Below, piece by piece: positions 1 through 64,000 of a stretch of 64,000 nt of DNA (positions within the stretch are counted from its first letter, which is position 1; every line of letters begins with the position of its first letter). The notes below the pieces were generated by a model. That model did not search any database. It was not told the origin of the DNA and saw nothing but the letters and a program-made list of their open reading frames with translations. This DNA comes from an uncultured Planctomycetales bacterium (lineage in GTDB: Bacteria; Omnitrophota; Gorgyraeia; Zapsychrales; JAHFFX01): positions 6,253 to 70,252 of the forward strand of contig CAZUJQ010000002.1 of assembly GCA_964620805.1 (NCBI GenBank). The letters are read 5' to 3'. The translations under genes were made by a program, and so were the position numbers.

Positions 1-478
1 TCCGTTTTGTCATCCAGTATGTTTTTCTAAACGTGCTAATCGTCATCCAGGCCAATCCGCTCACCACCATAACTAAAGTTGAAGGCTCCGGAGCAAGAGA
101 TTTTGGCCCGTTAAAAATGTGAGAGTCCATTCCTGCTAGTCCTGATGATGTAGAAAAACTTTCCCCAAAAAGTAGGATTAATGAGATCCTCACGGCATAC
201 AATAAATATTTCATTGCTTACCTCTTCTCCTTTCATTGCAGCCCGGAGTATAATAAGTATTAAAAATATAGCAATAGCTGTGCCAAAATACACGGTCTTC
301 CGTTTATTTCCCTTAAAATTTATAAATGCTTCTAAACCATTAAATTGTAGTTTTTATGTTTATATGGAAAAATATGGAAATACCTAGATATTCTTGGATG
401 ATAATAGAATCAGTAGGATTAATAACTGTTGTATTTAGACAACATGCTATTAATCTGCTCAATTATATTAAATTATAT

Positions 479-1111
479 TTAAGGGAGGTGTTTAAGAAGA
501 TAGGGGGTGAGTGCGTAAATAAATTCGTGAATCCAATGAATGGCTTCTTTTTTTCTTCTCTCAGTGATATTGGCTGAAAGCCGAATCAAGGCACTGCTAT
601 GAGGCCTGCCGGTAAGAATGTTAAAGACCATCTTGATTTGTTGTTTCCAATAATTGGAAAGAAAGGAATTTCCGATTTTAAACCAATAGTAAGCATACTG
701 AGTATTCCCTTTCCATTCTAACAGTAAACGGTTTGCAGAGATTGTCGTTCCTCGATCAATCTGGAGAGAAAGCGGTTTTTTTTCTACAATCGATACCCCG
801 CCTCCCAAGTAACAAATTTCCGGTGGATGGAAGGCCTTACGATTATGCTGAGAATACACCATTAATAAGTAAACTTTTTTCTCTCCAGAGGTATAAATAC
901 GAGCGAGGACATTTCTCGTCTCGAGAATTGCATAATCGTCTTCCGACACAGGGACATCCTCACCTTTCCAGTCGCCTATTTGTTTAGGAAAATGATATAT
1001 GTTTACGGTATCGTTTTTTAAATAAGCATTAAAATACAAATTCCATGATACCAGCCCTCCTATAAAGAGCATCATGAACGTTAAAAAAAAATTTTGACGG
1101 GATTCGTTCAT
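479..1111 (-). CDS. epsI: EpsI family protein (exosortase-associated, methanolan-biosynthesis type)
   Basis: 210-aa ORF with N-terminal TM segment and the size and sequence character of the EpsI family. It overlaps the exosortase stop by 4 nt (1108-1111), as expected for the EpsH/EpsI pair. Confidence 0.55.
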   Translation of the reverse strand: MNESRQNFFLTFMMLFIGGLVSWNLYFNAYLKNDTVNIYHFPKQIGDWKGEDVPVSEDDYAILETRNVLARIYTSGEKKVYLLMVYSQHNRKAFHPPEICYLGGGVSIVEKKPLSLQIDRGTTISANRLLLEWKGNTQYAYYWFKIGNSFLSNYWKQQIKMVFNILTGRPHSSALIRLSANITERRKKEAIHWIHEFIYALTPYLLKHLP

Positions 1112-2040
1112 TCCAATATTTTAGTTATAGTCCAAAGAAGAAGGAAGGCCAGGGCAAATACCATAAACCCAGATGCTGTGTGCAGAAATCCGGTTATATA
1201 CCGTGTTCCCCAAATTTCGTTTATCGATGATAAAGCAACTATTCTAAAGACATTGGTCATGATCGCGATAGGAATTGTTGAAAGAAAAAGCAAGATCTTT
1301 TTATACCACGGCCCTTTTAACCAATAGGCAAACAAACTCCCCAAGGCCGTTAACGACATTAAAGATCGCAAGCCGCTACACACATCGTCCACCATCACGT
1401 AAGCATGCATCATTTTAATAAGACTCCCCTCTCTAAGAGCAGACAAATGCAGAAAATGATTTAAGATATAGGTTGCCACTTGGGCGGCAAAGATTTTCAT
1501 CGAAAAGCTGATTTCGGTAATTAATATTTCGGGCAAGGGGGTCATAAAGGCCAGGAAAAAGATCGGGAAAAGAATCTGATATAAAATCTTTTTTCCAAAA
1601 AACCCTAGTATTAATCCGGAAAGAACAATGATCATGGTGAAACCTGCTATAAAGTATATTCGGAGAAATGAACTGAAAAAGAAAACAAAAACGCCCAGAG
1701 CTACCCATAGAATTCCTACCTTCGATGATTCTCTAGGGATGTGTCGGAGTTCGTCCCTTTTTTGCCAAATAAGATAGGCTGTCACCATCGGAATAAGAAT
1801 GCCATGAGAATAATAAGAATCCCGTGCCCACCAGCGATCCCACATCCAAACCAAAATCGGCGTATACATGAAAAGGTAAGCAATCCCTGAAAGGAATTCT
1901 TGATGGTATTTTCGAAATCCAAATCGGATCGTATTGATCATGAGAATTCGAGAAGAAAATTTTAAGGATTGATCACTCCTGCTCGGCAAGGCGGGCCTTC
2001 TGCCACGCCACAGCCTGTCTTGCCCCGATAAATCGGACAA
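1108..2040 (-). CDS. exosortase (XrtA-like, EpsH family); true start probably an internal Met near 1941
   Basis: Polytopic membrane protein with 'WDRWWARDSYYSHGILIP' and a conserved Cys ('DVCSGLRSL'), typical of exosortases. The first ~33 codons overlap the upstream GT2. Confidence 0.65.
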   Translation of the reverse strand: MSDLSGQDRLWRGRRPALPSRSDQSLKFSSRILMINTIRFGFRKYHQEFLSGIAYLFMYTPILVWMWDRWWARDSYYSHGILIPMVTAYLIWQKRDELRHIPRESSKVGILWVALGVFVFFFSSFLRIYFIAGFTMIIVLSGLILGFFGKKILYQILFPIFFLAFMTPLPEILITEISFSMKIFAAQVATYILNHFLHLSALREGSLIKMMHAYVMVDDVCSGLRSLMSLTALGSLFAYWLKGPWYKKILLFLSTIPIAIMTNVFRIVALSSINEIWGTRYITGFLHTASGFMVFALAFLLLWTITKILE

Positions 2041-3148
2041 ACCCGATAAGCGCAGAATAATTTAAAAGACAAAAAACATAGGGAATATAACATAATCGGG
2101 AAATAACCTTAAGCCAGGCATTTTTCGGATGCCTCGCCCAATACCCCACCATAGCCATCGTATAAAAAATCATCTGCAAGATCAAAACTCGTTTATAAAA
2201 AAATAAGGATAGCAAAAAGAAATTAATTCCCGACAGCGCAATCAGGAAAAAAGGAATCAAGACCCGCAAAAGCTTATGGGAAAGAAGTTGAATAGCAATA
2301 GGGCTTTTCCAGAGAAGGAGCATCTCTGGCAACAACATGAAAAGCTGAAAATTTCCATACAAAGTTCTGACTTTTCGAGAATACTCTTCTTGGGGGTCTT
2401 CCGCGACCTGATCAAAAACCTGGGCCCTTGCCTCGAAAACGGCCCGATACCCCCTTTGAATAATCTTTAAAGGAATATACATATCATCGAGGATGACGTT
2501 CTCGGGTGCAATGGGATATAATTCTCGACGGATGGCATAAAGGGCCCCCGTGGCCCCCAAGATAGAATGAATTTGGCTCTCCAGGCGGCGTATAAATTTT
2601 TCATATCGCCAGTAGAGGCGTATCCCTTGGCCTGTACCTTCTTGACTTCCCGCAAAGATCAATTCTCCGCTTACAGATCCCACAAGGGGATCAAAAAAAT
2701 TAGAGACCAGCTCGTGAATTGCCAGGGGATCTAAAATCTGCCGGGCATCGGTAAAAACAACAATCTCTCCCAGGGCAGCGGGGACCAATTGGTTCAAGAT
2801 GGAAATCTTGCCTTTTCTAGTAGGATATTCAAACAGCCGTATTTGCGGATTTTGAATGCGCTTAATGATCTCGTTGGTCTGATCTTGGGATCCATCTGAT
2901 CCAATCAGAATTTCGATTTTCTCTGGGGGATAGTTGAGATTTAAAAGATTATTGATTTTCTTTTCCATCACATCTTCTTCATCACAGACCGACATAACCA
3001 CGGAGACCATGGGGGTGCAGGGAGATTTTCTTACCGGCTTTGATCTGAGCTTGGCCCAGATTCTCAAGAGCAAAGGGTAGCCAAAGTATCCGTAGAAAAT
3101 GAGAAACACCAAAAGCCAAAATACAATTTCCACTAAATTTCCCTCCAA
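1973..3148 (-). CDS. glycosyltransferase family 2, membrane-anchored
   Basis: N-terminal TM, GT-A catalytic region ('ILIGSDGSQDQT', 'DDMYIP') and C-terminal TM helices. Confidence 0.6.
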   Translation of the reverse strand: MEGNLVEIVFWLLVFLIFYGYFGYPLLLRIWAKLRSKPVRKSPCTPMVSVVMSVCDEEDVMEKKINNLLNLNYPPEKIEILIGSDGSQDQTNEIIKRIQNPQIRLFEYPTRKGKISILNQLVPAALGEIVVFTDARQILDPLAIHELVSNFFDPLVGSVSGELIFAGSQEGTGQGIRLYWRYEKFIRRLESQIHSILGATGALYAIRRELYPIAPENVILDDMYIPLKIIQRGYRAVFEARAQVFDQVAEDPQEEYSRKVRTLYGNFQLFMLLPEMLLLWKSPIAIQLLSHKLLRVLIPFFLIALSGINFFLLSLFFYKRVLILQMIFYTMAMVGYWARHPKNAWLKVISRLCYIPYVFCLLNYSALIGFVRFIGARQAVAWQKARLAEQE

Positions 3149-4296
3149 GCATGAGACTGTGATTCATAACCCGCAGACTTGCTCCCGATTAACCCCTCAA
3201 AGCCTGGAGGCAAAAGCCCCTCTTGTCTCGGATCTGCGTAATGAAAGGCCTTGGTCGACCACACCTCTTTTATAATCACTCCATCGTTGGCTATAACGCT
3301 CCCTTGCGTGATGGAGGTGGCGCCAATCTCATCGAACTCGGCTTTCCCATGGGTGTATGTGACCCCTTTGCGAATACCCGATAAAACGGCTATTTCTCGG
3401 TATCCTGACCACGCGATGATATTAATAGGGGTGGGGTTCTTTGCTGAGCCCATCTGATTAAAGCTCACCTGGCCTGTCGCGATAACTGTCAAATTTTGCT
3501 GATCTGCCCTTTCTTCTTCAATGCCGCTGTCCAGAACAACGACGCTGCCTTTCTCTGGGGCACTCCCTTCCACATAGACAATTCTTTTCTTCTGTTCTAG
3601 AAGAGGTTGAGGATTGAGAGTATACGTGTCGTCTCCCTTAATGTAAAGGACTTCTTCTGCAGGATAGGTGTTGACCAGATCCCGATTGAATGCTAGAAAA
3701 TCATCGAATTCATCCATGACACCGTTGGCATTGGCGTCAGGATACTTTAAGGAGACGAAATCTTCGGATAAATTTTCTTTAAGGTCTTCGACATAGGCAC
3801 TGGAATGCTTGGCGGTATTTGTAAGCCGGCCGCTTAATCGGATCTTATCATTAAGCGCCAAAGTGACTTTGTGGCCTTTGATTTCTATATCCCCTTTGAC
3901 CGATAAGGCATGATTGAAGACCTCCGGGGCCTTGGCGGGGAATTCAATCTGGATGCTTCTTTGGCTGCCGTCCACAACACCCGTCGCCGTGACCACCCTT
4001 TTCGCTGGCTGAGAGTCATCTTTAGAAAAATAGACCACACCATTGGGATAAACCCATCTTTGAGGATCGCCCTTTTTTTCCTCTAAGATCAAGGGATTGG
4101 CTTTAATCCTATGGATGGCGGCTTCCGCCAGCCAGAAGGCGGCGGTTAAGTTTTTATACCGACGGGCATCGCTGAGTTCGCGCAATGTCATCATGGCCAA
4201 GCTGGCGGACAAGATCACCAAGACCGACATGGCAAAATAGGCCAAAATTAAAGCCACTCCTTTATTGTTGCGTAATTTTTTCATATGACTCCTCAA
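3133..4296 (-). CDS. PilX-like pseudopilin (type IV pilus minor pilin, PilX_N-type N-terminus); probable ATG start at 4284
   Basis: N-terminus 'KGVALILAYFAMSVLVILSASLAMMTLRELSDARRYKNLTAAFWLAEAAI' resembles the PilX N-terminal domain. The listed ORF starts at TTG, with an in-frame ATG 4 codons downstream. Confidence 0.45.
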   Translation of the reverse strand: MRSHMKKLRNNKGVALILAYFAMSVLVILSASLAMMTLRELSDARRYKNLTAAFWLAEAAIHRIKANPLILEEKKGDPQRWVYPNGVVYFSKDDSQPAKRVVTATGVVDGSQRSIQIEFPAKAPEVFNHALSVKGDIEIKGHKVTLALNDKIRLSGRLTNTAKHSSAYVEDLKENLSEDFVSLKYPDANANGVMDEFDDFLAFNRDLVNTYPAEEVLYIKGDDTYTLNPQPLLEQKKRIVYVEGSAPEKGSVVVLDSGIEEERADQQNLTVIATGQVSFNQMGSAKNPTPINIIAWSGYREIAVLSGIRKGVTYTHGKAEFDEIGATSITQGSVIANDGVIIKEVWSTKAFHYADPRQEGLLPPGFEGLIGSKSAGYESQSHAWREI

Positions 4297-4299
4297 TAA

Positions 4300-4388
4300 G
4301 TTGCCAATGTTTCCAAAGTTTCCAAGGTTTAGGAAGGCAACCTCGGCAACTTTGGCAACTTTGGCAACATGGGAAACATGGGCAACTT
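4300..4388. repeat. family-A 9-mer-arm element, copy A1 (minimal: arms abut, no core)
   Basis: (gttgccaat)(gtttccaaa)(gtttccaag)(gtttaggaa) | (ggcaacctc)(ggcaacttt)(ggcaacttt)(ggcaacatg)(ggaaacatg)(ggcaactt). Confidence 0.8.
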
Positions 4389-4870
4389 CATTTCCGCAGC
4401 GTGATTTTCTCCTGCAGCCGGAAGTTCAGGGTTTCGCTTTTGGATATCTTCTTTTCGGCCCGCAAGGCGATTGCCAGCCGGTCCGTGCTGCTGTAATCAA
4501 AGGAAAGATCCGAGATGTCTCTTGCGATAATCCATTTTTGAGCATTATTTTCTCGGATGATGGTGTTAGCTTCTTTTCCGTTTTTATTAAAAGTAAAGGC
4601 GATGATCCCGACATAAGGTTTCTTAAAACGAATCGCCACACTTTCGGAATCTTTCGTGATGAGGATCCCCTCGGCTTCCCGCAGGTCTTTGACCATGGCA
4701 AAAAGCGCCCAGCGTACCTCCCGCTCCAAGGACAGCTTAGTGTAATAAGTTATCCATGATTTATTTCCTACGGCGAGCACGGTGTAGACTGCCATGATGA
4801 TCCCGGAGAAGATTCCCACAGCAACAAGAACTTCGACCAGACTCAGGGCCCTTTGAGAACGGAGATTCAT
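4388..4870 (-). CDS. prepilin-type N-terminal domain protein (PilW/GspJ-like pseudopilin)
   Basis: 'QRALSLVEVLVAVGIFSGIIMAV' is a degenerate class-III signal peptide / methylation motif followed by a hydrophobic helix. Confidence 0.45.
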   Translation of the reverse strand: MNLRSQRALSLVEVLVAVGIFSGIIMAVYTVLAVGNKSWITYYTKLSLEREVRWALFAMVKDLREAEGILITKDSESVAIRFKKPYVGIIAFTFNKNGKEANTIIRENNAQKWIIARDISDLSFDYSSTDRLAIALRAEKKISKSETLNFRLQEKITLRK

Positions 4871-5265
4871 TTGGTTATGCTTGTGGTCAGCATGACAGAA
4901 TTAATACGGGAGTTCTTCTTCCATCTGACTGTCGTCTGGATATCCAAGGGATTGCTTTCGCTGTTGGTAAAACGGACATCGTGTGTCTCATCCGGTAAAG
5001 TATCAAGGCCTTGCCTTTGAGCCCATTCGAACCAGTTGGTGGCAAGGATATTCGTCAAGGTTGCACGGGATTGCATCTCTTCTAGGATCTGCTCAGCATG
5101 AAGAGTAGCGGTTGTCATATCCGAGGCAAATTCGGCAGACAAAATGGCCTGGGAAAAAAAGAGAAGCACACTCATAATGCCCACGGATAACACAAAAACC
5201 GCAATGAGCATTTCCGCTAAAGTGAATCCCTTGTTTGGATTAGATATTCTACTTCGCATAAGCAA
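4867..5265 (-). CDS. prepilin-type cleavage/methylation domain protein (PilV/GspI-like pseudopilin)
   Basis: Canonical 'KGFTLAEMLIAVFVLSVGI' prepilin N-terminus; overlaps the next pseudopilin by 4 nt. Confidence 0.6.
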   Translation of the reverse strand: MLMRSRISNPNKGFTLAEMLIAVFVLSVGIMSVLLFFSQAILSAEFASDMTTATLHAEQILEEMQSRATLTNILATNWFEWAQRQGLDTLPDETHDVRFTNSESNPLDIQTTVRWKKNSRINSVMLTTSITK

Positions 5266-5454
5266 TTTAATAGAAGGAGGTTACTATTCAGGTACCTTGG
5301 CTCGTCGATAAGAAATTTTAGCCTAAAATTTACTCAAATAAGCTCTCGTCGAGAGTCAATTTCCATTAAGATCACCTGCAATCTGGTTCTCGACGGATAT
5401 GGGTACCTAAGTAGTTACAGAAGGAGAATAAAATCATGGGCCGGCATTTAAATC

Positions 5455-8400
5455 CTACGTGGATTGCTCTTTTTGACAATGATGACTGCAGCCATCGTCA
5501 TCGAGGATATTGCCATCATCGCAGGCTTCGGTTGAGGCTTGGAAAATGCCGTTTCCGCAAATCTCGGTGATACAATGGCGGTCGCATCCGTCCCGATCTT
5601 TGCGATTGCCATCGTCACATAATTCTCCCGGCTGGAGGATACCATTCCCACAGAGTTCTATTTGACAAGAGGCATCGCATCCATCCCCGTTTCTGGAATT
5701 GCCATCGTCACACTGCTCTGTTTTTTGATTGACAGAGCCATCTCCACAGAAGGTCTCTTTTTCTTCCTCCTCCTGCTTTTCCTGTTCTTCTTGCTTTTCC
5801 TCTACTGGAATTAGAGCATCCAGGGATTGAAGGGTTTCTTCCAGGGAGATTGAGGAGGCTGGGGAGTCGTCCTGGAGAGTTTGTTTGCTTTTGCTTTCAA
5901 TGGCCTCTATGAGATTTTTTCGTGATTCGATGGCCTTCTTGACCAAAAGAAACTGTGAGGGAATTTGTTCATTGGCTGATCTCCCCTTGGAATTTTGAGT
6001 TAAACCCACGGGTTTAGGGGTTTGCGTTGTTTTTGTTTGATTGGATTTTTTTATGGAAGACTCTTTGCCATAGGAATCAACCGAGCTTGTCTGGGTTGTT
6101 GTCTTAGGTCTGAAAGTGTCTTGGATCTTAGGCCCGGGGATCTTAAAGCGCGAAGAATAAGAACCCGTATTACTCCTGCTCCCACCGCCACCGCTGCCAC
6201 CAGCGACGACCGAAGAACCACCCTTGCCTTTTTCCACTGTCACTTCTGGGAGAGGAGTGGGACTTAGGGGAATAGACGTTATGTTGGATTTCACATTTGG
6301 ACTAGACTCATTGGCCGGCGGTTTGACAATAGGCTCCTCTTTTTTATCCGTTTGCTCTTGAGGGGGCACGGTATCGGTTATTTTCGGTTGAGGATAAGAT
6401 GATATTTCCACTTTCGGCGAAGCATCCTCCTGAGGAGGCTGGATAACGGGTTGGAGCACGGGGGCCTCTTCTTTTTTCGGCTCCATCTTGGTTTCTTCCT
6501 TTGGGGACTCGATTTTGACTTCTTCTTTCTTGGGTTCTACCTTGATCTCCTCCTGCTTCGGTTCAATCTTGATCTCCTCTTTCTTGGGCTCGATCTTGGT
6601 CTCTTCCTTCGGCAGATTGACCAGGGGCTCAGGCGGCTTGGGGGGATCGATGTCCTCTTTCTTGGCCTCAACCTTGGGCTCCTCTTTCTTGGGCTCCACC
6701 TTGACTTCTTCCTTCGGCAGACTGACCAACGGTTCAGGTGGCTTAGGGGGATCGATCTTGACTTCCTCTTTCTTAGGTTCAGTCTGGGATGATTGCGAGG
6801 GCTGTGACGTTTGAGACGGTTGCGACGCTGGAGATGGCAGAGGAGTTTTGGGCAGCTCTATCTTGATTTCCTCCTTCTTTCCCGATTCCTGGAAATTCAC
6901 CAAAACAATTTTGGGATCACTGGTTGAACTTGAGGAGCTTGTTGGTGAATTTGTCTGCGGAGGATTTTGGGCTGATGGTAAGCTAATAGGATTCGCTTGC
7001 TTAGGTTCCCCCTTTGTTGTACCCGCCGTCGAAGAGTCTGGCTGGGGAAAACGGCTGGAACCGAATTCCAACGCCCCGATATCCCAGGATGCGCCACGAT
7101 CAAACTCATTGTAATCTAAATTCGATAAACCCGGAATCACCAAAGCCGCGTTGATGGCCGGGCTGCCGGCCAAGAGATCCAGGTTATATTCAGCACCGGA
7201 ATAAAAGGAAATGATCGGCCCAATCAATTTGGGGTCCGTGCATTTGGAATGGGATTTATCTTTACAATCGCTGGCAAAGTTTTTTGTATTCCATATAATC
7301 GAGTAATCATCATTCATCGGCAGACTTCCGCAGGGACCATCGGCATTCCCTGTCCTGCCAGAGGCGTAATACAAAGCCGATAAATCTTTGCCGTCATTAA
7401 ACTCGATTCCTCCTAAAAAGATATTGTTTCTGGAGGTAAAAGTCTCTTTCCCAGTGCATTCGGAACCTGAAGACAAAACGATCACATCGCCGTTCCCTGT
7501 GATGGTGCTATTGAGGAGATTGACTTTTGTTCCTGCTCTAAAAGCAGCAGCGATGCTGCTTCCCGCGGCCCGGCAGTGGTTAAAGGTCGCCGACTTCCAA
7601 GTGAAGGGTTGGTTTTTGAAGTACCCACAATTGCCAACGATGAGTGAGTTTTCGATAACCGTGTCTGCCGAGACTTTCACTTGATTGCCCGCATTACCCT
7701 CAAAGCGGGACCGTTTAATTGTGATCGTGCCGTTTCCATTGTGATAGAGCAAATCCAGGCCATCGGAGACATTGTGGCTGAAATCCACGTTGTGGAAGAC
7801 CCAATAGCCGCCGGTGGAATGGGTCCCCAGGCCATCCCCGTATCCACCCTGATCCTGACTGTAGCAATTGTAAGGCTGCTTTCCTTGGGCCAGGCCGGCC
7901 TGCCCGGGGAGGGGATACGTTTCCCCGCATCCGCTGTAAAGGATTTTGGTCCGGTTAAAAGTCATGGTCCCGGAATTGGAGGATTGATTGGCCCCGATAT
8001 CGCCATCCCAGCCCACAAAAGAATTATTGACGATTTGGGAATCTTCGATGGTCCAGTCCTTGATCCGTCCAGCATGAATTCCCCGGTACAAACCGTGGAT
8101 GGCGACGTTTTTAATGAGAACATTGCTGCTATCCGAGGCAGAAATCCCCGTTACTGCCCATTCGCCATAGGGAGGTGCCCCGTCTCTTTTACAAGGTTTA
8201 GGGCCGAAGACCTGGCAGTCGGAATGGTCGGTTATGTCGAGACATTGCAATTCCACATTGTTGCTTGCCTGCAGGCTCAAAACTTGCCATATCCTCTCCA
8301 CGCCAAACAATTGGGGAGGATTGCTACAGTCCGCATCCCAGCCTTTGCCTAAGATTCTTGTGGGACGGGCGGGATCTGGCCCGGAAGGAATCGAGCGCAT

Positions 8401-8763
8401 GACGCAATCCCATGGCCAATTGGGATAACATTTTGAGGTGTCGCCGGTATTGGGAGCACCATAGCCTATTTTATATTCCCCCAACCCAATAATGAGAGTA
8501 TCCCCCCCTTGTAGTTTCGTCGGATTATTTCCGATGGGAGCGATGGCCCAGAAGGGATGATTCCAGGCACAGGATTGATTCTTTCCGGAGCCGGGGTAAG
8601 GATTATCAGCAAGACCAGTGCATTGGGAGGTCGTCCCACCATCGGGCCGGACGTAGTAGGTGGCGGCATGGGCTAAATTTGTTAGGAAAAGAGTCCACAA
8701 AAAAAGGATCAGGAGGTTTCGTACAATCTTATGCTGGGGGTTTGATGACATGGTTGACCTCAT
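5455..8763 (-). CDS. large secreted right-handed beta-helix (pectate-lyase-like) protein with Pro/Glu/Lys-rich repetitive linker and three C-terminal Myxococcus cysteine-rich repeats
   Basis: Signal peptide ('LLILFLWTLFLTNLAHA'); 'YYVRPDGG' start of a parallel beta-helix with 'NVAIHG' / 'SNNVELQ'-type repeat segments. Long EPKKEE/PPKPPEPLV repeat linker, and 3 copies of CGxGxxxxxExCDDGNxxxxDGCxxxC at the C-terminus. Confidence 0.7.
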   Translation of the reverse strand: MRSTMSSNPQHKIVRNLLILFLWTLFLTNLAHAATYYVRPDGGTTSQCTGLADNPYPGSGKNQSCAWNHPFWAIAPIGNNPTKLQGGDTLIIGLGEYKIGYGAPNTGDTSKCYPNWPWDCVMRSIPSGPDPARPTRILGKGWDADCSNPPQLFGVERIWQVLSLQASNNVELQCLDITDHSDCQVFGPKPCKRDGAPPYGEWAVTGISASDSSNVLIKNVAIHGLYRGIHAGRIKDWTIEDSQIVNNSFVGWDGDIGANQSSNSGTMTFNRTKILYSGCGETYPLPGQAGLAQGKQPYNCYSQDQGGYGDGLGTHSTGGYWVFHNVDFSHNVSDGLDLLYHNGNGTITIKRSRFEGNAGNQVKVSADTVIENSLIVGNCGYFKNQPFTWKSATFNHCRAAGSSIAAAFRAGTKVNLLNSTITGNGDVIVLSSGSECTGKETFTSRNNIFLGGIEFNDGKDLSALYYASGRTGNADGPCGSLPMNDDYSIIWNTKNFASDCKDKSHSKCTDPKLIGPIISFYSGAEYNLDLLAGSPAINAALVIPGLSNLDYNEFDRGASWDIGALEFGSSRFPQPDSSTAGTTKGEPKQANPISLPSAQNPPQTNSPTSSSSSTSDPKIVLVNFQESGKKEEIKIELPKTPLPSPASQPSQTSQPSQSSQTEPKKEEVKIDPPKPPEPLVSLPKEEVKVEPKKEEPKVEAKKEDIDPPKPPEPLVNLPKEETKIEPKKEEIKIEPKQEEIKVEPKKEEVKIESPKEETKMEPKKEEAPVLQPVIQPPQEDASPKVEISSYPQPKITDTVPPQEQTDKKEEPIVKPPANESSPNVKSNITSIPLSPTPLPEVTVEKGKGGSSVVAGGSGGGGSRSNTGSYSSRFKIPGPKIQDTFRPKTTTQTSSVDSYGKESSIKKSNQTKTTQTPKPVGLTQNSKGRSANEQIPSQFLLVKKAIESRKNLIEAIESKSKQTLQDDSPASSISLEETLQSLDALIPVEEKQEEQEKQEEEEKETFCGDGSVNQKTEQCDDGNSRNGDGCDASCQIELCGNGILQPGELCDDGNRKDRDGCDRHCITEICGNGIFQASTEACDDGNILDDDGCSHHCQKEQST
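6590..6790. repeat. tandem ~120-bp in-frame repeat inside the giant gene (encodes DPPKPPEPLV[SN]LPKEE.KVEPKKEE units)
   Basis: Directly visible duplicated DNA and protein segment. The + strand shadow ORFs 6451..6792 and 6488..6814 are artefacts of this repeat. Confidence 0.7.
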
Positions 8764-9474
8764 AATAAAAAAACCTATTCTTCTGTTGGGGCTTTACGCA
8801 GCAATCTCGAAGAATAGGTATGAATGACCCGTGCTTCAAAAAGGTTAAACCCTTCTGTGACACGTAATGCATTCCCTGTTTTGGCAGCTGGCTGCCTCTC
8901 CGAAATTGTTCGGTTTAAGGCCCTGCCCCAACGCTCGTTTCTCTCGGCACCGACGTTCTCTGGGAAATTTATATGAGGTGGTCGGAGTGCCGACTGTAAC
9001 GTCGGCATCGGGGTCCCGACTTTCCCGACGCCCCGCCCTTGCGGGGGTCGGGACTCCGACCGAGTTCAACGAACGTCGGAGCCTTTTGAATTTAATCAAG
9101 GAAACGTCGGGATAGTTTTGCCCCGGCTTCGCTCAAATGCTTTCGCTTTGAGTCCGCCTTCGTCAAATACTTTACGTGTTTGACTTCGGCGGCTCCTGCG
9201 TAGCTCGAACAAAAGAGTATTCGAGCGAAGCAGGACCTCGCCGGGCCCCTACTACTTCGCTTTGCGAAGCAAAGCGGTAGGGGGTCTCCGCCTTACGGCA
9301 GATTTGCCCTTATCAGTACAGACTTGACAAAAGAGCAATTTTTACTTTACGGTTGGAGTATAACATGAGCCGCGCCCTCTTGTCAAATACCTATCCTCGA
9401 TGAGATTTAATAAAATCAAGGGGCTTTTCTTTTGCTCGTTTATAGTCCTTAGGAGGGATGTTGTTGAGAGATCG

Positions 9475-10251
9475 TCACTTCCCTAAAAGATGCTCTCTTA
9501 AGCCATCATAGGCCCTCGGCCCTAAAACTTTTTTTGCGAGACCTTTCATCGTCTTCCCGCACACATCCCCCAATGGCTGATGCCCCAACAACGCCTCCTC
9601 AAACCGCCTTAGCGACCAGGAGCCTTTGACCGGCATACGTCCGATACAATTCTTATAAGGAAGAAACCCATTCTGGGAAACGAAGATATGCGAGTAGCCG
9701 ATCTCACGCGCCATATCCACAATCTGTCTATTAAAAAACCCCCGGGGGGCCGAGAAATACGCCACCTTCACCCCTAAGGATTCTTCCAAAATCTCCTTGG
9801 ATTCCATAAACTCTCTTTGAAGCTCCTCTTCACTGCGGTTTAAAAGGATCTCATGATTTAATCCGTGCGACCCGATCGTCATGCCTCCTCTGATAAGCTC
9901 CTTGAGCTGCGGCCAATCCATGTATCCTTTTTGTCCAATCCGGTTGACCGTGACGAAAAAGAGAGCCGGAAATTGATGCTGCTTTAAGATCGGATAGGCC
10001 TGCGTAAAGTTGTTCATCTCTCCGTCATCGAAGGTCAAGATAACTTGTTGTGCCTGCGTGTCTTCAGCCGGTGAAACGCCAACAGTAACATGATATTTCT
10101 TTTTTTTAATAAGTCCCATCTGTTGTTGAAAATTTTCTGCGGGAACATCATAAAGGCGAGCTCCCGGCTCGCGATTTTCCGGAATTTCTGACGGATTCTC
10201 CGGTGTGCCATGATACATGAGGGCGATGATGGGCTGGGGTCGTTTTTTCAT
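9475..10251 (-). CDS. polysaccharide deacetylase (NodB-homology domain)
   Basis: 'ILTFDDGEMNNFTQAYPILKQHQFPALFFV', 'MTIGSHGLNHEIL' NodB motifs. Confidence 0.65.
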   Translation of the reverse strand: MKKRPQPIIALMYHGTPENPSEIPENREPGARLYDVPAENFQQQMGLIKKKKYHVTVGVSPAEDTQAQQVILTFDDGEMNNFTQAYPILKQHQFPALFFVTVNRIGQKGYMDWPQLKELIRGGMTIGSHGLNHEILLNRSEEELQREFMESKEILEESLGVKVAYFSAPRGFFNRQIVDMAREIGYSHIFVSQNGFLPYKNCIGRMPVKGSWSLRRFEEALLGHQPLGDVCGKTMKGLAKKVLGPRAYDGLREHLLGK

Positions 10252-10252
10252 C

Positions 10253-12067
10253 TTAATGAGTCAAACCTCTGGCTTTTCCTGATTGTTCTGCCACATATTG
10301 ATTCCATTCTTCGATCGTTTTGGCGATCGTGTCCCGGACCCGATAAAGCACTTGACTGTCTTTGGTGAAATGATCTATCCCTAAGGCCAGTTCTTTGTCA
10401 ATGGCCAATAAAGCTTGGGTCCGGACATAAAGGGGATAAGCCCCCTTGGGATCGAACCCCAAGGGAGGGCCCATCTTCTCCACTTCCCTCATTTTTTCTT
10501 TCAACAGCGACAAATACTCATAATCTTCCATCCCATCGCGGAAGAGCTCACTGCGGATGGAGCCTAGGGGTCCGTTTTCTCCCGGATAGAATAAAAGTCC
10601 GTTACCATTTTGCGCCCAATCGGTATTTGCGGCGCTTTGAAAAGGATCGACCTTTGGCCACCAATTCACACACCAGTAGAGGAATCCTGTGATATTGTAC
10701 TTCCAGCACAGCCAGGGCACAATCCGATAATCCATCGAATCAAAATCCATGGCCAGGTTGGGCGTCGAGTAGCCACCCGGGCCGGAAATATACATCCAGA
10801 TTTCCATGCCTTTTTCTCTTAATGCGTTTATCTTCCGTTCATCAAAATGGTCGATCTGAAAAGTCCAGATATCGATATCCTTTCCCCAGTCCGGGTCGGA
10901 GTGTGGATCCCAGAAGCCGTGGTAGCAGACCATGTTTTTTAATCCCGGATAGGCCCGATGAATCATCGAAGAGATTTTGGCGACCCGGGGATCGCCGATT
11001 GTCCCTTCATCCCAGGTGTAGATGTAATGCAGGGAAAGTAAATTGTGCAGTTTGAGGTTTTCTCCGTAACTGCGGTACACTCCTAACAATCCTTCAATCT
11101 CACTATCGCTCTGGGGCCAATTGTTGTTGAAGGTGCCTCCCTTTCTCCCAACGGAAAATTGCGTTAACCCAAACCAGCGGTAACGATCCAAGCGGGATAA
11201 ATCCTCGGGAGAAGTTGGGTCAATGTTTAAGACCGGATTCATTCGGGTGCGGAGCATCTCGATTAGGAATTTGTCGTTGAGTTCGTCGATACGGCTTTGA
11301 TAGGCTTGATCGTGTTCCTGTTGGCCCTGTGGATACCGGGCCCGGGTGATGTGTCCGTAAAAGTCAAAGGCGGTTCTAAGGTGGCTGGTCTGGGGAAGAA
11401 CAAAATCATAAACCTTCACGGAAAAAGGGATTTGTTTTAGCAGGACGGTTTGGCTCTTTAGGTAAATCCAGCCCTGGTAATCTCCCGCGGGCGTCTTGGG
11501 AGGGATATAAACCGTGACCCAGAAAGGCTGAACCCTTTGAGCTGGGATATCCATTCTTTTCTCTGGTAAAAGAGGATCCGGCCAGGGCCCCACGAACTTG
11601 ACCGGATAATAAGGCCGGATCGTGGGGACATATCCCACCACCCGCCAGGTGACGTTCGCCCCATCGAGGCGTGCGCCAGAGGGCCCGTTGACCAGATCGG
11701 ATATTTCCAGGCCCACAGACTGGAGAGGTTCTCTTCCGCTGGCGACGGCAATTTGAAACGATTCGTATTCGTTGCCGGCCAGGGCTAAATCCGCTAAGTT
11801 ACGAAACCGTGGCTCTACCAACGTCTGGCCATCTTGGAAGATCCGCTCCAGGCTGGAGGCGACAACGATACGCACACCCTGAGCGTCTGAAAGGACTTGG
11901 CTCCAAAGCCTTGTTGTGTCGTAGCGTTTGGGTTGTTTGATCTTTCGGTAGGTTTTGTAAGCGGCCCAGGTGCCTAAGGACAGCCCACCCAGGACGATGG
12001 CCACGGTTACGATCAAGGATAGCAAAGAAACCGATCGTTTAGGATTGTTGGACATGAAGTTCCTCAT
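10253..12067 (-). CDS. membrane-anchored glycoside-hydrolase-like protein (DUF4091 / GH123-like)
   Basis: N-terminal TM anchor. The C-terminal region 'FRDGMEDYEYL' with W-rich segments resembles DUF4091, which is found in GH123-like proteins. Confidence 0.4.
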   Translation of the reverse strand: MRNFMSNNPKRSVSLLSLIVTVAIVLGGLSLGTWAAYKTYRKIKQPKRYDTTRLWSQVLSDAQGVRIVVASSLERIFQDGQTLVEPRFRNLADLALAGNEYESFQIAVASGREPLQSVGLEISDLVNGPSGARLDGANVTWRVVGYVPTIRPYYPVKFVGPWPDPLLPEKRMDIPAQRVQPFWVTVYIPPKTPAGDYQGWIYLKSQTVLLKQIPFSVKVYDFVLPQTSHLRTAFDFYGHITRARYPQGQQEHDQAYQSRIDELNDKFLIEMLRTRMNPVLNIDPTSPEDLSRLDRYRWFGLTQFSVGRKGGTFNNNWPQSDSEIEGLLGVYRSYGENLKLHNLLSLHYIYTWDEGTIGDPRVAKISSMIHRAYPGLKNMVCYHGFWDPHSDPDWGKDIDIWTFQIDHFDERKINALREKGMEIWMYISGPGGYSTPNLAMDFDSMDYRIVPWLCWKYNITGFLYWCVNWWPKVDPFQSAANTDWAQNGNGLLFYPGENGPLGSIRSELFRDGMEDYEYLSLLKEKMREVEKMGPPLGFDPKGAYPLYVRTQALLAIDKELALGIDHFTKDSQVLYRVRDTIAKTIEEWNQYVAEQSGKARGLTH

Positions 12068-13283
12068 ACAGAGAATGGATTTTGCGGCCGATGGTCTTCC
12101 AGTCGTACTGTTGACAAACCAGCTTGCGGGCCTCTATCCCGAGACTGTGCCGTTTCTCAGACGTTTCCAGTAGAGATACAACCTCATCGGCAAACTCTTC
12201 CGCGGAATCCGCCAGCACGATGTCTTTATCAGAGGTGTAACCGATTCCTTCGGCGCCCAAGGAAGTGGAGACCACGGGCTTGGCCATGGCCATGGCTTCC
12301 AAAATTTTTAGTCTGGTCCCGCCCCCTACGCGGATGGGGCAGACAAAGATTTGGGATTTCGCCAGAAAGGGCCGCACATCCTCGACCTTGCCGGTCACCA
12401 TAATCCTGGAATCCTGAGCAGCTAACGCCAGCAAAGAGCTGCTCGGGGATTTGCCAACGACGTAAAACGTCAGCCGGGGTTTGACCTTCCAGATCAAAGG
12501 CAAAATCTCTTTACAAAAATACAGCACGCCATCGCGATTGGGCCACCAATCCATTGAGCCGGTGAAGATGAGGGATTCGTCAAACTGACGACTGACGACT
12601 GACGACTGACGACTAGATTCTCTAAGCTTTGGGCTCTGAGCTCTGGGCTGAAAATACTCCGTATCCACTCCGTTGGGAACCAGATGCACGGCTGTCCTCT
12701 TCATCCCAAGTTTAAGCAAGCTTTTCTGGTCATCCTCCGAGACCGCCCAGCACATGGAGAACTCCCCCAGACGCCGGGATTCAAAATTTTTCATGGTGCC
12801 AGCCTGATGGGTCAACAGAAACCTTTTGATTCCCGATGGCTCTACCCTTGCGCAACGCTCCAAAATCTTGTGCTCCACATTGTGCCCATCCAGGACACTG
12901 AGCGCCCCATTAAAACAATGCCGGTACTGCGCCATGTGGACATGGTCCACATGAACCGCGTCAAACGACTCTTGCCGAATCAGATATTGGATGTGTTTCC
13001 TCATCTTTAAGGAATGGTATTTCGCCACCGATACCGGCATCTGACGAAACAGCGCCTGGAATAAGACTCCCCACCCCCCTTTTTTCTTAGGCACGAGGGT
13101 CACCGAGATGCCTTCCTTTTCCAGCTCTTTGGCCATTTCAGAATCGTTTTCCTCGAAGGAAAAGCACACAAGATGCACTTGAGCGCCATGCCTAAGCTGC
13201 CGGAGGATGTGCAAAGTCCTGATCTTGCCGCCGGTGTCGGCCGGCAGGGGAAGGCGAGGAGCGAGAAAAAGGATTTTTTTCAT
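12039..13283 (-). CDS. glycosyltransferase family 4
   Basis: GT-B fold, 'GGGTRLKILEAMAMAKPVVST' E-x7-E region. Contains the heptanucleotide tract at 12574-12603. Confidence 0.7.
   Translation of the reverse strand: MKKILFLAPRLPLPADTGGKIRTLHILRQLRHGAQVHLVCFSFEENDSEMAKELEKEGISVTLVPKKKGGWGVLFQALFRQMPVSVAKYHSLKMRKHIQYLIRQESFDAVHVDHVHMAQYRHCFNGALSVLDGHNVEHKILERCARVEPSGIKRFLLTHQAGTMKNFESRRLGEFSMCWAVSEDDQKSLLKLGMKRTAVHLVPNGVDTEYFQPRAQSPKLRESSRQSSVVSRQFDESLIFTGSMDWWPNRDGVLYFCKEILPLIWKVKPRLTFYVVGKSPSSSLLALAAQDSRIMVTGKVEDVRPFLAKSQIFVCPIRVGGGTRLKILEAMAMAKPVVSTSLGAEGIGYTSDKDIVLADSAEEFADEVVSLLETSEKRHSLGIEARKLVCQQYDWKTIGRKIHSLYEELHVQQS
12574..12603. repeat. heptanucleotide tandem repeat (ACTGACG/CTGACGA x4.3) inside the GT4 coding sequence
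   Basis: Directly visible 'actgacgactgacgactgacgactgacgac'; it encodes the linker 'SRQSSVVSRQ'. Confidence 0.8.
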
Positions 13284-15568
13284 ATCTCCTCATAAAGCCG
13301 TTCGTATTTCTCAACCATGTGCTCCAAGGAATAATGCTTTCGGATGAAATCCGAAGCCTCCCGGCCCATCTCTAAAAAGAGACTTCTGTCTTTAACGACC
13401 CGACCCAGGACCTTGACCAATCCGGTGACATCCCCCGGTGCGACAAGAAATCCGTTTTTGCCGTGCCAAATGATTTGCGGGATCCCTCCCACTTTTGTGG
13501 CCACAACTAGACGGGCACAGGCCATGGCCTCCAAAAGCGATAGAGGCACGCCTTCGGTTAAGGAGGTTAAGACAAAGATATCCAGAGCCGGGTAGAGGGA
13601 TGAGATGTCATCGATTAAGCCGGTAAAAAGGATGTGCTTCTCTAAATTTTTGTCCCGGACCAAGGCTTTCAAATAAGTCTCCTCTGGGCCATCGCCCACG
13701 ATCAGAAATTTAACAAGGGGGAACTCTTTTTGGATTTGGTCAGCCGCTTCGATCAACATCGCTTGATTTTTTTCGCGGCTCAGGCGCCCCACCGTGCCGA
13801 TCACGGCTTCTTCGTCCGAGATCCCATAACGGCTCCGAGCCGTTTTTCTTAAAACCGGATCATAGGAAAAGCGGTTCACATCCAGGCCGTTTGGAATCAC
13901 CTGTCTTTTTTGCGCCTTCAAATCCGGCAGGATGTTCTCAGCCACAACAACCACCCGACGAAAAAATGCCTTTAAAAGCCACCTGTCCAGTTTTTCATAC
14001 CAACGGACCGGCCGGGACATTTTTGTGTATCCATGGACCGTGGCGAGGAGGGGAACACCGTTTCCAGCCGTTGCCAGCAATCCCATAAGATCGGATTTGT
14101 AGTTGTGGGTATGGACAATATCAATTCGGTTTTGCCGGATAAATTTCTTTAGTAGCCGGCTGGTCCTCCAATCCCATCGTCCCCGGCTTTTAAATAAGGC
14201 GGTCTTCAGCCCCGCCTCCCGGGCCTTGTGGACAATCTCCAGATGAGGATTTCTCTCATCTTCGATGGCACCGATCATGGGGATAAATTTCCCGTGGTTC
14301 AAATGACGGGCCAGTGACAGGGCCACCCGCTCTGCGCCGAAAAAGCCTCCGCTGCTTATAAAATGTAAAACTTTTTTTATTAAAAGGGCCTGATAAAAAT
14401 TTTCGTATTCCCTCATCATCTGAGGAATGGTAAATTCTTTCTGGGCTCTTTGTCGTGCGTTTTGGCCCATGCTTTGTCTTTTCTCGGGATCCTCAATGAG
14501 TGTGAGCAAGGCCTCCTTTAAGGCCCGGGAATCGCCGGGGGCCACCAAAAGGCCATCCACCCCCTCCCGGATGAGTTCGGGATTGCCGCCCACACGGGTG
14601 GCGACCACGGCCTTGCCGGCCGCCATGTATTCTAAGATGGCGTTGGAGGTGCCTTCGCTCAAAGAGGGCAACACACAGATATCCGCGGCCTCGATAAAAC
14701 GCGAGACATCTTCGCGTTTTCCAAGAAAAAGGACATGCCTTTCCAATCTCTTTTTTCTGATGATCTCTTGTAGCTTTCCCCCCATTTTGTCTTCACCAAT
14801 CAACGCCAATCGGACCCGCGGATGGTCTACCACGATCTCCGGCAAGGCCTCGATGAGATAGATATGCCCTTTGACTGGCCGAAGATTCGCCACATGCACA
14901 ATTAAGGAAATGGGGTCACACCCCATTTCCCCACTTGAGGGAAATGGGGTGTGACCCCATTTTATTGGTGATTCCACGCCGTTATAGATCACCTCAATCC
15001 GCTCCGCGGGGATTCCCTCTTCTTTCATCATCCTCTCTTTTACGGCACCGGCCACCGCAATGAAGGTGTGCACCCAGCGGTTGATCAACTTGTAGGCGCT
15101 TCGATGAATGGGCTTGCGGCAGAACCCCATGTCCCGCCGGTTCGACACAATATGACGGACTCCCGCCCAATGCGCCCAGAACGTGCCCCAGATATCTGAT
15201 CCGAAATGATAGGTTTGGAGGATCTGGATGCGGTTGGCTTTGAGAAACCGCATAAAGCGGAGGCCCTGCACCATCCCCGAGATCCCGTAGATTCTCACCA
15301 CGCGGAAAACCTGGAATTCGCAGCCCGCCTCCCGCATCAGCTGTTGGGTGGACTCACAGATAGGATTCAGGCTGAGAACGAACACTCGATACCGTGAAGG
15401 GTCAAGATGAGAGATGAGCTGGTAAATCTGCTTTTCTGCCCCGGCCTGGAGGTCTTCCAGGACGTCGGTGAGCAATGCTAGGCGGATGGGTTGAGTGTTT
15501 TTCATATGAATATAAAATGTTGCTAATGTTTCCAAGGTTTCCAAAGTTGCCGAGGTTACCTGATTCAT
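13280..15568 (-). CDS. two-module glycosyltransferase (GT4-GT4 fusion); true start probably ATG at 15505 (MKNTQP...)
   Basis: Two successive GT-B GT4 units in one 762-aa ORF. The first 21 codons (MNQVTSATLETLETLATFYIH) are encoded by the family-A repeat. Carries the in-frame hairpin element at 14905-14962. Confidence 0.6.
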   Translation of the reverse strand: MNQVTSATLETLETLATFYIHMKNTQPIRLALLTDVLEDLQAGAEKQIYQLISHLDPSRYRVFVLSLNPICESTQQLMREAGCEFQVFRVVRIYGISGMVQGLRFMRFLKANRIQILQTYHFGSDIWGTFWAHWAGVRHIVSNRRDMGFCRKPIHRSAYKLINRWVHTFIAVAGAVKERMMKEEGIPAERIEVIYNGVESPIKWGHTPFPSSGEMGCDPISLIVHVANLRPVKGHIYLIEALPEIVVDHPRVRLALIGEDKMGGKLQEIIRKKRLERHVLFLGKREDVSRFIEAADICVLPSLSEGTSNAILEYMAAGKAVVATRVGGNPELIREGVDGLLVAPGDSRALKEALLTLIEDPEKRQSMGQNARQRAQKEFTIPQMMREYENFYQALLIKKVLHFISSGGFFGAERVALSLARHLNHGKFIPMIGAIEDERNPHLEIVHKAREAGLKTALFKSRGRWDWRTSRLLKKFIRQNRIDIVHTHNYKSDLMGLLATAGNGVPLLATVHGYTKMSRPVRWYEKLDRWLLKAFFRRVVVVAENILPDLKAQKRQVIPNGLDVNRFSYDPVLRKTARSRYGISDEEAVIGTVGRLSREKNQAMLIEAADQIQKEFPLVKFLIVGDGPEETYLKALVRDKNLEKHILFTGLIDDISSLYPALDIFVLTSLTEGVPLSLLEAMACARLVVATKVGGIPQIIWHGKNGFLVAPGDVTGLVKVLGRVVKDRSLFLEMGREASDFIRKHYSLEHMVEKYERLYEEI
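14905..14962. repeat. in-frame palindromic hairpin pair (GGAAATGGGGT-cac-ACCCCATTTCC ... GAAATGGGGT-gtg-ACCCCATTT) inside the GT4-GT4 gene
   Basis: Two 11-bp-stem hairpins 8 nt apart; translated in frame as 'KWGHTPFPSSGEMGCDPIS'. The same element recurs at 22584-22665. Confidence 0.75.
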
Positions 15569-15723
15569 CCAACATTCTTAAAGTTGCCCTTAAGTTGCCC
15601 AAGGTTACTGATTGATCCGACAATTTGTTGTTGGGTTAAGGCTTTGCAACCTCAAATAACCTTTCTGCAACCTCAAAAGGGCAACCTCGGCAACCTCGGC
15701 AACATGGGAAACATAGGCAACTT
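15519..15723. repeat. family-A element copy A2
   Basis: Left arm gttgctaat-gtttccaag-gtttccaaa-gttgccgag-gttacc; core tgattcatccaacattcttaaagttgcc; right arm ggcaacctc-ggcaacctc-ggcaacatg-ggaaacata-ggcaactt. Confidence 0.8.
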
Positions 15724-15727
15724 TATT

Positions 15728-17125
15728 TTACTTAGCATCTAAAAGGGGAACACCCCGCACATAGTTGCGTGACAACCGCTGGCCATAACTCCGGTATTTG
15801 TGAGTCCTCCCTTTACCATTACCATCTGGAGGGATTTTTTTATTTTGACTCTCCTCTCGATTAATCAAAATCATCCGTCCCACCAATCCCGCAAAAATCC
15901 ACAGATACCCTCCCATCTCCAGATACGTCCAGCGGTCCCCAAAGGTGTTGTTGACCATGGCCACAATCACCGCCAAGGAGAATCCTAATCCCAACGCTTC
16001 GGAGAGATCGTCTTTGCCTCTTCGATAGAGTCTCCATCCCATGCTCATCATTTTCCAGACCAGGATAACGAAAATCGCCAATCCGATGATCCCTTGTTCC
16101 ACCAGGACTTTCAGATAGATGTTGTGCGTATCGCCTAGGACGAATCCCATCCGCCGGAAAACCCCGAAGCCAATCCCCAGGAAGGGTTCCTGTTTCCATA
16201 AATCGATGGCCTGTTGCCACACCAAAATCCGGTTGCCGGCCGAGGATTCCAACTGGCCGTAGACATCGCGGGTCATTTCGATTCTTTCGATGACTTGATC
16301 GGGAAGAAGGCTTTGCCAGAATAAAATAAGAAAAACCAGGGGAACAAAAAGAAAGTTGCGTTTGATTAAAAAAAGCAGAGTTAATCCTACGACCATCCCG
16401 AGGTAGGCCCCCCGTGAGTATAAAAATAAAATGCAATACGTGTTGAGCATGATCAAGACGAACAGCCCGAGCCGTTGAAATTTATTTTTAATGGAAAGAA
16501 ATCCGCTCAAAAGGACAATGGTGATCTGATTATAGAAGGCCGCCACTTCATTGGGCCCCAGGAAGACAAAGGTGGCGTTGATCTTGTCGCGGGAAAGAAG
16601 AGCGTGGTACCACGATATTTGATTGATCGTGTAATAGTCCATAATGAGGAGAGCCGCCCCCATAACGAAGATGACTTCTTTGACCTGTCTTCGGGTCTTG
16701 ACCACGTTCATTGTGAGGAAAAAGAACACAGCCAGCAAGACGTAGTTTTTCCAGTCTTGGACCCGGTCATCGGAGAAATCAAAAGGGGTAAAGTATCCCA
16801 GGGTCATATAACCTTTGAGGAGCGAACAGTACGTATAGATGATCAGGACCCACGCAATCCCTTGAAGAGAGCTCCCGTTTTTGAACTTGTCGCGATGCCT
16901 CATCTTATTAATGAAAATCCCAAGAATGAGACACGCGATCAGGAGATCATTGATGTCCTTGCCTAAAGGGAATACCGTCAGGCGCTCCACGACGTTTCTA
17001 AGCGGCAAAAGAAAGGTCAGGAAAAGAAACGGCCGAAAGGTGCGGCCCGAGGCTGCCATGACGCAGCACAGCAGGGCCGCAACGTAGATAATCAGCGGAG
17101 CTATATTTTTAAGGGAGGCTAGCAT
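15728..17125 (-). CDS. O-antigen ligase / Wzy-like polytopic membrane protein
   Basis: About 10-12 predicted TM helices with a large periplasmic loop, as in the O-antigen ligase/polymerase family. Confidence 0.5.
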   Translation of the reverse strand: MLASLKNIAPLIIYVAALLCCVMAASGRTFRPFLFLTFLLPLRNVVERLTVFPLGKDINDLLIACLILGIFINKMRHRDKFKNGSSLQGIAWVLIIYTYCSLLKGYMTLGYFTPFDFSDDRVQDWKNYVLLAVFFFLTMNVVKTRRQVKEVIFVMGAALLIMDYYTINQISWYHALLSRDKINATFVFLGPNEVAAFYNQITIVLLSGFLSIKNKFQRLGLFVLIMLNTYCILFLYSRGAYLGMVVGLTLLFLIKRNFLFVPLVFLILFWQSLLPDQVIERIEMTRDVYGQLESSAGNRILVWQQAIDLWKQEPFLGIGFGVFRRMGFVLGDTHNIYLKVLVEQGIIGLAIFVILVWKMMSMGWRLYRRGKDDLSEALGLGFSLAVIVAMVNNTFGDRWTYLEMGGYLWIFAGLVGRMILINREESQNKKIPPDGNGKGRTHKYRSYGQRLSRNYVRGVPLLDAK

Positions 17126-17150
17126 TTTAAAATTTTGATCAGCCTATCAG

Positions 17151-17323
17151 GTTGCCTTTGTTTCCAGTGTTTCCGAGGTTGCCGATGTTAATTTATTTAC
17201 GTGACATTTTTAAGGTTGCTTAATGTTGCCTGATGTTGTCTTTTCCAACCTTTAGTAACTTCAGGCAACATCTTGAAAGGCAACCTTGGTAACTTTGGCA
17301 ACATAGGAAACATTGGCAACTTT
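17151..17323. repeat. family-A element copy A3 (core variant, leader ORF disrupted)
   Basis: gttgccttt-gtttccagt-gtttccgag-gttgccgat ... ggcaacctt-ggtaacttt-ggcaacata-ggaaacatt-ggcaacttt. Confidence 0.8.
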
Positions 17324-17891
17324 ATCTTGCCTCTTTACGAGGTTTGCTTTGAACCCTCGCCGGCACCCCCACAACCGTCGCCCCTTCCGGAACATCATCG
17401 ATCACGACCGAATTGGCGCCGACACGGGCATGATTTCCCACGCGGATCGCCCCCAAGACTTTTGCCCCGGTGCCGATGTACACACCATCGCCAATCACCG
17501 GCACGCCAGAATCTCCCAGTCCTCTGGTCCCAATGACGACGCCCGGGCCAATCGAGCAGTTCTCTCCCATCACGACATCGCTATGGAGGATGATTCCCCC
17601 AAAGTGGCCTACGTACAGTCCCCTCCCAATCTGAGCGCTGGCCGGAAGCGAGATGCCGGTCGTCATCTCAATCCATTTGAAGAGCAAAAACACCTCAAGA
17701 CGCAGGAGATGAGAGATCAACGGAAATTTCAAAGCCTGCGCCCACCGGCCGAAACGATACACCGCCAACGCCCAGATTCCCTGCTCGAAGAAAAGGTATA
17801 TCCGGTCTTGTCTCCGGCTATTTCGAAGATACCGGCGAATGTCTGCTGTGAAATTTGGGAACATCATGGTATAAGTTTCCAACGTTTCCAT
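17322..17891 (-). CDS. hexapeptide-repeat acetyltransferase (serine acetyltransferase-like / WcaB-like); start probably MMFPNF at ~17866
   Basis: Left-handed beta-helix hexapeptide repeats ('IGPGVVIGTRG', 'IGDGVYIGTGAKVLGAIRVGNHARVGANSVV') preceded by a SAT-like N-terminal helical region. The first 8 codons come from a degenerate repeat. Confidence 0.55.
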   Translation of the reverse strand: METLETYTMMFPNFTADIRRYLRNSRRQDRIYLFFEQGIWALAVYRFGRWAQALKFPLISHLLRLEVFLLFKWIEMTTGISLPASAQIGRGLYVGHFGGIILHSDVVMGENCSIGPGVVIGTRGLGDSGVPVIGDGVYIGTGAKVLGAIRVGNHARVGANSVVIDDVPEGATVVGVPARVQSKPRKEAR

Positions 17892-17894
17892 CGT

Positions 17895-18707
17895 TTATGC
17901 TTTGTTTGGACAAAGCAATCTCAAAACATTCTCTTTCGTAAAGACCTTCATGTCCAACGGATTCTCCAGGAAATTCACCACATCGCGGTGCACCTTCCGC
18001 CAGTCGGCTTTATCCACCACTTGATAGAGGAAATCCCGCCAATTGTCTTCCCGCGGGATCTCCTTTGTCCATCCCGTTTGCGTCAAGGCATTATGCAGCA
18101 ACCGAATGTTGGGTTTGATATCCCTCCAGCGGGATAGATACCATCCCAAATCAAAAAAGTCCCGGCCTTTGGTGTATTTGCGGCTCAGCAAAGCAGACAC
18201 TTTGCCGGCAAAGAATGACGGAAGATCGAAGGTCAAAAAGGCAAGCGGAAAATATTTGTTGATGATTTGTATTTCGAGCCGGCTGCCCTCAGGCGGGTTG
18301 GTATCAATTTCGATCTTGACCGATAATTTCTGTTTTTTTAACGGGGAGAGACCTGCTTCATACAGCAGTCCCTCGAACTTAACAAAGGCCGATTGAACCG
18401 TTTTGACTTCATTGTAAGTCACCGAAACGTTGTAGCCGGCCAGATCCAATTCCTGCTTGAGCTTCTTGATGAGCTTGACAAAAGACAATGTCCTGCCTTG
18501 TACATGGGAAAAGTCCAAATCCTCGGAAAAGCGAGGCAGATTGTGCAAAAACCGCAGGGCCGTTCCTCCCCAAAAAGCCGTTGTTTGAAAAATCCCGTCA
18601 TCATGGAGAATCCTTAAGACATAGGCCTGCAGATATTCCCGCATCGTATTGAGCCTGACCTGGGATCCTTCCTTCGCGCCCGTCAGCTCTAGGAGGTAGT
18701 CTTTCAT
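17895..18707 (-). CDS. nucleotidyltransferase AbiEii/AbiGii toxin family protein
   Basis: 'FWGGTALRFLHNLPRFSEDLDFS' (DUF1814/AbiEii signature); 4-nt overlap with the upstream AbiEi-like gene. Confidence 0.65.
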   Translation of the reverse strand: MKDYLLELTGAKEGSQVRLNTMREYLQAYVLRILHDDGIFQTTAFWGGTALRFLHNLPRFSEDLDFSHVQGRTLSFVKLIKKLKQELDLAGYNVSVTYNEVKTVQSAFVKFEGLLYEAGLSPLKKQKLSVKIEIDTNPPEGSRLEIQIINKYFPLAFLTFDLPSFFAGKVSALLSRKYTKGRDFFDLGWYLSRWRDIKPNIRLLHNALTQTGWTKEIPREDNWRDFLYQVVDKADWRKVHRDVVNFLENPLDMKVFTKENVLRLLCPNKA

Positions 18708-19342
18708 AAAGTTTTCTCTTTCTTTTTATAGGCCAGGACATAATCTTTAATCATGGCAGCGGATTGTTCCATACGCGGTTTGCCGAAGCGCCTGGCGTAT
18801 TCCGATAATTTCCGCAGGTTGATTTTTTCGACATTTTGCAGGCGCAATTCCGCCAGATAATCCATCGAGACGTCCACATGCCTGAAATAGATCAGATCCA
18901 GAATGGATTTTTCCGGCTCCGCCATAAAAGCTGTTTGCTTTCTGACCTCCAGGGAATGATATCCCCAAAAAAGCGACTGCTGAATGTGCCGGTAATCAAA
19001 AATCCCCACCGGGGTATTAAAACGGCCCTGGCGTTTCGTGGTGACCGCCGTATAAACATTTACAGCCTCCGGAATCAGATTGTGAAATTCCAAGGCCTTC
19101 TCTAAGCTGATGTAGGAAGGCCTCTTCAGAAGGCTGGCGACAGCCGGCTCGAAGATTTCAATCCCTCGATAAGGTTCGGCAAGGATATAAATCCCCCGCT
19201 TTAACTGGATCAACTTGCCGGCCTTTTCCCAGCGGCTGATTTGAACCTTAATCGCATCCGGCTTGAGGGCCCCGGCTGAAAGAATCTGAGTATTGATAAC
19301 CGGCAGATGCTTCACCTGTGAGATGAGCTCAGCAAAGTCCAT
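18704..19342 (-). CDS. AbiEi-family antitoxin (type IV TA / abortive infection partner)
   Basis: 212-aa protein immediately upstream of and overlapping AbiEii; N-terminal wHTH-like region. Confidence 0.5.
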   Translation of the reverse strand: MDFAELISQVKHLPVINTQILSAGALKPDAIKVQISRWEKAGKLIQLKRGIYILAEPYRGIEIFEPAVASLLKRPSYISLEKALEFHNLIPEAVNVYTAVTTKRQGRFNTPVGIFDYRHIQQSLFWGYHSLEVRKQTAFMAEPEKSILDLIYFRHVDVSMDYLAELRLQNVEKINLRKLSEYARRFGKPRMEQSAAMIKDYVLAYKKKEKTL

Positions 19343-19411
19343 GGCGTTAATTTAACATATTTGTTAATTTAATGCAATAGTAATTCCGAGCTGCCCACTT
19401 CAAGCCCTCTC

Positions 19412-20305
19412 TCAAGTCCTCACACGCAAGAGCGATTTCCCCAGGTTCATCCATGCCCAAAATGAGAACGGCGCATGGGCGATGGCCTGGCGGTAATTCT
19501 TCTTAGCCCCTGCAAAATCATGGGTCAAAAGAAATTCATCCCCCAAATCCCGATAGATCTTGGCCAGGGCCTTTTGGCGTATCGCTTCTCGGGGCCCGTT
19601 TGCGGGGCAGAATTTGTCAACCACGTAAAGCCGGGCGCGAAGCATCTTTTCCTGATTGCGGCTCATGCTGGAGGCGCTGACCCGGTAGAGCGCCAGGACC
19701 TTGTCAATATAGCGGACTTTGTGCCTTTGAGAAATCCTCAGCCACAGCTCGCGGTCTTCACAACCCAGTCTCGCCAGATTCGGGTCAAACATTCCCACCT
19801 CTTCGCAGCATTTCTTTCTGAATAAAACAGTCGGGCAGGAGATGTGTGCCTTGCGCAGAAAGATGTTCTCAAAAATATATCCCGACAAATGCCGCGCCTG
19901 GCGCCGGGGCGTACTGAGTATTTCTCCTGTCTCGGAAATCCAGGTGATGTTGGCATGCGCGATGCCTGCCGAGGGATCGGCATCCAGGGCCTTCACCGTT
20001 TCTTCCAGGCGGGTCGGCAGCCAAACGTCATCGGCATCCAGTAGCGCCAGAAATTCTCCCCGCGCCTGCCGGATGCCGGTATTCCGCGCGCAGGCCAGCC
20101 CCTGGTTTTCTTGATGGATGTAGCGGATTCTGTCCGCAGGAGCGCTTCTATAACGTTCCACGATTTTTCGTGTATCATCGGTCGAACCATCGTCAATGAC
20201 GATGATTTCCCAATCGGTGTAGGTTTGTTTTAATACACTTTCGATGGCTTGCGCGATCGTGCGTTCACCGTTATAAACTGGCATTAAGATACTGACTTGG
20301 GGCAT
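19412..20305 (-). CDS. glycosyltransferase family 2
   Basis: 'VSILMPVYNGERTIAQAIESVLKQTYTDWEIIVIDDGSTDDT' GT-A N-terminus; DxD 'LDADD'. Confidence 0.7.
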   Translation of the reverse strand: MPQVSILMPVYNGERTIAQAIESVLKQTYTDWEIIVIDDGSTDDTRKIVERYRSAPADRIRYIHQENQGLACARNTGIRQARGEFLALLDADDVWLPTRLEETVKALDADPSAGIAHANITWISETGEILSTPRRQARHLSGYIFENIFLRKAHISCPTVLFRKKCCEEVGMFDPNLARLGCEDRELWLRISQRHKVRYIDKVLALYRVSASSMSRNQEKMLRARLYVVDKFCPANGPREAIRQKALAKIYRDLGDEFLLTHDFAGAKKNYRQAIAHAPFSFWAWMNLGKSLLRVRT

Positions 20306-20323
20306 TGGCGTTACTCGTAAGTA

Positions 20324-20624
20324 TCATTGCGACCCCGCCGTAGTTTGGCGGGGGAAGCAATCTTTTTACAATTTATCCCATAAATCTCCCCATGTAGAAA
20401 ACGCTGGTATAGGCTTCGTTCTTCTTCGCTCTCAGCCAAAGGCTGATCCGCCTCTGGCAGAAAATGTTCTTGCGTTTGCCCGCCCCGGCTATCGTGACTA
20501 GGCGGGCCAGGGAGCTTCGAAGGAACGATTCCTACGAAGCTCAAACATGAAAGTATTCGAGCGGAGAATAAAAGATTGCTTCGTCGCTTCGCTCCTCGCA
20601 ATGACACATTCCTCGCATGACACA
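20324..20624. repeat. family-B palindromic element core (TCATTGCGA...GAAGCAATCTTTT // AAAAGATTGCTTC...CTCGCAATGACA) split by a ~200-bp insertion that carries further repeat modules
   Basis: Left part 20324-20368 and right part 20568-20606 match the cores at 29731-29838 and 62458-62560. The insert contains 'AGAAAACGCTGGTATAGGCTTCG' (also at 24333) and 'CGAAGGAACGATTCCTACGAAGC'. Confidence 0.65.
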
Positions 20625-20636
20625 TGGAGAATAAGC

Positions 20637-21626
20637 TCAAGCGAGATTGTCTGTTGGGACATCCGCTTTTGTCCATCCCAATTTCCATAAGAGAAACTTG
20701 AGCACATAAAAAAACTGCGCCGCGTAAGGTTTCAGGAAACGGTACGGCAGGGAAAATCTTATTCTCTCTGCCTCTTGCGGCCAGAAGTGTACGCCGATCC
20801 AGGGGAGATTTAAAACCGCGAGAGCGTAACAACGCGCCGCCTTTAGGTACTCCCGTATCCGAGAATAGAACATCCCGAATCGGTAATAATTGACAGCCCG
20901 GAACTTCCTGTATTCCGTCCCCCTCAGACGGCTGCGGATGACCGGTTTATCCAGGATTGTCAAATGGTCTTTGAGGTGAAGGTCCAGGCCTTTGCTGAAG
21001 TTCCCGGGGTGCCTTCGAAACTTTGCCAAAGGGCGATTGGTGTACTCAAAACGGTATTTTGTAGCAATACGGATCCACAAATCGTGATCCTGGTTGGTCA
21101 GAAGACTTTCATCGAAATGGCCCATTTCCTCGGAGACTTTTCGGCGGATGACCACCGTCAAGTGCCACACGAAATTGTCGAAAAGGAGGCTCTTAAACGA
21201 TTGTTCCCGATACCTCCCATCGACCGAGGTTTTGTAAATCTCGCTGTTGGCGTCCATGAAATAGGTTCCCGCACAAACAAAGGCAACGTCAGGATTCTGG
21301 TCCAGAACCGCTACCTGCCGTTCCAGCATGTCGGGCATCAGGGCATCGTCATTGCCGAGGATCACGTAATATTCGCCCTTGGCGTGACGCACGCCGGTAT
21401 TCATCGCCCCCGGTGGCCCCAAATTCTCCTGGTAAATGTACCGAATCCTGTCGCCGTATTTTTTCAAGACCTCAGCGGTATGATCCGTTGAGCCGTCATC
21501 GACAACGATGATTTCATAGTCTAAGAAAGTCTGCGCCAGGACGCTGTCGATCGCCTCACAGATATAATGAGGCCGGTTATACGTTGGTATTATGACGCTG
21601 ACTTTGGGCATGGGGCGATCACTCAC
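20637..21626 (-). CDS. glycosyltransferase family 2 (likely ATG start at 21611)
   Basis: 'KVSVIIPTYNRPHYICEAIDSVLAQTFLDYEIIVVDDGSTDHT'. The listed ORF starts at GTG 5 codons upstream of the first ATG. Confidence 0.7.
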   Translation of the reverse strand: MSDRPMPKVSVIIPTYNRPHYICEAIDSVLAQTFLDYEIIVVDDGSTDHTAEVLKKYGDRIRYIYQENLGPPGAMNTGVRHAKGEYYVILGNDDALMPDMLERQVAVLDQNPDVAFVCAGTYFMDANSEIYKTSVDGRYREQSFKSLLFDNFVWHLTVVIRRKVSEEMGHFDESLLTNQDHDLWIRIATKYRFEYTNRPLAKFRRHPGNFSKGLDLHLKDHLTILDKPVIRSRLRGTEYRKFRAVNYYRFGMFYSRIREYLKAARCYALAVLNLPWIGVHFWPQEAERIRFSLPYRFLKPYAAQFFYVLKFLLWKLGWTKADVPTDNLA

Positions 21627-21637
21627 TTTGAATATAA

Positions 21638-21802
21638 GTTGCCGATGTTTCCAAGGTTTCCGAGGTTGCCAAGGTTACCCTATTCATCTGACATCCTTTA
21701 AGGTTGATTGAGGTTATCTATGAGGGAAACCTCACGTAACTTTAGGCAACCTCTAAGAGGCAACCTTGGTAACTTTGGCAACATAGGAAACATCGGCAAC
21801 CT
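21638..21802. repeat. family-A element copy A4
   Basis: gttgccgat-gtttccaag-gtttccgag-gttgccaag-gttaccct; core attcatctgacatcctttaaggttg; right arm ggcaacctt-ggtaacttt-ggcaacata-ggaaacatc-ggcaacctg. Confidence 0.8.
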
Positions 21803-21820
21803 GATTGTCGGCTTCTTTTA

Positions 21821-23098
21821 TTAGACGCCGCCCCCAAACGCCTTGATGGCCTCCTGATAAGCCTTAAGCGATTCTTCCACTAATTTTTGATAGGAATAGG
21901 CTGTCCGGACCTTCTTTAACCCGTTGGCAGCCAGTTTAAGGCGTAACGCCTCATCTTGCAAGAGACGCAGGATGGCCTTCGCCAGCATCATAGCGTCCCC
22001 GGGATTAACCAGCAGGCCGTCTTTTTCGTGATGAATCAATTCTTTTAAACCTCCAGCGGTGGAAGCGATGAGGGCGCACCCCGAGGCCATCGCCTCCAGG
22101 GCGCTTAAGGGCAAACCCTCATCGTAAGAAGGCATGATCAGGATGGAACTTTTTCTTAACCAAATTTTAAGCTGATCCGGTGGCAATGTCCCCAGATATT
22201 CAAAATTTTTTGCTCCTATGGCTTCCCGCAGCATTTGACTGTTTTTCTTTCCATCAGAGGAGAAGGCATCAGCGCCCGCGACCGCCAATTGGACGTCAGG
22301 GAATTCTTTAATGACCAGGGGCAGGGCTTGGGCCATCACATCAATGCCTTTTCTTGGAATCAATCGACCGGCAAACAGGATCTGGCAAGGATCTTTTTTT
22401 CCATTGGGAGAGAAAATTTGACTATCAACCGCGTTATAAATGGTCTTGATATTCCGATTAATCCTCCAGACCTGCTTTACGAAATCCGCCGTATCCCTAG
22501 AGACCGCCGCCAAGCCATCCGCCTTAAGCAGGGTGTCCCGCTGCATGGCCCAAGAGATTCGCTCCTTTAAGCTCAAGGTGGTTGAAATGGGGTCACACCC
22601 CATTTCCCTGCCTAACGTTTCCTGGGTTGGAAATGGGGTTGGAAATGGGGTGTGACCCCATTTCCTAGACCATCCGTGCAGGCGAAAAAAGACCGGAAGG
22701 CGATTGTGGCGCCGGGCGTAAATAAACCCTTGCCGGAAATAATCGAAAGTTTCCACGATATCCAGGGCATATTCCGCTTGGACGGACTCGATTTTCTTCG
22801 CCACGGCTTTCGAATACCGCAAATCATTCAAGGGAAGAAACCGCTCAATCTTCCAGACCCCCGGGAAGAGATCGTCATCAAAGGGGACGTGGTGAACAAA
22901 AATATTTTGTCCCAATCGGCCGCGGTTTAAATCCCCTTCGTCCTGGCAAAGGATATGGACGGAGTGCCCCGCCTCACTCAAGGCCCTGGCATAATGGGCC
23001 GTGAAGGTCTCGATCCCGCCGGAATCTTGGTGAAAATTTCGACACAAAAGACAGATGTTCATCGGACTCCCCATCTCTCTCTTACTCAAGGGATTCAA
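21821..23098 (-). CDS. glycosyltransferase family 4
   Basis: GT-B fold, 'ILIMPSYDEGLPLSALEAMASGCALIASTAGG'. Carries the in-frame hairpin element at 22584-22665 ('RKWGHTPFPTPFPTQETLGREMGCDPIS'). Confidence 0.7.
   Translation of the reverse strand: MNPLSKREMGSPMNICLLCRNFHQDSGGIETFTAHYARALSEAGHSVHILCQDEGDLNRGRLGQNIFVHHVPFDDDLFPGVWKIERFLPLNDLRYSKAVAKKIESVQAEYALDIVETFDYFRQGFIYARRHNRLPVFFRLHGWSRKWGHTPFPTPFPTQETLGREMGCDPISTTLSLKERISWAMQRDTLLKADGLAAVSRDTADFVKQVWRINRNIKTIYNAVDSQIFSPNGKKDPCQILFAGRLIPRKGIDVMAQALPLVIKEFPDVQLAVAGADAFSSDGKKNSQMLREAIGAKNFEYLGTLPPDQLKIWLRKSSILIMPSYDEGLPLSALEAMASGCALIASTAGGLKELIHHEKDGLLVNPGDAMMLAKAILRLLQDEALRLKLAANGLKKVRTAYSYQKLVEESLKAYQEAIKAFGGGV
22584..22665. repeat. second copy of the in-frame palindromic hairpin pair (loop cac ... 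loop gtg), here with a 33-nt spacer holding an extra half-arm
   Basis: 'gaaatggggtcacaccccatttcc...ggaaatggggtt ggaaatggggtgtgaccccatttcc'; translated in the same frame as the copy at 14905-14962. Confidence 0.75.
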
Positions 23099-24248
23099 TC
23101 AAACCGGGAAGACCCGTAAATGTGACCTGAGTCCCTGCGTATTTCCTAGAGAACGTTCTATCTACATCCTGGGCCACAACAAAAACTTTGGCTTCAGGAT
23201 ATTGATAAAGAAAGGCCTCTAAGTTGTGACCGTCAAATTGATTAGCTTTCCATTTACATTCTATGGCAATAGGGCTAATGACCTTTCCCTTATTAGGAAT
23301 CACAAAGTCTATCTCGTGGCCTCGCTTGTCACGCCAGTAATGAATCTGGCGCTTATAAAGCTTCGCTAGAATTTCATTAAGAACATAATGTTCCCACAAA
23401 ATCCCCAAGTCCTGTTCCCGTAATTCGTACCATCCGCGGTAATAACAGACAAATCCTGTATCAAATCCATACACCTTGGGAGCTGAAATAATCTCGGTGG
23501 GACGATGAGAACTAAAAGGATGAACAATGTGAGCTACAAATGTCATCTCCAGAACCTTAAGATAATTGGTAATCGTGGTCCGACTCACCTCACAGGGAGC
23601 CGTAAATCGTGTGGCTTCAAAAATGCTCCCGCTTTGGGCCATAATCAATTCGATAAATTTTTGAAAAGAATACTTTCGCTCCAACCGAAACAATTCTTGA
23701 ATGTCCTTAGCCCAGTAAGCATCCATCCATTCCTGAAAATCAGCTTCTGGAAACTCCTTGGATAAAAGAAACGGTGGTAACCCCCCTCTTAATAAGCGAA
23801 ACTTGAAATCCTTGATTTCGAAATCCATCAGATCTTCATTAATAGCTGGAGCCAACCATATTTCCTTCTTTCTTCCTGACAACGTGTCTTTAAATTTTGA
23901 AGACGCGCCCAGAGTCGAGGAACCTGTGGCCAGAATTTTGATTCCCGGATAATGATCGGCAGCGATCTTAAGAAGCTGGGCTGGATTCTCATGCCGGTGA
24001 ATCTCATCCAACACAATACGCTCCCCCTTATTCTTAAAACTTTCCAGGAATTCTTCCGGATCTTCCATGAGGCGGCGTACCCGAGGCAACTCGCAATCGA
24101 AATATTCAACGGTATCCAAACTTTTAGACAAATACGTCTTGCCTACACGTCGGACTCCGGAAAGCCAAATCACTGAGCGCGTTTGCCATGACTTTTCTAT
24201 CTCTTTGACCCAGTAGTTTCTTTTTACCATTTGTATATATAATATCAT
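23082..24248 (-). CDS. ATP-binding protein (AAA domain + DUF4143)
   Basis: Walker A 'GVRRVGKT', Walker B 'IVLDEIH'; C-terminal DUF4143-like region. Similar in architecture to 30075..31343. Confidence 0.6.
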   Translation of the reverse strand: MILYIQMVKRNYWVKEIEKSWQTRSVIWLSGVRRVGKTYLSKSLDTVEYFDCELPRVRRLMEDPEEFLESFKNKGERIVLDEIHRHENPAQLLKIAADHYPGIKILATGSSTLGASSKFKDTLSGRKKEIWLAPAINEDLMDFEIKDFKFRLLRGGLPPFLLSKEFPEADFQEWMDAYWAKDIQELFRLERKYSFQKFIELIMAQSGSIFEATRFTAPCEVSRTTITNYLKVLEMTFVAHIVHPFSSHRPTEIISAPKVYGFDTGFVCYYRGWYELREQDLGILWEHYVLNEILAKLYKRQIHYWRDKRGHEIDFVIPNKGKVISPIAIECKWKANQFDGHNLEAFLYQYPEAKVFVVAQDVDRTFSRKYAGTQVTFTGLPGLIESLE

Positions 24249-24439
24249 TTAGTAGCACTAAATGATATTATAAATTTTTGTCGTATTTCCCCAGGAAGTT
24301 TCCTATTTTCCTACGTCTTAGTAATAGAAAACGCTGGTATAGGCTTCGGAGAATTATTCCTACGAGAATATTCTACGAAGCATATACTATCGTTTCTATT
24401 GCTTATGCGAAGTAGAATAAAGAGGAACCAAGATAATAT

Positions 24440-24545
24440 CTATGGTGTGCCCGCTCAGAGCCAAGGCTTTAGCCATTTCACAGGTGAAGGTTTCAATCCC
24501 TCCCGAATCTTTATGAAAATTTCGGCATAAAAGGCAGATGTTCAT
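24440..24545 (-). pseudogene. remnant of a GT4 gene 5' end (resembles the N-terminal codons of the GT4 at 21821..23098)
   Basis: About 70% nucleotide similarity to 22940-23060, including the start context '...aaaggcagatgttcatgg'; no extended ORF. Confidence 0.45.
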
Positions 24546-24582
24546 GGGGCTCCTAGTATTTTCACTTTAGTTCCAATATAAA

Positions 24583-25150
24583 GTTTCCGATGTTTCCAAA
24601 GTTTCCGAGGTTTCCAATGTTACCTCATTGATTCGAGATGCTTTAAGGTTGCTTAACGTTGTTTCAGGTTAAATTTCATTCTTTCCGGGTGTTGTCCATT
24701 TACCTTTATTGGACGACTTGTTCATGGACTTAAGGTATTGATTACTCATGTAAAGAGCGCTTTTACATAGTTTGGTCAATTGATCGTGTTCTTGAGGATT
24801 GATTAGCTTATCTTCCAAGCAATCATCAATATCTCCGCTTAATTCTTCCAAGGATCCTTGGCTTATGCGTATGGCCTTCAGAAACTCGGCTAAACTTCCT
24901 CGGCTGTAGCCCTCCCTGATATTCTGCTTTGCTGAGCGCGTCGCGCTTCTCATCTCACTGACAAGTCTAATATGGCTTTTTTCAAATCGTGTTATGATAG
25001 CCGCAACTAACTTGCGAAGCTCGCATATGTCTTGATAAAATTTGAGCTTTTCGTATGGTCTTGCTGGCATCTGCAACCTCACATAACTTCTTTGCAACCT
25101 CCAAGAGGCAACCTCGGTAACTTCGGCAACATGGGCAACATCGGCAACCT
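24583..25150. repeat. family-A element copy A5 with the four-helix-bundle gene inserted between core and right arm
   Basis: Left arm 24583-24625 plus core ttgattcgagatgctttaaggttgcttaacg; right arm 25071-25150 begins immediately after the 4HB start codon. Confidence 0.75.
24669..25097 (-). CDS. four-helix-bundle protein (23S rRNA intervening-sequence protein family; probable start at 25070, MPARPY)
   Basis: 'SATRSAKQNIREGYSRGSLAEFLKAIRISQGSLEELSGDIDDCLE' matches the S23/IVS four-helix-bundle family. Sits entirely inside family-A repeat copy A5. Confidence 0.6.
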   Translation of the reverse strand: MQRSYVRLQMPARPYEKLKFYQDICELRKLVAAIITRFEKSHIRLVSEMRSATRSAKQNIREGYSRGSLAEFLKAIRISQGSLEELSGDIDDCLEDKLINPQEHDQLTKLCKSALYMSNQYLKSMNKSSNKGKWTTPGKNEI

Positions 25151-25204
25151 CCTTTTACAGGCTCCTCATATATTCATGAATATTTAAGGCATAGGGCTAA
25201 ATAA

Positions 25205-26506
25205 TCAATAACATGAACTGCCCTTGGGGTCAGGGTGAATATGTTTGAACGCTAGCGTTTCCCTCTCTTTGTGTTGGATTTTCCACTGAGTTTTAGGGCG
25301 AAAAACCACCTCCGTAAACTTTTCATTTAAATTCGCTTCCACCTGGAATATATCTTTTTTGCGGATAAGAAAAGGATGCATCAGGTCCTTATCCCAGATG
25401 CCAAAGCGGACGAGATAAATCCCCGGAGACAACGGGGAATCCAAAAGCTGGACATCCACACTTCCCCGCCCTTGGAGGGAGTCCGTGGTGATCCCCATCT
25501 CCCGCGTATGGGAGCCGCAGCAGATCACGCCGTCCCGGCGGACAATCTCGATCGAAAAAATGGGTGTCGGGATCGTTTCCTTCGCTAAGAATTCGACATG
25601 GATGAAGAGGGAATCGTCGAACTGAAAGCTATCGGTCGCCTTGCCATCTCCTTTATGGAGCAGAGAGTTTAGGATTTCAATCGGTTCCTGAGTCGCCACC
25701 TTGACCTTTTCCGATTTTGAAATCGTTCTTCTCAATTCTTCTTCATGCTCGTGCAAGACCAGATTCTCATAGCTGGGAATGATCTCATCCGCGGGGCCCT
25801 CTTTGAGGATTTCGCCTTTGTTGAGTAAAAAAACCCGTTGGCACAAACTCTGGATCAATTCCATGTTATGGGAAACCAAAAGGATCGTGGTTCCGGATTT
25901 AAGGAGTTCCCTCATTTTTTGAGCACACTTGGATTGGAAGGCCAAATCTCCAACGGCCAAGACTTCATCCACCAAGAGAACGTCGGGATGAATATGGGCG
26001 GCCACGGAAAACCCCAGGCGCGAATACATCCCCGAGGAGTATCGTTTGATGGGGGTATCGATAAATTCCCTGAGACCCGAGAATTCCACGATCTGCTCCA
26101 ATCTCTCATCAATCTCCCGGCGTTTCATCCCTAGGATGGTCCCATTGAGATAGATGTTCTCTCGTCCTGTCAATTCAGGATGAAATCCTGCCGTGACTTC
26201 AATCAGGGCGGAGAGCCGTCCTTGGATCTTCATCGTCCCTTGGGTAGGATGCATGATTCTGGACAAAAGCTTAAGGATGGTGCTTTTGCCGGCGCCATTG
26301 GGGCCGATAAAGCCCACCACATCGCCCGGCTTCATGGTAAAGCTCACATCCTTAAGGGCCCAGAACTCCTTCTCCTTAAGGGTCCCGTTGGTTATTCCTT
26401 TTTTGCTCAGCGTTCGGATGAGATTGGGGATGCTGTCTCTTAAGGAATTGAATTTTTCTCCTCTTTGAAACTTCTTCCAGATATGGTGGAATTCGATGGG
26501 ATTCAT
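25205..26506 (-). CDS. wzt: polysaccharide ABC exporter ATP-binding protein (Wzt/TagH-like) with C-terminal carbohydrate-binding domain
   Basis: Walker A 'GPNGAGKST', signature 'YSSGMYSRLGF', Walker B 'LLVDEVLAVGD'; ~180-aa C-terminal extension as in Wzt. Confidence 0.7.
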   Translation of the reverse strand: MNPIEFHHIWKKFQRGEKFNSLRDSIPNLIRTLSKKGITNGTLKEKEFWALKDVSFTMKPGDVVGFIGPNGAGKSTILKLLSRIMHPTQGTMKIQGRLSALIEVTAGFHPELTGRENIYLNGTILGMKRREIDERLEQIVEFSGLREFIDTPIKRYSSGMYSRLGFSVAAHIHPDVLLVDEVLAVGDLAFQSKCAQKMRELLKSGTTILLVSHNMELIQSLCQRVFLLNKGEILKEGPADEIIPSYENLVLHEHEEELRRTISKSEKVKVATQEPIEILNSLLHKGDGKATDSFQFDDSLFIHVEFLAKETIPTPIFSIEIVRRDGVICCGSHTREMGITTDSLQGRGSVDVQLLDSPLSPGIYLVRFGIWDKDLMHPFLIRKKDIFQVEANLNEKFTEVVFRPKTQWKIQHKERETLAFKHIHPDPKGSSCY

Positions 26507-26632
26507 GGATTGGTTTCCTTTAAAAATTTAAAGCCTGGAAAGCATAGACAACTTTTTATTATATTTGACAATGTCCTGCCCTCTGTTTTATACTTTTTTC
26601 GTTGGGAATGACTCTCTTTTTTATTATTAACC

Positions 26633-26778
26633 GAACTTGAGTTTGGCAAATTTTCGAATTTGTCGTCGGAAAAGTCTCTCGGATCGCAAAAACAGGTTTT
26701 CGATACCACAAAATTGCTTTCTCGACGAGAACTACCTGAAAATACGGCCCAAAAGCCCGAAAAAGTGCCAAACTCAAG
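26633..26778. mobile_element. MITE-like element copy 1 (146 bp, terminal inverted repeats GAACTTGAGTTTGGCA / TGCCAAACTCAAG), possible 5-bp target duplication AACCG
   Basis: 146/146 identity with 59589-59734 as far as I can align by eye; flanks '...attAACCG|aacttgag...ctcaag|AACCGaat'. Confidence 0.7.
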
Positions 26779-26801
26779 AACCGAATAAACAAGGAAGCGC
26801 C

Positions 26802-27014
26802 ATGACTGTTAAAAACATCGAACGGAATATTCTTAAGCTAAACCCCCTTGAACGCATCCGCCTTATCGAAAGCCTCATATCGAGTCTGAACAAACCTGAC
26901 CCTGCCATTGAACGCGCTTGGGCCACGGAATCCGACAAACGTCTTATGGCATATAAAAAAGGATCTGTCAAAGGCATCGCTTGGGAAATTGTCAGAAAAC
27001 GCTTTGTCAAATGA
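26802..27014 (+). CDS. addiction-module antitoxin (TIGR02574-like)
   Basis: 'MTVKNIERNILKLNPLERIRLIESLISSL...'; stop overlaps the start of the RelE/ParE gene. The listed ORF start at 26637 is a repeat-encoded extension. Confidence 0.5.
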   Translation: MTVKNIERNILKLNPLERIRLIESLISSLNKPDPAIERAWATESDKRLMAYKKGSVKGIAWEIVRKRFVK

Positions 27015-27295
27015 AAATAGAATTCCTTCCCGTGGCTCAACAAGAGCTGATGGAAGCGGTTGAATTTTACGAAAATCAACTTAACGGCCTCGGCGTTCTC
27101 TTTTACAAAGAAATTTCTGAAGCCATCGAGCTTATACGAATTTTCCCTGAAGGCTGGCAACGGATTACTAAATTGAGCCGCAAATGTTGTCTGCATAAAT
27201 TCCCTTACATGATCCTTTATGGGATCGTTGACAATGTCATCGTTATTTCTTCCATCACCCACCAGCACCGGCACCCCGAATCCTATCTTCGCTGA
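27011..27295 (+). CDS. RelE/ParE-family type II toxin
   Basis: 94-aa 'MKIEFLPVAQQELMEAVEFYENQ...' ParE-like; 4-nt overlap with the antitoxin. Confidence 0.6.
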   Translation: MKIEFLPVAQQELMEAVEFYENQLNGLGVLFYKEISEAIELIRIFPEGWQRITKLSRKCCLHKFPYMILYGIVDNVIVISSITHQHRHPESYLR

Positions 27296-27336
27296 ACCTG
27301 CAGTTGACATCTTTTGAGAAACGTTGGCAACTTCTT

Positions 27337-28122
27337 TTAGATATTCTCCGCAAATTCCGGTTCTTTGCGATGGAACAAATAAAGGCCGAGAATGAATACT
27401 CCAATAGAGCAAAGACCGGCGTAGGTTAACCAGAAGGGATCCGGGACTTCCTTAAGAACAACAACCCTGTTGACAGATTCCAGAATACTTCCGATCGGAT
27501 TGAGCAGGAGGAGGATTTTCCAATTCCCGAAATGGCTGGCTTCATAATAGACAGGGGTAAAGAAAATGCCGTACATAAGGACAATCTCCACAATATACTT
27601 GACATCCCGATAAAAAAGGTTGGCCGCTGAAAGAAGAAGCCCTAATCCGGCGGTCAATAAAATGAGAAACACTGCAAGGACCAGAAGCCACAAGAGATAA
27701 AGGCTTATGCCCAGCTTCACGATCGTCAGAATCACCACAACCACTCCCGTGGCCACAACGAAATCAAAGAAGCACGCCGCAACCGAAGCCAAAGGCAGAA
27801 CCGCCTTGGGAAAATAGATCTTGGTCACCAGCATGCTGTTTCCCACCAGGCTCTGCATGCTAAAACGCAGAGAGCTAATGAAAAACATCCAAGGCAGAAC
27901 CTTGACGGAGATGGAGGCCAGATCGATCATCGCGATCCGCTCGCCGGCAACAACCGCCATGGCCTTCTTGATCAGGATCCCAGCGGCCACGGCCACAAAC
28001 GGCATAAAAATCGCCCAGAGAAATCCCATGGCGGCCTGCTTGTAACGGATACGGATGTCCCTGACCGTTAACATATATAAGAGATCCCGATATCGGAAAA
28101 TTTCAAGAATGGCGTTTTTCAT
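27337..28122 (-). CDS. wzm: ABC-2 type polysaccharide exporter permease (Wzm-like)
   Basis: Six TM helices, ABC-2 family layout, adjacent to wzt. Confidence 0.65.
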   Translation of the reverse strand: MKNAILEIFRYRDLLYMLTVRDIRIRYKQAAMGFLWAIFMPFVAVAAGILIKKAMAVVAGERIAMIDLASISVKVLPWMFFISSLRFSMQSLVGNSMLVTKIYFPKAVLPLASVAACFFDFVVATGVVVVILTIVKLGISLYLLWLLVLAVFLILLTAGLGLLLSAANLFYRDVKYIVEIVLMYGIFFTPVYYEASHFGNWKILLLLNPIGSILESVNRVVVLKEVPDPFWLTYAGLCSIGVFILGLYLFHRKEPEFAENI

Positions 28123-28745
28123 GTTCTGCTCAATTCTATCCTTTTATATAGCCTTGCATTGAGAAAGATACATCCGACTGACCAAGTACCGTTGAAGCAT
28201 GAGATAAATCATGTAGCTTTATCTCGACTTTAGACATTTTTGAGCCCCTTAATAAGGCTAGCTCTCATCGAGTGGGTATTTTTAAAAATGAATTTTTGCA
28301 TCTTTGGGATCTAATCAAATGGCTTGGGACATTAAAAAATCCGGCAACTCTGATATGGCCTCGATGAGGCAAACTTTTTAAGAGGCTCCAAAAGCCCCGA
28401 AAAATGTCTAAAGTCGAGTTTATAATATGCAAGATAAGCACTCTCCCGACTGTGTCGGGAGAGTGCACACTAGACCCCGTCGCTTTACTTCGTCCCGTGA
28501 AAGGCTTTGCCTTTCACGGGATTAAATCCCTGAAATCGCGAAGCGATTTCAGGGGACAAAGCGAATCACAGGGGTCACATTGGAATCTCCTGCCTGGGCT
28601 TATCTTTTCCCCCGCGCTTTGTCCCGATGTTACATCGGGACAGCGGGGAATCGGAATTTCGCTTTTGAAATTCCGATGTGACAAGCCTATATAGTAAACC
28701 CCGTAAAGAGGTAAAGGATATGTCCATGGTCATTGAGATAGCGGA

Positions 28746-29714
28746 TCAAGAAGAAAGATAACAACTTTCGGTCTTCTCCCAACAATATTTATAAAAAATA
28801 AGAGGTAAATAGAAACACAAAAGAAGAAAGACCTTTATCTTTAGAACACGCTTTCTTTTACTCTCCTTGAATAATTCATTCCAATTCATCCAGATAAATG
28901 CATGACGTAAATTGTGCGCAAAAGAATGGTAAGGATCCTTGAGAATCGTAATCAAACGGTTGCGTCCCTGAAGTCGTATGAGCCATTCGGGTTTGGACAT
29001 ATGAGAACTCATGTGGGCACCCATGTGGTAGTGCAACACACGGCTATTTGTCACACAGGCAATCCTAAATCCTCGGAATTTGGCCCTTCTGGAGAAATCA
29101 AGATCCTCATCGTACAGAAAATAGAAGGGATCAAGTCCACCGATTTTTTTAAAGACCTCTTTCTTAACCAGCATACAGACGCCCCCCATCCAATCCACCT
29201 CATAAAATTCAGAAAGGTGTCCTTTCTTCTGATCTTCCATATAACTTGTGCGAGCAAGCATTTTTGACCGGAAAATGTAATCGATTTCTTTCCCTTCATA
29301 ATCATATTGAATAGGGCCTAGAATTCCTATGTCGGGGTGGACCTGGAAGACTTTGATCATTTCCGTTAACCAGGTGCGCTCGGCTTTAATATCTTGATTT
29401 AAGATTCCAACATAGTTTGCATTCCTTTTGATGGCCTCCTGAATCCCAAGATTGTAAGCCGATGATCCGAGATTCTTCTTGCATCGAATAAGCAAAATAT
29501 TTTTGAAGTTGTGTTCAATGTAAGAAGGACTGTCATCCGTGGAGTGATTATCAACGGCAATGACCTGGAGATTAGAATAGTCCGTTTCCAGAAGGGAACG
29601 CAGGCATAAATCTATCCATTTTTTCCCGTTATAAATCAAGACCACCAAGGTGACACGTGGCCAACGATCGCTTTTCATAAGGGTCCTTCCCTCCCTTCTA
29701 GTCGGTATTGTCAA
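28746..29714 (-). CDS. glycosyltransferase family 2
   Basis: 'VTLVVLIYNGKKWIDLCLRSLLETDYSNLQVIAVDNHSTDDS', 'YDEDLDF'. Confidence 0.6.
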   Translation of the reverse strand: MTIPTRREGRTLMKSDRWPRVTLVVLIYNGKKWIDLCLRSLLETDYSNLQVIAVDNHSTDDSPSYIEHNFKNILLIRCKKNLGSSAYNLGIQEAIKRNANYVGILNQDIKAERTWLTEMIKVFQVHPDIGILGPIQYDYEGKEIDYIFRSKMLARTSYMEDQKKGHLSEFYEVDWMGGVCMLVKKEVFKKIGGLDPFYFLYDEDLDFSRRAKFRGFRIACVTNSRVLHYHMGAHMSSHMSKPEWLIRLQGRNRLITILKDPYHSFAHNLRHAFIWMNWNELFKESKRKRVLKIKVFLLLCFYLPLIFYKYCWEKTESCYLSS

Positions 29715-29908
29715 AAGTTATTAACTTTGGTGTCATTGCGAGCCATCGTTGATATTTCGTTTTGGCGAAGCAATCTTTTTAGACGATCTCAAAGATTGCT
29801 TCGTCGTCGCTAAAAAGCGCTCCTCCTCGCAATGACACGATCTGGCATCCCCAAGTTTCATACTAATATTCTTTTTGATACCTACTCTTCATAAAACTTT
29901 TGACAGTA
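29708..29908. mobile_element. family-B MITE-like element (TIRs TTGTCAAAAGTT ... AACTTTTGACA with internal multi-hairpin core TGTCATTGCGAG...CTCGCAATGACA)
   Basis: Matches 62436-62630 in the same architecture, and the core at 20324-20624. Confidence 0.6.
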
Positions 29909-30074
29909 CCTTCCAAGGACTCTAGTCCTTAGGAATCGATGATTTCTACATGGGGGGCAGGATAAACCTTGTCTTGGCATTGCCCCAGGAGCGCACCTTG
30001 CGGATGATCTCGTCTTTTATAATCTCTCTAACCTTAAAACCCTCGAACATATCCTCCCCCACCTTTCGCTTTTC

Positions 30075-31343
30075 TCATTTCTCCAAGAGCCACTTCCATA
30101 ATGGCAAAATTTGAATTTTTTCCCCGCCGGCCTTTTCTTCCCCCTCCTGATCGCTGGTGACGACCAGTAAGCGCCGGCATTGAAGAGACCGCCCCACCCT
30201 TAAAAGGGCCTTGATTTCCCGTTTTTTCGTCTCTCCGTCGTTCAGAGAACGGCAAACCTGGATCAACTGCGCTATTTTTTTGCCTTCTTTTACAAGGAAA
30301 TCCACCTCAAAAGAGGGATCCGAATAATAGAACACCTCTTTTCCCCTTCGTTTTAATTCCAAAAATACGGCGTTCTCCATGATTCTTCCATGGTCAATCG
30401 TCGTTTTCGGGATGAGGGCGGAAATGAGTCCTGTGTCTATACAGTAGACCTTGCGCGGTTGTTTGACCTGCTCTTTTATTTTAAATGAAAAAGGTTCCAA
30501 TTGAAACACCAGGTAAGTCTCCTCCAGGTAATTTAGATAATTTTTAACCGTATGGACGCTTTTCATTTCAAAAATATTCTTTAATTTATTGTAAGTCAGC
30601 CTTGCGCCGAAATTTGAGATCACATAAAGGGCCGCTTCTTTGAGGGCCTTAACATATTTTATGTTGTAACGCAAAACAACGTCCCGCGTGATGATCTTGT
30701 CGAAAAGTTCCCGGAGATATTGAGACCAGGCCTCAAGATGAAGGACCTCGGGAAATCCCCCCATTGTCAGATATTCATCGAGGGACCGGTTGATCAGGGC
30801 CCTCTTCTCGGTGGCATAGAAATCTTTTTCGTCAATGGAAATGTCTCTATAGGAGAGAAACTCCTTAAAGGAAAATGGATAAAGCTCAATTGTGAAATGC
30901 CTTCCCGTCAGATGGGTCGCCAGCTCTTTGCTGAGAAGTTTCGCGTTGCTGCCCGTAACGGTGATGATGTAGCGGCGCCTTTTCAGGCGGTTGACAAACA
31001 GTTCCCATCCTTCGATATTCTGCGCCTCATCCAGCAATAAATATTTAAAGCCCGGATGGATCTCCTGGAGAACCTCCAGAAAGTTGTTAAGGTCTTCTTT
31101 GGTGGCGCCGATAAGCCGCTCATCGTCAAAGTTGATATAACCGTATTCTTGGGAGCGCAGGGACTGATGCGCCAGGACCGATTTGCCGCATCTGCGGACC
31201 CCCATGATCACCTTGACCAAATCGGCCCCAAACATTTTTTTTGTCGACTGCCCGCACTCTCTTTCGACAATCCGTTCCTTAAAAAGATCGGCAACCTCTC
31301 CTTTTTGTTCTAGCAATATTTGCTTGATGAGATGTTTTTCCAT
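30075..31343 (-). CDS. ATP-binding protein (AAA domain + DUF4143)
   Basis: Walker A 'GVRRCGKS', 'LLLDEAQ'; same family as 23082..24248. Confidence 0.6.
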   Translation of the reverse strand: MEKHLIKQILLEQKGEVADLFKERIVERECGQSTKKMFGADLVKVIMGVRRCGKSVLAHQSLRSQEYGYINFDDERLIGATKEDLNNFLEVLQEIHPGFKYLLLDEAQNIEGWELFVNRLKRRRYIITVTGSNAKLLSKELATHLTGRHFTIELYPFSFKEFLSYRDISIDEKDFYATEKRALINRSLDEYLTMGGFPEVLHLEAWSQYLRELFDKIITRDVVLRYNIKYVKALKEAALYVISNFGARLTYNKLKNIFEMKSVHTVKNYLNYLEETYLVFQLEPFSFKIKEQVKQPRKVYCIDTGLISALIPKTTIDHGRIMENAVFLELKRRGKEVFYYSDPSFEVDFLVKEGKKIAQLIQVCRSLNDGETKKREIKALLRVGRSLQCRRLLVVTSDQEGEEKAGGEKIQILPLWKWLLEK

Positions 31344-31666
31344 ATTATTCTCCTTCGCCCCGCCTGTCTGCCGACAGGCAGACAGGCGGGGCTTCGGAGG
31401 AATTATTCTGCTCGAGAATATTCCTGCGAAGCCCCACCTCTTGCATTCTGCAAGAATGCGGTGGGGCGTAGCAGAATAGCCGCCTTCTCATTGTTGTCAA
31501 CAGACTGCATAAGATATATCTATTTTGTGCAGTGTACTGCACCAAATAGATAATACCATGAAAGAATCTCCCGGTGCAATTTTTTTCTTTTCCTGTCCGT
31601 TCTCATCGTAACAGGACGCTCCCGTAATGTCCGCTGGCGGCGAGGTCTTGCTCCGCTCAGATATCA

Positions 31667-32962
31667 TCAATCCACGATCTCCACCTTGGGGTGCGGCAGA
31701 ATGAATTTAGTCTTATGGTTTCCCCAGGACCTGACCTTCTTGATGATCTCATCCTTATAATTCCAAATCGTCAAAAGGTAATAATCCGGGGGATTGAGCA
31801 TGGCCTCTTCTTCGCTGATCACTTTGATGTTGGCCAAAGGAATATATTTCCCCTGCTTGGTCGGCGTGGAATCCACTACCATGGGAACAAGATCCTTGCG
31901 GATTCCGTAGTAGTTAAAGAGTGTCGTCGATTTCGCTGAGGCGCCGTAGGCGTGGACGCTTTTGCCTTCGGACTTAAGCCGCAAAAGCAGCCGGATCATG
32001 TCTTCCTTGTTTTGCTGAAGACGGGTGCGGAAATCCGCATAATATCCCGGCTGGTGCAGGTCTTTTTCCGATTCCAGATATTTTTTGACCTCTTCGGAGG
32101 TGGGATAGCCCGCGCAGGCCAGTTTGGCCACAAATGTCATGGTTCCACCGTGAATGGCGCTGTGCATCACATCCACCAGAATCATTCCATAACGTTTGAG
32201 GATTTCCGAGATGCTACGCACGGAATAGTAATACATGTGTTCATGATAGACCTGGTCGAACTCCTGCTTGACCATCGTATCCAGAAAATAGGCATTTTCT
32301 ATGATGAGGGTCCCTTCATCCGAGAGAAGGATTTGCACGCCTTCCAGCATGCGCCACGGTTTTTCGTTATGCGCAAAACAATGCCTGGCCACGATCACGC
32401 TCTTACGCCCTTCGAAGGCCAGGAGCCTTTGGGCCGCCTCAGAGTTGAAAAAACTATTGAGGGTTGAGATGCCGCGTTGATTGGCCATGGCCGCCACGTT
32501 GGAAGCAGGATCCACGCCAGTCACGGAGCGCACGTGAGGGGAAACGAATTCCAGAAAACGGCCGATATTGCTTCCGATTTCGAGCAACCGGGATGATGAG
32601 GAAAGAAACCCTTTGCCTTTCAGGAAATCCAGGATTTTCCCGTAATGCGCCGTCAACTCCCCGCTGACCGGAGTGATGTAATTGTAATTATCATAAAGCT
32701 CATGGCTGTCTGCGCAATAACTGAGTTGGGCTGCCGAGCATTGACGACAGATCAAAAGCACCAAGGGATAGATTTTCACCGGATCATGCAGTGAGGAAAC
32801 GAGCGCATTGGCGAAAGGGTGATGCCCCAGATCCAGCAAAACAAAAGTCTTTCCACCGCAGATACGACAATCGATTGTTGGTTCGTGATCCACCGGAATA
32901 CGCTCCGCAGCTACAGGCATAACTGCGGCTGTTTTTGTATCGCTCAGCGATATCTCAGCCAT
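31667..32962 (-). CDS. NDP-sugar C-methyltransferase-like class I SAM methyltransferase with N-terminal Zn-ribbon
   Basis: N-terminal 'CRICGG...CRQC' Cys pairs; 'LLEIGSNIGRFLEFV' SAM motif I; C-terminal C-methyltransferase-type domain (TylCIII/NovU-like architecture). Confidence 0.5.
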   Translation of the reverse strand: MAEISLSDTKTAAVMPVAAERIPVDHEPTIDCRICGGKTFVLLDLGHHPFANALVSSLHDPVKIYPLVLLICRQCSAAQLSYCADSHELYDNYNYITPVSGELTAHYGKILDFLKGKGFLSSSSRLLEIGSNIGRFLEFVSPHVRSVTGVDPASNVAAMANQRGISTLNSFFNSEAAQRLLAFEGRKSVIVARHCFAHNEKPWRMLEGVQILLSDEGTLIIENAYFLDTMVKQEFDQVYHEHMYYYSVRSISEILKRYGMILVDVMHSAIHGGTMTFVAKLACAGYPTSEEVKKYLESEKDLHQPGYYADFRTRLQQNKEDMIRLLLRLKSEGKSVHAYGASAKSTTLFNYYGIRKDLVPMVVDSTPTKQGKYIPLANIKVISEEEAMLNPPDYYLLTIWNYKDEIIKKVRSWGNHKTKFILPHPKVEIVD

Positions 32963-32977
32963 GAGAGGTTACCTCCT

Positions 32978-34249
32978 CTATACGTTGCCGAAGGGGAAAG
33001 TAGGGACAGCGCCCACTTTTGAAAAAGTAGGCGCTGTCCCTACTTTCCGAATTTCCTCCCAGGCCCGAAGAGCCAGGCTGTCAGGAATCTCCAAATCCTG
33101 GAAGGTCAAGATTTGCTCGGGTTCAACCGTTCTCTTGACGAGGGCGTTATGCACCAACCCCAAGGGCATATGCCCCGGATGTTCGGTCATTTTGACCGTC
33201 ACGCCCCGCAAAGAAAAGCTTCCCATGCCATGGGGAATCGATTCTCCCGGTGATAATTTCTTTTTCGCGATCGCGGCGATGCTGACTGTAGGACGGCTAG
33301 AGTTGTTGAGAAGAGCCGATCTTCCTTCAAAAGCCCTGCGAATAGTTTTAGGAATTTCCAGATGGCAGAGAATATGATTTTTAAAGAGCGAATAATAGGG
33401 TCCCTCTCCTAGTTTGAAATAATCCAGGGCCTGCTGCTGCACTTCGTCATGTTCCGCGATTAGAAAAATTTTGAAATGCGATTTGGCGATGACCGTGTAA
33501 TCGCTGATCGCTTGGCCGAGGCGCTTGGCTTCCTCAGCCAGGATATTCACGCACTCCTGAAAATTCTTAGTCTGGGGGCCCAGCATCCCGGTCTGTAGAA
33601 TAGTGGCGTTGAGGCCGTTGGCTATCAAGGCTTGCTCATACTGCATCTTGGTTCCATCGGTCGCGGCTGTGACCATGCCTAAAGTCAATCTCTGTTTCCT
33701 GGACCAAAATTGCATGTTTTCCAAAGACGGATTGGGATCGTAGAATCCCTTGACATTGCCAAAGACCAAGGGCCGAAATCCCATTTGGACAGCGTCCTCA
33801 TGGAGGGCCGCCAGGCAGCCGGGTTGATCTCCTTCGGCCTCGGTCAGATAACCTTTGTCCACAAAAAAAGAACCGGTCGTCACGTGGAATTCAGAGTTCA
33901 TGGTGACGACCGGAAGGCCCGCTTGAAAAGCGCGGTTGACAACCTCGGTGGCATGCAGAACATCGCCGCTACATTCCACGATCAAATCGGAATGGTCGAT
34001 GAGTTCGTCCAGAGAATTGGTCATAAGGTCCGACCGCGGGAATTCCCAACAGGAAGCAATGGGCCGGCGGGTCAAAACTTTGGAGACCGCGAAATCCTGC
34101 ACATTCTGCATGGCGAGCATAAAGCCCCGGGCGATGAATCCTGAGCCGACGACACCGATTTTTTTGATGGAACTTTTCATGGTTTTAAATTGCTCAAATG
34201 TTTCCAATGTTTCCGAAGTTTCCGAGGTTGCCAAGGTTATCTTATTCAT
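32978..34249 (-). CDS. NAD(P)-binding oxidoreductase with C-terminal SAF-like domain (COG4091-like); start probably MKSSIKK at 34180
   Basis: 'IGVVGSGFIARG' Rossmann motif. The first 23 listed codons are repeat-encoded. Confidence 0.4.
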   Translation of the reverse strand: MNKITLATSETSETLETFEQFKTMKSSIKKIGVVGSGFIARGFMLAMQNVQDFAVSKVLTRRPIASCWEFPRSDLMTNSLDELIDHSDLIVECSGDVLHATEVVNRAFQAGLPVVTMNSEFHVTTGSFFVDKGYLTEAEGDQPGCLAALHEDAVQMGFRPLVFGNVKGFYDPNPSLENMQFWSRKQRLTLGMVTAATDGTKMQYEQALIANGLNATILQTGMLGPQTKNFQECVNILAEEAKRLGQAISDYTVIAKSHFKIFLIAEHDEVQQQALDYFKLGEGPYYSLFKNHILCHLEIPKTIRRAFEGRSALLNNSSRPTVSIAAIAKKKLSPGESIPHGMGSFSLRGVTVKMTEHPGHMPLGLVHNALVKRTVEPEQILTFQDLEIPDSLALRAWEEIRKVGTAPTFSKVGAVPTFPFGNV

Positions 34250-34364
34250 TCCGACATTCTTAAGGTTAATTAACGTTGCCTGACGTTTTCAACCTTTTGT
34301 AACTTCGGGTAACCTCTAAAAGGCAACTTCGGCAACGTCGGCAACCTGGGAAACATTGGCAACA
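34190..34364. repeat. family-A element copy A6
   Basis: gtttccaat-gtttccgaa-gtttccgag-gttgccaag-gttatctta; core ttcattccgacattcttaaggttaattaacgttgcc; right arm ggcaacttc-ggcaacgtc-ggcaacctg-ggaaacatt-ggcaacata. Confidence 0.8.
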
Positions 34365-34370
34365 TAATCA

Positions 34371-35402
34371 CTAAGCATCCACCTCCGTAACTTCCATCAC
34401 CTTCTTAACCTCCATAACCTCATTAACCTTAAATTCCCTTTCCTTGAGCTTCTGGAGCCAATCCTCATGCTCGACATACCATTGAATCGTCCGGTCTAAA
34501 CCTTTCTCAAAATCAACAGAAGGCCTCCAGCCCAGTTCATCTTGAATTTTATGAGAATCAATCGCGTAGCGGCGGTCATGTCCCAGGCGATCCTCCACAA
34601 ACTCGATCAAAGACTCCGGTTTTCTTAGTTTTTTCAATAGCAATTTCACGAGATCGATGTTTCGCCATTCGTTGCTCCCCCCGATGTTATAGATCTCCCC
34701 CAACCGGCCTTTTTGCAGGACGACGTCAATCGCCCGGCAATGATTCTCTACGTAGAGCCAATCCCGGACATTCAGCCCGTCCCCGTAGACCGGCAATTTC
34801 TTATTGGCCAGGGCGTTGTTGATCATAAGAGGAATGAGTTTCTCCGGATACTGGTAGGGCCCGTAATTGTTGGAGCAGCGCGTGATGATCGCGGGAAACT
34901 TATATGTTTCATAATAGGATCGGACCAGGCAATCAGAGCCGGCCTTGCTGGCGGAATAAGGGCTGTTGGGCATAAGGGGTGAAGTCTCCAGGAAATAACC
35001 GCTGTGGCCCAAAGTGCCGTAGACCTCGTCCGTTGAGACATGAATGAATCTTTTCACTTGAGCCCTCATGGCCGCCTCTAAAAGATGGTAAGTGCCCAGG
35101 ACATTGGTGCGGACAAAAGCGGAGGCATCCTTGATGCTGCGGTCCACATGGGTTTCCGCGGCAAAATGAACCACATAAGCCGCACCTTCCATGGCCTTCC
35201 AGACATCGTCGAACTCCGCAATGTCTCCCAGGACGAAATTGTAGTGCGGATCGTCTTCTAGATCTCGAAGGTTGTTGAGATTGCCGGCGTAGGTGAGCTT
35301 GTCCAGATTAACGATGGCAACATCGGGATGAGTTCCCATCATATACCGCACAAAGTTTGATCCGATGAATCCGCAGCCACCGGTGACGAGTATTTTTTTC
35401 AT
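34371..35402 (-). CDS. rfbB: dTDP-glucose 4,6-dehydratase
   Basis: 'MKKILVTGGCGFIGSNFVRYM', YxxxK and full-length similarity pattern to RfbB. Confidence 0.8.
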   Translation of the reverse strand: MKKILVTGGCGFIGSNFVRYMMGTHPDVAIVNLDKLTYAGNLNNLRDLEDDPHYNFVLGDIAEFDDVWKAMEGAAYVVHFAAETHVDRSIKDASAFVRTNVLGTYHLLEAAMRAQVKRFIHVSTDEVYGTLGHSGYFLETSPLMPNSPYSASKAGSDCLVRSYYETYKFPAIITRCSNNYGPYQYPEKLIPLMINNALANKKLPVYGDGLNVRDWLYVENHCRAIDVVLQKGRLGEIYNIGGSNEWRNIDLVKLLLKKLRKPESLIEFVEDRLGHDRRYAIDSHKIQDELGWRPSVDFEKGLDRTIQWYVEHEDWLQKLKEREFKVNEVMEVKKVMEVTEVDA

Positions 35403-35431
35403 AGATTCCTTTCAGAAATTAGGGACAGCTC

Positions 35432-36331
35432 CTACTTTTTATAAAAAAATGCATTGTCAGCAAAAGTAGGCGCTGTCCCTAATTTTTCTAGAAACCGCTC
35501 AACGGCGTCCTGCCACGTTGGAGGTGTCATTTTGAGATCATCCGCCAACTTCTTGTTGGACATGGCGGAAAACGCCGGCCGCCGCGCCTGAAGCCTAAAC
35601 GAATCTGCCGGAACCGGGATCAATTCCATCGTCCTTCCGATTCTCTCGAAATAATATCTTGCCCATTCCAGGCGGGAACAATAGCCGCTGTTGGTCAAGT
35701 GATACAGGCCTTCTAATCTCTTGTTTAGCGCCAAAAATGTAAACTCGACCACATCCTCTGTGAAGGTGGGAACGGAGGTCTCATCACAGGCGATTTGAAG
35801 ACGATCGGTATTTTTCGCCCATTCCTCAAGCCGGAAAAGAAAATTATTCTTGCCCTGCCCGAAAAGCCAGCTCAATCGGAATATCAGAAATTGATCCGTG
35901 TATTTCTCAACCGCCTTCTCCCCTTCCCACTTGCTGTGTCCGTACACGCTGATGGGGTCCGGTTGATCCTCTTCTGTGTAAGGGGTCCCTTTCTGGCCGT
36001 TGAAGACGTAATCCGAGCTGAAGTGAACCAGAAATATTCCCTGGCTGTGGCATAGGCGTGCCAGGTTCTCTACCGCTTCCTGGTTGACCTGATAGGCCTT
36101 GGCCTTTTCTTTTTCGGCCTGGTCCACATGATTGAAGGCTGTGCAGTTGATGATGAGATCCGGCCCGATTGTCTGGAGCATGGCCTCCATCTGGGTTTTA
36201 TTCGTGATGTCCAAGTGGGCGTAATCGAAGCCCGCATAAGACACTTTGGACAACTCGAGCTTTCGGACAAATTCCCCTCCAAGCTGGCCTTCGCTTCCGA
36301 GAATCAAAGTTTTCTTATTGGTTTTTATCAT
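35432..36331 (-). CDS. rfbD: dTDP-4-dehydrorhamnose reductase
   Basis: 'LILGSEGQLGGEF' N-terminus, RmlD-type short-chain reductase. Confidence 0.75.
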   Translation of the reverse strand: MIKTNKKTLILGSEGQLGGEFVRKLELSKVSYAGFDYAHLDITNKTQMEAMLQTIGPDLIINCTAFNHVDQAEKEKAKAYQVNQEAVENLARLCHSQGIFLVHFSSDYVFNGQKGTPYTEEDQPDPISVYGHSKWEGEKAVEKYTDQFLIFRLSWLFGQGKNNFLFRLEEWAKNTDRLQIACDETSVPTFTEDVVEFTFLALNKRLEGLYHLTNSGYCSRLEWARYYFERIGRTMELIPVPADSFRLQARRPAFSAMSNKKLADDLKMTPPTWQDAVERFLEKLGTAPTFADNAFFYKK

Positions 36332-36360
36332 AGGTTGCCAATGTTATCTCATTTTATAAA

Positions 36361-36486
36361 TAGGTTAGGTAGTGTGGTAAAGGTTAAGTTGTGAGTTTAG
36401 TAGTGAGGTTAAGAAGTGTGTCAAATGCCGACACTCACTACCCACTACTCACAACTTAACACACTCCCTTACCCTAACCTCACAAC
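36361..36486. repeat. family-E long inverted repeat (left arm C-free, right arm G-free) downstream of rfbC
   Basis: About 55-nt arms: 'ggttaggtagtgtggtaaaggttaagttgtgagtttagtagtgag' versus 'ctcactacccactactcacaacttaacacactcccttaccctaacc'. Confidence 0.7.
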
Positions 36487-36512
36487 CCATCCTTTCGTAG
36501 CTTCAGACAACC

Positions 36513-37097
36513 TTATTGTTGAGCATGCGAGTCAACACGTGCTCCGTAGCTAAAATTGCAATCCGCCTCCTTTAACCGTGGATATTGACTGTCCTTTTCT
36601 GACAGAACGGGCTTTCGGACCGGCCAAGTAATGGCCAGGTCCGGGTCATTCCAAAGGATGCCGCGTTCCTCTTCGGGTGTATAAACCTCTGTACAGTAAT
36701 AAATCACCTGAGCGCGTTTCGAAAGGACGCAGAATCCATGCGCAAATCCTTCCGGAATGTAAAGCATCTTTTTTTGCTCTGAGTTCAGATATTTGGCCAC
36801 CCAGCGCCCGAAATAGGGAGAACCGGATCTTAAGTCCACGGCCACATCAAAGATTTTGCCTTCGACAACGCTGACCATCTTTCCCTGAGCGGCGGGATGC
36901 TTTTGATAATGCAATCCCCTTAAGGTGTCCTGGCTGCTATGAGAATGATTCACTTGCACAAAGGGTTTAAGGATGCCGTTTTGCTGGAATTCCGGGAATT
37001 TATACACTTCGGTAAAATATCCTCGGCTGTCGCGATAGACATCGGACTCGATCTCTAGGACATCGGGGATCTCGTTTTTAAAGAAGCGAAAGGCCAT
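36513..37097 (-). CDS. rfbC: dTDP-4-dehydrorhamnose 3,5-epimerase
   Basis: Cupin-fold RmlC signature 'DSRGYFTEVYK...HYQKHPAAQGKMVSVVEGKIFDVAVDLR'. Confidence 0.8.
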   Translation of the reverse strand: MAFRFFKNEIPDVLEIESDVYRDSRGYFTEVYKFPEFQQNGILKPFVQVNHSHSSQDTLRGLHYQKHPAAQGKMVSVVEGKIFDVAVDLRSGSPYFGRWVAKYLNSEQKKMLYIPEGFAHGFCVLSKRAQVIYYCTEVYTPEEERGILWNDPDLAITWPVRKPVLSEKDSQYPRLKEADCNFSYGARVDSHAQQ

Positions 37098-37131
37098 GGT
37101 TTTCCTTAAATGCTGATTCTAATAATCAGAG

Positions 37132-37250
37132 GGCTGTGAGGTTAAGGTAAGGTAGTGTGTTAAGTAATGTGGTTAAGTAGTGGGTCAGGACTCACTACTC
37201 ACTACCCACAACTAAACTCACTACATAACCTTTACCCCACATCCAGATTT
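37132..37250. repeat. family-E long inverted repeat (second copy) upstream of rfbC
   Basis: 'gtgaggttaaggtaaggtagtgtgttaagtaatgtggttaagtagtggg' (no C) / 'ctcactactcactacccacaactaaactcactacataacctttacccc' (no G). Confidence 0.7.
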
Positions 37251-37300
37251 CTGAATATCAATAATCTCTTCCATCAACTCGTATACTACCAACTCGTATA

Positions 37301-38179
37301 CTACTCTTCCGCTAAAACACGCAAATAGTCGCTATAAGGCGTCTTGATTCCATCCGCCAATCGCAGGAGTTGTTGTTGGTCGATGAATCCCATCCGGTAC
37401 GCCACTTCCTCGATGCAACCGACTTTCAGGCCCTGATGATCTTCCAGGGCCCTGACGAAAGAGGAGGCGTTCAAAAGAGAATCATGGGTTCCGGTGTCCA
37501 GCCACGCATAGCCGCGGCCCAAGAGCGCCACTTTCAATTGCCTGCGGGAGAGGTATTCCATATTGACGTCCGTGATTTCCAGCTCTCCCCGCAGTGAAGG
37601 TTTCAGGGATTTGGTAATGGATACGATGTCCTGATTGTAGAAATACAGACCCGTGACGGCGTAATTGGATTTAGGATTCTTGGGCTTTTCTTCAATGGAA
37701 ACAACATTTTTCTGACCGTCGAATTCCACAACCCCGTAGCGTCCGGGGTCCTTCACGTAATAGGCAAAGACCGTGGCAAAGGGATCACTATCGGCTGTTT
37801 TGAGAAGATCAACGAAGCCGTTCCCAAAAAAGAGATTGTCCCCCAGGATCAAAGCGACATTGCTTTGTCCCAGGAACTTCTCCCCGATGATAAAGGACTC
37901 CGCGATGCCCTTGGGCTCTTCCTGCCTGGCGTATTGGATGTTTATCCCTAAATCCCGGCCGTCTGTGAAAAGATCCTCAAACAAAGGCAGAGCCTGGGAG
38001 GTGGAGATCACCAGAATGTTGCGAATGCCGGCCAGCATCAAAACCGACAGGGGATAATAGATCATCGGTTTATCATAAACCGGCAAAAGCTGTTTGCTGA
38101 CCCGCTTGGTGATGGGATAGAGCCGGGTGGCCTTGCCGCCGGCGAGGATGATGCCTTTTCGTTGTTTATGTTGGGTCAT
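37301..38179 (-). CDS. rfbA: glucose-1-phosphate thymidylyltransferase
   Basis: 'KGIILAGGKATRLYPITKRVSKQLLPVYDKPMIYYPLSVLMLAGI' RmlA signature. Confidence 0.85.
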   Translation of the reverse strand: MTQHKQRKGIILAGGKATRLYPITKRVSKQLLPVYDKPMIYYPLSVLMLAGIRNILVISTSQALPLFEDLFTDGRDLGINIQYARQEEPKGIAESFIIGEKFLGQSNVALILGDNLFFGNGFVDLLKTADSDPFATVFAYYVKDPGRYGVVEFDGQKNVVSIEEKPKNPKSNYAVTGLYFYNQDIVSITKSLKPSLRGELEITDVNMEYLSRRQLKVALLGRGYAWLDTGTHDSLLNASSFVRALEDHQGLKVGCIEEVAYRMGFIDQQQLLRLADGIKTPYSDYLRVLAEE

Positions 38180-38197
38180 TTTTTATTTCCGTAATAA

Positions 38198-38397
38198 GTT
38201 GCCGATGTTTCCAGAGTTTCCGAGGTTTCCGATGTTACCTGATTCATCCGACATCCTTTAAGGTTGCTTAAGGCTGTCTTTCTGAACCTCTTGTAACCTT
38301 AGGGAAACCTCTGAAAAGGCAACCTCGGCAACCTGCCTGCCATTTGCAGTGTCAATCGGCAGGCAGGCATTGGCAACGTTGGAAACATGGGCAACCT
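38198..38397. repeat. family-A element copy A7 (right arm interrupted by a 36-bp palindrome at 38333-38368)
   Basis: gttgccgat-gtttccaga-gtttccgag-gtttccgat-gttacctga; core ttcatccgacatcctttaaggttgcttaagg; right arm ggcaacctc-ggcaacctg-[cctgcctgcc...ggcaggcagg]-ggcaacgtt-ggaaacatg-ggcaacctt. Confidence 0.8.
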
Positions 38398-39350
38398 TAC
38401 TTGCCCCACTTCCCCTTAAAATATTCGGCCGTCTTTGCCAGCCCCTCTTCGAACTCCACGATGGGTTTATACTTAAGCACCTTTTTAATCTTGGAGATAT
38501 CCGCGTTGGTGCGAAACACATCTCCCGGCCGGACCGGCAGGAGTTGGGGGTCAATATTTTTCCCCAGGATGCGGTTTAAGACCGCCGCGAGTTTAAGAAC
38601 CGTATGGTCCTGTCCACTGGCGACGTTCAGGACCTCGTGCCGGAGACCAGGAGTTGTGGCCGCCAGGATGTTGGCGAAAATGACGTTCTCGATATACGTA
38701 AAATCCCGGGATTGCTTTCCTGTTCCGAAAATTGGCGGCTGTTCATTATGCAAAAGAGAATGGATGAATTTTGGGATGACCACGGCATATTCATCATCCA
38801 GCGATTGTTTTGGCCCGAAGACGTTAAAATAGCGTAGGCACACCGTCTCCACCCCAAAAAATTCCGAGAAGATCCGACAGTAATACTCCCCCGCGAGTTT
38901 GCTTAAGGCATAAGGTGAAATCAACAAAGGAAGATCCGTCTCTTTTTCCGGGAATTTTTTAACGTCTCCGTAGATCGAGCTCGAAGACGCGAAGACAAAG
39001 CGTTTGATTTTATTGTGGGAAGCGGCCTGAAGCATAAAAAGCGTCCCGTTGATATTCACGTCATGATAGCTTTCTGGATCTTTCATGGATTTGGGAACCG
39101 AACGTAGCGCCGCCTGATGAAGGACGTAATCCATTCCCTGACAGGCCTTTTGGCAAGTGCCCTTATCACGGATGTCCCCTAGCATCAGCTCAAATCTGTC
39201 TTTGCCCAAAGTTTTGGCAAATTCCAGATTGTCTTGGGTGCCGGAAGAGAAATTGTCTAGAACTCTCACAAAATGATTTTGTTTGATGAGGGCCTCGGCA
39301 ATATTGGATCCGATGAATCCTGCCCCACCGGTGATGAGGTATTTATCCAT
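38397..39350 (-). CDS. NAD-dependent nucleotide-sugar epimerase/dehydratase (WbpP/TviC-like UDP-sugar 4-epimerase family)
   Basis: 'ITGGAGFIGSNIAEAL', YxxxK 'YALSK' extended SDR. Confidence 0.65.
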   Translation of the reverse strand: MDKYLITGGAGFIGSNIAEALIKQNHFVRVLDNFSSGTQDNLEFAKTLGKDRFELMLGDIRDKGTCQKACQGMDYVLHQAALRSVPKSMKDPESYHDVNINGTLFMLQAASHNKIKRFVFASSSSIYGDVKKFPEKETDLPLLISPYALSKLAGEYYCRIFSEFFGVETVCLRYFNVFGPKQSLDDEYAVVIPKFIHSLLHNEQPPIFGTGKQSRDFTYIENVIFANILAATTPGLRHEVLNVASGQDHTVLKLAAVLNRILGKNIDPQLLPVRPGDVFRTNADISKIKKVLKYKPIVEFEEGLAKTAEYFKGKWGK

Positions 39351-39479
39351 ATATTAACCTTTCCTTTGCTGAGAGCACAGCGCATAGAGCTTAGGGCTAA
39401 TGGCGTATGGCTCATAGCTCATAGCTTTGGGCTGTGGGCTATGGGCCATGAGCTCTACGCCCTTAGCCCTATGCTGACA

Positions 39480-40265
39480 TCACAAATACCGATAAATATA
39501 CTCGGGCAAGTGATATTCAATATTGGTTAGGACATGCCCCAAGAGTTGCGCATGGGCCTGATCCAGGCGTTCGGTGCAGCGCTCGATGATCCCGCGCTGG
39601 GTCCGGCCCGCCTGAATCACCATGATCACCCCATCCGCCAGCGCTCCCAAAACCCCGGCATCGGTCACGGCAATGACGGGCGGGGTGTCAATGAGGATAA
39701 AATCAAAGTTTGGCCGCACCTCGTTGAGAAATGTTTTCATCGTATCGCAGGCCAATAATTCGGAAGGGTTGTCGGGGACTGTTCCACTCGCCATAAAGGT
39801 CAGGTTTTCCAGATCGATCTTAAACAACGCGTCCTTCAGGGAAATTTGCCCCCGTAGAAAGTCGCTTAAGCCGGTCTCTTGTTTTACCCCGAGATACGTG
39901 GCGATCCGTCCCCGTCTCATATCGGCGTCTATGAGCAGGATTTTGGGCTTATGGACCCCCTGGGCCATGGCAACGACCAGGTTTAAGGCCGTAATGGTTT
40001 TGCCTTCCGAGTGAAGGGCGCTGGTCATGACCACCACTTGCGGTGACTTGCCGTGATTCAGAGACATAAAATTGGTTCGTAAAATTTTGTATTGTTCGGT
40101 AATCAGGGATTGAGGATCAAAATAGGTCACGATCCGGGCGTCCAATCGTGAGGATCCTATCTTTTTGACGATGAGTTGTTCTTGCTCAGTGATCCGATTG
40201 ATCTTGTCCAACCGGGTGTGTCTTTCTTCGGCTGCCTTTTTTAATGCTTCGGTAATCTTTCCCAT
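39480..40265 (-). CDS. BY-kinase-type tyrosine kinase / chain-length regulator ATPase (EpsG-like of PEP-CTERM systems)
   Basis: Walker A' 'VVMTSALHSEGKTITALN', 'LLIDADMRRG', Walker B 'ILIDTPP'. The C-terminal 'EYHLPEYIYRYL' tail has four Tyr. Confidence 0.6.
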   Translation of the reverse strand: MGKITEALKKAAEERHTRLDKINRITEQEQLIVKKIGSSRLDARIVTYFDPQSLITEQYKILRTNFMSLNHGKSPQVVVMTSALHSEGKTITALNLVVAMAQGVHKPKILLIDADMRRGRIATYLGVKQETGLSDFLRGQISLKDALFKIDLENLTFMASGTVPDNPSELLACDTMKTFLNEVRPNFDFILIDTPPVIAVTDAGVLGALADGVIMVIQAGRTQRGIIERCTERLDQAHAQLLGHVLTNIEYHLPEYIYRYL

Positions 40266-40284
40266 AACTTTCCTTTCGGTTGGC

Positions 40285-41238
40285 CTACTTTGCCTTGCGC
40301 TCCTTCAAGGGCAGATCCCAATCGTGTTCCGGGAGGCCCGGGTCCACTTGCGGATCTTTTAGGAATTGACCCGAAGAGGAATCAATCCCGTGCCGGATTC
40401 CCTCAAGGCTATTGAGGGGATTGCCCGTGATTTGAGCGGTCGGAGAGTTTTTGATTTCTTCTTTTATGATTTCTTCGTCAATGACTGGCGCCTCCAGCAC
40501 ATAGCCGCTTAATAACGCGTTATCGCAAATCTGATTGATGAGCCTCGGCACGCCTTTCGAAAATTCATAGATCAACTCCAAGGCCTTGTGGCTAAAGTAT
40601 GGACGGTTCGTTCCACTGGCAATCTTTAAACGGTGCCGGATATATTCGAGAGATTCCTCAAGGCTTAAAGGCATGAGGTGATAATAAACAGCGATGCGCT
40701 GGCGAAGCTGTTTTAACCTGCTTAACGCCAGTTTTTCTCTTAACTCCGGCTGGCCTAAAAAGATGATTTGGATGAGTTTTTCATTTTCGGTTTCGAGATT
40801 GGAAAGCAGGCGGACCTCTTCGAGAAGAGATGTAGATAAGTTTTGGGCTTCGTCAATAATGAGAACCACATTGTTGTTTTCCTTGAGCTTCTGAATAAGA
40901 TAGCGATTCAGATGAGAAAGGAGGTGGACCTTGGATCTGCGGGTGAATTCCACCCCCAAATCTTCCAGAATCAGGCTTAAGAGATCGCCTCTGGTGATCA
41001 GGGTATTCGTAATCAAGGCCACTTTCGTTTTGGTCTGTAATTGGTTGAGCAAAGCCCGGCAGATCGTGGTTTTCCCGGCGCCCACCTCGCCGGTAATCAC
41101 CACAAATCCTTTCCTCTCTTCAATCGCGTAGATCAGGGTATTTAAGGCCTCCAGATGCTTTGCACTCGGAAAAAAGAAATGGGAACTCGGGGTGATGTTG
41201 AAGGGTTGTTCCTTGAATCCATAAAAGCGATGATACAT
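40285..41238 (-). CDS. XrtA/PEP-CTERM system-associated AAA ATPase (ExeA/GspA-like)
   Basis: 'VVITGEVGAGKTT' Walker A, 'LIIDEAQ' Walker B, ExeA-like layout; sits between the BY-kinase and Wzz as in PEP-CTERM loci. Confidence 0.6.
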   Translation of the reverse strand: MYHRFYGFKEQPFNITPSSHFFFPSAKHLEALNTLIYAIEERKGFVVITGEVGAGKTTICRALLNQLQTKTKVALITNTLITRGDLLSLILEDLGVEFTRRSKVHLLSHLNRYLIQKLKENNNVVLIIDEAQNLSTSLLEEVRLLSNLETENEKLIQIIFLGQPELREKLALSRLKQLRQRIAVYYHLMPLSLEESLEYIRHRLKIASGTNRPYFSHKALELIYEFSKGVPRLINQICDNALLSGYVLEAPVIDEEIIKEEIKNSPTAQITGNPLNSLEGIRHGIDSSSGQFLKDPQVDPGLPEHDWDLPLKERKAK

Positions 41239-41257
41239 GAGGGCTCCTTGTATAATT

Positions 41258-42556
41258 TTATTTAAGCAATCGCGAGATCATCAATGTGATCATGACCAAG
41301 ATAATCCCAGCCAGGGCGGCTACGCCCGAAAACAATCGCTGTCGTTGCCGTTCCTGGCGCAATGTCTCCAGGGTATTGATCTTGGAGATCGCCCCTAAAA
41401 GAGGGACACCGAGATACTCTTTGGCCTCCTCCACATCCAAAAACGATTTATCCAGAAGCTCTCTTAGGACAACCAAGCCGGCCCCCCCAAGCCCACCCAA
41501 AAATAATCCAATGAAACCCACCATAAACTTATTGGGAGAAAACGGCTGCAAGGGAACGCGGGGTGGATCGAGAATGGTGTATTTGGTTCCTTCCTTCGAG
41601 GCCTGGAGGCGCTGAGTGATTCTGGCTGTTTCCAGGCGTTGAAGAAGCATATTATAGATCTGGGTATTCACGTCCACATCCCGGGCCATGACATTGTCCA
41701 GCTTGTCAATCAGCATCAATTTATAATAGAGGTCTTTGTCTTGGGGCGCCATCGTCCGGGGGTCAGGGAGGTTGGATTTGCCTTCGACTGTGTCCAGGGC
41801 CTTGCGGATTTCCTCAACGATCGGCGTGGTGGTCTTGGCGTCTAAAATCGCATTTTCTGTGTACTCCAAATTTTCCTTTTCAAGTTCCGCGGTTTTCACA
41901 CGAATCTGTTCGCGCAGTTGTTTGACGCGGGGGTGATGCTCGGTGGAATCCATCAAAAGGCTATTCAGCTCATCCTTGAACTGGGCAATCTCCGCCGACT
42001 TGATCTTTCCCTTGTAGACGTGCAGTTGGCTTTCAATAAAGGAAATGGCATCTCGGGTCTCTTTGTCTTGAATCTCTAAGTTCTGTTGAATAAAAATTTC
42101 CGTGATATTTCTAACAATAGCCTGTGTCGTATGGGGGTTTGGACCTACGTAGGAGAGGTCGATAATATTGGGGCTGCGCAAAAGGATGCTGACGTTTCTA
42201 CGGATTCGTCCAACCAATTGTTCCATTTGTTGCTGGTTGGTAATATCCTTATCCATATTGAGGCGTTTCACCAAGGTCACAACACTATGCCAGCCCAGCA
42301 TAGATTCATGGATGGCCGTCATTCGCTGGTTGAAGCTGGTGGAAACCGCCAAGTTGCTAAAAAGCGGATTGTCGGTTTTTCCCTCTTCCACCAAAATAAT
42401 CGTGGAGGATCGATATTGCGGGGGGAGCATGAATCCTACACAAATTCCCAGAATTAATCCTCCATAAACCGGGACAAAAAACAAAGCCTTCCTGCGAAAT
42501 AAGATCTTTAAATAATTCATCAAAGAAAATGATGGGGATTGAACGGACTGATCCAT
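41258..42556 (-). CDS. polysaccharide chain-length determinant (Wzz/PCP family; PEP-CTERM locus type)
   Basis: N-terminal TM, long coiled-coil periplasmic region, C-terminal TM 'FMVGFIGLFLGGLGGAGLVVL'. Confidence 0.55.
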   Translation of the reverse strand: MDQSVQSPSFSLMNYLKILFRRKALFFVPVYGGLILGICVGFMLPPQYRSSTIILVEEGKTDNPLFSNLAVSTSFNQRMTAIHESMLGWHSVVTLVKRLNMDKDITNQQQMEQLVGRIRRNVSILLRSPNIIDLSYVGPNPHTTQAIVRNITEIFIQQNLEIQDKETRDAISFIESQLHVYKGKIKSAEIAQFKDELNSLLMDSTEHHPRVKQLREQIRVKTAELEKENLEYTENAILDAKTTTPIVEEIRKALDTVEGKSNLPDPRTMAPQDKDLYYKLMLIDKLDNVMARDVDVNTQIYNMLLQRLETARITQRLQASKEGTKYTILDPPRVPLQPFSPNKFMVGFIGLFLGGLGGAGLVVLRELLDKSFLDVEEAKEYLGVPLLGAISKINTLETLRQERQRQRLFSGVAALAGIILVMITLMISRLLK

Positions 42557-42574
42557 TTTTTAATCCTTTCTAAA

Positions 42575-43327
42575 CTAAAATCCGGGATATGCCGTTCTGG
42601 CAGTTCCCGCTGCTGTCCCAACAGGCTGGGCCACGGGATTGATGACCCGCATGGCCTTCGCCATCATGGTAGCCGGAATATAAAGGGTATCCCCTGGTTT
42701 CATGACCAGATCTTCTCTTAAATCTCCTTTGTAGAGGAGGGCCTCCACATTGACAATTTTTAGTTCCGGCTTTCCATCATTCGAGGGAGTAATGAGCCGG
42801 CTCTTTTTTCCGGCTGCACTTAATAAAGGAAGTCCCGCCTCCAGGAGGGCTTCTCTGACGGTAATCGTATCTCCGCGCATAAAGATCTTCCCGGGGTTGC
42901 CCACTTCCCCGATCACATAGACCACTTTGCTGTTAAATTCGACGATTTTGACCGTAACTTCTGGGGAGACAATATACACCGATAACTTCTCTGCAACCAG
43001 TTTCCTGACTTCCTCTTTTGTCATCCCGTCAATCTTAATATCACCGACAAATTCATATTGGATGGCGCCTTCACTATTAATAACGTATTCACCCGATACC
43101 TCCGGATGACGTAAAACCATGATTTCAATGACATCATTGATTCCTAAGGTATAACGGCTCGATTCCTCTAAGGCAATGATCTGTTGCGTAATTTCTTCGT
43201 TTGTAACCGCATCAGTTGAGTTATCAGCCTTGACAGCAGTCACGAAAGCAATCATGACAATAAGACCGCAAGAGCCAACGAGCCACCTTTTAAAGCCTAT
43301 TTTCCTATTAGAAAAAATCGTATACAT
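42575..43327 (-). CDS. polysaccharide export protein (Wza-like, Poly_export + SLBB domains)
   Basis: Signal/TM N-terminus; 'YTLGINDVIEIMV' Poly_export motif; SLBB-like 'VYVIGEVGNPGKIFM'. Confidence 0.6.
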   Translation of the reverse strand: MYTIFSNRKIGFKRWLVGSCGLIVMIAFVTAVKADNSTDAVTNEEITQQIIALEESSRYTLGINDVIEIMVLRHPEVSGEYVINSEGAIQYEFVGDIKIDGMTKEEVRKLVAEKLSVYIVSPEVTVKIVEFNSKVVYVIGEVGNPGKIFMRGDTITVREALLEAGLPLLSAAGKKSRLITPSNDGKPELKIVNVEALLYKGDLREDLVMKPGDTLYIPATMMAKAMRVINPVAQPVGTAAGTARTAYPGF

Positions 43328-43361
43328 TTTTTTCTCCTTTTGAAAATGAAAATCTTAAATA

Positions 43362-43547
43362 TTAAATCTCAAACACGGTTTCGTGGAATTCTCTGATCTG
43401 AGAGAGATCCTCTTCATCGTATACTCGCCATCCCCGCCAGTCGCGTTTGGATTTTCGGATTTTTCCCAGCTTTTCCCATCTGGCAAGGGTTTTGGGAGTA
43501 ATACCAATGAGATTTGCCACCTCTGTGATCGTCATCCGCTTATTCAC
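43362..43547 (-). CDS. small helix-turn-helix DNA-binding protein (MerR/excisionase-like)
   Basis: 61 aa, 'MTITEVANLIGITPKTLARWEKLGKI' HTH. Confidence 0.4.
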   Translation of the reverse strand: MNKRMTITEVANLIGITPKTLARWEKLGKIRKSKRDWRGWRVYDEEDLSQIREFHETVFEI

Positions 43548-44022
43548 TTGTACCCCTCCTTCTAATGTTTAAATTTTTTTAATAAAAATAAGGCCATTTA
43601 TCCTTAAAGAAAGATCCAAAACCATGTTTATTGAGTAGCAATTACTATGCCAGTCGTGTACACAGTAAGTCATCTTTTTAGAGTCAGATAGCAAACCTCT
43701 ATTTCCCACGGTATTAAATTTTTCTTAGTTAAATTGGATATCCCCTTCAAAGAAACAAACGTTCTCTCCTAATGTTTAAGATAATAAACTACTTTATCCT
43801 GGATATACCAAGATAATCTTAGAACTCTTGGATAAATAGCCACTTAAGTCACTGTTGACTTTTGTCGTCATAGGATCCTTTTTACCCTGTAAAGAAAACA
43901 CCTCTTTACCCCGTTAGAGAAAGACGCCGATTTCAACCCCGTTAGAAAATATTCATTTTATCAAAGGTCTTGCTTGCATCCACTCGGGGCAAGGCCTTTA
44001 AGAAAATTTTGTAATCATTATC

Positions 44023-45417
44023 TTGTTATGGTATACTCAACCCATGCAATTAAAATTATCTCCTGCTCAAATCCAGAAAACAGTCCTTTCTCCCTTTATG
44101 CAGCAAGCGATGGCTGTTTTGATGGTTCCCATTATGGATCTCACCCAGGCCATTGAAGATGTTCTGCTAGAGAACCCTCTTCTAGAACGCACAGAAGAAA
44201 CAAACGGCCGTACACCAAATCAGGATGGAAAAGAAAAAATCTGCCTCAATTGGGAACGGTATCATAGAAGCTATGAGCGTTTAGATGAAAACATCGCGCC
44301 TGACGACTTCCCGGAAGAAAGGCCCCTCACCCGTCCCGTGACCCTCGAAGAGCATCTCCTTCAACAGCTTCATTGGGAGGTTTCTGACCCCGTTAAGCTC
44401 TGTCTAGGAGAATTTATTATCGGGAATATCGATGAAGACGGCTATCTTAAAATGACCTCCCAAGAGATCGCGGACGCCTTAAGGATCGGTGATCTCAACT
44501 GTGTGGAAGAAACTCTCAAGACAATCCAGAATTTTGAGCCTACGGGAATCGCATCACGCAACCTCGAAGAATGCCTTTGTATTCAGGCGGTGAGCAAATA
44601 CAATGGGAAAAGTGATTTGCTTTCAGAACTGATCCGGCTTCATCTGGATGATTTGGGCGCAAAGCAATACGCTAAAGTCGCCCGAAAGCTTAAGACCACA
44701 CCTCAAGAAATCCAGGAATTAGCCCGGATGATTGCTGATCTGGAACCCAAGCCTGCCCGGAATTATCGAGACCTCCCACCCAATATTTATATCAAACCCG
44801 ATTGCATTATTAAAAAAGATCCTGAGGCTGGATTCCAGGTCTATCTCAACCAAGACGGTATCCCGCCTTTAAAAATCAATGCTCTTTATAAAAACATGCT
44901 CAAATCTCCCCATCTCAAAGAGGAAGAAAGGCTTTTTATCCGCGACAAGCTTAAAGTTGCCATACAGTTTATAAAAAATTTGGAGCAGCGTGGCAAGACT
45001 CTTTGCCTGATTGCCCAGTGTATTGTGGATCGTCAGAAGGATTTCTTGGGAGGAACTCAATCTTCCATAGCGCCCATGGCGCTCAAAGAGGTGGCCATTC
45101 TCATCAATCGAAGTGAATCGACCGTATCTCGGGCGATCCATGGGAAATATATCGATACCCCGCAGGGGCTCTTTCCCATGAAATTTTTCTTTTCTCACGC
45201 TGTCTTAGAGAATCAAGACGGCCCGATATCTTCCCAAAGTATCAAAGAAAGAATGAGAGAGCTTATTGAAACTGAAGACAAATGCTCGCCGCTCTCCGAT
45301 CAGGATATCCAAAACTATTTTACCTCTCAGAACCTTAGACTGGCCCGCAGAACCATCGCCAAGTATCGCAAGGCGTTAAAAATCCCTCCCGGTTACCAGA
45401 GACGCACATACCGCTAA
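44023..45417 (+). CDS. rpoN: RNA polymerase sigma-54 factor (likely start at 44044, MQLKLSPAQ)
   Basis: N-terminal Gln/Leu-rich region I, core-binding domain, C-terminal HTH and RpoN box 'ARRTIAKYRKALKIP'. Confidence 0.85.
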   Translation: MLWYTQPMQLKLSPAQIQKTVLSPFMQQAMAVLMVPIMDLTQAIEDVLLENPLLERTEETNGRTPNQDGKEKICLNWERYHRSYERLDENIAPDDFPEERPLTRPVTLEEHLLQQLHWEVSDPVKLCLGEFIIGNIDEDGYLKMTSQEIADALRIGDLNCVEETLKTIQNFEPTGIASRNLEECLCIQAVSKYNGKSDLLSELIRLHLDDLGAKQYAKVARKLKTTPQEIQELARMIADLEPKPARNYRDLPPNIYIKPDCIIKKDPEAGFQVYLNQDGIPPLKINALYKNMLKSPHLKEEERLFIRDKLKVAIQFIKNLEQRGKTLCLIAQCIVDRQKDFLGGTQSSIAPMALKEVAILINRSESTVSRAIHGKYIDTPQGLFPMKFFFSHAVLENQDGPISSQSIKERMRELIETEDKCSPLSDQDIQNYFTSQNLRLARRTIAKYRKALKIPPGYQRRTYR

Positions 45418-45514
45418 ATTTCGCGAAAGTTTCGCGAAATGACGCTAAATTCTCTTGGAGTTTTGCGTTATTTCGCGCTAGTTTCCACTATCTATTACTC
45501 TTTAATGGGAACCA

Positions 45515-45886
45515 TCACCCACGATCATAGTCATCCTGCAGTCGAATGATATCGTCTTCGGCCAAATAATCCCCGCAGCCTACTTCAATAAAGACCATCT
45601 CCTCTTCACCGGTGTTCCCAATGCGATGAATCGCCCCCATGGGCACGTCCACCACGGTTCCCGGCTCAACGGAAAGCTCCCGGCCGTTGACCACGGCCAG
45701 TCCTTTTCCTTTGACCACAATCCACTTTTCCGAGCGGTGGCTATGCTTTTGCAGGCTTAAACGCTCGCCGGGTTTGACTTCAACCCTCTTGACCCATACC
45801 CCCGGCTCCTGAAAGAGTTTTTGGTAGTGGCCCCAGGGTCGTTCGGAGTAATAGTCGGGATTTTTTTCTGCAGTGTGTTTTTTCAT
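45515..45886 (-). CDS. cupin-domain protein (mannose-6-phosphate isomerase type II C-terminal cupin-like)
   Basis: 'VEVKPGERLSLQKHSHRSEKWIVVKGKGLAVV...GAIHRIGNTG' cupin motifs. Confidence 0.5.
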   Translation of the reverse strand: MKKHTAEKNPDYYSERPWGHYQKLFQEPGVWVKRVEVKPGERLSLQKHSHRSEKWIVVKGKGLAVVNGRELSVEPGTVVDVPMGAIHRIGNTGEEEMVFIEVGCGDYLAEDDIIRLQDDYDRG

Positions 45887-46326
45887 CTTTCTAAATCATC
45901 CACAATGGTCTGCAGGATTTCCCGGGATTTTACCTCATCCCCCAAAGCGCCTACCCTGACACTGAGCCGGGTGATCTTTGAGGAGACGTGTTTCATTTTA
46001 ATCCAGACCCGCTGTTTATCCGCGGTTTCTGATTCGAGGATCGCGGATAATTGATCCATTCGGTCAAGCAGGATAGGAAGATCCAGATCTTTTAAGGCAT
46101 TTTTACTAGCTTCATACACTTCGTCCAAAGGCCTGTCAATGTCTTGACGTAAAGTTCCCTTGACCCATACAATACCCCCGGCCCCGGCTGCAGCGCCCAC
46201 CATGAGCGGCACACATCCCGAGACGTAGAACAACAGTAATCCATAAAGAGCGACTTTTACGAATCTCACGATATGGTTAAACATAACATCTCCTTTCTTC
46301 AGGACAACATTCATTTCGCTCCACAC
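45883..46326 (-). CDS. putative lipoprotein (DUF3568-like)
   Basis: Lipobox 'VSGC' after a hydrophobic signal. Confidence 0.35.
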   Translation of the reverse strand: MWSEMNVVLKKGDVMFNHIVRFVKVALYGLLLFYVSGCVPLMVGAAAGAGGIVWVKGTLRQDIDRPLDEVYEASKNALKDLDLPILLDRMDQLSAILESETADKQRVWIKMKHVSSKITRLSVRVGALGDEVKSREILQTIVDDLER

Positions 46327-47606
46327 CTTAAAAAATCCTTGATGACACCAGCGAGTTGATCGAGATCTTTTGACTCGTGAACTGCCGCAATAAAAAACGC
46401 CTCCAAATCCGCGGGGGGCCAGAAAATCCCTGCCTGCAAAAGTCGTTGAAAAAGCCGAGCATACTTTTCTTTTGAGTTGGCCTTCAACGCTTCATGATAA
46501 TCCAAAGGCGGCTTAAGGGCAAACCAAAGGCTCATCATGGATTGATAGCCCGACAAGGAAGCGGGGATATTCTCTCTTTGAAAATATCCATTGAGATCAT
46601 CACAGAAGCGCCGCGCCAGGCTTCCCAGACGTTTATACACTTTGGCATTGAGGGCTTTTAACGTCACCAATCCGGCTGTCATGACAACCGGGTTCCCCGA
46701 GAAGGTTCCGGCTTGGTAGACTTCCCCTAAGGGCGCGAGGCAATCCATAATATCTTTTCTCCCTCCATACGCGCCCACAGGGAAACCTCCGCCGATGATC
46801 TTTCCCAGGCACGTCATATCCGGAATGATGTTTAATTCAGATTGCACACAACCCAGATGGGTTCGGAATCCGGTTATAATCTCATCAAAAATCAAAATGA
46901 TTTTATAGCGGCTGGTCAATCGGCGCAAAGTCTTTAAAAAATCCATTTGAACGGGAATCACCCCCATGTTGCCGGCCACCGGCTCCAGGATGACACAGGC
47001 GATCTGGGAATGAAAACGCTCCAAGGTCTCTCCCAGAACCTGGGTATTATTATAGGGAAGGCTGATCGTGTCTGTGATGTGCGAAGGAGTAATTCCCAAA
47101 CTCGAGGATTCTTTCAGATGGCTTACTCCGGAGCCGGCCTTAATCAGGAAATCGTCAAAATGACCGTGATAACAGCCATCGAATTTTACGATCTTATGAC
47201 GTTGGGTATAGCCACGGGCCAACCTAACCGCGCTCATTGTGGCCTCGGTCCCGGAGTTGACAAAACGGATGCGCTCCAGGGAGGGAACATGGTGCACAAT
47301 GAATTTGGCAATTTCGATCTCTGGACGGGTGGTTGTGCCGAAGCCCGTTCCATTTTTAAGTGCTTTTTTTATGGCGGAAAGCACTTTGGGATGGGCGTGT
47401 CCTAAAATCAAGGCCCCCCAGGACAAACAATAATCGGTATAGGATCGGTTGTCCTCATCGTAGACTTGGCGTCCTTTGGCTTTCTTTATCATCAGAGGAT
47501 CCCCTCCCACCACCTGAAAAGATCGGACAGGACTGTTCACTCCCCCCACCATGACTTGGGGAGCTTCTTTGATCAATGGAATCGAATTTCTCATCCTTCG
47601 ACGCAC
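46311..47606 (-). CDS. hemL: glutamate-1-semialdehyde 2,1-aminomutase
   Basis: Class-III aminotransferase with 'GGVNSPVRSF', PLP-Lys region 'CLGKIIGGGFPVGAYGG'. Confidence 0.85.
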   Translation of the reverse strand: MRRRMRNSIPLIKEAPQVMVGGVNSPVRSFQVVGGDPLMIKKAKGRQVYDEDNRSYTDYCLSWGALILGHAHPKVLSAIKKALKNGTGFGTTTRPEIEIAKFIVHHVPSLERIRFVNSGTEATMSAVRLARGYTQRHKIVKFDGCYHGHFDDFLIKAGSGVSHLKESSSLGITPSHITDTISLPYNNTQVLGETLERFHSQIACVILEPVAGNMGVIPVQMDFLKTLRRLTSRYKIILIFDEIITGFRTHLGCVQSELNIIPDMTCLGKIIGGGFPVGAYGGRKDIMDCLAPLGEVYQAGTFSGNPVVMTAGLVTLKALNAKVYKRLGSLARRFCDDLNGYFQRENIPASLSGYQSMMSLWFALKPPLDYHEALKANSKEKYARLFQRLLQAGIFWPPADLEAFFIAAVHESKDLDQLAGVIKDFLRCGAK

Positions 47607-47752
47607 TCCTCATTTTATTCGTCGTTTGCTCAGGATGACCCTGAGCGTAGTGGTTCGACAGGCTCACCACACTTCTGGTTCGCTTTTCGCTCACCATCCC
47701 GAGCGAAAAGCGAGGGAGAACCACACTGAGCGCAGTCGAAGTGTCGAATGGG

Positions 47753-48736
47753 TCATAGCCATCTTAAGACATCCTGAGCATGATAGCTGATAATGATATC
47801 TGCACCGGCCCTTTTCATGGCGGTCAGGTTTTCCAGGACCACCGCCTTTTCCTCCAGCCATTTTTGCTGGGAAGCGGCTTTGATCATAGCGTATTCCCCG
47901 CTGACACTATAGGCCACAAGGGGGACGTTCAACTCCCGTCTTAAAAGAGAAATCACATCGAGATAAGGAAGGGCCGGTTTCACCATAATGAAATCCGCGC
48001 CCTCCGCGACATCCTGGGCGGCCTCCTTAAGGGCTTCTCTCTGATTGGCGTAATCCATCTGATAGCTCTTGCGGTCCCCAAACTGAGGAGGCGAATCCGC
48101 GGCATCCCGAAAAGGCCCATAAAACGAAGAGGCATACTTGACCGCGTATGACATGATAGGGACATCTGGAAATCCGTTTTGATCCAGGTCGTCTCTGATA
48201 TGCGCCACCCGGAAATCCATCATATCCGAGGGAGCGATGATATCTGCTCCGGCCTGGGCATGTGAGACGGCCATCTTCCCCAACAAGATCAGGGTCTCAT
48301 CATTGTCCACCTCTCCTTTTTTATTGACCACCCCGCAGTGGCCGTGGCTCATATAAGCGCATAAACAAACATCGGTCACAACCAGAAAATCCGGGAATTC
48401 CTTCTTGACCGCTTTCAGAGCCTTTTGCACAATGCCAGAGGAAGAAGTGGCGGCCGTGGCTTTCAAATCCTTTTTTGAGGGAATCCCGAAAAGAAGACCT
48501 GTCTTGCCTCCTGCTTGAATATACTTTTCGATGGCCTTAACGAGGCCATCCACCGAATACCGATAGATTCCCGGCATGGAAGGAATGGCTTCTTTCTTAT
48601 TTTGACCCCCTACGACAAAAAACGGCTGAATGAGTTGATCGGGGCTGATATGCGTCTCACGCACCAAACGCCGGATCCCGTCGTTTTGCCGCAAACGTCG
48701 ATAGCGATGCCTAAACATAGCCTCTCCTTGGATCAT
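47753..48736 (-). CDS. hemB: porphobilinogen synthase (delta-aminolevulinic acid dehydratase)
   Basis: 'DVCLCAYMSHGHCG' Zn-site, 'IMVKPALPYLDVI' active-site Lys region. Confidence 0.85.
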   Translation of the reverse strand: MIQGEAMFRHRYRRLRQNDGIRRLVRETHISPDQLIQPFFVVGGQNKKEAIPSMPGIYRYSVDGLVKAIEKYIQAGGKTGLLFGIPSKKDLKATAATSSSGIVQKALKAVKKEFPDFLVVTDVCLCAYMSHGHCGVVNKKGEVDNDETLILLGKMAVSHAQAGADIIAPSDMMDFRVAHIRDDLDQNGFPDVPIMSYAVKYASSFYGPFRDAADSPPQFGDRKSYQMDYANQREALKEAAQDVAEGADFIMVKPALPYLDVISLLRRELNVPLVAYSVSGEYAMIKAASQQKWLEEKAVVLENLTAMKRAGADIIISYHAQDVLRWL

Positions 48737-50852
48737 TTACTTTCATAAGTATCTCACTCTCATATCCTTTTTCTTTTAACGTCTGATGCGTTGACGGCCC
48801 CCGGCTTAAAATCTGCCAATGACCGGGGATCTCGCCGTAGGCCTCCAGAAAATTTCTCACAATCGAGGGACTGGTAAAAAGAACCTTGCGGATCCCCCCC
48901 ATCGGAAGTTCCTGGAAGGGTGTTTTCCGGTTTTCATAAACGACCAATTCCTGGACACAAGCGCCCAGTCGATTAAGCTCTTCTTTAATATAAGGATTTG
49001 GCAATGAGGAACGGGGAAACAAAATCCGTTTTCCTTTAAGATCATATTTTTCTTTTAAGGTCTGCACGAGACCAGGCCCGGTTTCAAGGGCGGCAATGAT
49101 CGTGGGTTGAATACCGTATTCCCTAAGCAGCGAAGCAGTCTCGCCTCCGATCACGGCCCAATCCAGCTTCCTCGCGTTTAAAGGCAATGTTGTCCCTTCT
49201 CTAATGATCTTTAGAAAATTTCGTATTGTCTCTTCCCTAATGATTTTTAGGAAATACCGCACGGCAAAGCGGCTGGTCAAGATGACCATCTGATAGCTTC
49301 CTAGCTCCTCTCGGATTTGTTCTTTTTGCTGGGCCGTGAATTCCACGGGAACGATATCAATCATAGGAAGATGGACAATCTGGCCTAGGAGTTTGTATTT
49401 ATCAGGATGGGTCCCGAGATACAGGATCCGTTCGTCGGATGTTTTTTCATCGAGGGATTCAAAATGGGTTGACGTATTCGTATCCCAGAATTTAACCACT
49501 GCTCCAATAACAATGAGTGCCGGTGGCTCCAGATGTTGGTTTAAAACAAGCTGTTCAATCGCCTCGATCGTTCCACAGATGAGTTTTTGATCCCAGCGCG
49601 TTCCCCGGGAAATAATCAGGACCGGCGTGTCCTTTTTCCATCCGGATTTATTTAGCGATTGGATAATGAGTTTAAGACGGGTTAACCCCATCAGAAAGAC
49701 AATCGTGTCAACTTTCGGGATTTCCAGGGGTTGGGTGGCGTCAGCGCTCTCCTCCGGGCCGTGGGCGCTTAAGAAGGCGACCGAAGAAGAAACCCCCCGG
49801 GCGGTCAAAGGAATTCCCAGGCTGGATGGGATCCCCGTTGCGGAGCTGATCCCAGGAATGATTTCCACCTCGATATGATAAGCCCGAAGATATTCAATCT
49901 CCTCAGCGCCGCGGCCGAAAATCAGAGGATCGCCGCCTTTGAGGCGCACCACGTTTTTTCCCGCCATGGCGTTTTGGCGGAGCATCTTGGAGAGCTCGCT
50001 TTGTGGCAGGGTGTGTTCCCCTTTTCTTTTTCCCACATAAATCTTCTCGGCTTTGCGGGCATACCTTAACAGAGATTTATCAATAAGATAATCATAAAAG
50101 ACACAATTAGCCCTGCGCAGGGTCTTGATGGCCTTGAGGGTGATGAGTTCCGGGTCGCCGGGACCGGCCCCTACCAGAACGACCTTTCCGTATCGGGCGC
50201 GTACATCCAGGGGTTTGCATAATGCCTTGAGCTCCTCATCTTCAACGCGGCCCACTACGGCGAGCTGTCCTTGTAAGGGAGTGCTCTCCCACGGCATGAT
50301 TTCCGTGATTAAGTGTTCGAGATTCAAGCGTTTGAGAGCGCAGGTGGCCACAATCAGACCATCGATTTTGTTCTGATCAAACAAACTCAAACGCTCTTCA
50401 ATTGTGCCCCGCACCTGAACGGCCGTGGTGTTGGGATTTAAATTTTTCAGGGATTGGCTTCTCATGAGGCTGCTGGTTCCGATCTTTGATCCGGCCTTAA
50501 GATCGGCTAATTTGTTGTGAGCCACGAGACTGTCGGTTTCATCAAGGGAGGCGGTCAAGGCAAAGATCTCCAGGCCTGGGTGCTTCTTTTGGGGAAGATC
50601 TTTGGCGCTATGAATCGCCAAGTCAATCTCTTTTTTAAGAAGAGCCTGATCCAGGCTATCGGTAAAGAAATCATCCGGCACATTTCCCGATAAAGGAGTT
50701 GTTTTATCCAGATCTCCAAGGGTTTCATAGAGAACAAGCTCATAGCGGAGATCTATTCCCTGGGTCTTGGCCAAGGAAAGAACCTCTTCCACTTGTTTTA
50801 TGGCCAGCCGGCTCCGGCGGGAGCCGATTTTAATGGTTCGTTGAGTCGACAT
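48711..50852 (-). CDS. multidomain tetrapyrrole enzyme: HemC-like N-terminal domain + uroporphyrinogen-III C-methyltransferase (CobA) + uroporphyrinogen-III synthase (HemD)
   Basis: N-terminal 'IKIGSRRSRLAIKQ...DLAIHSAKDLP' (porphobilinogen-deaminase-like, ~215 aa); 'VVLVGAGPGDPELITLKAIKTL' SUMT domain; C-terminal HemD-like half. Contains an in-frame 2x33-bp tandem duplication at ~49196-49262 ('ETIRNFLKIIRE' x2). Confidence 0.55.
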   Translation of the reverse strand: MSTQRTIKIGSRRSRLAIKQVEEVLSLAKTQGIDLRYELVLYETLGDLDKTTPLSGNVPDDFFTDSLDQALLKKEIDLAIHSAKDLPQKKHPGLEIFALTASLDETDSLVAHNKLADLKAGSKIGTSSLMRSQSLKNLNPNTTAVQVRGTIEERLSLFDQNKIDGLIVATCALKRLNLEHLITEIMPWESTPLQGQLAVVGRVEDEELKALCKPLDVRARYGKVVLVGAGPGDPELITLKAIKTLRRANCVFYDYLIDKSLLRYARKAEKIYVGKRKGEHTLPQSELSKMLRQNAMAGKNVVRLKGGDPLIFGRGAEEIEYLRAYHIEVEIIPGISSATGIPSSLGIPLTARGVSSSVAFLSAHGPEESADATQPLEIPKVDTIVFLMGLTRLKLIIQSLNKSGWKKDTPVLIISRGTRWDQKLICGTIEAIEQLVLNQHLEPPALIVIGAVVKFWDTNTSTHFESLDEKTSDERILYLGTHPDKYKLLGQIVHLPMIDIVPVEFTAQQKEQIREELGSYQMVILTSRFAVRYFLKIIREETIRNFLKIIREGTTLPLNARKLDWAVIGGETASLLREYGIQPTIIAALETGPGLVQTLKEKYDLKGKRILFPRSSLPNPYIKEELNRLGACVQELVVYENRKTPFQELPMGGIRKVLFTSPSIVRNFLEAYGEIPGHWQILSRGPSTHQTLKEKGYESEILMKVNDPRRGYV

Positions 50853-50947
50853 TTTAGACTTTATATCTCAAATCAGGTGGGGCTCATTATATCAAACGGA
50901 TGGGAAGTAAGGGGGGAATTTTTTGGGGTGGGGATTAAGACCGCGGG

Positions 50948-53023
50948 TTAAAGGTTACCAACCAGTTTTTTGATTTTCGCCAATTGTGCGCGGGCGGCTT
51001 CCTCTCCGCTTTTAATCAACCGATCCACTTGATAAATTTCAAACCAGTTGACACCGATAAGCTCGGGGTGAATGACACAATCGGCCTGCTGGGCGCTCTG
51101 CTCGGCAATAACATATTCGCTGGCCTGTAGGGTGCGGATAATGATATCAGGGATATTGGGTACAAAAAGTTTTTGCAGCCGCACCCCAAGAAACTTCCAG
51201 GGAGAGTGGAAAAAGGGGATCTTATGATCTTCCTCCAGCTGTCTTTTGTCCAGCTCATAGCCTTTGGAAACATCTTCCGGAGATTGAAGGACATTGACCG
51301 CAATGATCTTTTTGATTCCCATCCGCGTCAACACATTGGTGGGTAGGGGATTTAAGACCCCACCGTCAATGATCATCTGATTCCCCTTGATCACGGGGAC
51401 AATCACACCGGGGATCGCGATGCTTTCGCGGACAGCCTCCACGAGGCCTCCCTCTTCAATGATTTGCTCTTGCCGGTGGATGAGATCGTAGCTGGTGATT
51501 TTGAGGGGGATTTTCGTATCGGCAAAGGTCTTATCTCCCAAGTGTTTCCTAAGCCATCTTTTGATGAACCGGCCTCCGATAAATCCCAATAGAGACAGAG
51601 CCGGGTCCAACAATTTAAGGCCCTTATACTCTTTTTCAAACTCCCGGGCGATGGCTTCGATTTGATCCGCCTTGTTCCCAACGACCCAAAGACTCGCGAT
51701 GACCGCTCCCATGCTGCTTCCCACCACCAGATCAATAGGAATCTTTTCTTGTTCCAGAACCCGGATGACCCCGATATGGGCAATCCCCAGGGCCGCGCCG
51801 CCTCCTAAAACGAGCCCCACCATAACCCCTCCGATTCGACGCGCCATCGAGGTGACCGCCAGGGAATACGCGCTGTTCTCATCCGGGAGAATGGCGGTGA
51901 TATCTTCGGAGACGATCGCTCGATTTAATTGCGAGCGCTCAATAAATGGGAGAAAACCGGTGACCGGATAATCCAGAATTTTATGGGTCTCCTCCCGGGA
52001 TAATGGCGCTTGCGGATCCAGATCGCTGATGATCACCTGAACATGGTCTTTGTCAAATTTCTCTTTTAATTTCCGCTGGATGTCATCAATCACCGGACGG
52101 CTCAATTTCAAATTTTTTTCCCTGCGAAGCGAAACCAAATGCACGACATCTGACTGCGTTAACGTCTGCAAGACCACATCGTCCATGTCGTTGGGGAGAT
52201 CCACCACCACATAATAATAATCATAGACCAGGCTGCTCACTAGCTCATTGATGTGACGGGTGGCCGTCTCATGATGAGGATCAAAACTGACATTCAAAAG
52301 GTCTAGGTTGAACTCACCGGTTGTGATGTGTTGTTTGATCTTGCGATGATCCGCGATGAGCTCCGGGAGATACACGCCGGGCTTTTTCCATTGAGGAGAG
52401 GCCTCTCCCACCGCAGAGTCGGGGAGCGGTTCATTGTGCAAGATGGAATTGATATGGAGAAAAATGACACGGCGCTGGGTTTCCCGTTTGAGGCTGAGGG
52501 CGAGATTCATGGCATAGGTCGAACTGCCCGAGCCCTTGACCGGACTGTAAATGGAAATGACGGTGTTCTCTAAGAACGGCTCACTTCGGGTAATCTTGTC
52601 TCGGATCCTTTTGGAGAGGCTCTGGGTCAGCCCAATCCCGAGACCCGGAATCGTCTTGGAGAGATTTAAGAAATCTCCTTTAGGGATTTTGATGACAGTC
52701 GAGTCATTGAGGGCCTCTACGGTTTGAGAATGATTCTCACCGGTAAAAATGGAAACAACCCCGAAATGCATCCCCCTAAAAATGAATTCCACATTCTGTT
52801 TTTTCCCGCTGGGGCTTAAGGTATAAGCCTGCAGACGCCCGGAAACCAGACAATAAAAACCACCGCCCGGGGTATCCTCCTGGCAGATGATATCGCCTTT
52901 TTTATATTCTTCTAAGATGCATTTTCTGGCAATGACGGTGAGCTCAAACCAATTGAACTGGCTGAAAATGGGCAGCTGTTTGATGATGGAAATTTTTTGG
53001 GAAATTTGAGAGAATCCGTTCAT
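50948..53023 (-). CDS. NTE-like protein: cyclic-nucleotide-binding domains + patatin-like phospholipase
   Basis: N-terminal cNMP-binding regions ('GDIICQEDTPGGGFYCLVSGRL'). Patatin 'GLVLGGGAALGIAHIGV', GxSxG 'GSSMG', catalytic 'DGG'. Confidence 0.6.
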   Translation of the reverse strand: MNGFSQISQKISIIKQLPIFSQFNWFELTVIARKCILEEYKKGDIICQEDTPGGGFYCLVSGRLQAYTLSPSGKKQNVEFIFRGMHFGVVSIFTGENHSQTVEALNDSTVIKIPKGDFLNLSKTIPGLGIGLTQSLSKRIRDKITRSEPFLENTVISIYSPVKGSGSSTYAMNLALSLKRETQRRVIFLHINSILHNEPLPDSAVGEASPQWKKPGVYLPELIADHRKIKQHITTGEFNLDLLNVSFDPHHETATRHINELVSSLVYDYYYVVVDLPNDMDDVVLQTLTQSDVVHLVSLRREKNLKLSRPVIDDIQRKLKEKFDKDHVQVIISDLDPQAPLSREETHKILDYPVTGFLPFIERSQLNRAIVSEDITAILPDENSAYSLAVTSMARRIGGVMVGLVLGGGAALGIAHIGVIRVLEQEKIPIDLVVGSSMGAVIASLWVVGNKADQIEAIAREFEKEYKGLKLLDPALSLLGFIGGRFIKRWLRKHLGDKTFADTKIPLKITSYDLIHRQEQIIEEGGLVEAVRESIAIPGVIVPVIKGNQMIIDGGVLNPLPTNVLTRMGIKKIIAVNVLQSPEDVSKGYELDKRQLEEDHKIPFFHSPWKFLGVRLQKLFVPNIPDIIIRTLQASEYVIAEQSAQQADCVIHPELIGVNWFEIYQVDRLIKSGEEAARAQLAKIKKLVGNL

Positions 53024-54870
53024 TTGATAATATCACTCTCCAGCCATTCGAATTCCTTGGCCAGAACACCCTTGGCGATCCGGATCGTTTTTGGGTCGTG
53101 GTTGGATTGATTTTCTTTAAAATTGGCTTCGATGCGTTTTCTCGCTTCCCGGCAAAAGAGATCCGCCAATTCTATCGAATTTTTTGTGATGGAATTCTTG
53201 GCGAGGTGCCCCGCATAGGAAACACTGGCGGCCATGGCAAAAAGATCGGTTCCGATATCCACAACGCGGTTTAAGAGACTCTGTTTGGATTCTAACTTTT
53301 TTTGGTGTCTCAGCATGGCCTGAAAGATCACCCGGCCTAAACGCCGGCTTTTGCTATCAATGAAATTTAGATGATCGACAAGGTTCCCTGGCATAGTTCC
53401 CAAGAAGCCTGTTTTTACGAAAGGTTTCCAGAGCTTAAGATACCACGTCAGGTAATGAAGACCGATAGAGACAGCGTTTTGCATTCGTTTTCCAAACTTA
53501 AGCTTGGGATCGAGAAGCGCTTTGAGCCGTGTCAGATGCGGATCTAGGGCCTCGCGCGCAATAAAAAGGTGCATAATCTCCGTTGTCCCCTCGATGATGA
53601 GATTGATCCGGACATCCCTAAGAACCCTTTCCACCGGCCAATAATCCGCCCCCCTTGCCCGAAGAGAAGAGGCCTGCTCGTATCCCTGGCCGCCGCGGAT
53701 TTGGAGGGTATCATCCACGATTTTCCAGCTATGATAGGTGCAAAAATGTTTCGCCATGGCTGCCTCCAGACGGATATCCTTCTTTTGATCGTCCGCCATG
53801 GCGGCGGTCAGCCAACTGACGGCCTCCATCGCAAAGGTATGGCTGGCCATGGAACCCAGTTTTAATCCGATCGCCTCATGCTCGCCGATGGGCTGGCCCC
53901 ATTGCTTTCGTTTGGCAGCCCACTGCCGGGCCACGTGCAAACACCATTTGGCGATTCCCGCTGAAGCCGCTGGAAGCGTCAAGCGCCCGGTGTTGAGTGT
54001 GGTAAGAGCGAGTTTCAATCCCTCGCCTTCTCCCAGGATGATATTTTCTCGGGGGATCTCGACGTCTTTCAAACGGATCAGGCCATTTTGGATCCCGTGC
54101 AGTCCCATGAAATGGCAGCGGTGGACCACCTCAAAGCCTGGGGTATCTGTCTCCACAATGAAAGCGGTGAATTGTTTTTGTTCTTTGCCATTGACGATTT
54201 TCGGGGGTGTGACCGCCATCACCACGATGACGCCGGCGATGGGACCGTTGGTGCACCATAACTTTTCGCCGTTCAAGAGAAAATATTTCCCATCTTCCAT
54301 TGGGGTTGCGGTTGTGGTCATCTGCCGGGGATCGGAACCGGCGCCTTCTTCGGTTAAGGCAAAGGCGGAAATCATCCCTTGCGCAAATTTGGGAAAGTAT
54401 TTTTTCTTTTGCTCTGGGGTTCCAAAAAGCTTTAGGGGCTGCGGCACTCCAATGCTTTGATGCGCCGAAAGCAAGACCGCCGTGGATCCGCAAAAACTAG
54501 CGACCAGATGAATGGCACGGTTATAATTCACCTGGCTTAAACCTAATCCTCCATATTCTTTAGGGATCTTGATGGCAAAGGCCTTCAGGTCCGCAAGGCC
54601 TTGAATGACCTCCGGAGGAATTACACTGGTTCGATCCACTTCATCCGGGTCCAGTCTCTCTTTGAGCAATTTTTCGAGTTTAGACAGCAATTCGTCGCCT
54701 TGTCTTTTTTCCTCTTCGGATTGAATGGGAAAAGGATAGATCAATGGCCAATCCACAACGCCATGAAAGAGTTTCAAGGCGAAGCTCGGGTACTTCCACT
54801 CCTTCTCCCGTGCCGCCTCAACGAGTTCCAGAGAGGCCCTCTTCTCTTCGCTGATGTGTTTGTCGAACAC
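53020..54870 (-). CDS. long-type acyl-CoA dehydrogenase family protein
   Basis: 'FALTEEGAGSDPRQMTTTA...LNGEKLWCTNGPIAG' ACAD middle-domain motifs; about 600 aa. Confidence 0.7.
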   Translation of the reverse strand: MFDKHISEEKRASLELVEAAREKEWKYPSFALKLFHGVVDWPLIYPFPIQSEEEKRQGDELLSKLEKLLKERLDPDEVDRTSVIPPEVIQGLADLKAFAIKIPKEYGGLGLSQVNYNRAIHLVASFCGSTAVLLSAHQSIGVPQPLKLFGTPEQKKKYFPKFAQGMISAFALTEEGAGSDPRQMTTTATPMEDGKYFLLNGEKLWCTNGPIAGVIVVMAVTPPKIVNGKEQKQFTAFIVETDTPGFEVVHRCHFMGLHGIQNGLIRLKDVEIPRENIILGEGEGLKLALTTLNTGRLTLPAASAGIAKWCLHVARQWAAKRKQWGQPIGEHEAIGLKLGSMASHTFAMEAVSWLTAAMADDQKKDIRLEAAMAKHFCTYHSWKIVDDTLQIRGGQGYEQASSLRARGADYWPVERVLRDVRINLIIEGTTEIMHLFIAREALDPHLTRLKALLDPKLKFGKRMQNAVSIGLHYLTWYLKLWKPFVKTGFLGTMPGNLVDHLNFIDSKSRRLGRVIFQAMLRHQKKLESKQSLLNRVVDIGTDLFAMAASVSYAGHLAKNSITKNSIELADLFCREARKRIEANFKENQSNHDPKTIRIAKGVLAKEFEWLESDIIK

Positions 54871-54907
54871 GTTGATTTGTAGATCTCCTTCTTACCCTAA
54901 CCACATC

Positions 54908-55192
54908 CTATTTCAAATACCTCTCCGCCAGCGTCCCGACCTCTTCCACGCGCACCCCGCTATGCCAAACGCAATCCGGATAAACCATGATATTGACCCC
55001 CTGACTGCACTGACCGAGGCATTTGGCCTGGGCCACGCGGATTTTGGGATGCAACCCCCGTTCCTTGGCTAGACGCCGTAATTCCTGAAAAACCACCTCG
55101 CCCTGATGATCGGCGCAGCTGGGGCTCTGGCCCTGACGGTCATTGGTGCAGACAAAGATTTGCTTTTGATAGGGGATCTCTTTGGTATTCAT
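54908..55192 (-). CDS. thioredoxin-like [2Fe-2S] ferredoxin
   Basis: 'FVCTNDRQGQSPSCADHQ...CLGQCSQGVNIMVYPD' four-Cys pattern of NuoE-like ferredoxins. Confidence 0.55.
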   Translation of the reverse strand: MNTKEIPYQKQIFVCTNDRQGQSPSCADHQGEVVFQELRRLAKERGLHPKIRVAQAKCLGQCSQGVNIMVYPDCVWHSGVRVEEVGTLAERYLK

Positions 55193-55204
55193 GGTTTGTA
55201 CCTT

Positions 55205-55280
55205 CTTTCCTCCGACATCTTTTAAGGATGATATAACAAATCAAAGGCAACCTTGGAACACTAGAAACATGGGCGACTTG
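55205..55280. repeat. family-A element, partial copy A8 (core + right arm only)
   Basis: tccgacatcttttaaggatg ... ggcaacctt-ggaacacta-gaaacatgg-gcgacttg, upstream of the ferredoxin gene. Confidence 0.55.
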
Positions 55281-55322
55281 ACTCCTCGGTGACTTCCACG
55301 AGATTTTGGCTTTCGGGGAGGT

Positions 55323-55880
55323 TCATTGGTTGATTTGAAAAGAATTGATCATATCCCACGCCGTGCCGGCATAGTCCTTATAATGATCCGCGTCAGCGGT
55401 AAAGGTGATGATGTACGCTTTATAACCCTGGATCATCCATACCTGGAGGATCTTAATATCAAACTCGGCCTTGACCACATACTCAATCTTATGGCCGACT
55501 TTACCGGCCAAAACCGCTGGACTCGAATCTAGAACTTCAATGTTCTGGTACATGACCCGCAGTTGATTAATGGCCATCTCGCTAAATTGCATCAGGGGCA
55601 TGGGACGCCCCCCTAAGTCCTGGACCGTGATGTTGAGATTCTCTTGAAAGACATCCATACGGTCTTTCCTGGGAGACTTAAAAGCCACAACCGCCAGGCC
55701 CTCTGCCTTTTCATGGACGGTCCAGTCCTTTGGGTATTTGATCTTAATGCCATAAACAGATTCCTGGTACCATTGATAGCGAGAGGCGCAGCCGGATAAA
55801 GCCGTACTCAAAATAATTAAAATGGATATTGTAAAATTTCTAAAATAGTTCATTGCTAAATCTCCTCCCTCAACCGCCAC
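55323..55880 (-). CDS. putative lipoprotein of unknown function (start probably MNYFRNF at ~55853)
   Basis: Signal plus lipobox 'LSGC'; no recognisable catalytic motifs. Confidence 0.35.
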   Translation of the reverse strand: MAVEGGDLAMNYFRNFTISILIILSTALSGCASRYQWYQESVYGIKIKYPKDWTVHEKAEGLAVVAFKSPRKDRMDVFQENLNITVQDLGGRPMPLMQFSEMAINQLRVMYQNIEVLDSSPAVLAGKVGHKIEYVVKAEFDIKILQVWMIQGYKAYIITFTADADHYKDYAGTAWDMINSFQINQ

Positions 55881-57958
55881 AAATACTCACACGGACGAAA
55901 GCGCTCAGCCTTCAACGTCAGTTCAAAACCTTTAAGGGCATGAGTGATCTTATCAATGCCAACACTCTTAGCGTAATGGATAAGCCCTCCCCGAAAAGGC
56001 GGAAAACCCGTGCCTAAAATCATGCCTATGTCGAGCGTATCGGGATCGTCCACAATCTGCTCCTGTAAGCAACGCGCCGCTTCGTTAATCATCGTATAGA
56101 TCATCCGCTGCAGACACTCCTCGGGTGTCGTGCTGCGGTTGTTTTTATTCGTAAGGAATTGATAGATCGCGGGATTGGGGGTCCTTTGACGATTGTGGAT
56201 GTAAAATCCTTTTCCGGATTTTTTACCCAAGAGGCCCTGGAGATAAACCTTTTCAAAAATGTCAACGGGTTTAAACCGCTCTCCAAAGCTCTCTTTAAGC
56301 AAATGCAGGACCTTGATCCCGATATCCAAACCCACCTCATCCGACAACCGGAAAGGCCCCATGGGCATCCCAAAATCCGTTATGATCCTATCAATCCATT
56401 CCAGTTTGGTCCCTTCTTCTAAAAGCCGGCCGGCCTCGTTGACATAACTTAAGAGAATCCGGTTGATCAAAAACCCGCAGGAATCTTTGACGAGGATGGG
56501 AGTTTTCTTAAGGCGCCTGGCCAAATGAAAACTCGAGGCCAGGGTTTCGGGAGAGGTGAATTCGGTTTTGATAATCTCCACCAAAGGCATACGGTGGACC
56601 GGATTAAAGAAATGAAAGCCAACGACTCGGGAAGGATCGTTGGTCGCTTTGGCGATCTCGGTAACCGATAAGGCCGAGGTGTTGGTGCACAAGACGGTCT
56701 CTGGTTGCGTCACCTCTGCCAGCTCTTTGAAAATTCTTTTTTTGATGTCTGGATCCTCGACAACGGCCTCTAGGACGCAATCGGCCTTGGCAAAGCCGCT
56801 GTAATTCAGGCTGATGGTGATCTGTCCCATGCGTCGTTCGGCTTCAAATTTTTTAAGCTTTCTTTTTTGAACCGCCTCCTGATAAATCTTGTGGGCCGCT
56901 TTAAGTCCCTTGGTCAGCGCTTCATAATTGACATCTTTGAGCCTGACCGAGATTCCCTTTGAGCTTAAAATCTGCGCGATCCCACCGCCCATCACGCCGG
57001 CGCCGACCACAGCGCATTTCTCGATCGTCTTCGGCTTAATTTGTTCTGCTCCCGATGGTAAAAATTTCTTAAATCGCTCTGTTAAGTAATAAACCTTAAT
57101 TAGATTCTTGGAGACACGACTGACGACCAGCTCACCGAAGGCCTGGGCCTCGATCTGAAGGGCCCTTGAGCGCCCGAGCTTGTGAGCCTTTTGAAGGACA
57201 TCCATGGCCTTCAATGGCGCGGGATAAAATCCTTTCGTCCTTTGTTCAGCCATCTTTCGGGATTGGGAAAAGAGAATCGATTGGCCGGCACGGTTGGATT
57301 CTAGGAATCGGGTAAGCGGATCCTTGTTAAAGCTGCGCGGTTTGACTTTCTTGGCTAAGATTTCATCAAGAAATTCTCGGAGAGATTCATTGAGGCCATT
57401 CTGAGAAAAAAGACGATCCACTAAACCGATCTTATAAGCTTCCCATCCGCTTAAGACCCTTCCTCCGGAGATAATTTTGATAGCTTCCTTAAGACCCACA
57501 AGCCGAGGCAGGCGATAAGTTCCGCCGAATCCGGGAATAACTCCCAGATTCACCTCGGGAAGGCCGATCTTCACTTTTTCGTTAAACGTGGCCACGCGAT
57601 AGCGGCAGCTTAACGCCAGCTCGCAGCCGCCCCCTAAGGCCACGCCGTTGATGACGGCCACCGTGGGGACTTTGAGATCTTCGAGTTTATTCAAAACGTC
57701 TTGACCGGCTTTGGATTTGGCTTCGCCGTCTTTAGGATCGGTAATGAGTTCGATCTCTTTGATGTCCGCGCCAGCGAGAAAGACATCCTTTTTCAAACTG
57801 GAGATGACAACGCCGGCCAAAGAGCTCTTGTTTTGCAACTCATCCAAGATCCTCACAAGCTCCTCCAGCACTTTGGCCGTCAAGAGATTGACCTTGGCCT
57901 CGGGCTGATCGAATTCAATAAAGGCGATGTTGTTTTCAATTCGAAATTCTACGGGCAT
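55856..57958 (-). CDS. fatty-acid oxidation multifunctional protein: enoyl-CoA hydratase / 3-hydroxyacyl-CoA dehydrogenase (FadB/FadJ-like)
   Basis: N-terminal crotonase fold 'AVINGVALGGGCELAL'; C-terminal 'KCAVVGAGVMGGGIAQI' NAD-binding 3HCDH. Confidence 0.8.
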   Translation of the reverse strand: MPVEFRIENNIAFIEFDQPEAKVNLLTAKVLEELVRILDELQNKSSLAGVVISSLKKDVFLAGADIKEIELITDPKDGEAKSKAGQDVLNKLEDLKVPTVAVINGVALGGGCELALSCRYRVATFNEKVKIGLPEVNLGVIPGFGGTYRLPRLVGLKEAIKIISGGRVLSGWEAYKIGLVDRLFSQNGLNESLREFLDEILAKKVKPRSFNKDPLTRFLESNRAGQSILFSQSRKMAEQRTKGFYPAPLKAMDVLQKAHKLGRSRALQIEAQAFGELVVSRVSKNLIKVYYLTERFKKFLPSGAEQIKPKTIEKCAVVGAGVMGGGIAQILSSKGISVRLKDVNYEALTKGLKAAHKIYQEAVQKRKLKKFEAERRMGQITISLNYSGFAKADCVLEAVVEDPDIKKRIFKELAEVTQPETVLCTNTSALSVTEIAKATNDPSRVVGFHFFNPVHRMPLVEIIKTEFTSPETLASSFHLARRLKKTPILVKDSCGFLINRILLSYVNEAGRLLEEGTKLEWIDRIITDFGMPMGPFRLSDEVGLDIGIKVLHLLKESFGERFKPVDIFEKVYLQGLLGKKSGKGFYIHNRQRTPNPAIYQFLTNKNNRSTTPEECLQRMIYTMINEAARCLQEQIVDDPDTLDIGMILGTGFPPFRGGLIHYAKSVGIDKITHALKGFELTLKAERFRPCEYLWRLREEI

Positions 57959-58306
57959 GATTTTTTAACCCCCATAGAAAACCTGTGTCACAGTAACATG
58001 TCGCAGCATGTCACAGTAGCGTGTCACAGTAAATGTCTTGGAGGCGTGTCCTAAAATGTCCCATATGGATGTCCTATAATGTCCTATATTTTGCCGCAGT
58101 TGATGATAAAACATAGTAGGCCCCTTTAAGCTCGCCCTTCATCTCAGTGTCCACTAATTTTTATTTCATCTCGTGTTCCTGACTTATGGAGTCATTAACA
58201 TCACCCAGTTTCTTTTGCCAATAAGATAAGCTAGATATTCTTTTTTATGTATGCGAAATTGGTAATAGCCTGTTGTTTTTTCGTTTTCAAACATGGGGTC
58301 GTTAAA

Positions 58307-59581
58307 TTACCTTTCCAAGATTACCGCCGCGCCCTGGCCCCCGCCCACGCACAGCGCCACCAATCCCGCATGGAGATTGTTTCGATGAAGGTGCTTGAGC
58401 ATGGTGAGAATGAGGCGCGCCCCGCTGGCGCCCACGGGATGGCCTAAGGCGATGGCCCCTCCATTGACATTGAGAATCTCGGGTTGGATCGATCCCGTGA
58501 ACCCTTCATAGCTGAACTCCCGAGCGAAGGCCGGGCTTTCTAACGCCTTAAGGCATGCTAACACTTGCGCGGCAAAGGCCTCGTTGATTTCGATGGCATC
58601 GATGTCTTTTAAACTCATCTCTGCTTTTTTTAGAACGCGGGGAATCGCGTGCGCCGGCCCAATCCCCATCCGGTGCGGCTCAACGCCGGCAAAAGTAAAC
58701 GCCCGCAAATACCCTAAAGGCTTAAAGCCCATATCTCTGGCTTTGCTTTCTCTCATCACCAGCAGGGCCACCGCCCCGTCGGTCACTTGGCTGGAATTTC
58801 CAGCGGTGACCGTGCCGGCGACGCGATCAAAAATCGGCCTCAAGGCCGCCAGCGCCTCGAGCGTTTGGTTCTCCCGGGGGCCGTTGTCTTTGTCCACAAC
58901 GCTTTTATAATGGGGGCCGGGAATGACCGGAACGATTTCTTCTTTTAAGCGCTCGCGTCCGGCGATGGCCCGTTGGTGGCTCCGCAGGGAAAATTGATCC
59001 TGATCTTTGCGGCTAATGCCGAATTCCTTGGCCAGAACTTCCCCTGTCTGGCCCATATTCAGACCGCACACTGGATCCGTGAGGCCTAGGTTCAAGCCGA
59101 TACGCGGCTTTAAAAATCTAGGCCGAATCTGGCTTAAGGCCCGCAGTTTTTCCAGAAAAGTCTTGGATTTGCTGAATCTAAAAATAATCTCCTGGAGGCC
59201 TTTGGAGACGAAAAACGGGATGTTGCTCATGGATTCGGTCCCTCCGGCCAGAACACAATCCACTTCATTCATGTGTATTTTGGCAGCGGCGCTTGTCACG
59301 GCCTCCAGACCGGAGGCGCAGTTTCGATGAACAGTAAAAGCCGGTGTTGTGGAAGGAATCCCGCTTAAGAGCGCGATGACCCGCGAGATATTGGCGGCGT
59401 CGGGCGGTTGGGAGACATTCCCAAAAATGACTTCGTCAATCAGAGTCACATCCAGATTCAATCGTTCGATCAACTCTCGTGCGGCGATCCTTCCCAGCTC
59501 CTGGGCGCTTAAGTCGTTAAAGACCGTGCCCATCTTGGCAAAGGGGGTGCGGATGCCGTCTATGATGGCGATTCTTTCCAT
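58307..59581 (-). CDS. acetyl-CoA C-acyltransferase (thiolase); listed ORF start 59665 is a MITE-encoded extension, real start MERIAII at 59581
   Basis: 'NRNCASGLEAV' active-site Cys, C-terminal 'NVNGGAIALGHPVGASGARL', 'CVGGGQGAAVILER'. Confidence 0.8.
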   Translation of the reverse strand: MERIAIIDGIRTPFAKMGTVFNDLSAQELGRIAARELIERLNLDVTLIDEVIFGNVSQPPDAANISRVIALLSGIPSTTPAFTVHRNCASGLEAVTSAAAKIHMNEVDCVLAGGTESMSNIPFFVSKGLQEIIFRFSKSKTFLEKLRALSQIRPRFLKPRIGLNLGLTDPVCGLNMGQTGEVLAKEFGISRKDQDQFSLRSHQRAIAGRERLKEEIVPVIPGPHYKSVVDKDNGPRENQTLEALAALRPIFDRVAGTVTAGNSSQVTDGAVALLVMRESKARDMGFKPLGYLRAFTFAGVEPHRMGIGPAHAIPRVLKKAEMSLKDIDAIEINEAFAAQVLACLKALESPAFAREFSYEGFTGSIQPEILNVNGGAIALGHPVGASGARLILTMLKHLHRNNLHAGLVALCVGGGQGAAVILER

Positions 59582-59588
59582 TATATTA

Positions 59589-59737
59589 GAACTTGAGTTT
59601 GGCAAATTTTCGAATTTGTCGTCGGAAAAGTCTCTCGGATCGCAAAAACAGGTTTTCGATACCACAAAATTGCTTTCTCGACGAGAACTACCTGAAAATA
59701 CGGCCCAAAAGCCCGAAAAAGTGCCAAACTCAAGTTC
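59589..59737. mobile_element. MITE-like element copy 2 (identical to 26633-26778), immediately upstream of the thiolase start
   Basis: Perfect 16-bp TIR 'gaacttgagtttggca...tgccaaactcaagttc'. Confidence 0.7.
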
Positions 59738-59783
59738 TCTACTTCTTTACTTCTGACTTCTGACCTCTGACTTCTGACCTCTC

Positions 59784-61265
59784 CTACGATTTCGGACGAA
59801 GATCCAAAATTCTCTTTTCCTTAGAAGAGGTCTCTAATTCCAATCTTTTAACCAATTCCGGCAACGAGGTGAAAATGATCTGATTCGGCGTGACCTCGGT
59901 GGCGGAAGCAATGCTTTTTTTGAGTTCTTCTTCCATCTGCCGTTTTTCGGAATTTTGGGAGCACACGTACACCACCAGCTCATCGACCTCATGAGGATCA
60001 TTGTCTTTCTTACGAATCTCGATCTGCCATTCGATGATCCCGGGAAAACCGTTTAACACGGTGGCAAAGTGATTCAAGTCGACCAAGGCCCCTTTGATCT
60101 TGGAGAGCGCCAATCCCTTGATATCGGAGATCCGCGTGATTTGACTGCTGATCCGGCCAACTTGCCGGCGGCAGTACGGGCACGGCTCATAGGTGATACC
60201 GCCTTTGACAAAATCCCCGGTTCGGTAGCGCACCACCGCGCTGCCCCGGCAATCCAGGGCGGTATAAACCAATTCGCCGTCTTCTCCCTCTTTCTGGGTT
60301 TCGCCCGTGTGGGGATCAATCACTTCAAAGATCTCCTTGTCGGGATAAAGATGATATCCGCTGGATGTGCCTGGTTTAGAGGGGCACTCCGCCCATGCCG
60401 AGCGGGCCTCGGTAAATCCATAGGTCCCAAAAATCGCGGTCTGGGTTGCGCCCATGGACATCAAAAGGTTTCTCAGTTTATCTTTATACGGCTCGGTCAC
60501 CGTGGCCGCGCCCAAAACCACCTTTTTGACAAAATCCATCCGGCATCCTTTTTCCTGAGCCACACGAAAAAAATGATAAACGTAGCTGGGCACGCCGAGA
60601 ATCACTGCGGGTTTCATCTTGAGGATCGCGTTGATATTGCCTTCGGTGGTCATCACCTTGCCGCCTCCGGTGCTCAAGGCCAGAACCCCTGAAGACAGCC
60701 CGCCAAAGACGACCTGCCAAAACGCCAGATGCGGAGCAAACGGAAAGACATTGACAATCCGCTCGGAGTCTTTGATGTCGAACAACTTCAGCATCCGGGC
60801 CCCCGAGAGATAAAGATTGTTGATGTCGTACATCGAATATAAGAATGATACCGGCGTGTGCGTTGTGCCCGTGGTGAAGGTCATAAAGACAGGACGGTAC
60901 TCTTTGCCCATTTGATCATGGAGAAATTCCTCGCCTCGTAAAATCTTCTTTAAAGCCAGTTGGAGAAGCCGAGGGGCCGGCCAGAAGCGCCGGATTTTTT
61001 CCGCATCCGGCTGCAGCACAAATTCCTTAAACTTCTCGAGGGACTCGGGTGAGGGAAGAAAATCCAGCTTCGAGGTCATGGGGACGCGCCTTAAGTCCTC
61101 GATCGTCCGGATGGTGCGGGGATCGATACGGTTTTGATCGAAGAGTTTCCGGTAATAGGGGCTGAAAGGATAAACCTGTCGGGTGATAAACTCGTACAGC
61201 TTTTTGTTTTGGAGTTTACGGATCTGGTTGTAGGAAAAATGGGAAATGGGACTCCAGGGATTCAT
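59784..61265 (-). CDS. adenylate-forming enzyme of the phenylacetate-CoA ligase / coenzyme F390 synthetase family
   Basis: 'FMTFTTGTTHTPVSF' AMP-binding motif, ~490 aa PaaK-like layout. Confidence 0.6.
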   Translation of the reverse strand: MNPWSPISHFSYNQIRKLQNKKLYEFITRQVYPFSPYYRKLFDQNRIDPRTIRTIEDLRRVPMTSKLDFLPSPESLEKFKEFVLQPDAEKIRRFWPAPRLLQLALKKILRGEEFLHDQMGKEYRPVFMTFTTGTTHTPVSFLYSMYDINNLYLSGARMLKLFDIKDSERIVNVFPFAPHLAFWQVVFGGLSSGVLALSTGGGKVMTTEGNINAILKMKPAVILGVPSYVYHFFRVAQEKGCRMDFVKKVVLGAATVTEPYKDKLRNLLMSMGATQTAIFGTYGFTEARSAWAECPSKPGTSSGYHLYPDKEIFEVIDPHTGETQKEGEDGELVYTALDCRGSAVVRYRTGDFVKGGITYEPCPYCRRQVGRISSQITRISDIKGLALSKIKGALVDLNHFATVLNGFPGIIEWQIEIRKKDNDPHEVDELVVYVCSQNSEKRQMEEELKKSIASATEVTPNQIIFTSLPELVKRLELETSSKEKRILDLRPKS

Positions 61266-61336
61266 AGGGGCCTTTAGGTCGTTTGGGGATTATACTACAA
61301 AACAGGACACCAGACACTCCCCTCTTTAAATTTTTT

Positions 61337-62269
61337 CTATAAAGCCAAAAATTTCTGGATCAGCAGGGCAAATCCTAAGGTGAGTCCGGTGGCCGTCAGA
61401 AGGTATACGATCGCGCACCGTTTGCCAAACTTGGTCCAGATCACAAAGAGTTCCGTGAAGTCGGTTGTGACTCCAACCAGGACGATGACGAAAACAACGG
61501 CAAGGGTAGCACCCATTTGATAGAGTTGGCCGGCAAAAACCGAAAACCCCTCGGAACAAAGTTCCACCATGGCCGCCACCGGCACAGCCAGAAAGACCGG
61601 ATTAAAAGAGGCGTGGACACCCAAATAACGAATGATCCAGGGCGTTGGGATAAACGCTTTCAGGCCGGCCGCCAAAAGAAGCCCAAATCCCAGATATTTC
61701 CAAAGCTCCCCAAACGCCTGGCCGGCCTGCTTTAAGGCCCGAAGGATTCTTTGGGATAAAGAAAGCTGAGCCTTTTGCTCGTCGTTAAGCTCTGTTTTAA
61801 AAACCTCCTGATCTGTTGGAAGGGATTCTGGAAACCAGGCACGATCTTCCAAACAACCTATCAACACTCCGGTGAGGAAGGCCACCGTCAAGGCCCCTAG
61901 GAAAATGATCGTCGTTCCTGTCAATCCCAGGAATTTATAAAAAACCGTCAATTGCACCAACCCCGCCCAAGGTGCCGCCAGCAGGAAGGTCAGGGCAGCC
62001 GCTCTGGTAGCGCCCTGCTTTCTTAAGGTGACAGCGATGGGGATGGCCCCGCAAGAACACAGGGAGGCCACTGTCCCGGAAAGAGTAGCGCGCAGGAGTG
62101 TCCCCAGGCTGTTTTTCCCCAGATAACGCAGAAGACTTTGGCGGGGGACAAACTCGGCAATGAGCCCAGCGATGAGAAAGCCGATCAGAAAATAGGCCCA
62201 GAGTTCTGCGAATAAACTCTTCAAGGCATTCGCATAGGCGATGGCAAAGTTGAAAAAAGGATTTGTCAT
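61337..62269 (-). CDS. permease (DUF318/ArsP-like family)
   Basis: Eight-plus TM helices with the family-typical 'CSCGAIP' motif. Confidence 0.5.
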   Translation of the reverse strand: MTNPFFNFAIAYANALKSLFAELWAYFLIGFLIAGLIAEFVPRQSLLRYLGKNSLGTLLRATLSGTVASLCSCGAIPIAVTLRKQGATRAAALTFLLAAPWAGLVQLTVFYKFLGLTGTTIIFLGALTVAFLTGVLIGCLEDRAWFPESLPTDQEVFKTELNDEQKAQLSLSQRILRALKQAGQAFGELWKYLGFGLLLAAGLKAFIPTPWIIRYLGVHASFNPVFLAVPVAAMVELCSEGFSVFAGQLYQMGATLAVVFVIVLVGVTTDFTELFVIWTKFGKRCAIVYLLTATGLTLGFALLIQKFLAL

Positions 62270-62435
62270 CCTAGCCCAATCCGCATTTTCTGTTAAGACT
62301 ATTAAAGTCTACCCAGAAACTTTCCTTAAGTCTTTGTTTCTCTGGAATAATTTTCAAACAGTTGATGAGCCAAAAGGCCAGAATGAGTATCACAATTGTT
62401 TCTATCATATTTACCTCCTTGCTTACTCTGCAGTT

Positions 62436-62630
62436 CTGTCAAAAGTCCTCATCTATCGTGTCATTGCGAGGCCGCCGCAGTTTGGCGGGGGAAGCAATCT
62501 TTTAAACTCTAAAGAGATTGCTTCGTCGTCGCTAAGAAGCGCTCCTCCTCGCAATGACACATAGTTGTTGTTGCAAATTTTCCGTATAACTTCTCTTCTT
62601 TCATAAAACTTTTGACAATACCTACTCTGC
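62436..62630. mobile_element. family-B MITE-like element (second full copy)
   Basis: 'ctgcagttcTGTCAAAAGT...gtgtcattgcgagg...cctcgcaatgacac...ACTTTTGACAatacctactctgcag'; flanking 'tactctgcag' on both sides. Confidence 0.6.
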
Positions 62631-64000
62631 AGAGTTTGAGAGCCTTACGGTCTGCTGCTTTCTTACTTCATAATTCCACTTCCACACCGCATAAATGGCG
62701 GGGTACACCAGAAGCTCCATAATAAACGACGTGAAAATCCCCCCGACCATGGGCGCGGCGATCCGCTTCATCACATCCGCGCCGGTCTCCCAGCTGGCTG
62801 ACCACATGATGGGCAAAAGCCCGACAAAGGTGGTGCCCACCGTCATCAGTTTGGGACGAATGCGTTTGACCGCACCGTGCACAATCGCCTCCTTAAGATC
62901 AGAGAAATCGCGCATCGCGCCTTTTCGGCGGGCTTCCTCATAGGCCAGATCCAGATACAAAAGCATGATGACGCCGGTTTCGGCATCCACGCCTGCCAGC
63001 GCAATGAGCCCCACCCATACGGCGATCGACAGGTTATAGCCCAACACCCACAAAAGCCAGAGCGCGCCCACCAAGGAAAAAGGCACAGCCAAAAACACAA
63101 TGCCGGTTTTCACCAACGACTTGGTATTGATGTACAGAAGAAAGAAGATGATAAAAAATGTGAGGGGCACAACCACCATCAGCCGGCTCTTCACGCGTTC
63201 CATGTATTCGTACTGGCCGCTCCAAGTCAAGGCGTAGCCGGTGGGCAGTTTAAGTTTTTCGCTGACAATTTTTTTGGCTTCAGTGACATAACTTCCAATA
63301 TCCCGGCCCGTCATATCGACATAAACGTAACCGGCCAGCAGACCGTTTTCATCGCGGATCATGGCCGGGCCGTAGCGGAGTACAATATCCGCAATCTGGA
63401 TCAGCGGAATGTGCTGACCCAAAGGGGTCGGCACCAAGACGCGTTTGAGGTTGTCAACGTCATCGCGCAACTCCCGCGGATAGCGCACATTGACCGGATA
63501 GCGCTCCCGGCCTTCCACGGTCGTTGTGATATTCTCTCCACCGATTGCGGACATCACGATCATCTGAGCCTCTTCCACCGAAAGGCCATACCGGGCCAGT
63601 TGGTCGCGCTTCAATTCAAAGTCCAGAAAATAACCGCCCGCCACCCGCTCGGCGTAGATGCTGCGGGTCCCGGGGATTTCTTTGAGGATCCGCTCCAGCT
63701 CTATGCCGATTGCCTCGATTTTTTTGAAATCCGAGCCGAAGATCTTGATGCCGATCGGGGTGCGGACACCCGTCGTGAGCATGTCGATCCGGTTTTTGAT
63801 GGGCATGGTCCAGGCGTTGGTGGTGCCGGGAATCTTGAGGGCCTGATCCATTTCGTTGATCAATTGCTCATACGAAATTTTGCGCTTCCCTTCTTGCTGG
63901 GGTTTCAGCAGAACCACGGTTTCCATCATGGAAAAGGGGGCCGGGTCCGTGGAGCTTTCGATGCGGCCCGCCTTGCCAAAGACGCGCTCCACTTCCGGGA
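62622..64000 (-). CDS. RND efflux transporter, CusA/CzcA (HME) family, C-terminal part (gene continues past the window end)
   Basis: Large periplasmic loop plus C-terminal TM bundle. No upstream in-frame stop before coordinate 64000. Confidence 0.65.
   Translation of the reverse strand, partial: PEVERVFGKAGRIESSTDPAPFSMMETVVLLKPQQEGKRKISYEQLINEMDQALKIPGTTNAWTMPIKNRIDMLTTGVRTPIGIKIFGSDFKKIEAIGIELERILKEIPGTRSIYAERVAGGYFLDFELKRDQLARYGLSVEEAQMIVMSAIGGENITTTVEGRERYPVNVRYPRELRDDVDNLKRVLVPTPLGQHIPLIQIADIVLRYGPAMIRDENGLLAGYVYVDMTGRDIGSYVTEAKKIVSEKLKLPTGYALTWSGQYEYMERVKSRLMVVVPLTFFIIFFLLYINTKSLVKTGIVFLAVPFSLVGALWLLWVLGYNLSIAVWVGLIALAGVDAETGVIMLLYLDLAYEEARRKGAMRDFSDLKEAIVHGAVKRIRPKLMTVGTTFVGLLPIMWSASWETGADVMKRIAAPMVGGIFTSFIMELLVYPAIYAVWKWNYEVRKQQTVRLSNSAE

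What the first reader, a model, noticed from the sequence alone, without database searches (positions are those of the whole stretch)
14905..14962. Palindromic hairpin-pair element inserted in frame inside two different GT4 glycosyltransferase genes (RPE-like)
GGAAATGGGGT-cac-ACCCCATTTCC followed by GAAATGGGGT-gtg-ACCCCATTTCC occurs at 14905-14962 in the GT4-GT4 fusion and at 22584-22665 in the GT4 at 21821-23098. Both are translated in the same relative frame, giving ...KWGHTPFP...EMGCDPIS..., and leave the ORFs intact. Spacers are 8 and 33 nt; the second carries an extra half-arm.

In-frame palindromic insertions into protein-coding genes are well known only in a few lineages, such as Rickettsia RPEs. 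Finding one here, in surface-polysaccharide enzymes, suggests either a peptide-module-encoding mobile hairpin or a recombination hotspot that creates GT variants.
Basis: seen in the sequence. Interest (0 to 1): 0.75.

Follow-up and report, generated by a model that had tools for sequence, protein, structure and literature searches.

The report
In-frame palindromic hairpin repeats in genes
A tiny palindromic DNA repeat sits as back-to-back hairpin pairs inside three unrelated protein genes of one uncultured Omnitrophota-like bacterium without breaking them, a new example of the "selfish DNA inside genes" known from Rickettsia and some REP-rich bacteria.

Summary
A 21-25 nt perfect palindrome (GGAAATGGGGT-CAC-ACCCCATTTCC) and its reverse complement (loop GTG) form a pair at 14906-14963 and at 22583-22665. 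Each pair lies inside an intact minus-strand GT4 glycosyltransferase ORF. A third pair lies in the cytochrome c biogenesis gene ccsA of the same organism and is read in a different frame.

Sixteen GT4 orthologues, 119 CcsA homologues and 20 homologues of the fusion's first GT4 domain lack the sequence. Independent assemblies carry it identically, so it is neither ancestral nor an artefact. The encoded 18-28 residues fall in loops of otherwise confident AlphaFold models.

In ccsA and in the second GT4 the spacer is host gene sequence, so hairpin units flank and partly overwrite 12-21 nt of target. The DNA is conserved, not the peptide.

There are no target-site duplications, no GTAG/CGTC tag, no fixed spacing and no transposase gene in the window. 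The best reading is a lineage-specific REP/REPIN-like selfish palindrome tolerated in coding loops. Intragenic REP dimers encoding 20-30 aa are already described, so this is a new member of a known kind. Genome-wide copy number and the mobilising enzyme could not be determined.

The parts
14906..14930 (.). Site 1, hairpin unit P: GGAAATGGGGT-CAC-ACCCCATTTCC (11-bp stem, 3-nt loop). On the gene's sense (minus) strand it reads EMGCDPI(S).
14931..14939 (.). Site 1 spacer CCACTTGAG. The outer C and G extend the long palindrome, leaving 7 unpaired nt. With flanking bases it encodes PSSG.
14940..14963 (.). Site 1, hairpin unit P' (reverse complement of P, loop GTG), with outer arm ACCCCATTTT. On the sense strand it reads KWGHTPF.
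13280..15568 (-). Host gene 1: GT4-GT4 fusion glycosyltransferase (762-aa ORF). The real start is probably the ATG at 15505, because codons 1-21 are a translated 9-nt intergenic repeat. The element encodes residues 203-221, in the linker between the N- and C-terminal Rossmann domains of the first GT4.
22583..22607 (.). Site 2, hairpin unit P: (T)GAAATGGGGT-CAC-ACCCCATTTCC. On the sense strand it reads EMGCDPI(S).
22608..22628 (.). Site 2 spacer. Sense strand: ACC CAG GAA ACG TTA GGC AGG = TQETLGR. It derives from the native TQGR/TEGR codons of orthologues, plus 9 extra nt.
22629..22640 (.). Site 2 extra half arm GGAAATGGGGTT, a 12-nt tandem duplication of the inner arm. Sense strand: CCATTTCCAACC x2, read as PTPF. 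It is inferred to come from slippage.
22641..22665 (.). Site 2, hairpin unit P': GGAAATGGGGT-GTG-ACCCCATTTCC. On the sense strand it reads KWGHTPF.
21821..23062 (-). Host gene 2: GT4 glycosyltransferase (413 aa as called in public assemblies = P0001; the longest ORF runs to 23098). The element and spacer encode residues 134-161. That stretch is the only segment of the AlphaFold model with pLDDT below 50. It replaces the conserved FFNRTEGRxDPWP of orthologues.

Best explanation
This is a lineage-specific family of miniature palindromic repeats of the REP/REPIN (and Rickettsia RPE) kind that has colonised coding sequence.

Anatomy:
- The unit is a 21-25 nt perfect hairpin with an 11-bp stem and a 3-nt loop.
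- Units occur as an inverted pair (loop CAC, then loop GTG), so a pair can also fold as one 20-25 bp hairpin.
- In at least two of the three sites, the two units lie on either side of 12-21 nt of host gene sequence. They add, and partly overwrite, a few codons in a loop or linker.

Why the genes survive:
- A unit is about 7 codons long.
- Five of its six unit-by-frame readings have no stop codon.
- The insertion points are loops, so the proteins only gain an 18-28 residue, probably disordered, loop.

What is shown: the repeat exists, it is absent from homologues, the spacer is of native origin, the sites are loops, and it is reproducible across assemblies.

What is inferred: the units are selfish DNA. 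They spread through a single-stranded hairpin-recognising route (an IS200/IS605- or RAYT-like Y1 transposase acting in trans, which leaves no target-site duplication), possibly helped by replication template switching. They are tolerated rather than selected for a function.
For: - Identical 21-25 nt palindromes lie at three unlinked loci of one organism: window sites 1 and 2, and ccsA on L029/L030/L031 from the same three samples. L017 and L029 are 99.988% identical.
- The element is absent from 16 orthologues of GT4 no. 2 at 40-81% identity, from 119 CcsA homologues, and from 20 homologues of the first GT4 domain.
- The ccsA spacer matches the hairpin-free homologue at 13/21 nt (62%). Gene-wide DNA identity is 62.6%, and the shuffle p is 0.001.
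- The site 2 spacer keeps the native T-Q...G-R codons.
- Net gains are +14 aa in ccsA, +17 aa at site 2 and about 0 at site 1.
- The pairs fold as long hairpins with z = -7.3 to -9.1.
- The units are open in 5 of 6 frames. The ccsA copy uses a different frame for unit P.
- Both tested sites are loops. P0001 residues 134-161 are the only segment with pLDDT below 50 in a model of mean pLDDT 85.6. The CcsA insert lies in the coil 515-533 between two helices.
- No direct repeats flank any copy (sequence).
- An unrelated hairpin pair (CCCCTCCC...GGGGAGGGG) sits in frame in ccsA of another Omnitrophota-like organism. One homologue has a single hairpin at the same site, which points to growth unit by unit.
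- Intragenic REP dimers encoding 20-30 aa are documented elsewhere (PMC3733652).
Against: - Only three pairs and one degenerate single hairpin were seen in about 81 kb. None is intergenic, whereas REPs and REPINs are typically abundant and extragenic.
- There is no GTAG or CGTC tag and no fixed spacing.
- No Y1-transposase, RAYT or IS200/IS605 gene is among the 38 window ORFs scanned with Pfam or the domains listed for the rest.
- The exact 21-mer scan found no other doublet in 185,579 species-representative genomes or in the JGI metagenome collection. This suggests low copy number and a narrow host range.
- The units partly overwrite native codons, which a clean cut-and-paste insertion would not do.
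- Site 2 removes a motif that is conserved in all orthologues, so that enzyme may be impaired. Nothing here shows the proteins are made or active.
Confidence: 0.6

Rival explanations
1. There is no dedicated transposase. One founding hairpin was copied locally and between loci by replication template switching or microhomology-mediated patch repair. That process would write an inverted copy a few tens of nt away and overwrite native codons. The pairs would then be mutational by-products of a palindrome-prone replication or repair system, not a transposing element.
For: - The units overwrite rather than simply add sequence. At site 2, FFNR and IDPWP are replaced, and the site 1 linker length is unchanged.
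- Short similarities exist between the unit arm and the replaced native sequence, for example GAYCC and TTT.
- There is a 12-nt slippage duplication of an arm.
- No target-site duplications were seen, no transposase gene is in the window, and apparent copy number is low.
- Another family shows a single and a double hairpin at the same ccsA site.
Against: Three unlinked loci share identical 21-25 nt sequences and the same CAC-then-GTG order. Moving the sequence between loci needs a donor-to-target step that template switching within one replication fork does not supply. Microhomologies of 3-5 nt are weak evidence.
Confidence: 0.2
2. The element is kept because it does something for the host. 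It could be a DNA or RNA structure inside surface-polysaccharide genes that modulates expression. It could be a pair of inverted repeats allowing site-specific inversion of the short spacer (an intragenic phase-variation switch). It could also be a selected peptide insert that changes enzyme specificity.
For: - Two of the three pairs lie in glycosyltransferases of one O-antigen or exopolysaccharide cluster.
- The palindromes are perfect, not decayed, and identical in all assemblies.
- The site 2 insert follows the conserved HGW motif in the N-terminal domain. That this domain binds the acceptor rests on general knowledge of GT-B enzymes, not on a test here.
Against: - The third pair is in ccsA, a housekeeping membrane protein.
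- The peptide differs between copies because the frame differs.
- No orthologue conserves the insert.
- The spacer has the same orientation in every assembly: five loci for the GT sites and four for ccsA.
- There is no Rfam match.
- The inserts are predicted to be disordered.
Confidence: 0.1
3. The element is an assembly or sequencing artefact, or an ancestral protein segment that happens to be palindromic.
For: All data are short-read metagenome assemblies, and palindromes can confuse assemblers.
Against: - The sequence is identical in ENA (MEGAHIT-style k141 contigs) and JGI assemblies at all three loci, and in Logan assemblies for the second GT4 and ccsA. An NCBI copy is on record for all three host proteins.
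- Reading frames are intact at all three loci.
- Homologues from 40 to 81% identity lack it.
Confidence: 0.02

Closest known systems
Intragenic REP singles and dimers (GTAG- and CGTC-tagged REP superfamilies; Di Nocera et al. 2013, PMC3733652)
   Same: Both are 20-40 nt palindromic units, often as close inverted dimers that can fold into a larger structure. Both lie wholly inside ORFs without breaking them, and dimers encode 20-30 aa (here 18-28). Both occur at different sites in different genes, and shorter homologues lack them. The richest GTAG example, Opitutus terrae, belongs to the same PVC superphylum as Omnitrophota (my own knowledge).
   Different: There is no GTAG or CGTC tetranucleotide at either end. 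All pairs seen so far are intragenic, whereas REPs are mostly intergenic. Copy number appears low. No REPtron or RAYT gene was seen in the DNA available.
REPINs mobilised by RAYTs (Bertels and Rainey 2011, PMC3116915)
   Same: Both are two REP-like palindromes in inverted orientation that together form one long hairpin in single-stranded DNA. The doublet is the predominant form, and there is no target-site duplication.
   Different: REPINs have a characteristic fixed spacing (71 or 110 bp in P. fluorescens SBW25) and carry their own spacer. Here spacing is 34, 58 and 41 nt start to start, and the spacer is host sequence. REPINs are extragenic and number in the hundreds. The RAYT association could not be tested.
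Rickettsia palindromic elements, RPEs (Ogata et al. 2000, 2002; summarised in PMC10969869 and PMC3733652)
   Same: Both are palindromic selfish DNA inserted in frame in unrelated, apparently functional genes, adding a peptide segment compatible with the fold.
   Different: RPEs are about 100-150 bp, and each family encodes a conserved peptide read in a constant frame. Here the units are 21-25 nt and the frame is not constant. The phylum differs and there is no sequence similarity.
Small dispersed repeats (SDR, 21-27 nt) of Nostoc and relatives (Elhai et al. 2008; from my own knowledge; SDRs are named as a comparable repeat class in PMC3116915)
   Same: The mobile-looking unit is very small (about 21-27 nt) and forms a hairpin. 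It is found in varied contexts, including nested or adjacent copies.
   Different: The SDR lineage is cyanobacterial and the sequences are unrelated. SDRs are often embedded in heptamer repeats or in HIP1. A paired arrangement around target DNA is not, to my knowledge, described for them.
MITEs that make in-frame fusions (intragenic ERIC; Coxiella QMITE1 and QMITE2, PMC5896051; review PMC10969869)
   Same: Both are non-autonomous repeats with inverted-repeat symmetry that are sometimes tolerated inside ORFs.
   Different: MITEs are 70-300+ bp, have terminal inverted repeats plus target-site duplications, and mostly affect gene ends. Here there is no duplication and the units are far smaller. 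A true MITE of 146 nt with 16-nt terminal repeats is present in the same genome and looks quite different.

Membership tests
REP (repetitive extragenic palindrome) superfamilies | A 20-40 nt palindromic unit able to form a stable stem-loop | tested here: met
   A 25-nt perfect palindrome with an 11-bp stem and a 3-nt loop
REP (repetitive extragenic palindrome) superfamilies | A conserved GTAG or CGTC tetranucleotide at one end of the unit | tested here: not met
   Flanks of all six units were read. Outer flanks are TTAA, TGGT, CCAT and others. There is no GTAG or CGTC.
REP (repetitive extragenic palindrome) superfamilies | High copy number, predominantly intergenic | tested here: inconclusive
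   Three pairs were seen in about 81 kb of this genome, all intragenic. One degenerate single hairpin lies at a gene boundary. The whole genome could not be searched. The exact 21-mer scan of public collections gave no other doublet.
REPIN / RAYT system | Two REPs in inverted orientation that form one long hairpin | tested here: met
   Stems of 20-25 bp, -22.6 to -35.3 kcal/mol, z = -7.3 to -9.1 at all three loci
REPIN / RAYT system | A characteristic fixed spacing, with a spacer that travels with the element | tested here: not met
   Start-to-start distances are 34, 58 and 41 nt and the spacers are unrelated. The ccsA and site 2 spacers are host sequence.
REPIN / RAYT system | A cognate RAYT (Y1 transposase, PF01797) gene flanked by the same REPs in the genome | not testable with these tools
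   None was found among the 38 window ORFs scanned with Pfam, in the domains listed for the other window genes, or in the genes listed for L029.
Rickettsia palindromic elements (RPE) | In-frame insertion in ORFs that stay intact, absent from homologues | tested here: met
Rickettsia palindromic elements (RPE) | An element of about 100-150 bp encoding a family-specific conserved peptide in a constant frame; Rickettsia lineage | tested here: not met
   Units are 21-25 nt and pairs are 58-83 nt. The first unit is read as KWGHTPF twice and as NGVTPHF once. The nearest named homologues are Omnitrophota.
MITE (DDE-transposon derived) | Terminal inverted repeats plus flanking target-site duplication | tested here: not met
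   The two units are inverted repeats of each other, but no direct repeat flanks any of the three pairs.
Intragenic inverton (invertible segment between inverted repeats) | Both orientations of the segment present in the population | tested here: inconclusive
   All assemblies show one orientation: five loci for the GT sites and four for ccsA. Read-level data are not available.
CRISPR-like repeat-spacer-repeat | Direct repeats with spacers of foreign origin and regular length | tested here: not met
   The units are inverted (loops CAC and GTG). Spacers are 9, 20-21 and 33 nt and of host origin.

The most novel reading that the evidence does not exclude
The unit of spread is a single hairpin of about 21 nt (7 codons), among the smallest mobile elements known. 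An unknown mechanism would place two inverted units on either side of a short stretch of target DNA and partly overwrite it. Coding-compatible hairpins of this type would be a general, unrecognised source of loop insertions in Omnitrophota proteins. Two unrelated families were seen in ccsA alone.
Probability: 0.2. Interest if true: 0.65.

Novelty: new member of a known kind. Interest (0 to 1): 0.42.

Why it matters
If confirmed genome-wide, this extends protein-coding palindromes from Rickettsia and a few REP-rich Proteobacteria and Verrucomicrobia to the uncultured phylum Omnitrophota. It would give a clean case in which the DNA hairpin, not the peptide, is the conserved entity. The finding that the two hairpins bracket host sequence, rather than carrying their own spacer, bears on how such mini-elements are written into DNA. 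Practically, these inserts lengthen proteins, replace conserved motifs and can mislead annotation and orthology calls in metagenome-assembled genomes. No effect on polysaccharide structure is shown.

Tried and rejected
- A 41-aa synthetic query made of all five open translations of the hairpin was run to find every protein with an in-frame copy. It returned nothing, because no candidate shared three 5-residue words, not even the window's own proteins. This says nothing about absence.
- Exact 21-mer scans were run. GTDB representative genomes gave 2 hits. JGI metagenomes gave 8 hits. Viral contigs gave 0. All hits but L005 are single hairpins followed by a T-run, in unrelated organisms of 46-65% GC, so they look like terminators.
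- Rfam gave no match in the window and no tRNA was found.
- The syntenic cluster of a relative (L032) does not contain an orthologue of the 762-aa fusion. Site 1 therefore has no close empty-site comparison. The best homologues are at most 51% identical.
- Contigs of five other Omnitrophota-like organisms (L018-L028, L032-L035; 39-44% GC) contain no copy.
- Other ideas were considered and dropped. One RYYYAAC/GTTRRRY match in the site 2 spacer suggested an integron attC site, but it is chance-level. A CRISPR-like unit is excluded by the inverted units and host spacers. No footprint of an excised DDE transposon fits, because there are no duplications. The shared frame in the two GT4 genes as evidence of a peptide module has about a 1 in 2 chance and is contradicted by ccsA.
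Full report
**1. What is in the sequence**

At 14906-14930 the plus strand reads GGAAATGGGGT-CAC-ACCCCATTTCC, a perfect 25-nt palindrome with an 11-bp stem and a 3-nt loop. Nine nt later, at 14940-14963, comes GGAAATGGGGT-GTG-ACCCCATTTT.

At 22583-22607 the first sequence recurs, with T for the first G. After 33 nt, which include an extra half arm GGAAATGGGGTT at 22629-22640, the GTG version lies at 22641-22665.

The GTG unit is simply the reverse complement of the CAC unit. Each pair is therefore itself a long palindrome that looks the same on both strands except for its centre.

- All nine exact copies of the 9-nt arm in the 64 kb window are in these two places.
- The repeat finder groups them as one four-copy family, D15.
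- A scan for perfect hairpins shows that site 1 is a 55-nt palindrome with a 24-bp stem and a 7-nt loop.
- As single-stranded DNA the pairs fold as one long hairpin at -30 to -35 kcal/mol, z = -7.3 to -9.1, with 0 of 200 shuffles as stable.

The site 1 spacer is 9 nt, not 8.

**2. Context**

Both pairs lie inside uninterrupted minus-strand ORFs.

- ORF 13280-15568 is a fusion of two GT4 glycosyltransferases (Pfam). The element encodes residues 203-221 (KWGHTPF-PSSG-EMGCDPI-S). That stretch lies between the N-terminal and C-terminal Rossmann domains of the first GT4.
- ORF 21821-23098 is a single GT4, called as 413 aa from 23062 in public assemblies (P0001). The element and spacer encode K134-T161.

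The surrounding 35 kb is a surface-polysaccharide cluster. It holds rmlABCD-type genes, Wzm/Wzt, Wzy, Wzz-like and export proteins, and several GT2 and GT4 genes. No transposase domain was found in the 38 window ORFs I scanned with Pfam. Nor was one in the domains on record for the other window genes. Rfam and tRNA scans are empty.

**3. Not an artefact, and one organism**

Both GT loci, elements included, are present in ENA ERZ27245685 and JGI 3300025157. The second GT4 locus is also in Logan SRR5747861, and an NCBI copy of both host proteins is on record. L011 is 99.995% identical to the window over 21 kb. The element regions are identical in every assembly.

The nearest named homologues of the host proteins are from Candidatus Omnitrophota/Omnitrophica. 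The phylum assignment is therefore an inference from homology.

**4. A third copy in an unrelated gene**

I scanned public collections for the exact 21-mer AAATGGGGTCACACCCCATTT. The hits were nine single hairpins followed by T-runs in unrelated organisms, which look like terminators, and one doublet, L005.

In L005 the pair lies inside a 671-aa cytochrome c biogenesis protein, CcsA (PF01578). It reads ...GLRR-NGVTPHF-DQQAGSK-MGCDPI-MEKIY....

A variant of this protein differing by one residue (P0294) is encoded in exactly the three samples that hold the window. L017 and L029 are 99.988% identical. All three pairs therefore belong to one organism.

About 81 kb of its genome could be inspected. 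That DNA holds three pairs, all intragenic. It also holds one degenerate single hairpin, AAATGGG-TCACACCCCATTT, at a gene boundary (L017 16925-16945).

**5. Insertion, not ancestry**

- *GT4 no. 2.* Sixteen orthologues at 40-81% identity read RLHGW-FFNRTEGRxDPWP-TLS where the window protein reads RLHGW-SRKWGHTPFPTPFPTQETLGREMGCDPIST-TLS, a net gain of 17 aa.
- *CcsA.* Of 120 sequences, only the query has the segment, a net gain of 14 aa.
- *First GT4 domain of the fusion.* The 1.84-billion representative search gave homologues of at most 51% identity. Twenty of them have a non-palindromic linker of about the same length. Here the element has replaced the linker rather than lengthened it.

**6. 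The inserts are in loops**

- An AlphaFold model of P0001 built from the orthologue alignment has mean pLDDT 85.6. Its only segment below 50 is residues 134-161, exactly the element-encoded stretch. It lies between strand 124-128 and helix 165-180.
- The CcsA model also has mean pLDDT 85.6. It places N516-I535 in the coil 515-533 between helices 482-514 and 534-565, with pLDDT falling to 54.

**7. What the unit is**

The three spacers (9, 33 and 20-21 nt) are unrelated to each other.

In ccsA the 21 nt between the hairpins is GATCAGCAGGCGGGAAGTAAA. It aligns without gaps to GACCAGAAAGCGCTTCGTGAA at the same place in the nearest hairpin-free homologue (L034). The match is 13/21 = 62%, the same as the gene-wide DNA identity of 62.6% (shuffle p about 0.001).

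At site 2 the spacer ACC CAG [GAAACGTTA] GGC AGG keeps the native T-Q-G-R codons of orthologues (ACG CAG GGA AGG in L032).

The spacer is therefore host sequence, and the hairpins sit on both sides of it. They also overwrite some native codons:
- At site 2, FFNR became SR, followed by a unit and a 12-nt slipped duplicate of the arm.
- At site 2, IDPWP was replaced by the other unit.
- At site 1, the whole linker was replaced at about equal length.

No pair is flanked by a direct repeat.

Translation of the unit is open in five of the six unit-by-frame combinations. Only GGA AAT GGG GTG TGA closes. The ccsA copy reads unit P in a different frame from the GT4 copies. The palindrome is what is conserved, not a peptide. 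With two of the three possible frame combinations open, the shared frame in the two GT4 genes has about a 1 in 2 chance.

**8. A second family elsewhere**

In ccsA of another Omnitrophota-like organism (L022, 41.5% GC) a different pair sits in frame: CCCCTCCC-ACAA-GGGGAGGGG ... CCCCTCCC-TCGAT-GGGAGGGG. It is read as PPTRGGAPTNIPLPRWEGQGEG. Another homologue (P0084) has a single copy, PLPRGEGLGEG, at the same position. This suggests that coding hairpins recur in the phylum and that arrays grow one unit at a time.

**9. Mechanism**

Shown:
- a repeated perfect palindrome at three unlinked coding sites;
- inverted pairing;
- host-derived spacers;
- no target-site duplication;
- loop locations;
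- intact frames.

Inferred:
- The units are selfish DNA. They spread through a route that recognises hairpins in single-stranded DNA, as IS200/IS605 and RAYT Y1 transposases do, which leaves no duplication (PMC3116915).
- Alternatively or additionally, they spread by template switching at palindromes, which would explain the overwriting and the slipped half arm.
- They persist because a 7-codon, mostly stop-free unit in a loop is nearly neutral.

I put 0.6 on the selfish REP-like reading, 0.2 on a transposase-free mutational origin, 0.1 on a host function and 0.02 on artefact or ancestry.

**10. Comparison with known systems**

The closest described case is the set of intragenic REPs and REP dimers of Di Nocera et al. 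(PMC3733652). [quoted passage not shown] They sit at varied sites and were detected by comparison with shorter homologues.

This family fails that superfamily's GTAG/CGTC tag. It also fails the REPIN criterion of fixed spacing with an element-borne spacer (PMC3116915). Its association with a RAYT could not be tested.

It works like Rickettsia RPEs (PMC10969869) but is 2-5 times smaller and does not keep a peptide frame.

I file it as a new member of the known kind 'palindromic selfish repeats tolerated in frame'. It is not a member of any named family.

**11. Limits**

- Only about 81 kb of the genome was reachable, so the true copy number and the intergenic share are unknown.
- The third copy was found by searching for the element, so only the window's 2 pairs per 64 kb is an unbiased density.
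- Site 1 lacks a close empty-site homologue.
- Expression and activity of the decorated proteins are untested. The loss of a conserved motif at site 2 may mean that enzyme is impaired.

Noticed in passing
window 4290-4393, 15500-15731, 17133-17330, 21620-21810, 24565-24670 with 25072-25158, 34181-34373, 38180-38402: A second, unrelated repeat family lies in the gaps between genes of the polysaccharide cluster. It consists of arrays of 9-nt periodic units (GTTGCC/GTTTCC + 3 nt, 4-5 units) facing the inverted array (GGCAAC/GGAAAC) about 80-130 nt away. There are seven sites in 35 kb. The first 21 codons of ORF 13280-15568 are just this repeat translated (TLETLETLA), so the real start is probably 15505. 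The blocks could be cassette boundaries, regulator-binding arrays or a MITE.
   Followed up: partly
window 26633-26778 and 59589-59734; also L017/L029 from 16959 and L036 6526 / L037 2841 (near contig ends): A 146-nt element is 100% identical in two window copies, with about 16-nt terminal inverted repeats (GAACTTGAGTTTGGCA ... TGCCAAACTCAAGTTC). It looks like a MITE with at least four copies in this genome, and metagenome contigs tend to break at it. In L017 the degenerate single GGGGT hairpin lies 12 nt from its end.
   Followed up: partly
L022 5000-5075 (ccsA of another Omnitrophota-like organism; protein P0123; single-hairpin version in P0084): An unrelated G+C-rich hairpin pair (CCCCTCCC-ACAA-GGGGAGGGG and CCCCTCCC-TCGAT-GGGAGGGG, plus half arms) is inserted in frame at residue ~198 of CcsA. 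It is read as PPTRGGAPTNIPLPRWEGQGEG. In-frame palindromes may be common in this phylum.
   Followed up: partly
window 28438-28677: Five different perfect palindromes (stems of 10-13 bp) are packed into 240 nt of the intergenic region between the ABC-2 permease gene and a GT2 gene. None is related to the GGGGT hairpin.
   Followed up: no
window 36372-36488 and 37131-37240: Two nested inverted repeats (34-35 nt arms, 88-91% complementary) bracket the dTDP-4-dehydrorhamnose 3,5-epimerase (rmlC) gene at 36513-37097, as if the gene were a cassette.
   Followed up: no
window 6452-6893, inside ORF 5455-8763: A 27-nt (9-codon) periodic coding repeat with about 10 copies lies in a 1102-aa protein with C-terminal DUF4215 repeats.
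   Followed up: no
window 17895-19342, 23082-24248, 24669-25097, 30075-31343: Defence- or addiction-like genes are interspersed in the glycan cluster. They include an AbiEii-family toxin gene with an upstream 212-aa partner, two AAA_14/DUF4143 ATPases and a 23S-rRNA-intervening-sequence-type four-helix protein. This suggests a mosaic, frequently exchanged locus.
   Followed up: no
L017/L029 16925-16945: A single degenerate copy of the hairpin (AAATGGG-TCACACCCCATTT, one G missing from the 5' arm) overlaps the start of a short ORF. It is the only unit seen outside a pair.
   Followed up: partly

What the first reader, a model, noticed from the sequence alone, without database searches (positions are those of the whole stretch)
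21638..21802. Undescribed ~170-200 bp intergenic cassette with inverted arms of tandem 9-bp units (GTTKCCNNN / NNNGGMAAC), 8 copies, all in one orientation between consecutive genes
Copies are at 4300-4388, 15519-15723, 17151-17323, 21638-21802, 24583-25150, 34190-34364, 38198-38397 and partially 55205-55280. Each fills the gap between the stop of one minus-strand gene and the start of the next.

Each copy has 4-5 tandem 9-mers, a conserved core (TGATTCATCCGACATCCTTTAAGGTTGCTTAAGG), a variable stretch, then 4-5 tandem 9-mers that are the reverse complement of the first arm. This predicts a long imperfect RNA/DNA stem of about 40 bp.

Read in the gene direction, the core supplies AAGGA + ATG and the proximal arm encodes a short periodic peptide. 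In copy A7 it is MNQVTSETSETLETSATYYGNKK, whose TGA overlaps the rfbA ATG (ATGA). In A4 it stops 8 nt before the gene's first ATG. In A2 and A6 it runs in frame into the downstream gene. In A3 it is disrupted (MSRK*).

That combination (SD, start codon, Thr/Ser/Glu-rich leader ORF, translational coupling, and a complementary arm that could sequester the leader coding sequence and RBS) suggests a cis-regulatory or RNA-processing module.

Alternatives are an RNase-III-type processing stem or a non-autonomous mobile element. I know of no described element with this architecture.
Basis: seen in the sequence. Interest (0 to 1): 0.9.

Follow-up and report, generated by a model that had tools for sequence, protein, structure and literature searches.

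The report
Hairpin repeats derived from IVS-protein cassette
The repeated ~170-bp intergenic cassette is real, but it is the gene-less form of a hairpin-shaped selfish element whose complete copy 3 kb away carries a small 'rRNA intervening-sequence / Avd-like' protein gene in its loop; it is not a leader-peptide regulator, and it ties a widespread protein family of unknown function to a family of dispersed RNA/DNA hairpins.

Summary
Seven full or near-full copies, one truncated copy and two remnants of a cassette with inverted arms of five 9-nt units (GTTKCC+3) lie in gene gaps of a minus-strand glycan operon, probably from an Omnitrophota genome.

The other copies are the same hairpin without that gene.

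An 82%-identical gene in another genome sits in a different operon between the same arms. Seven gene-less copies lie on unrelated contigs, and five of those are antisense to their flanking genes. The core ATG is present in only 8 of 15 copies. The leader-peptide reading is therefore not general.

More distant PF05635 genes (9 of 11 scored) are also flanked by inverted arrays of short tandem units (period 7-10, about 4-5 units) with paralogue-specific sequence. The Coxiella 23S IVS has heptamers in the same position.

Best reading: an IVS-type selfish hairpin cassette with non-autonomous derivatives, co-transcribed with the operon and probably an RNase III substrate. The protein may bind the repeat units. 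How it moves is unknown. I class it as a new variant of a known kind.

The parts
21635..21803 (-). Copy A4 (the finding): ORF-less hairpin cassette between the GT4 gene (21821-23098) and the GT2 gene (start about 21611).
   Evidence: Profile hit E 3.9e-50, 164 bits on the minus strand. MFE hairpin -71.8 kcal/mol, z = -7.3. Inverted arms 42 nt long, 83% complementary.
21759..21800 (-). A4 5' arm in element sense: five units, GTTGCC-GAT GTTTCC-TAT GTTGCC-AAA GTTACC-AAG GTTGCC.
21638..21679 (-). A4 3' arm in element sense: GGTAAC-CTT GGCAAC-CTC GGAAAC-CTT GGAAAC-ATC GGCAAC.
21680..21703 (-). It is unpaired in the MFE structure. In ORF-bearing copies it lies after the ORF stop.
   Evidence: comparison with A5 and L124.
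24580..25150 (-). Copy A5: the complete cassette. It has the same arms and core, with a protein gene filling the apical loop.
   Evidence: Profile hits: model positions 3-122 match 25150-25034 and positions 83-177 match 24674-24580. In the whole-element fold the arms pair around the ORF.
24669..25070 (-). 133-aa PF05635 / TIGR02436 four-helix-bundle gene ('23S rRNA intervening-sequence protein', Avd-like). A GAGG motif lies 6 nt upstream of the ATG, and the stop TAA lies inside the first 3' TAACCT unit.
   Evidence: Pfam E 9.4e-16, 58.4 bits against a cutoff of 33.8. TIGR02436 49.2 bits against a cutoff of 24. PHROG 'Avd protein of DGR' E 8e-6. AlphaFold model pLDDT 88.9 with four long helices. 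Foldseek matches 2gsc, 2rld, 4dwl and 8ub7.
4297..4389 (-). Copy A1: minimal hairpin with the arms directly abutting and no core.
   Evidence: MFE -37.6 kcal/mol.
15516..15724 (-). Copy A2: ORF-less, with about 40 nt of extra sequence in the loop region. It is 93% identical to a copy on another contig (L143).
   Evidence: Profile hit E 3.3e-49; BLAST comparison.
17149..17323 (-). Copy A3: ORF-less, with a degraded core.
   Evidence: Profile hit E 3.6e-46.
17875..17889 (-). Remnant: two 3'-arm units (sense GGAAACGTTGGAAAC) between the AbiEii stop and the hexapeptide-transferase ATG.
34197..34366 (-). Copy A6: ORF-less.
   Evidence: Profile hit E 2.7e-48. Arms 46 nt long, 80% complementary.
36334..36348 (-). 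Remnant: two 3'-arm units (sense GATAACATTGGCAAC) just before the rmlD ATG.
38195..38398 (-). Copy A7: ORF-less. A 36-bp palindrome (38332-38367) is nested in the 5' arm, and the same insert is present in L141.
   Evidence: Profile hit E 1.1e-45.
55201..55279 (-). Copy A8: truncated, with a degenerate 5' arm and the core but no 3' arm. It lies in a fatty-acid beta-oxidation operon, outside the glycan cluster.
   Evidence: Profile hit E 2.5e-4; sequence; flanking genes.

Best explanation
**What it is.** The cassette is the non-autonomous, gene-less form of a hairpin-shaped selfish cassette of the kind first seen as ORF-bearing intervening sequences in 23S rRNA. The complete form (A5) has two arms of five 9-nt units, about three degenerate inner units that also supply the Shine-Dalgarno sequence, a conserved roughly 20-nt bulge on the 3' side, and a PF05635 four-helix-bundle gene exactly in the apical loop. 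The other copies are the same hairpin with the coding sequence absent.

**Shown.**
- Cassettes sit in the short gaps of operons, in either orientation.
- They occur in unrelated gene contexts in several genomes.
- They fold into an imperfect hairpin of about 60 bp on either strand.

**Inferred.**
- Because they lie inside operons, they are transcribed with the operon.
- By analogy with the Coxiella, Leptospira and Salmonella intervening sequences, the long stem is cut by RNase III. That would excise the cassette and split the polycistronic mRNA without harming the flanking genes.
- The encoded protein, probably a pentamer like its solved relatives, recognises the repeated units of its own hairpin and of the gene-less copies in trans.

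**Unknown.** How new copies are made.
For: **The cargo gene and its place in the hairpin.**
- A5 carries a PF05635 gene between the same arms and core as the ORF-less copies.
- In A5 and L124 the two halves of the ORF-less profile end at the ATG and restart at the stop codon.

**Arms and gene travel together.**
- P0006 is 82% identical to the A5 protein and lies between a MiaB-like gene and queG in another assembly. It is flanked by the same arms, 44 nt long and 82% complementary.
- Homologues at 65% identity in two other glycan operons have 9-nt periodic arms with a diverged unit (GGTTA/TAACC) and 5.0 and 4.9 units.

**Dispersal of ORF-less copies.**
- Seven ORF-less copies lie on other contigs between unrelated genes: bioB-like/POR, malQ/epimerase, hemN/hemE, a P-type ATPase/gcvT, and pilin-like genes.

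**The pattern is general.**
- 9 of 11 PF05635 genes scored have significant inverted flanks (z = 5.7-17). These are built of tandem units of period 7-10 with paralogue-specific sequence.
- A twelfth gene, inspected by eye (L170), has only two inner units upstream and no 3' arm.
- One 12-kb stretch holds 7 such genes.
- ORF-less hairpins of other unit types also exist: L166 7158-7298 and L126 12071-12248.

**Parallels in described systems.**
- The Coxiella IVS has 3-4 tandem heptamers in the 5' stem before its S23p ORF, and RNase III excises it (PMC4990558).
- The Avd pentamer grips an RNA hairpin, with flipped-out bases sitting in the crevices between protomers (bioRxiv 10.1101/2023.10.23.563531).

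**Arm structure.**
- The arms pair in register (81% of cells, against 25-44% when the partner is slid by 1-3 columns).
- The hexamers are invariant, and mismatches sit at fixed spacer positions.

**Weak hint of RNA-level selection.**
- The transcribed strand folds better in 9 copies, worse in 2, and ties in 2. G:U pairs number 72 on the transcribed strand against 56 on the other.
Against: - There are no expression or cleavage data, so RNase III processing and protein binding are inferences by analogy.
- There is no covariation above the shuffle control (110 of 500 shuffles reach the observed score). Complementarity could therefore be inherited from a recent master copy rather than selected.
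- No target-site duplication or empty site was found, so mobility is inferred only from the different contexts.
- The uniform orientation of all window copies is unexplained if orientation is free.
- Three of the 12 PF05635 genes examined lack arms.
- Copies A3 and A4 fold better on the non-transcribed strand.
- The Coxiella study concluded that its S23p is probably not expressed, which cautions against assuming a role for the protein.
Confidence: 0.6

Rival explanations
1. Ordinary DNA transposon derivative (MITE). The tandem hexamers would be subterminal binding sites for a transposase encoded elsewhere in the genome, and the PF05635 gene would be a passenger.
For: - The element has terminal inverted repeats, multiple copies and different contexts in both orientations.
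- Each arm keeps its own conserved sequence rather than only complementarity to the other arm, as expected for protein-binding sites on DNA.
- There is no covariation.
Against: - No transposase, integrase or RT was found among 40 window ORFs or next to the copies on other contigs.
- No target-site duplication is recognisable.
- PF05635 genes go with inverted tandem arrays across many unrelated unit sequences (9 of 11 scored). That is hard to explain if the gene is a chance passenger.
Confidence: 0.2
2. One reading: a host cis-regulatory module. The core supplies an SD and ATG for a short Thr/Ser/Glu leader ORF that couples translation to the downstream gene, and the distal arm sequesters it.
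For: - All window copies are in gene sense.
- In A7 the leader ORF exists and its TGA overlaps the rfbA ATG.
- The arms end 13-26 nt before the downstream start codons.
Against: - Five of seven copies elsewhere are antisense to their flanking genes.
- The ATG is present in only 8 of 15 copies that have a core. It is absent from both ORF-bearing copies at that position.
- The core lies 3' of the PF05635 stop codon in the complete element.
- The open frame through the arm follows from the stop-free hexamers themselves.
Confidence: 0.08
3. Host-beneficial mRNA punctuation. The hairpins would have been recruited as processing or stabilising sites that set the relative dosage of genes in long glycan operons, as REP/BIME and ERIC elements do in enterobacteria.
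For: - Copies are enriched in one long operon, all in sense orientation.
- The transcribed strand tends to fold better.
- Complete cassettes in three other genomes also lie in glycan or exosortase operons.
Against: - Copies also sit between unrelated housekeeping genes and in a beta-oxidation operon.
- Positions differ between homologous clusters: the EpsH/EpsI junction is occupied in L166 and empty in the window.
- Decayed remnants are present, which suggests neutral turnover.
Confidence: 0.1
4. Integron-like recombination sites (attC analogues) that delimit exchangeable gene cassettes in the glycan locus.
For: - The sites are imperfect inverted repeats of 90-210 bp, all in one orientation between consecutive co-directional genes.
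- The ends carry GTT/AAC triplets.
- Defence-type genes (AbiEi/AbiEii and PDC-S01 ATPases) are interspersed in the cluster.
Against: - No tyrosine recombinase lies in the 64 kb.
- The hexamer GTTGCC does not fit the attC core GTTRRRY (from my own knowledge of attC sites).
- Elsewhere the copies are single, lie between housekeeping genes and occur in both orientations.
Confidence: 0.02

Closest known systems
ORF-bearing 23S rRNA intervening sequences (Coxiella burnetii, Leptospira; S23p ORF)
   Same: - A long stem formed by terminal inverted repeats, with a PF05635 gene in the loop.
- Short tandem repeats in the 5' stem just upstream of the ORF (GACAGAT x3-4 in Coxiella).
- ORF-less counterparts exist: the short IVSs of Salmonella.
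- Regarded as selfish and horizontally spread (PMC4990558).
   Different: - The present elements lie between protein-coding genes, not in helix 25 or 45 of 23S rRNA. Rfam finds no rRNA in the window.
- The arms are regular five-unit 9-nt arrays.
- There are many ORF-less copies per genome, in both orientations.
- RNase III excision has not been shown here.
Avd of diversity-generating retroelements (PDB 4dwl, 8ub7)
   Same: - The same fold and family (Foldseek probability 1.00, TM about 0.7-0.8; PHROG hit).
- Avd is a pentamer that binds an RNA hairpin encoded next to its own gene, using equivalent contacts from different protomers.
   Different: - No reverse transcriptase and no template/variable repeat pair were found here.
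- Sequence identity to Avd is only 6-9%.
- RNA binding by the present protein is untested.
Intergenic palindromic repeats of bacteria (ERIC/IRU, Correia/NEMIS, REP/BIME, RUP, BOX) and the REPIN-RAYT pairing
   Same: - Elements of 100-200 bp that form hairpins.
- They lie in transcribed intergenic gaps, in either orientation and in many copies.
- Some are RNase III or RNase E substrates.
- As with RAYT genes flanked by REP sequences, one protein gene sits between the same repeats that are dispersed without it. (All from my own knowledge of these families.)
   Different: - The arms are tandem arrays of a 9-nt unit rather than a unique inverted repeat.
- The associated gene is a four-helix bundle with no known nuclease or transposase motif.
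- No TA or other target duplication was seen.
Integron attC sites
   Same: Imperfect hairpin-forming sites between consecutive co-oriented genes. All copies within the window share one orientation.
   Different: - No integrase is present.
- The core motif does not fit.
- Elsewhere the copies are single and occur in both orientations.

Membership tests
PF05635 / TIGR02436 four-helix-bundle ('23S rRNA intervening-sequence protein') family (for the A5 ORF) | Profile score above the curated cutoff | tested here: met
   Pfam 58.4 bits against a cutoff of 33.8. TIGR02436 49.2 bits against a cutoff of 24.
PF05635 / TIGR02436 four-helix-bundle ('23S rRNA intervening-sequence protein') family (for the A5 ORF) | Four-helix-bundle fold like XCC0516, BT_0352 and Avd | tested here: met
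   The model has pLDDT 88.9 and four long helices. Foldseek matches: 2gsc E 5e-5, TM 0.76-0.92; 2rld; 4dwl and 8ub7 at probability 1.00.
PF05635 / TIGR02436 four-helix-bundle ('23S rRNA intervening-sequence protein') family (for the A5 ORF) | Homopentameric barrel | not tested
   Only a monomer was modelled. The solved relatives have five chains each.
23S rRNA intervening sequence (IVS) | Inserted in 23S rRNA (helix 25 or 45) | tested here: not met
   Rfam finds no rRNA in the window. All copies lie between protein-coding genes.
23S rRNA intervening sequence (IVS) | Terminal inverted repeats forming a long stem, with the ORF (if any) in the loop | tested here: met
23S rRNA intervening sequence (IVS) | Excised from the transcript by RNase III | not testable with these tools
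   This needs RNA end-mapping or an in vitro cleavage assay.
MITE (non-autonomous DNA transposon) | Terminal inverted repeats and multiple dispersed copies | tested here: met
MITE (non-autonomous DNA transposon) | Target-site duplication | tested here: inconclusive
   The flanks of 15 copies show only an extension of the inverted repeat (TAAR|GTTGCC...GGCAAC|YTTA) and no direct repeat. No empty site was available for comparison.
MITE (non-autonomous DNA transposon) | An autonomous relative with the same ends that encodes a transposase | tested here: not met
   The ORF-bearing relatives (A5, L124) encode only the PF05635 protein. No transposase was found in the window.
Leader-peptide / translational-coupling regulator | Conserved start codon and reading frame, in a fixed orientation upstream of the regulated gene | tested here: not met
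   The ATG is present in 8 of 15 copies. Five of 7 external copies are antisense.
Integron attC | An associated IntI integrase and the R''/R' core sites (RYYYAAC/GTTRRRY) | tested here: not met
   No recombinase was found. The terminal hexamer GTTGCC does not fit GTTRRRY (read directly from the sequence).
Diversity-generating retroelement | A reverse transcriptase plus a template/variable repeat pair next to the Avd-like gene | tested here: not met
   No RT was found among the scanned ORFs. The neighbours of A5 are the Wzt ABC ATPase and an AAA_14/DUF4143 ATPase.

The most novel reading that the evidence does not exclude
PF05635 proteins outside DGRs would be the trans-acting partners of a large, previously unrecognised class of hairpin elements, in which each paralogue recognises its own short tandem unit. 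About five units per arm would match the five protomers. The protein would bind the transcribed hairpin, or its DNA cruciform, to control its processing or copying. 23S rRNA intervening sequences, the operon cassettes seen here, and the Avd-RNA module of DGRs would then be three faces of one ancient protein-hairpin partnership with autonomous and non-autonomous members.
Probability: 0.25. Interest if true: 0.8.

Novelty: new variant of a known kind. Interest (0 to 1): 0.6.

Why it matters
**An open question made testable.** PF05635 / 'four helix bundle' genes are abundant in bacterial genomes; one 12-kb stretch here holds seven. Apart from Avd in DGRs they have no known function, and the origin and mobility of rRNA intervening sequences have been open since about 1990. 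This locus offers a compact natural test system: one gene-bearing cassette and at least seven gene-less copies in a single operon. It gives concrete predictions:
- staggered RNase III cuts in the stems;
- binding of the protein to five-unit arms;
- unit-specific recognition that differs between paralogues.

**Practical consequences for annotation.**
- Gene callers start genes inside the arms. For example, the 762-aa GT4 ORF begins at 15568.
- They call spurious ORFs across the arms, such as 4301-4759(+), 17313-18137(+) and 38344-38832(+).
- Repeat-based screens may mistake the arms for CRISPR-like arrays.

Tried and rejected
- **Genome collection scan with the bare four-unit arm pattern.** All 120 hits were Gly-Asn-type coding repeats, mostly in high-GC taxa, and none had inverted arms.
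- **Rfam at gathering thresholds.** No hit.
- **Viral contigs with the protein alignment.** No relatives.
- **PLSDB plasmids by tblastn at 1e-8.** No match.
- **PADLOC.** No hit for the PF05635 protein.
- **RNAalifold consensus.** It chose a register shifted by one unit because tandem arms can slip, so it was not informative. I imposed the full register instead and found no covariation above the shuffle control.
- **Target-site duplication.** None was seen.
- **Empty-site search through RmlA homologues.** The nearest relative is only 72% identical, so no orthologous empty site was available.
- **GC-skew test of whether orientation follows replication.** It is confounded by the coding strand.
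- **Promoter and terminator scan of the A4 region.** Nothing above chance.
- **Literature searches.** Searches for PF05635, TIGR02436, S23p and four-helix bundle together with repeats found the Coxiella IVS paper and DGR papers. None described operon-borne cassettes or periodic arms. The library is limited to open-access texts.
Full report
**1. The observation**

The sequence at 21638-21802 is as described. The three-unit pattern GTTKCC-N3-GTTKCC-N3-GTTKCC, with up to one mismatch, occurs 37 times in the window.

Tandem Repeats Finder reports the 9- and 18-nt arrays at the same places. The inverted-repeat search pairs them into arms of 42-46 nt that are 80-83% complementary.

A profile built from 12 copies finds the window copies at these positions:
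- 4297-4389
- 15516-15724
- 17149-17323
- 21635-21803
- 24580-25150 (matched in two halves)
- 34197-34366
- 38195-38398
- 55201-55279

Minus-strand scores for the five full ORF-less copies are 150-164 bits and plus-strand scores are 57-92 bits. The internal orientation is therefore unambiguous, and every window copy faces the same way as the genes.

The 185-nt region around A4 folds into a single long hairpin on either strand: -71.8 kcal/mol (z = -7.3) for the mRNA sense and -84.1 kcal/mol (z = -9.3) for the other strand.

Two small remnants were missed. Each consists of two 3'-arm units, at 17875-17889 and 36334-36348.

**2.

The long copy A5 is not a copy with a long 'variable stretch'. Between its arms lies a 133-aa ORF (24669-25070, minus strand). 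It matches Pfam PF05635 '23S rRNA-intervening sequence protein' (E 9.4e-16, 58.4 bits, cutoff 33.8). It also matches NCBIfam TIGR02436 'four helix bundle protein' (49.2 bits, cutoff 24).

An AlphaFold model (pLDDT 88.9) shows four long helices. Its best structural matches are XCC0516 (2gsc), BT_0352 'S23 ribosomal protein family' (2rld), and the Avd protein of the Bordetella phage DGR (4dwl, 8ub7). PHROGs also names it Avd-like.

Sixteen homologues at 56-81% identity share 39 invariant columns, so the gene is under purifying selection.

The ORF fills the loop of the hairpin exactly:
- The 5' half of the ORF-less profile runs up to the ATG.
- The 3' half restarts at the stop codon, in both A5 and its relative L124.
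- GAGG lies 6 nt before the ATG.
- The TAA stop lies inside the first 3' TAACCT unit.
- The whole 581-nt element folds with the arms paired around the ORF.

The ORF-less copies are the same hairpin lacking the coding sequence.

**3. The gene and the arms travel together, and the ORF-less form is dispersed**

The window is identical to metagenome contigs from three sources. Its nearest named relatives, for both the PF05635 protein and RmlA, are Candidatus Omnitrophota MAGs at 65-72% identity. The organism is therefore probably an Omnitrophota member with no close sequenced relative.

*Gene-bearing relatives in other contexts:*
- A protein 82% identical to the A5 ORF lies in assembly GCA_964515035.1 between a MiaB-like radical-SAM gene and queG. 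It is flanked by the same arms (44 nt, 82% complementary) and the same core.
- Homologues at about 65% identity lie between wzm and wzt (L125) and between a GT2 gene and epsH (L126). A homologue at about 59% identity lies between epsH and epsI (L166). All are co-oriented with their neighbours.
- In the window, epsH and epsI overlap. That junction is occupied in L166 and empty here.
- Their arms are again tandem arrays, with a diverged unit (GGTTAnnnn / nnnnTAACC, period 9, 5.0 and 4.9 copies) or GAGGTTGGCT (period 10, 5.0 copies).

*ORF-less copies elsewhere:*
- One metagenome scan with a 22-nt 3'-arm pattern gave 34 loci. Seven of these carry complete ORF-less copies with both arms and the core, on contigs that otherwise do not match the window.
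- Their neighbours are bioB-like/POR, malQ/epimerase, hemN/hemE, a P-type ATPase/gcvT, and pilin-like genes.

**4. Orientation and the leader-ORF idea**

In five of those seven external copies the element is inverted relative to co-directional flanking genes (L128, L129, L141, L145, L147). In two it is in sense orientation (L134, L143).

It is present in 8 of the 15 copies that have a core, and it is absent at that position from both gene-bearing copies (sequences).

The open frame through the arm is a by-product of hexamers that contain no stop codon in that frame.

It may still matter locally, for example in A7, where the TGA overlaps the rfbA ATG.

Why all ten window copies and remnants share one orientation is unexplained. 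A GC-skew test for a link to replication direction was confounded by the coding strand.

**5. Anatomy of the arms**

Each arm has five units.
- 5' arm consensus: GTTGCC-nAT GTTTCC-CAT GTTGCC-rAn GTTGCC-GAG GTTGCC.
- Reverse complement of the 3' arm: GTTGCC-rAT GTTTCC-AAr GTTTCC-GAG GTTGCC-rAT GTTACC.

With the full register imposed on 12 copies, 81% of cells pair, against 25-44% when the partner is slid by 1-3 columns. The hexamer positions are nearly invariant. The middle A:U of each spacer is kept in 10-11 of 12 copies. The first and third spacer positions are usually mismatched at the same places in all copies.

Covariation does not exceed the shuffle control (110 of 500 shuffles reach the observed score). 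There is therefore no independent statistical proof of selection for pairing. The regular 'six paired, mismatch, pair, mismatch' pattern could be inherited from a master copy or could itself be the conserved feature.

The transcribed strand folds better than the other strand in 9 copies, worse in 2 (A3, A4), and ties in 2. It also holds more G:U pairs (72 against 56). This is a weak hint of RNA-level constraint (sign test about 0.07, two-sided, by my own calculation).

No target-site duplication is visible. The ends look like TAAR|GTTGCC ... GGCAAC|YTTA. No promoter or terminator signal exceeds chance.

**6. A general architecture for this protein family**

On a 250-kb contig (L162/L163), seven PF05635 genes lie within 12.4 kb. 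Each is wedged between unrelated genes, including spoVG, a response regulator, a ParE/Phd pair and histidine kinases.

I scored upstream against downstream flanks for 11 PF05635 genes from five genomes. Nine have significant inverted flanks (z = 5.7 to 17 against shuffles). These flanks are built of tandem units whose sequence and period differ from paralogue to paralogue:
- GTACATC, period 7
- GGTCACnn, period 8
- TAGTCGC, period 7
- AAGGTTGnn, period 9-10
- GAGGTTGGCT, period 10

A twelfth gene, on L170, was inspected by eye. It keeps only two inner units.

The arrays next to these genes have about 4-5.6 units whatever the period. TRF's score threshold truncates the low end of that range.

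ORF-less hairpins of other unit types also occur:
- L166 7158-7298: five period-10 units per arm, -63 kcal/mol.
- L166 4699-4992.
- L126 12071-12248.
- In the window itself, 39388-39475 (period 7) and about 36355-36488.

**7. Comparison with what is known**

The Coxiella burnetii IVS is a 428-nt element in helix 45 of 23S rRNA. It has a long stem, an S23p (PF05635) ORF in the loop, and three to four tandem heptamers (GACAGAT) in the 5' stem just before the ORF. RNase III excises it. Its origin and mobility are unknown, and its protein is probably not made (PMC4990558). The tandem-unit stem plus loop ORF is the architecture found here.

In the DGR ribonucleoprotein, the Avd pentamer binds an RNA stem-loop encoded beside its gene. 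Bases flipped out of the stem sit in the crevices between protomers, and the same residues from different protomers make the contacts (bioRxiv 10.1101/2023.10.23.563531). That gives a structural precedent for a pentamer reading a periodic feature on a hairpin. The step from there to 'five units per arm match five protomers' is my inference.

I found no paper describing PF05635 cassettes in operon gaps, their periodic arms or their ORF-less derivatives. The library covers open-access texts only. A large CRISPR-association screen lists '23S rRNA IVP' in a figure legend among domains newly associated with CRISPR adaptation modules (PMC10910872). I did not establish whether the tandem arms contribute to that.

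**8. Membership**

The A5 protein is a member of PF05635/TIGR02436. The score cutoffs and the fold criterion are met; the oligomeric state was not tested.

The cassette works like an rRNA IVS but is not one, because the defining location in 23S rRNA is not met.

It resembles a MITE in having inverted ends, many copies and decay products. However, the defining autonomous transposase relative is not met, and the target duplication is inconclusive.

Integron attC, DGR and leader-peptide attenuator memberships each fail a defining feature (see the membership table).

**9. Verdict**

The cassette is real and far from chance. It is best explained as the non-autonomous form of an IVS-type hairpin cassette that carries a PF05635 gene.

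*Shown:*
- the architecture;
- the link between the gene and the arms;
- dispersal to unrelated contexts in both orientations;
- the generality of tandem-unit arms around this gene family.

*Inferred:*
- co-transcription with the operon;
- RNase III excision;
- binding of the protein to the units.

*Unknown:*
- the copying mechanism;
- the reason for the uniform orientation in this operon.

I rate it a new variant of a known kind and moderately to highly interesting. It gives a concrete handle on two old questions: what S23p/IVS proteins do, and how intervening sequences spread.

Noticed in passing
window 26633-26778 and 59589-59734: Two 100%-identical direct copies of a 146-bp element with terminal inverted repeats (CTTGAGTTTGGCA / TGCCAAACTCAAG). 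This is a second, unrelated MITE-like repeat.
   Followed up: partly
window 39388-39475: A hairpin with 38-nt arms (84% complementary, 12-nt loop) built of period-7 units (GCTCATA / GCTATGG). It lies between the epimerase gene and the AAA_31 gene, and is a different unit family of the same hairpin class.
   Followed up: partly
window 36355-36488, 37131-37165 and 37190-37224: A long hairpin lies downstream of rmlC. A 35-nt arm upstream of rmlC is 91% complementary to 36454-36488, so rmlC is bracketed by inverted arms. Five ACTCACT heptamers lie next to that upstream arm.
   Followed up: partly
window 62458-62560, 20321-20366, 29793-29838 and 20593-20625: Another palindromic repeat family (GTGTCATTGCGAGG...CCTCGCAATGACAC and AAGCAATCT/AGATTGCTT), with one full copy and several partial copies.
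   Followed up: no
window 12584-12649: Two heptamer arrays (ACTGACG x4.4, then CTCTGAG x4.3; 66 nt in all) lie inside the GT4 ORF 12039-13283. They fall at the linker between its two Pfam domains, so they appear to be an in-frame repeat insertion in a coding region.
   Followed up: no
window 17895-19342, 23082-24248 and 30075-31343: Defence-type genes interrupt the glycan cluster: an AbiEi/AbiEii pair and two AAA_14/DUF4143 ATPases that match the PADLOC candidate system PDC-S01. Several sit next to hairpin copies or remnants.
   Followed up: partly
window 34380-34429: The last ~17 codons of the GDP-mannose-dehydratase-like gene (34371-35402) are made of 9-nt repeats (sense GAGGTTnnn-like). They lie directly upstream of copy A6, so the C-terminal tail of the gene looks like a recruited or decayed arm.
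   Followed up: no
window 38332-38367; L141 about 4895-4935: The same 36-bp GC-rich palindrome (GCCTGCC...GGCAGGC) is nested in the 5' arm of A7 and of a copy on an unrelated contig. It marks a sub-lineage of the element.
   Followed up: partly
L162/L163 1-12402: Seven PF05635 genes lie within 12.4 kb of one contig, interleaved with spoVG, a response regulator, a ParE/Phd pair and histidine-kinase genes. This is a striking local proliferation of the family.
   Followed up: partly
window 13280-15568, 4301-4759(+), 17313-18137(+) and 38344-38832(+): The ORF finder, and for the 762-aa GT4 product the public gene call, starts or extends ORFs inside the repeat arms. This includes the 762-aa GT4 product and three plus-strand ORFs across A1, A3 and A7. 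These are probably annotation artefacts caused by the stop-free hexamers.
   Followed up: no
window 32995-33048: A 26-nt near-perfect palindrome (96% complementary, 2-nt loop) lies at the 3' end of gene 32978-34249.
   Followed up: no

What the first reader, a model, noticed from the sequence alone, without database searches (positions are those of the whole stretch)
24583..25150. One cassette copy carries a four-helix-bundle (23S-rRNA IVS-family) gene in its centre, echoing rRNA intervening sequences
In copy A5 the left arm and core lie at 24583-24660, the four-helix-bundle ORF at 24669-25070, and the right arm starts at 25071, directly after the ATG.

This protein family was first found as ORFs inside the stem-loop intervening sequences that RNase III excises from 23S rRNA. 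Here a homologous gene sits in the loop of an analogous long inverted-repeat structure, outside any rRNA.

This suggests the cassettes are IVS-like RNase III substrates, with the 4HB gene as their occasional cargo. It may point to the origin of rRNA IVS elements. The same family also includes the DGR Avd protein, but no RT is present here.
Basis: partly seen in the sequence, partly recalled or inferred. Interest (0 to 1): 0.8.

Follow-up and report, generated by a model that had tools for sequence, protein, structure and literature searches.

The report
IVS-type hairpin gene element outside rRNA
A small four-helix-bundle gene sits exactly in the loop of a long hairpin built from short tandem repeats between two sugar-pathway genes; the same gene-plus-repeat design surrounds this gene family in many bacterial phyla and inside a 23S ribosomal RNA intervening sequence, pointing to one widespread insertion element for which I found no prior description.

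Summary
Cassette A5 (24583-25151) has five 9-mers (GTTKCCNNN), a core, a minus-strand 133-aa ORF (24669-25070) that passes PF05635 and TIGR02436, then the mirror core and five GGMAACNNN 9-mers. Aligned with six ORF-less copies in the same operon, the ORF replaces only the hairpin loop.

The design is general. Of 60 homologous genes from about ten phyla, 75% have a short tandem repeat upstream and its reverse complement downstream, against 7% of control genes. Finished cyanobacterial and Riemerella plasmids show it too. So does a true 23S rRNA intervening sequence (IVS) in Azospirillum (GACRGAN heptamers), and published Coxiella IVS data describe tandem heptamers before the ORF and inverted terminal repeats.

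Picosynechococcus PCC 7003 and 7002 differ by exactly arms+ORF+arms (429 nt), so the module is a discrete insertion unit. The protein is under strong purifying selection, and repeat period and core track protein clade.

The 4HB gene looks like the defining gene, not occasional cargo. RNase III cleavage remains untested: covariation and G-U tests gave no RNA-specific signal. I rate it a new variant of a known kind, of high interest.

The parts
24583..24627 (.). A5 arm of five 9-mers (GTTKCCNNN on the + strand). It is the downstream arm in the sense of the minus-strand genes, where it reads GGWAAC.
   Evidence: aligned with the other copies
24628..24668 (.). A5 inner core on the stop-codon side. 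It includes a conserved asymmetric box (sense strand AAAGCATCTCGAATCAATGAGGTAAC, about 24619-24644 on the + strand, overlapping the innermost arm unit GTTACCTCA at 24619-24627) and degenerate inner units. The ORF stop codon is part of the last unit (GGTTAA).
   Evidence: the box is shared by the window copies and by the elements in L007 and L005
24669..25070 (-). Four-helix-bundle gene, 133 aa, PF05635/TIGR02436, basic (pI 9.3). It fills the hairpin loop.
   Evidence: AF2 model pLDDT 90.4. Foldseek to 2GSC: TM 0.9 normalised to the target, 0.78-0.80 to the query. Avd 4DWL/8UB7: target-normalised TM about 0.8, at non-significant E-values of 0.09-0.4. PHROG Avd E 8e-6.
25071..25106 (.). A5 inner core on the start-codon side. 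It contains the GAGG Shine-Dalgarno-like motif (25077-25080, minus strand) 6 nt before the ATG.
25107..25151 (.). A5 arm of five 9-mers (GGMAACNNN on the + strand). It is the upstream arm in gene sense, where it reads GTTKCC.
4298..4386 (.). Short ORF-less copy: arms only, no core. It lies 1 nt after the stop of the upstream gene.
   Evidence: fold z -5.5 and -6.2
15519..15721 (.). ORF-less copy with a duplicated core and box.
17151..17320 (.). ORF-less copy.
21638..21802 (.). ORF-less copy. The outer 15 bp are perfectly complementary.
34200..34365 (.). ORF-less copy.
38198..38395 (.). ORF-less copy carrying a roughly 38-nt secondary palindrome (38333-38370) inside one arm.
17875..17896 (.). 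Isolated fragment of two to three GTTTCC 9-mers at the start of a gene.
34380..34429 (-). Orphan array of GAGGTTA-type 9-mers, a different unit subfamily. It is read in frame as the C-terminal tail of the epimerase gene 34371-35402.

Best explanation
A5 is an intact member of a widespread family of compact insertion modules. Each module is a PF05635 four-helix-bundle gene bracketed by inverted arrays of short tandem repeats. Units are 7-10 nt and lineage-specific, with typically 3-5 per arm. The six neighbouring ORF-less hairpins are gene-less relatives. ORF-bearing 23S rRNA intervening sequences are members of the same family that landed in rRNA.

Shown:
- The module inserts in the short spacer between co-directional genes, often right after a stop codon.
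- The arms can pair into a long imperfect stem whose loop is exactly the ORF. In the clade the window protein belongs to, the Shine-Dalgarno-like AGG/GAGG often lies in the last upstream unit and the stop codon TAA in the first downstream unit.
- In one pair of sister strains, arms plus gene are gained or lost as one unit.
- The protein and the non-coding arms are both under constraint.

Inferred:
- The module is transcribed by read-through of the host operon.
- As in rRNA IVSs, RNase III cuts the stem. This would excise or inactivate the 4HB message and split the polycistron in a non-coding place, so the insertion costs the host little.
- The basic protein binds the repeated units, on RNA or DNA. 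It probably forms a pentameric ring like XCC0516 and Avd. Binding would control its own expression or processing, and possibly the spread of the module.
For: Anatomy of A5 and the ORF at the apex. The arms pair in the minimum-energy fold of the 586-nt transcript. ORF-less copies fold with z -5.5 to -12.

Generality:
- Close homologues L004/L007, L005 and L006 have arms.
- In 60 genes from 80 loci, a 5-mer repeated at least 3 times upstream with its reverse complement at least 3 times downstream occurs in 53%, against 0.9% of 433 control ORFs.
- The flank inverted-repeat score exceeds the control 95th percentile in 80%.
- A blind scan for inverted tandem arrays recovered two untargeted 4HB genes and no other cargo.
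- A Uma2 gene inserted at the same cas10-cmr3 junction has no arrays.

Finished genomes (Nostoc, Trichormus, Picosynechococcus, Riemerella) show the same design.

True IVS: the Azospirillum 23S gene (Rfam 2529 bits) holds a 4HB ORF between GACGGAT/GACAGAG heptamer arrays that form a stem of about 25 bp. The Coxiella IVS has tandem GACAGAT heptamers, and RNase III cleavage was shown in vitro (PMC4990558).

Insertion unit: the PCC 7003 versus PCC 7002 indel is 429 nt and equals arms+ORF+arms.

Transcription dependence: both neighbours are co-oriented with the 4HB gene in 41 of 52 loci and both opposed in 4 of 52.

Selection:
- pN is 0.08-0.11 with synonymous sites saturated. dN/dS is 0.04-0.07 in two closer pairs.
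- Arms plus core are 73-75% identical between organisms, against 44-53% at third codon positions.
- Repeat period and core track protein clade.

Protein:
- The fold matches the XCC0516 pentamer well. It resembles Avd in the DGR ribonucleoprotein more weakly, at non-significant Foldseek E-values.
- Median pI is 9.4.
- Avd contacts a specific RNA element (bioRxiv 10.1101/2023.10.23.563531).
Against: - No experiment exists on this element or its host.
- RNAalifold on six copies gives a positive (unfavourable) covariation term. Only 4 of 48 pairs show compensatory change.
- G-U pairs are not enriched on the sense strand: 125 versus 103, p 0.16. 58% of arm mismatches are transversions. The pairing could be a by-product of two inverted arrays of one conserved motif.
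- The A5 stem is interrupted about every 9 nt. Its whole-transcript z-score is only -2.1. The Azospirillum IVS stem is near-perfect.
- Copies within the window are 76-82% alike, so none is recent. Public contigs of this locus are identical, so there is no insertion polymorphism for this copy.
- No target-site duplication was seen.
- The protein has no known catalytic motif.
- In Coxiella the ORF seems not to be translated.
- The sample of 4HB genes was fetched with two peptide patterns and is not a random sample of PF05635.
Confidence: 0.55

Rival explanations
1. DNA-level transposon or MITE. The arrays are subterminal binding sites, as in Mu, Tn7 or Ac/Ds ends. The 4HB oligomer or a host recombinase binds them on double- or single-stranded DNA. 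The ORF-less copies are non-autonomous derivatives, and the RNA hairpin is incidental.
For: - A motif is conserved in both arms without compensatory change, and there is no G-U strand asymmetry.
- Both strands fold equally well.
- There are seven copies in 40 kb, and close homologues sit in unrelated contexts.
- PCC 7003 and PCC 7002 differ by a clean 429-nt presence/absence.
- Ralph and McClelland's old proposal that the IVS ORF serves mobility is quoted in PMC4990558.
Against: - No target-site duplication at seven window copies or at the PCC 7003 junction.
- No transposase, integrase or RAYT in the window.
- The 133-aa helical bundle has no nuclease or recombinase motif.
- The strong co-orientation with host transcription (41 versus 4) is not expected for a purely DNA-level element.
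- Window copies are old, at 76-82% identity.
Confidence: 0.2
2. Host-serving operon punctuation. The hairpins would be REP/BIME-like or Correia-like intergenic elements that stabilise upstream mRNA, attenuate read-through or uncouple translation within the long polysaccharide operon. The 4HB gene would be an occasional passenger.
For: - Six of seven window copies have no ORF.
- All lie 1-53 nt after a stop codon and 12-37 nt before the next start, in one orientation.
- The non-coding sequence is conserved across organisms.
- Five of seven copies are followed by a short UUAU-type tract.
Against: - Across phyla the arrays go with 4HB genes, and the unit changes with the protein clade.
- No other cargo was seen.
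- A different small gene at the same junction lacks arrays.
- The empty site in PCC 7002 has no hairpin at all.
- There is no general T-run after the downstream arm: mean 3.4 T in 10 nt against 2.6 background.
- Promoter-like and terminator-like scans are not enriched.
Confidence: 0.12
3. Orphan or remnant of a diversity-generating retroelement: an Avd gene that lost its reverse transcriptase and template repeat.
For: PHROG 'Avd protein of DGR' E 8e-6. Foldseek finds Avd with a similar fold, TMt about 0.8, though at non-significant E-values of 0.09-0.4.
Against: - No reverse transcriptase in 64 kb.
- No TR/VR-type long near-identical repeats near the gene.
- The flanks are 9-nt tandem units, not a template repeat.
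- The protein is closer to XCC0516 and BT_0352 than to Avd.
- The same architecture recurs in dozens of loci without a reverse transcriptase next to it.
Confidence: 0.03
4. Chance resemblance or an assembly artefact of repeats in metagenome bins.
For: Most loci are MAG contigs, and repeats break assemblies. Several public contigs end near repeats.
Against: - Pattern counts are about 50-100 times expectation.
- The identical locus was assembled independently in ENA, JGI and Logan data.
- Finished plasmids of cultured strains show the same design.
Confidence: 0.01

Closest known systems
ORF-containing intervening sequences of 23S rRNA (Leptospira, Coxiella burnetii; here also Azospirillum lipoferum AZO_p2)
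   Same: - A PF05635/S23p four-helix-bundle ORF sits in the loop of a long terminal inverted repeat.
- The stem is built from short tandem repeats next to the ORF: GACAGAT in Coxiella (PMC4990558), GACRGAN in Azospirillum.
- The element is transcribed as part of a host transcript.
- ORF-less versions also exist: by my own recollection (not checked here), the Salmonella-type IVSs are about 100 nt and lack an ORF.
   Different: - A5 lies between protein-coding genes, not in helix 9, 25 or 45 of 23S rRNA.
- The unit is a 9-mer (GTTKCCNNN), not a heptamer.
- The stem is much more mismatched.
- The ORF looks translatable and is under purifying selection, whereas the Coxiella ORF is decaying and the Azospirillum ORF lacks a nearby start codon.
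- RNase III cleavage has not been shown.
Correia elements of Neisseria and REP/BIME or ERIC-type intergenic palindromes (compared from my own knowledge of these families, not from a tool result)
   Same: - Small (about 90-200 nt) imperfect palindromes in many copies between genes of operons, co-transcribed with them.
- Correia hairpins are RNase III substrates.
- They are thought to be MITE-like.
   Different: - The arms here are arrays of tandem 9-mers rather than a unique terminal inverted repeat.
- No TA duplication.
- There is a dedicated, conserved protein gene (4HB) that occupies the loop in full-length copies.
- The family spans many phyla, with lineage-specific units.
Cyanobacterial short tandemly repeated repetitive (STRR) heptamer sequences
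   Same: Tandem heptamers in intergenic regions of Nostocales. The 4HB genes on Nostoc and Trichormus plasmids are flanked by AGTCAGG/AGTCAGA-type heptamer arrays.
   Different: STRRs are described as stand-alone repeats. A link to PF05635 genes or to inverted pairing was not found in the literature I could search. Whether the classical STRR families are the same thing was not tested.
Avd of diversity-generating retroelements
   Same: Same fold and superfamily. Avd is a basic pentameric barrel that contacts a specific RNA element and is essential for its partner enzyme.
   Different: - No reverse transcriptase, template repeat or variable repeat here.
- Sequence identity to Avd is 6-10% in the structural alignment.
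- Avd genes are not known to be bracketed by inverted tandem arrays (not tested here).
TRAP-type ring proteins binding tandem RNA triplet repeats (an analogy drawn from my own knowledge; no tool tested it)
   Same: It is a precedent for a homo-oligomeric ring reading evenly spaced short repeats on one nucleic-acid strand.
   Different: No homology, and no evidence yet that the 4HB ring binds the units. The number of units per arm varies from 2 to 11 rather than matching five subunits.

Membership tests
PF05635 / TIGR02436 four-helix-bundle (23S rRNA IVS protein, S23p) family | Score above the curated cut-off of the family models | tested here: met
   PF05635 58.7 bits against 33.8, covering profile positions 1-103 of 106. 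TIGR02436 49.4 bits against 24.
PF05635 / TIGR02436 four-helix-bundle (23S rRNA IVS protein, S23p) family | Up-down four-helix bundle like XCC0516 (2GSC) and BT_0352 (2RLD) | tested here: met
   AF2 model pLDDT 90.4, pTM 0.83. Foldseek: 2GSC E 2e-5, TMt 0.92, rmsd 1.3 A; 2RLD prob 1.0. phmmer to 2GSC E 5.8e-6.
PF05635 / TIGR02436 four-helix-bundle (23S rRNA IVS protein, S23p) family | Homopentameric ring | not testable with these tools
   Only a monomer model could be made. The pentamer is known for 2GSC and Avd (PMC4990558).
rRNA intervening sequence (IVS) | Inserted within an rRNA gene (helix 9, 25 or 45 of 23S) | tested here: not met
   No rRNA in the window (Rfam). The element lies between the Wzt gene and a glycosyltransferase fragment.
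rRNA intervening sequence (IVS) | Terminal inverted repeats forming a long stem that encloses the loop or ORF | tested here: met
rRNA intervening sequence (IVS) | S23p/4HB ORF in the loop with short tandem repeats adjoining it (the ORF-bearing subclass) | tested here: met
   Window. Reference cases: Azospirillum IVS and Coxiella.
rRNA intervening sequence (IVS) | Excision by RNase III without religation | not testable with these tools
   Needs transcript-end mapping or an in vitro assay.
Diversity-generating retroelement | DGR-clade reverse transcriptase next to the Avd-like gene | tested here: not met
   No RVT family among the window genes.
Diversity-generating retroelement | Template and variable repeat pair | tested here: not met
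   Direct-repeat scan: the only long repeats are the cassette arms, a coding repeat, a 146-nt pair and short palindromic motifs.
MITE / DNA transposon | Terminal inverted repeats | tested here: met
   Inverted arrays.
MITE / DNA transposon | Target-site duplication | tested here: not met
   No direct repeat at the ends of the seven window copies or at the PCC 7003 junctions compared with the empty PCC 7002 site.
MITE / DNA transposon | Cognate transposase in autonomous copies | tested here: not met
   The only gene in full-length copies is the 4HB gene, which matches no transposase family.
MITE / DNA transposon | Presence/absence polymorphism at orthologous sites | tested here: inconclusive
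   Met for a family member: PCC 7003 versus PCC 7002, a 429-nt indel. Not observable for the window copies, because the public contigs are identical.
Integron attC site | Core sites GTTRRRY / RYYYAAC flanking an imperfect palindrome, with an integrase nearby | tested here: not met
   The units GTTKCCN and GGMAAC do not fit R/Y at the required positions (sequence). No integrase in the window.

The most novel reading that the evidence does not exclude
PF05635 genes with their inverted tandem-repeat arrays form a phylum-spanning, autonomous class of selfish elements. The ring-shaped 4HB protein would read its own repeat units and drive propagation. It could do so through an excised hairpin RNA and a reverse transcriptase recruited in trans (the role Avd plays in DGRs), or through an unknown DNA mechanism. 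ORF-bearing rRNA intervening sequences, ORF-less intergenic hairpins such as the six in this window, cyanobacterial STRR arrays and DGR Avd would all descend from this element.
Probability: 0.2. Interest if true: 0.9.

Novelty: new variant of a known kind. Interest (0 to 1): 0.72.

Why it matters
Thirty-year-old questions become testable. rRNA intervening sequences and their conserved ORF have been known since the early 1990s. Their origin, and the function of the 'S23p' four-helix-bundle family outside DGRs, are still open (PMC4990558).

The IVS looks like the rRNA-borne tip of a much larger family. That family inserts between ordinary genes in many phyla, always with the same repeat-armed design and with gene-less hairpin relatives. 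Concrete experiments follow:
- RNase III mapping.
- Binding of the protein to its own repeat units.
- Comparison of filled and empty sites.

These can be done in tractable organisms such as Picosynechococcus, Nostoc, Riemerella, Xanthomonas XCC0516 and Bacteroides BT_0352.

There are practical consequences too:
- The arrays mislead gene callers. Two starts in this window are called inside arms, and one array is translated as a protein tail.
- They break assemblies.
- They may explain a reported association of this family with CRISPR loci. In PCC 7003 the gene sits between cas10 and cmr3.

Tried and rejected
1. Arm-pattern scan of metagenome contigs (GTTTCCNNNGTTTCCNNNGTTKCC). None had the mate arm. 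The scan was wasted.
2. Polymorphism among public contigs of the same locus (L001-L003, L207, L208). All are 99.99-100% identical to the window, so they give no insertion polymorphism.
3. Compensatory base changes (RNAalifold on six copies) and G-U strand asymmetry. Neither gave a signal for an RNA-specific helix.
4. Intrinsic-terminator reading. There is no general T-run after the downstream arm, and consensus scans are not enriched.
5. Promoter in the conserved box: nothing found by the sigma-70-type scan. The box has a partial IHF-like WATCAA half-site by eye. I treat that as a lead only.
6. Integron attC, DGR and classical MITE readings: defining features were not met (see the membership tests).
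7. Rfam: no family matches any copy.
8. Host identity: the exact protein carries no name in the collection. Named homologues are mostly Candidatus Omnitrophota MAGs. The host stays undetermined.
9. Ralph and McClelland 1993 (PMC47033) is not held, so the Leptospira IVS termini could not be read.
10. Look-up of the 1102-aa window protein failed. That part of the window was annotated with Pfam instead.
11. A resemblance of GGTTAC units to the complement of the 16S 3' region (GUAACAAGGUAACC, recalled from my own knowledge and not checked with a tool) was considered. I dropped it as a likely coincidence, because other clades use unrelated units.
Full report
**The observation**

Read on the + strand it consists of:
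- 24583-24627: five 9-mers (GTTTCCGAT GTTTCCAAA GTTTCCGAG GTTTCCAAT GTTACCTCA).
- 24628-24668: a 41-nt core.
- 24669-25070: an ORF on the minus strand. The stop TAA is at 24669-24671 and the ATG at 25068-25070.
- 25071-25106: a 36-nt core.
- 25107-25151: five 9-mers (GGCAACCTC GGTAACTTC GGCAACATG GGCAACATC GGCAACCTC).

The two 9-mer patterns occur 34 and 38 times in the window. Shuffles give 0.65 and 0.32.

Six further copies share the arms and core but have no ORF: 4298-4386, 15519-15721, 17151-17320, 21638-21802, 34200-34365 and 38198-38395. In a joint alignment the left half of A5 matches their left halves up to the apex. The right half matches from the apex on. The ORF therefore replaces only the loop.

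The ORF-less copies fold into long imperfect hairpins on either strand (z -5.5 to -12). In the 586-nt A5 transcript the two arms pair in the minimum-energy structure. The whole-transcript z-score is only -2.1.

**The gene**

- The 133-aa product passes Pfam PF05635 (58.7 bits, cut-off 33.8) and NCBIfam TIGR02436 (49.4 bits, cut-off 24).
- An AlphaFold model from 24 homologues is confident (pLDDT 90.4). It superposes on the Xanthomonas XCC0516 pentamer subunit (2GSC, TMt 0.92, rmsd 1.3 A) and on BT_0352. More distantly, and at non-significant Foldseek E-values (0.09-0.4), it resembles Avd, free and in the DGR ribonucleoprotein.
- A phage-family library gives a weak Avd match (E 8e-6). A defence library gives none.
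- GAGG lies 6 nt before the ATG.
- The protein is basic (pI 9.3), as are its relatives (median 9.4).

**Context**

- Positions 1-43 kb are one long minus-strand polysaccharide/exosortase cluster. It encodes Wza, Wzz, Rml-type enzymes, many glycosyltransferases, Wzm, Wzt, Wzy and EpsH.
- Positions 44-64 kb hold mostly housekeeping genes.
- All seven copies lie in the cluster and in one orientation. They sit 1-53 nt after the stop of the upstream gene and 12-37 nt before the next start.
- The window has no rRNA.
- It has no reverse transcriptase, transposase or integrase.
- It has no template/variable-repeat pair.
Named homologues are mostly Candidatus Omnitrophota MAGs.

**The design is general**

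This is the main result. The three closest homologues sit in unrelated places: between a radical-SAM gene and queG, between an epimerase and a nucleotidyltransferase, and between wzm and wzt. All are bracketed by tandem 9-mers upstream and their reverse complement downstream.

I then fetched 80 loci from species-representative genomes with a profile of the family. They cover Omnitrophota, Planctomycetota, Bacteroidota, Verrucomicrobiota, Nitrospirota, Patescibacteria, Saganbacteria, Ignavibacteriales, Zixibacteria and a deltaproteobacterium. In 60 complete genes:

| Test: a 5-mer repeated upstream, with its reverse complement equally repeated downstream (within 100 nt each) | 4HB genes (60) | Control ORFs in the same loci (433) |
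|---|---|---|
| at least 2 times | 75% | 6.7% |
| at least 3 times | 53% | 0.9% |
| at least 4 times | 23% | 0% |

A Smith-Waterman score of upstream flank against the reverse-complemented downstream flank exceeds the control 95th percentile in 80% of the genes.

Further checks:
- A scan that knows nothing about genes looked for inverted tandem arrays in 866 kb. Every pair separated by 330-690 nt enclosed a 4HB ORF. Two of these were not the genes the loci had been fetched for (L019 10925-11368, L086 3240-3811).
- Pairs separated by 6-100 nt were ORF-less hairpins. No other cargo appeared. Caveat: the loci were chosen for containing a 4HB gene, so only their flanks are an unbiased sample.
- As a negative control, a Uma2 endonuclease gene sits at the very junction that holds a 4HB module in a related plasmid. 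It has no arrays.
- Arms begin a median of 10 nt from the start and stop codons and have mostly 3-5 units.
- In the clade of the window protein, the stop codon TAA is often the first three bases of the first downstream unit (TAACC). The last upstream unit (AGGTTA) supplies the Shine-Dalgarno-like AGG.

**Finished genomes and a true IVS**

tblastn of a heptamer-clade protein against finished plasmids found 33 records. The flanks are again heptamer or octamer arrays in Nostoc punctiforme pNPUN02, Trichormus variabilis plasmid C, Riemerella anatipestifer and Picosynechococcus PCC 7003. In PCC 7003 the gene lies between cas10 and cmr3.

One hit, on Azospirillum lipoferum 4B plasmid AZO_p2, had no protein annotation. 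Rfam shows that it lies inside a 23S rRNA gene (LSU_rRNA_bacteria, 2529 bits).
- The 4HB ORF is preceded by GACGGAT GACAGAG GACGGAG GACAGAA.
- It is followed by ATCCGTC CTCTGTC TTCTGTC ATCCGTC TTCTGA.
- These arrays form a near-perfect stem of about 25 bp (z -11.8).
- By its flanking sequence it sits at the helix-45 position. This is my inference.

The published Coxiella IVS has two to three tandem GACAGAT heptamers, plus a degenerate one, directly before the ORF. Their number varies among strains. RNase III cuts at the first repeat in vitro (PMC4990558).

The same GACAG core is used by free-standing modules of the related protein clade in Nitrospirota, Pirellulales and Zixibacteria (GTAGACA repeats).

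**A discrete insertion unit**

The cas10-cmr3 junction of Picosynechococcus PCC 7002 (pAQ6) matches that of PCC 7003 in two blocks totalling about 93% identity in the database search; the 91-nt and 106-nt segments immediately flanking the indel are 78% and 92% identical in a local realignment. PCC 7002 lacks 429 nt, which correspond exactly to arms + ORF + arms. Its own spacer is 13 nt and has no hairpin. In PCC 7003 the cas10 stop codon now lies in the first arm unit. No target-site duplication is visible there or at the seven window copies.

**Selection and co-variation**

- Between the window gene and its 81-85% identical relatives, synonymous sites are saturated (pS 0.81-0.91) while pN is 0.08-0.11. 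Two closer pairs give dN/dS of 0.04 and 0.07.
- With the ORF removed, arms plus core are 73-75% identical between these organisms. Third codon positions are only 44-53% identical.
- Copies within the window are barely more alike than that, at 76-82%. The non-coding part is therefore constrained, and the window copies are not recent duplicates.
- A 25-nt asymmetric box on the stop-codon side (sense AAAGnATGTCnGAATCAATnAGGTAAC) is shared by the window copies and by the two foreign elements.
- Repeat period and core follow the protein tree. The window clade (at least 41% identity) uses 9-10-mers with a GTTNC/GTTAA core. Sub-clades use GTTKCC, GGTTATA or GTTCCTTAAG. The distant clade uses heptamers such as GTAGACA, TAGGAGC, GGTGAAC, GGTTGCG and CATAGAC.
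- Both neighbours are co-oriented with the 4HB gene in 41 of 52 loci and both opposed in 4.

**RNA helix or motif array?**

At family level, the unit always changes in both arms together. That demands either pairing between the arms or symmetric recognition of both ends. Within the GTTKCC subfamily, the finer tests give no RNA-specific signal:
- RNAalifold's covariation term is unfavourable (+1.28), and only 4 of 48 pairs show compensatory change.
- G-U pairs on the sense strand (125) are not more frequent than those that would be G-U only on the antisense strand (103; p 0.16).
- 58% of mismatches are transversions, and arms are about 77% complementary.
- A general intrinsic-terminator reading is not supported.

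**How it most likely works**

Shown:
- A conserved module of a 4HB gene inside inverted tandem arrays.
- Insertion at operon junctions in the sense orientation.
- Gain or loss as a unit.
- Constraint on both the protein and the arms.
- Homology with ORF-bearing rRNA IVSs.

Inferred:
- The module is transcribed by read-through.
- The arms pair.
- As in IVSs, RNase III cuts the stem. This removes or silences the 4HB message and severs the polycistron in a harmless place. That would explain why such insertions are tolerated in rRNA and in operons alike.
- The basic protein binds the repeated units and so tunes its own expression or processing, or the persistence and spread of the module. The protein probably forms a ring. 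Avd, a structural relative (Foldseek match not significant), contacts a defined RNA element in the DGR ribonucleoprotein (bioRxiv 10.1101/2023.10.23.563531).

I put 0.55 on this composite explanation. By component:

| Component | Confidence |
|---|---|
| Family membership and IVS homology | about 0.9 |
| Discrete insertion unit | about 0.8 |
| RNase III processing | about 0.45 |
| Unit recognition by the protein | about 0.45 |

The main rival (0.2) is a DNA-level element whose arrays are subterminal binding sites.

**Comparison with what is known**

- The closest known thing is the ORF-containing 23S IVS. A5 meets its architectural features but not the defining one, location in rRNA. RNase III excision could not be tested. 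I therefore file A5 as an IVS-type element outside rRNA, not as an IVS.
- It is not a DGR: there is no reverse transcriptase and no TR/VR pair.
- It is not a classical MITE: there is no target duplication and no transposase.
- It is not an attC site.
- The ORF-less copies behave like REP or Correia-type intergenic palindromes. They differ in being arrays of tandem units tied to a dedicated protein gene.
- Cyanobacterial STRR heptamers may be the same arrays seen without their gene. This was not tested.

**Novelty**

Seven full-text searches were run. The terms covered PF05635, TIGR02436, S23p, four helix bundle protein, IVS, tandem heptamer, STRR, Avd with inverted repeats, and the DGR ribonucleoprotein structure. 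They found the Coxiella IVS paper, DGR papers and incidental annotations. None describes repeat-armed 4HB genes outside rRNA.

The idea that the IVS was once a mobile element whose ORF served mobility is old (Ralph and McClelland 1993, quoted in PMC4990558). The extra-ribosomal family that would make it testable appears not to have been described. The library lacks most subscription journals, so prior notice elsewhere cannot be excluded.

**Limits**

- The 4HB sample was retrieved with two peptide patterns and is weighted to Omnitrophota.
- DGR Avd genes proper were not surveyed.
- No part of the host genome beyond the window was available.
- A single-sequence search of 1.84 billion representatives finds 386 clusters at E of 0.001 or better. 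That understates the size of the family.

Noticed in passing
window 34380-34429 (minus strand), within gene 34371-35402: An orphan array of six 9-mers of a different unit subfamily (AAGGTTAAT GAGGTTATG GAGGTTAAG ...) lies directly upstream of copy 34200-34365. It is read in frame as the C-terminal tail KVNEVMEVKKVMEVTEVDA* of the Rml-type epimerase. Because the period is 9 nt, an arm can become coding sequence without a frameshift.
   Followed up: partly
window 15568 and 34249 (gene starts called in public contigs L001 and L207): Gene callers start the 762-aa glycosyltransferase and the 423-aa oxidoreductase at ATGs inside the arms of the hairpin copies. ATGs just outside the elements (about 15505 and 34181) look more plausible.
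   Followed up: no
window 26633-26778 and 59589-59734: Two 100% identical 146-nt copies lie 33 kb apart. Independent public contigs of this locus end exactly there (26773 and 59736). This is an assembly-breaking repeat of unknown nature, so the joins in the window at these points deserve caution.
   Followed up: partly
window 20321-20366, 20593-20625, 29688-29838, 62416-62560: A second intergenic repeat family is built on the palindromic motif GTGTCATTGCGAG ... CTCGCAATGACAC. It is unrelated to the 9-mer cassettes.
   Followed up: no
window 17895-19342 (minus); 23082-24248 and 30075-31343 (minus): An AbiEi/AbiEii pair and two AAA_14/DUF4143 ATPases are embedded in the polysaccharide operon. 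The ATPases match the PADLOC candidate system PDC-S01 (E 4e-55 and 7e-118). The cluster is a landing zone for selfish or defence genes.
   Followed up: partly
window 24396-24545 (minus): The 49-aa ORF immediately downstream of A5 is only the N-terminal stub of a WcaI-like GT4 glycosyltransferase (weak hits). One of the ATPase genes follows it, and then a full-length GT4. This looks like a gene disrupted by insertion.
   Followed up: no
window 38333-38370: A 38-nt GC-rich palindrome (CCTGCCTGCC...GGCAGGCAGG) is inserted inside one arm of copy 38198-38395.
   Followed up: no
window 14912-14958: A perfect 20-bp inverted repeat (GGGGTCACACCCCATTTCCC...GGGAAATGGGGTGTGACCCC) lies inside the coding region of the 762-aa double glycosyltransferase gene.
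   Followed up: no
L211 1501-1857 (Picosynechococcus PCC 7003 plasmid); L215 651-1205 (Synechocystis PCC 7338): The cas10-cmr3 junction of type III-B CRISPR operons is occupied by a 4HB module in one strain, by a Uma2 endonuclease gene in another, and is empty in PCC 7002. Such insertions may underlie the reported statistical association of '23S rRNA IVP' with CRISPR loci (figure legend in PMC10910872).
   Followed up: partly
L213 1429-1860 (Azospirillum lipoferum 4B AZO_p2, inside 23S rRNA): The IVS-borne 4HB reading frame has no start codon near its conserved N-terminus. The only in-frame GTG lies in rRNA sequence. As reported for Coxiella, it may not be translated.
   Followed up: partly
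window copies; L007 and L005 elements (sense-strand box AAAGnATGTCnGAATCAATnAGGTAAC): A conserved asymmetric box is predicted to be an unpaired bulge in the stem. It contains a WATCAA half-site reminiscent of IHF sites, as in Correia elements. This rests on resemblance by eye only.
   Followed up: no
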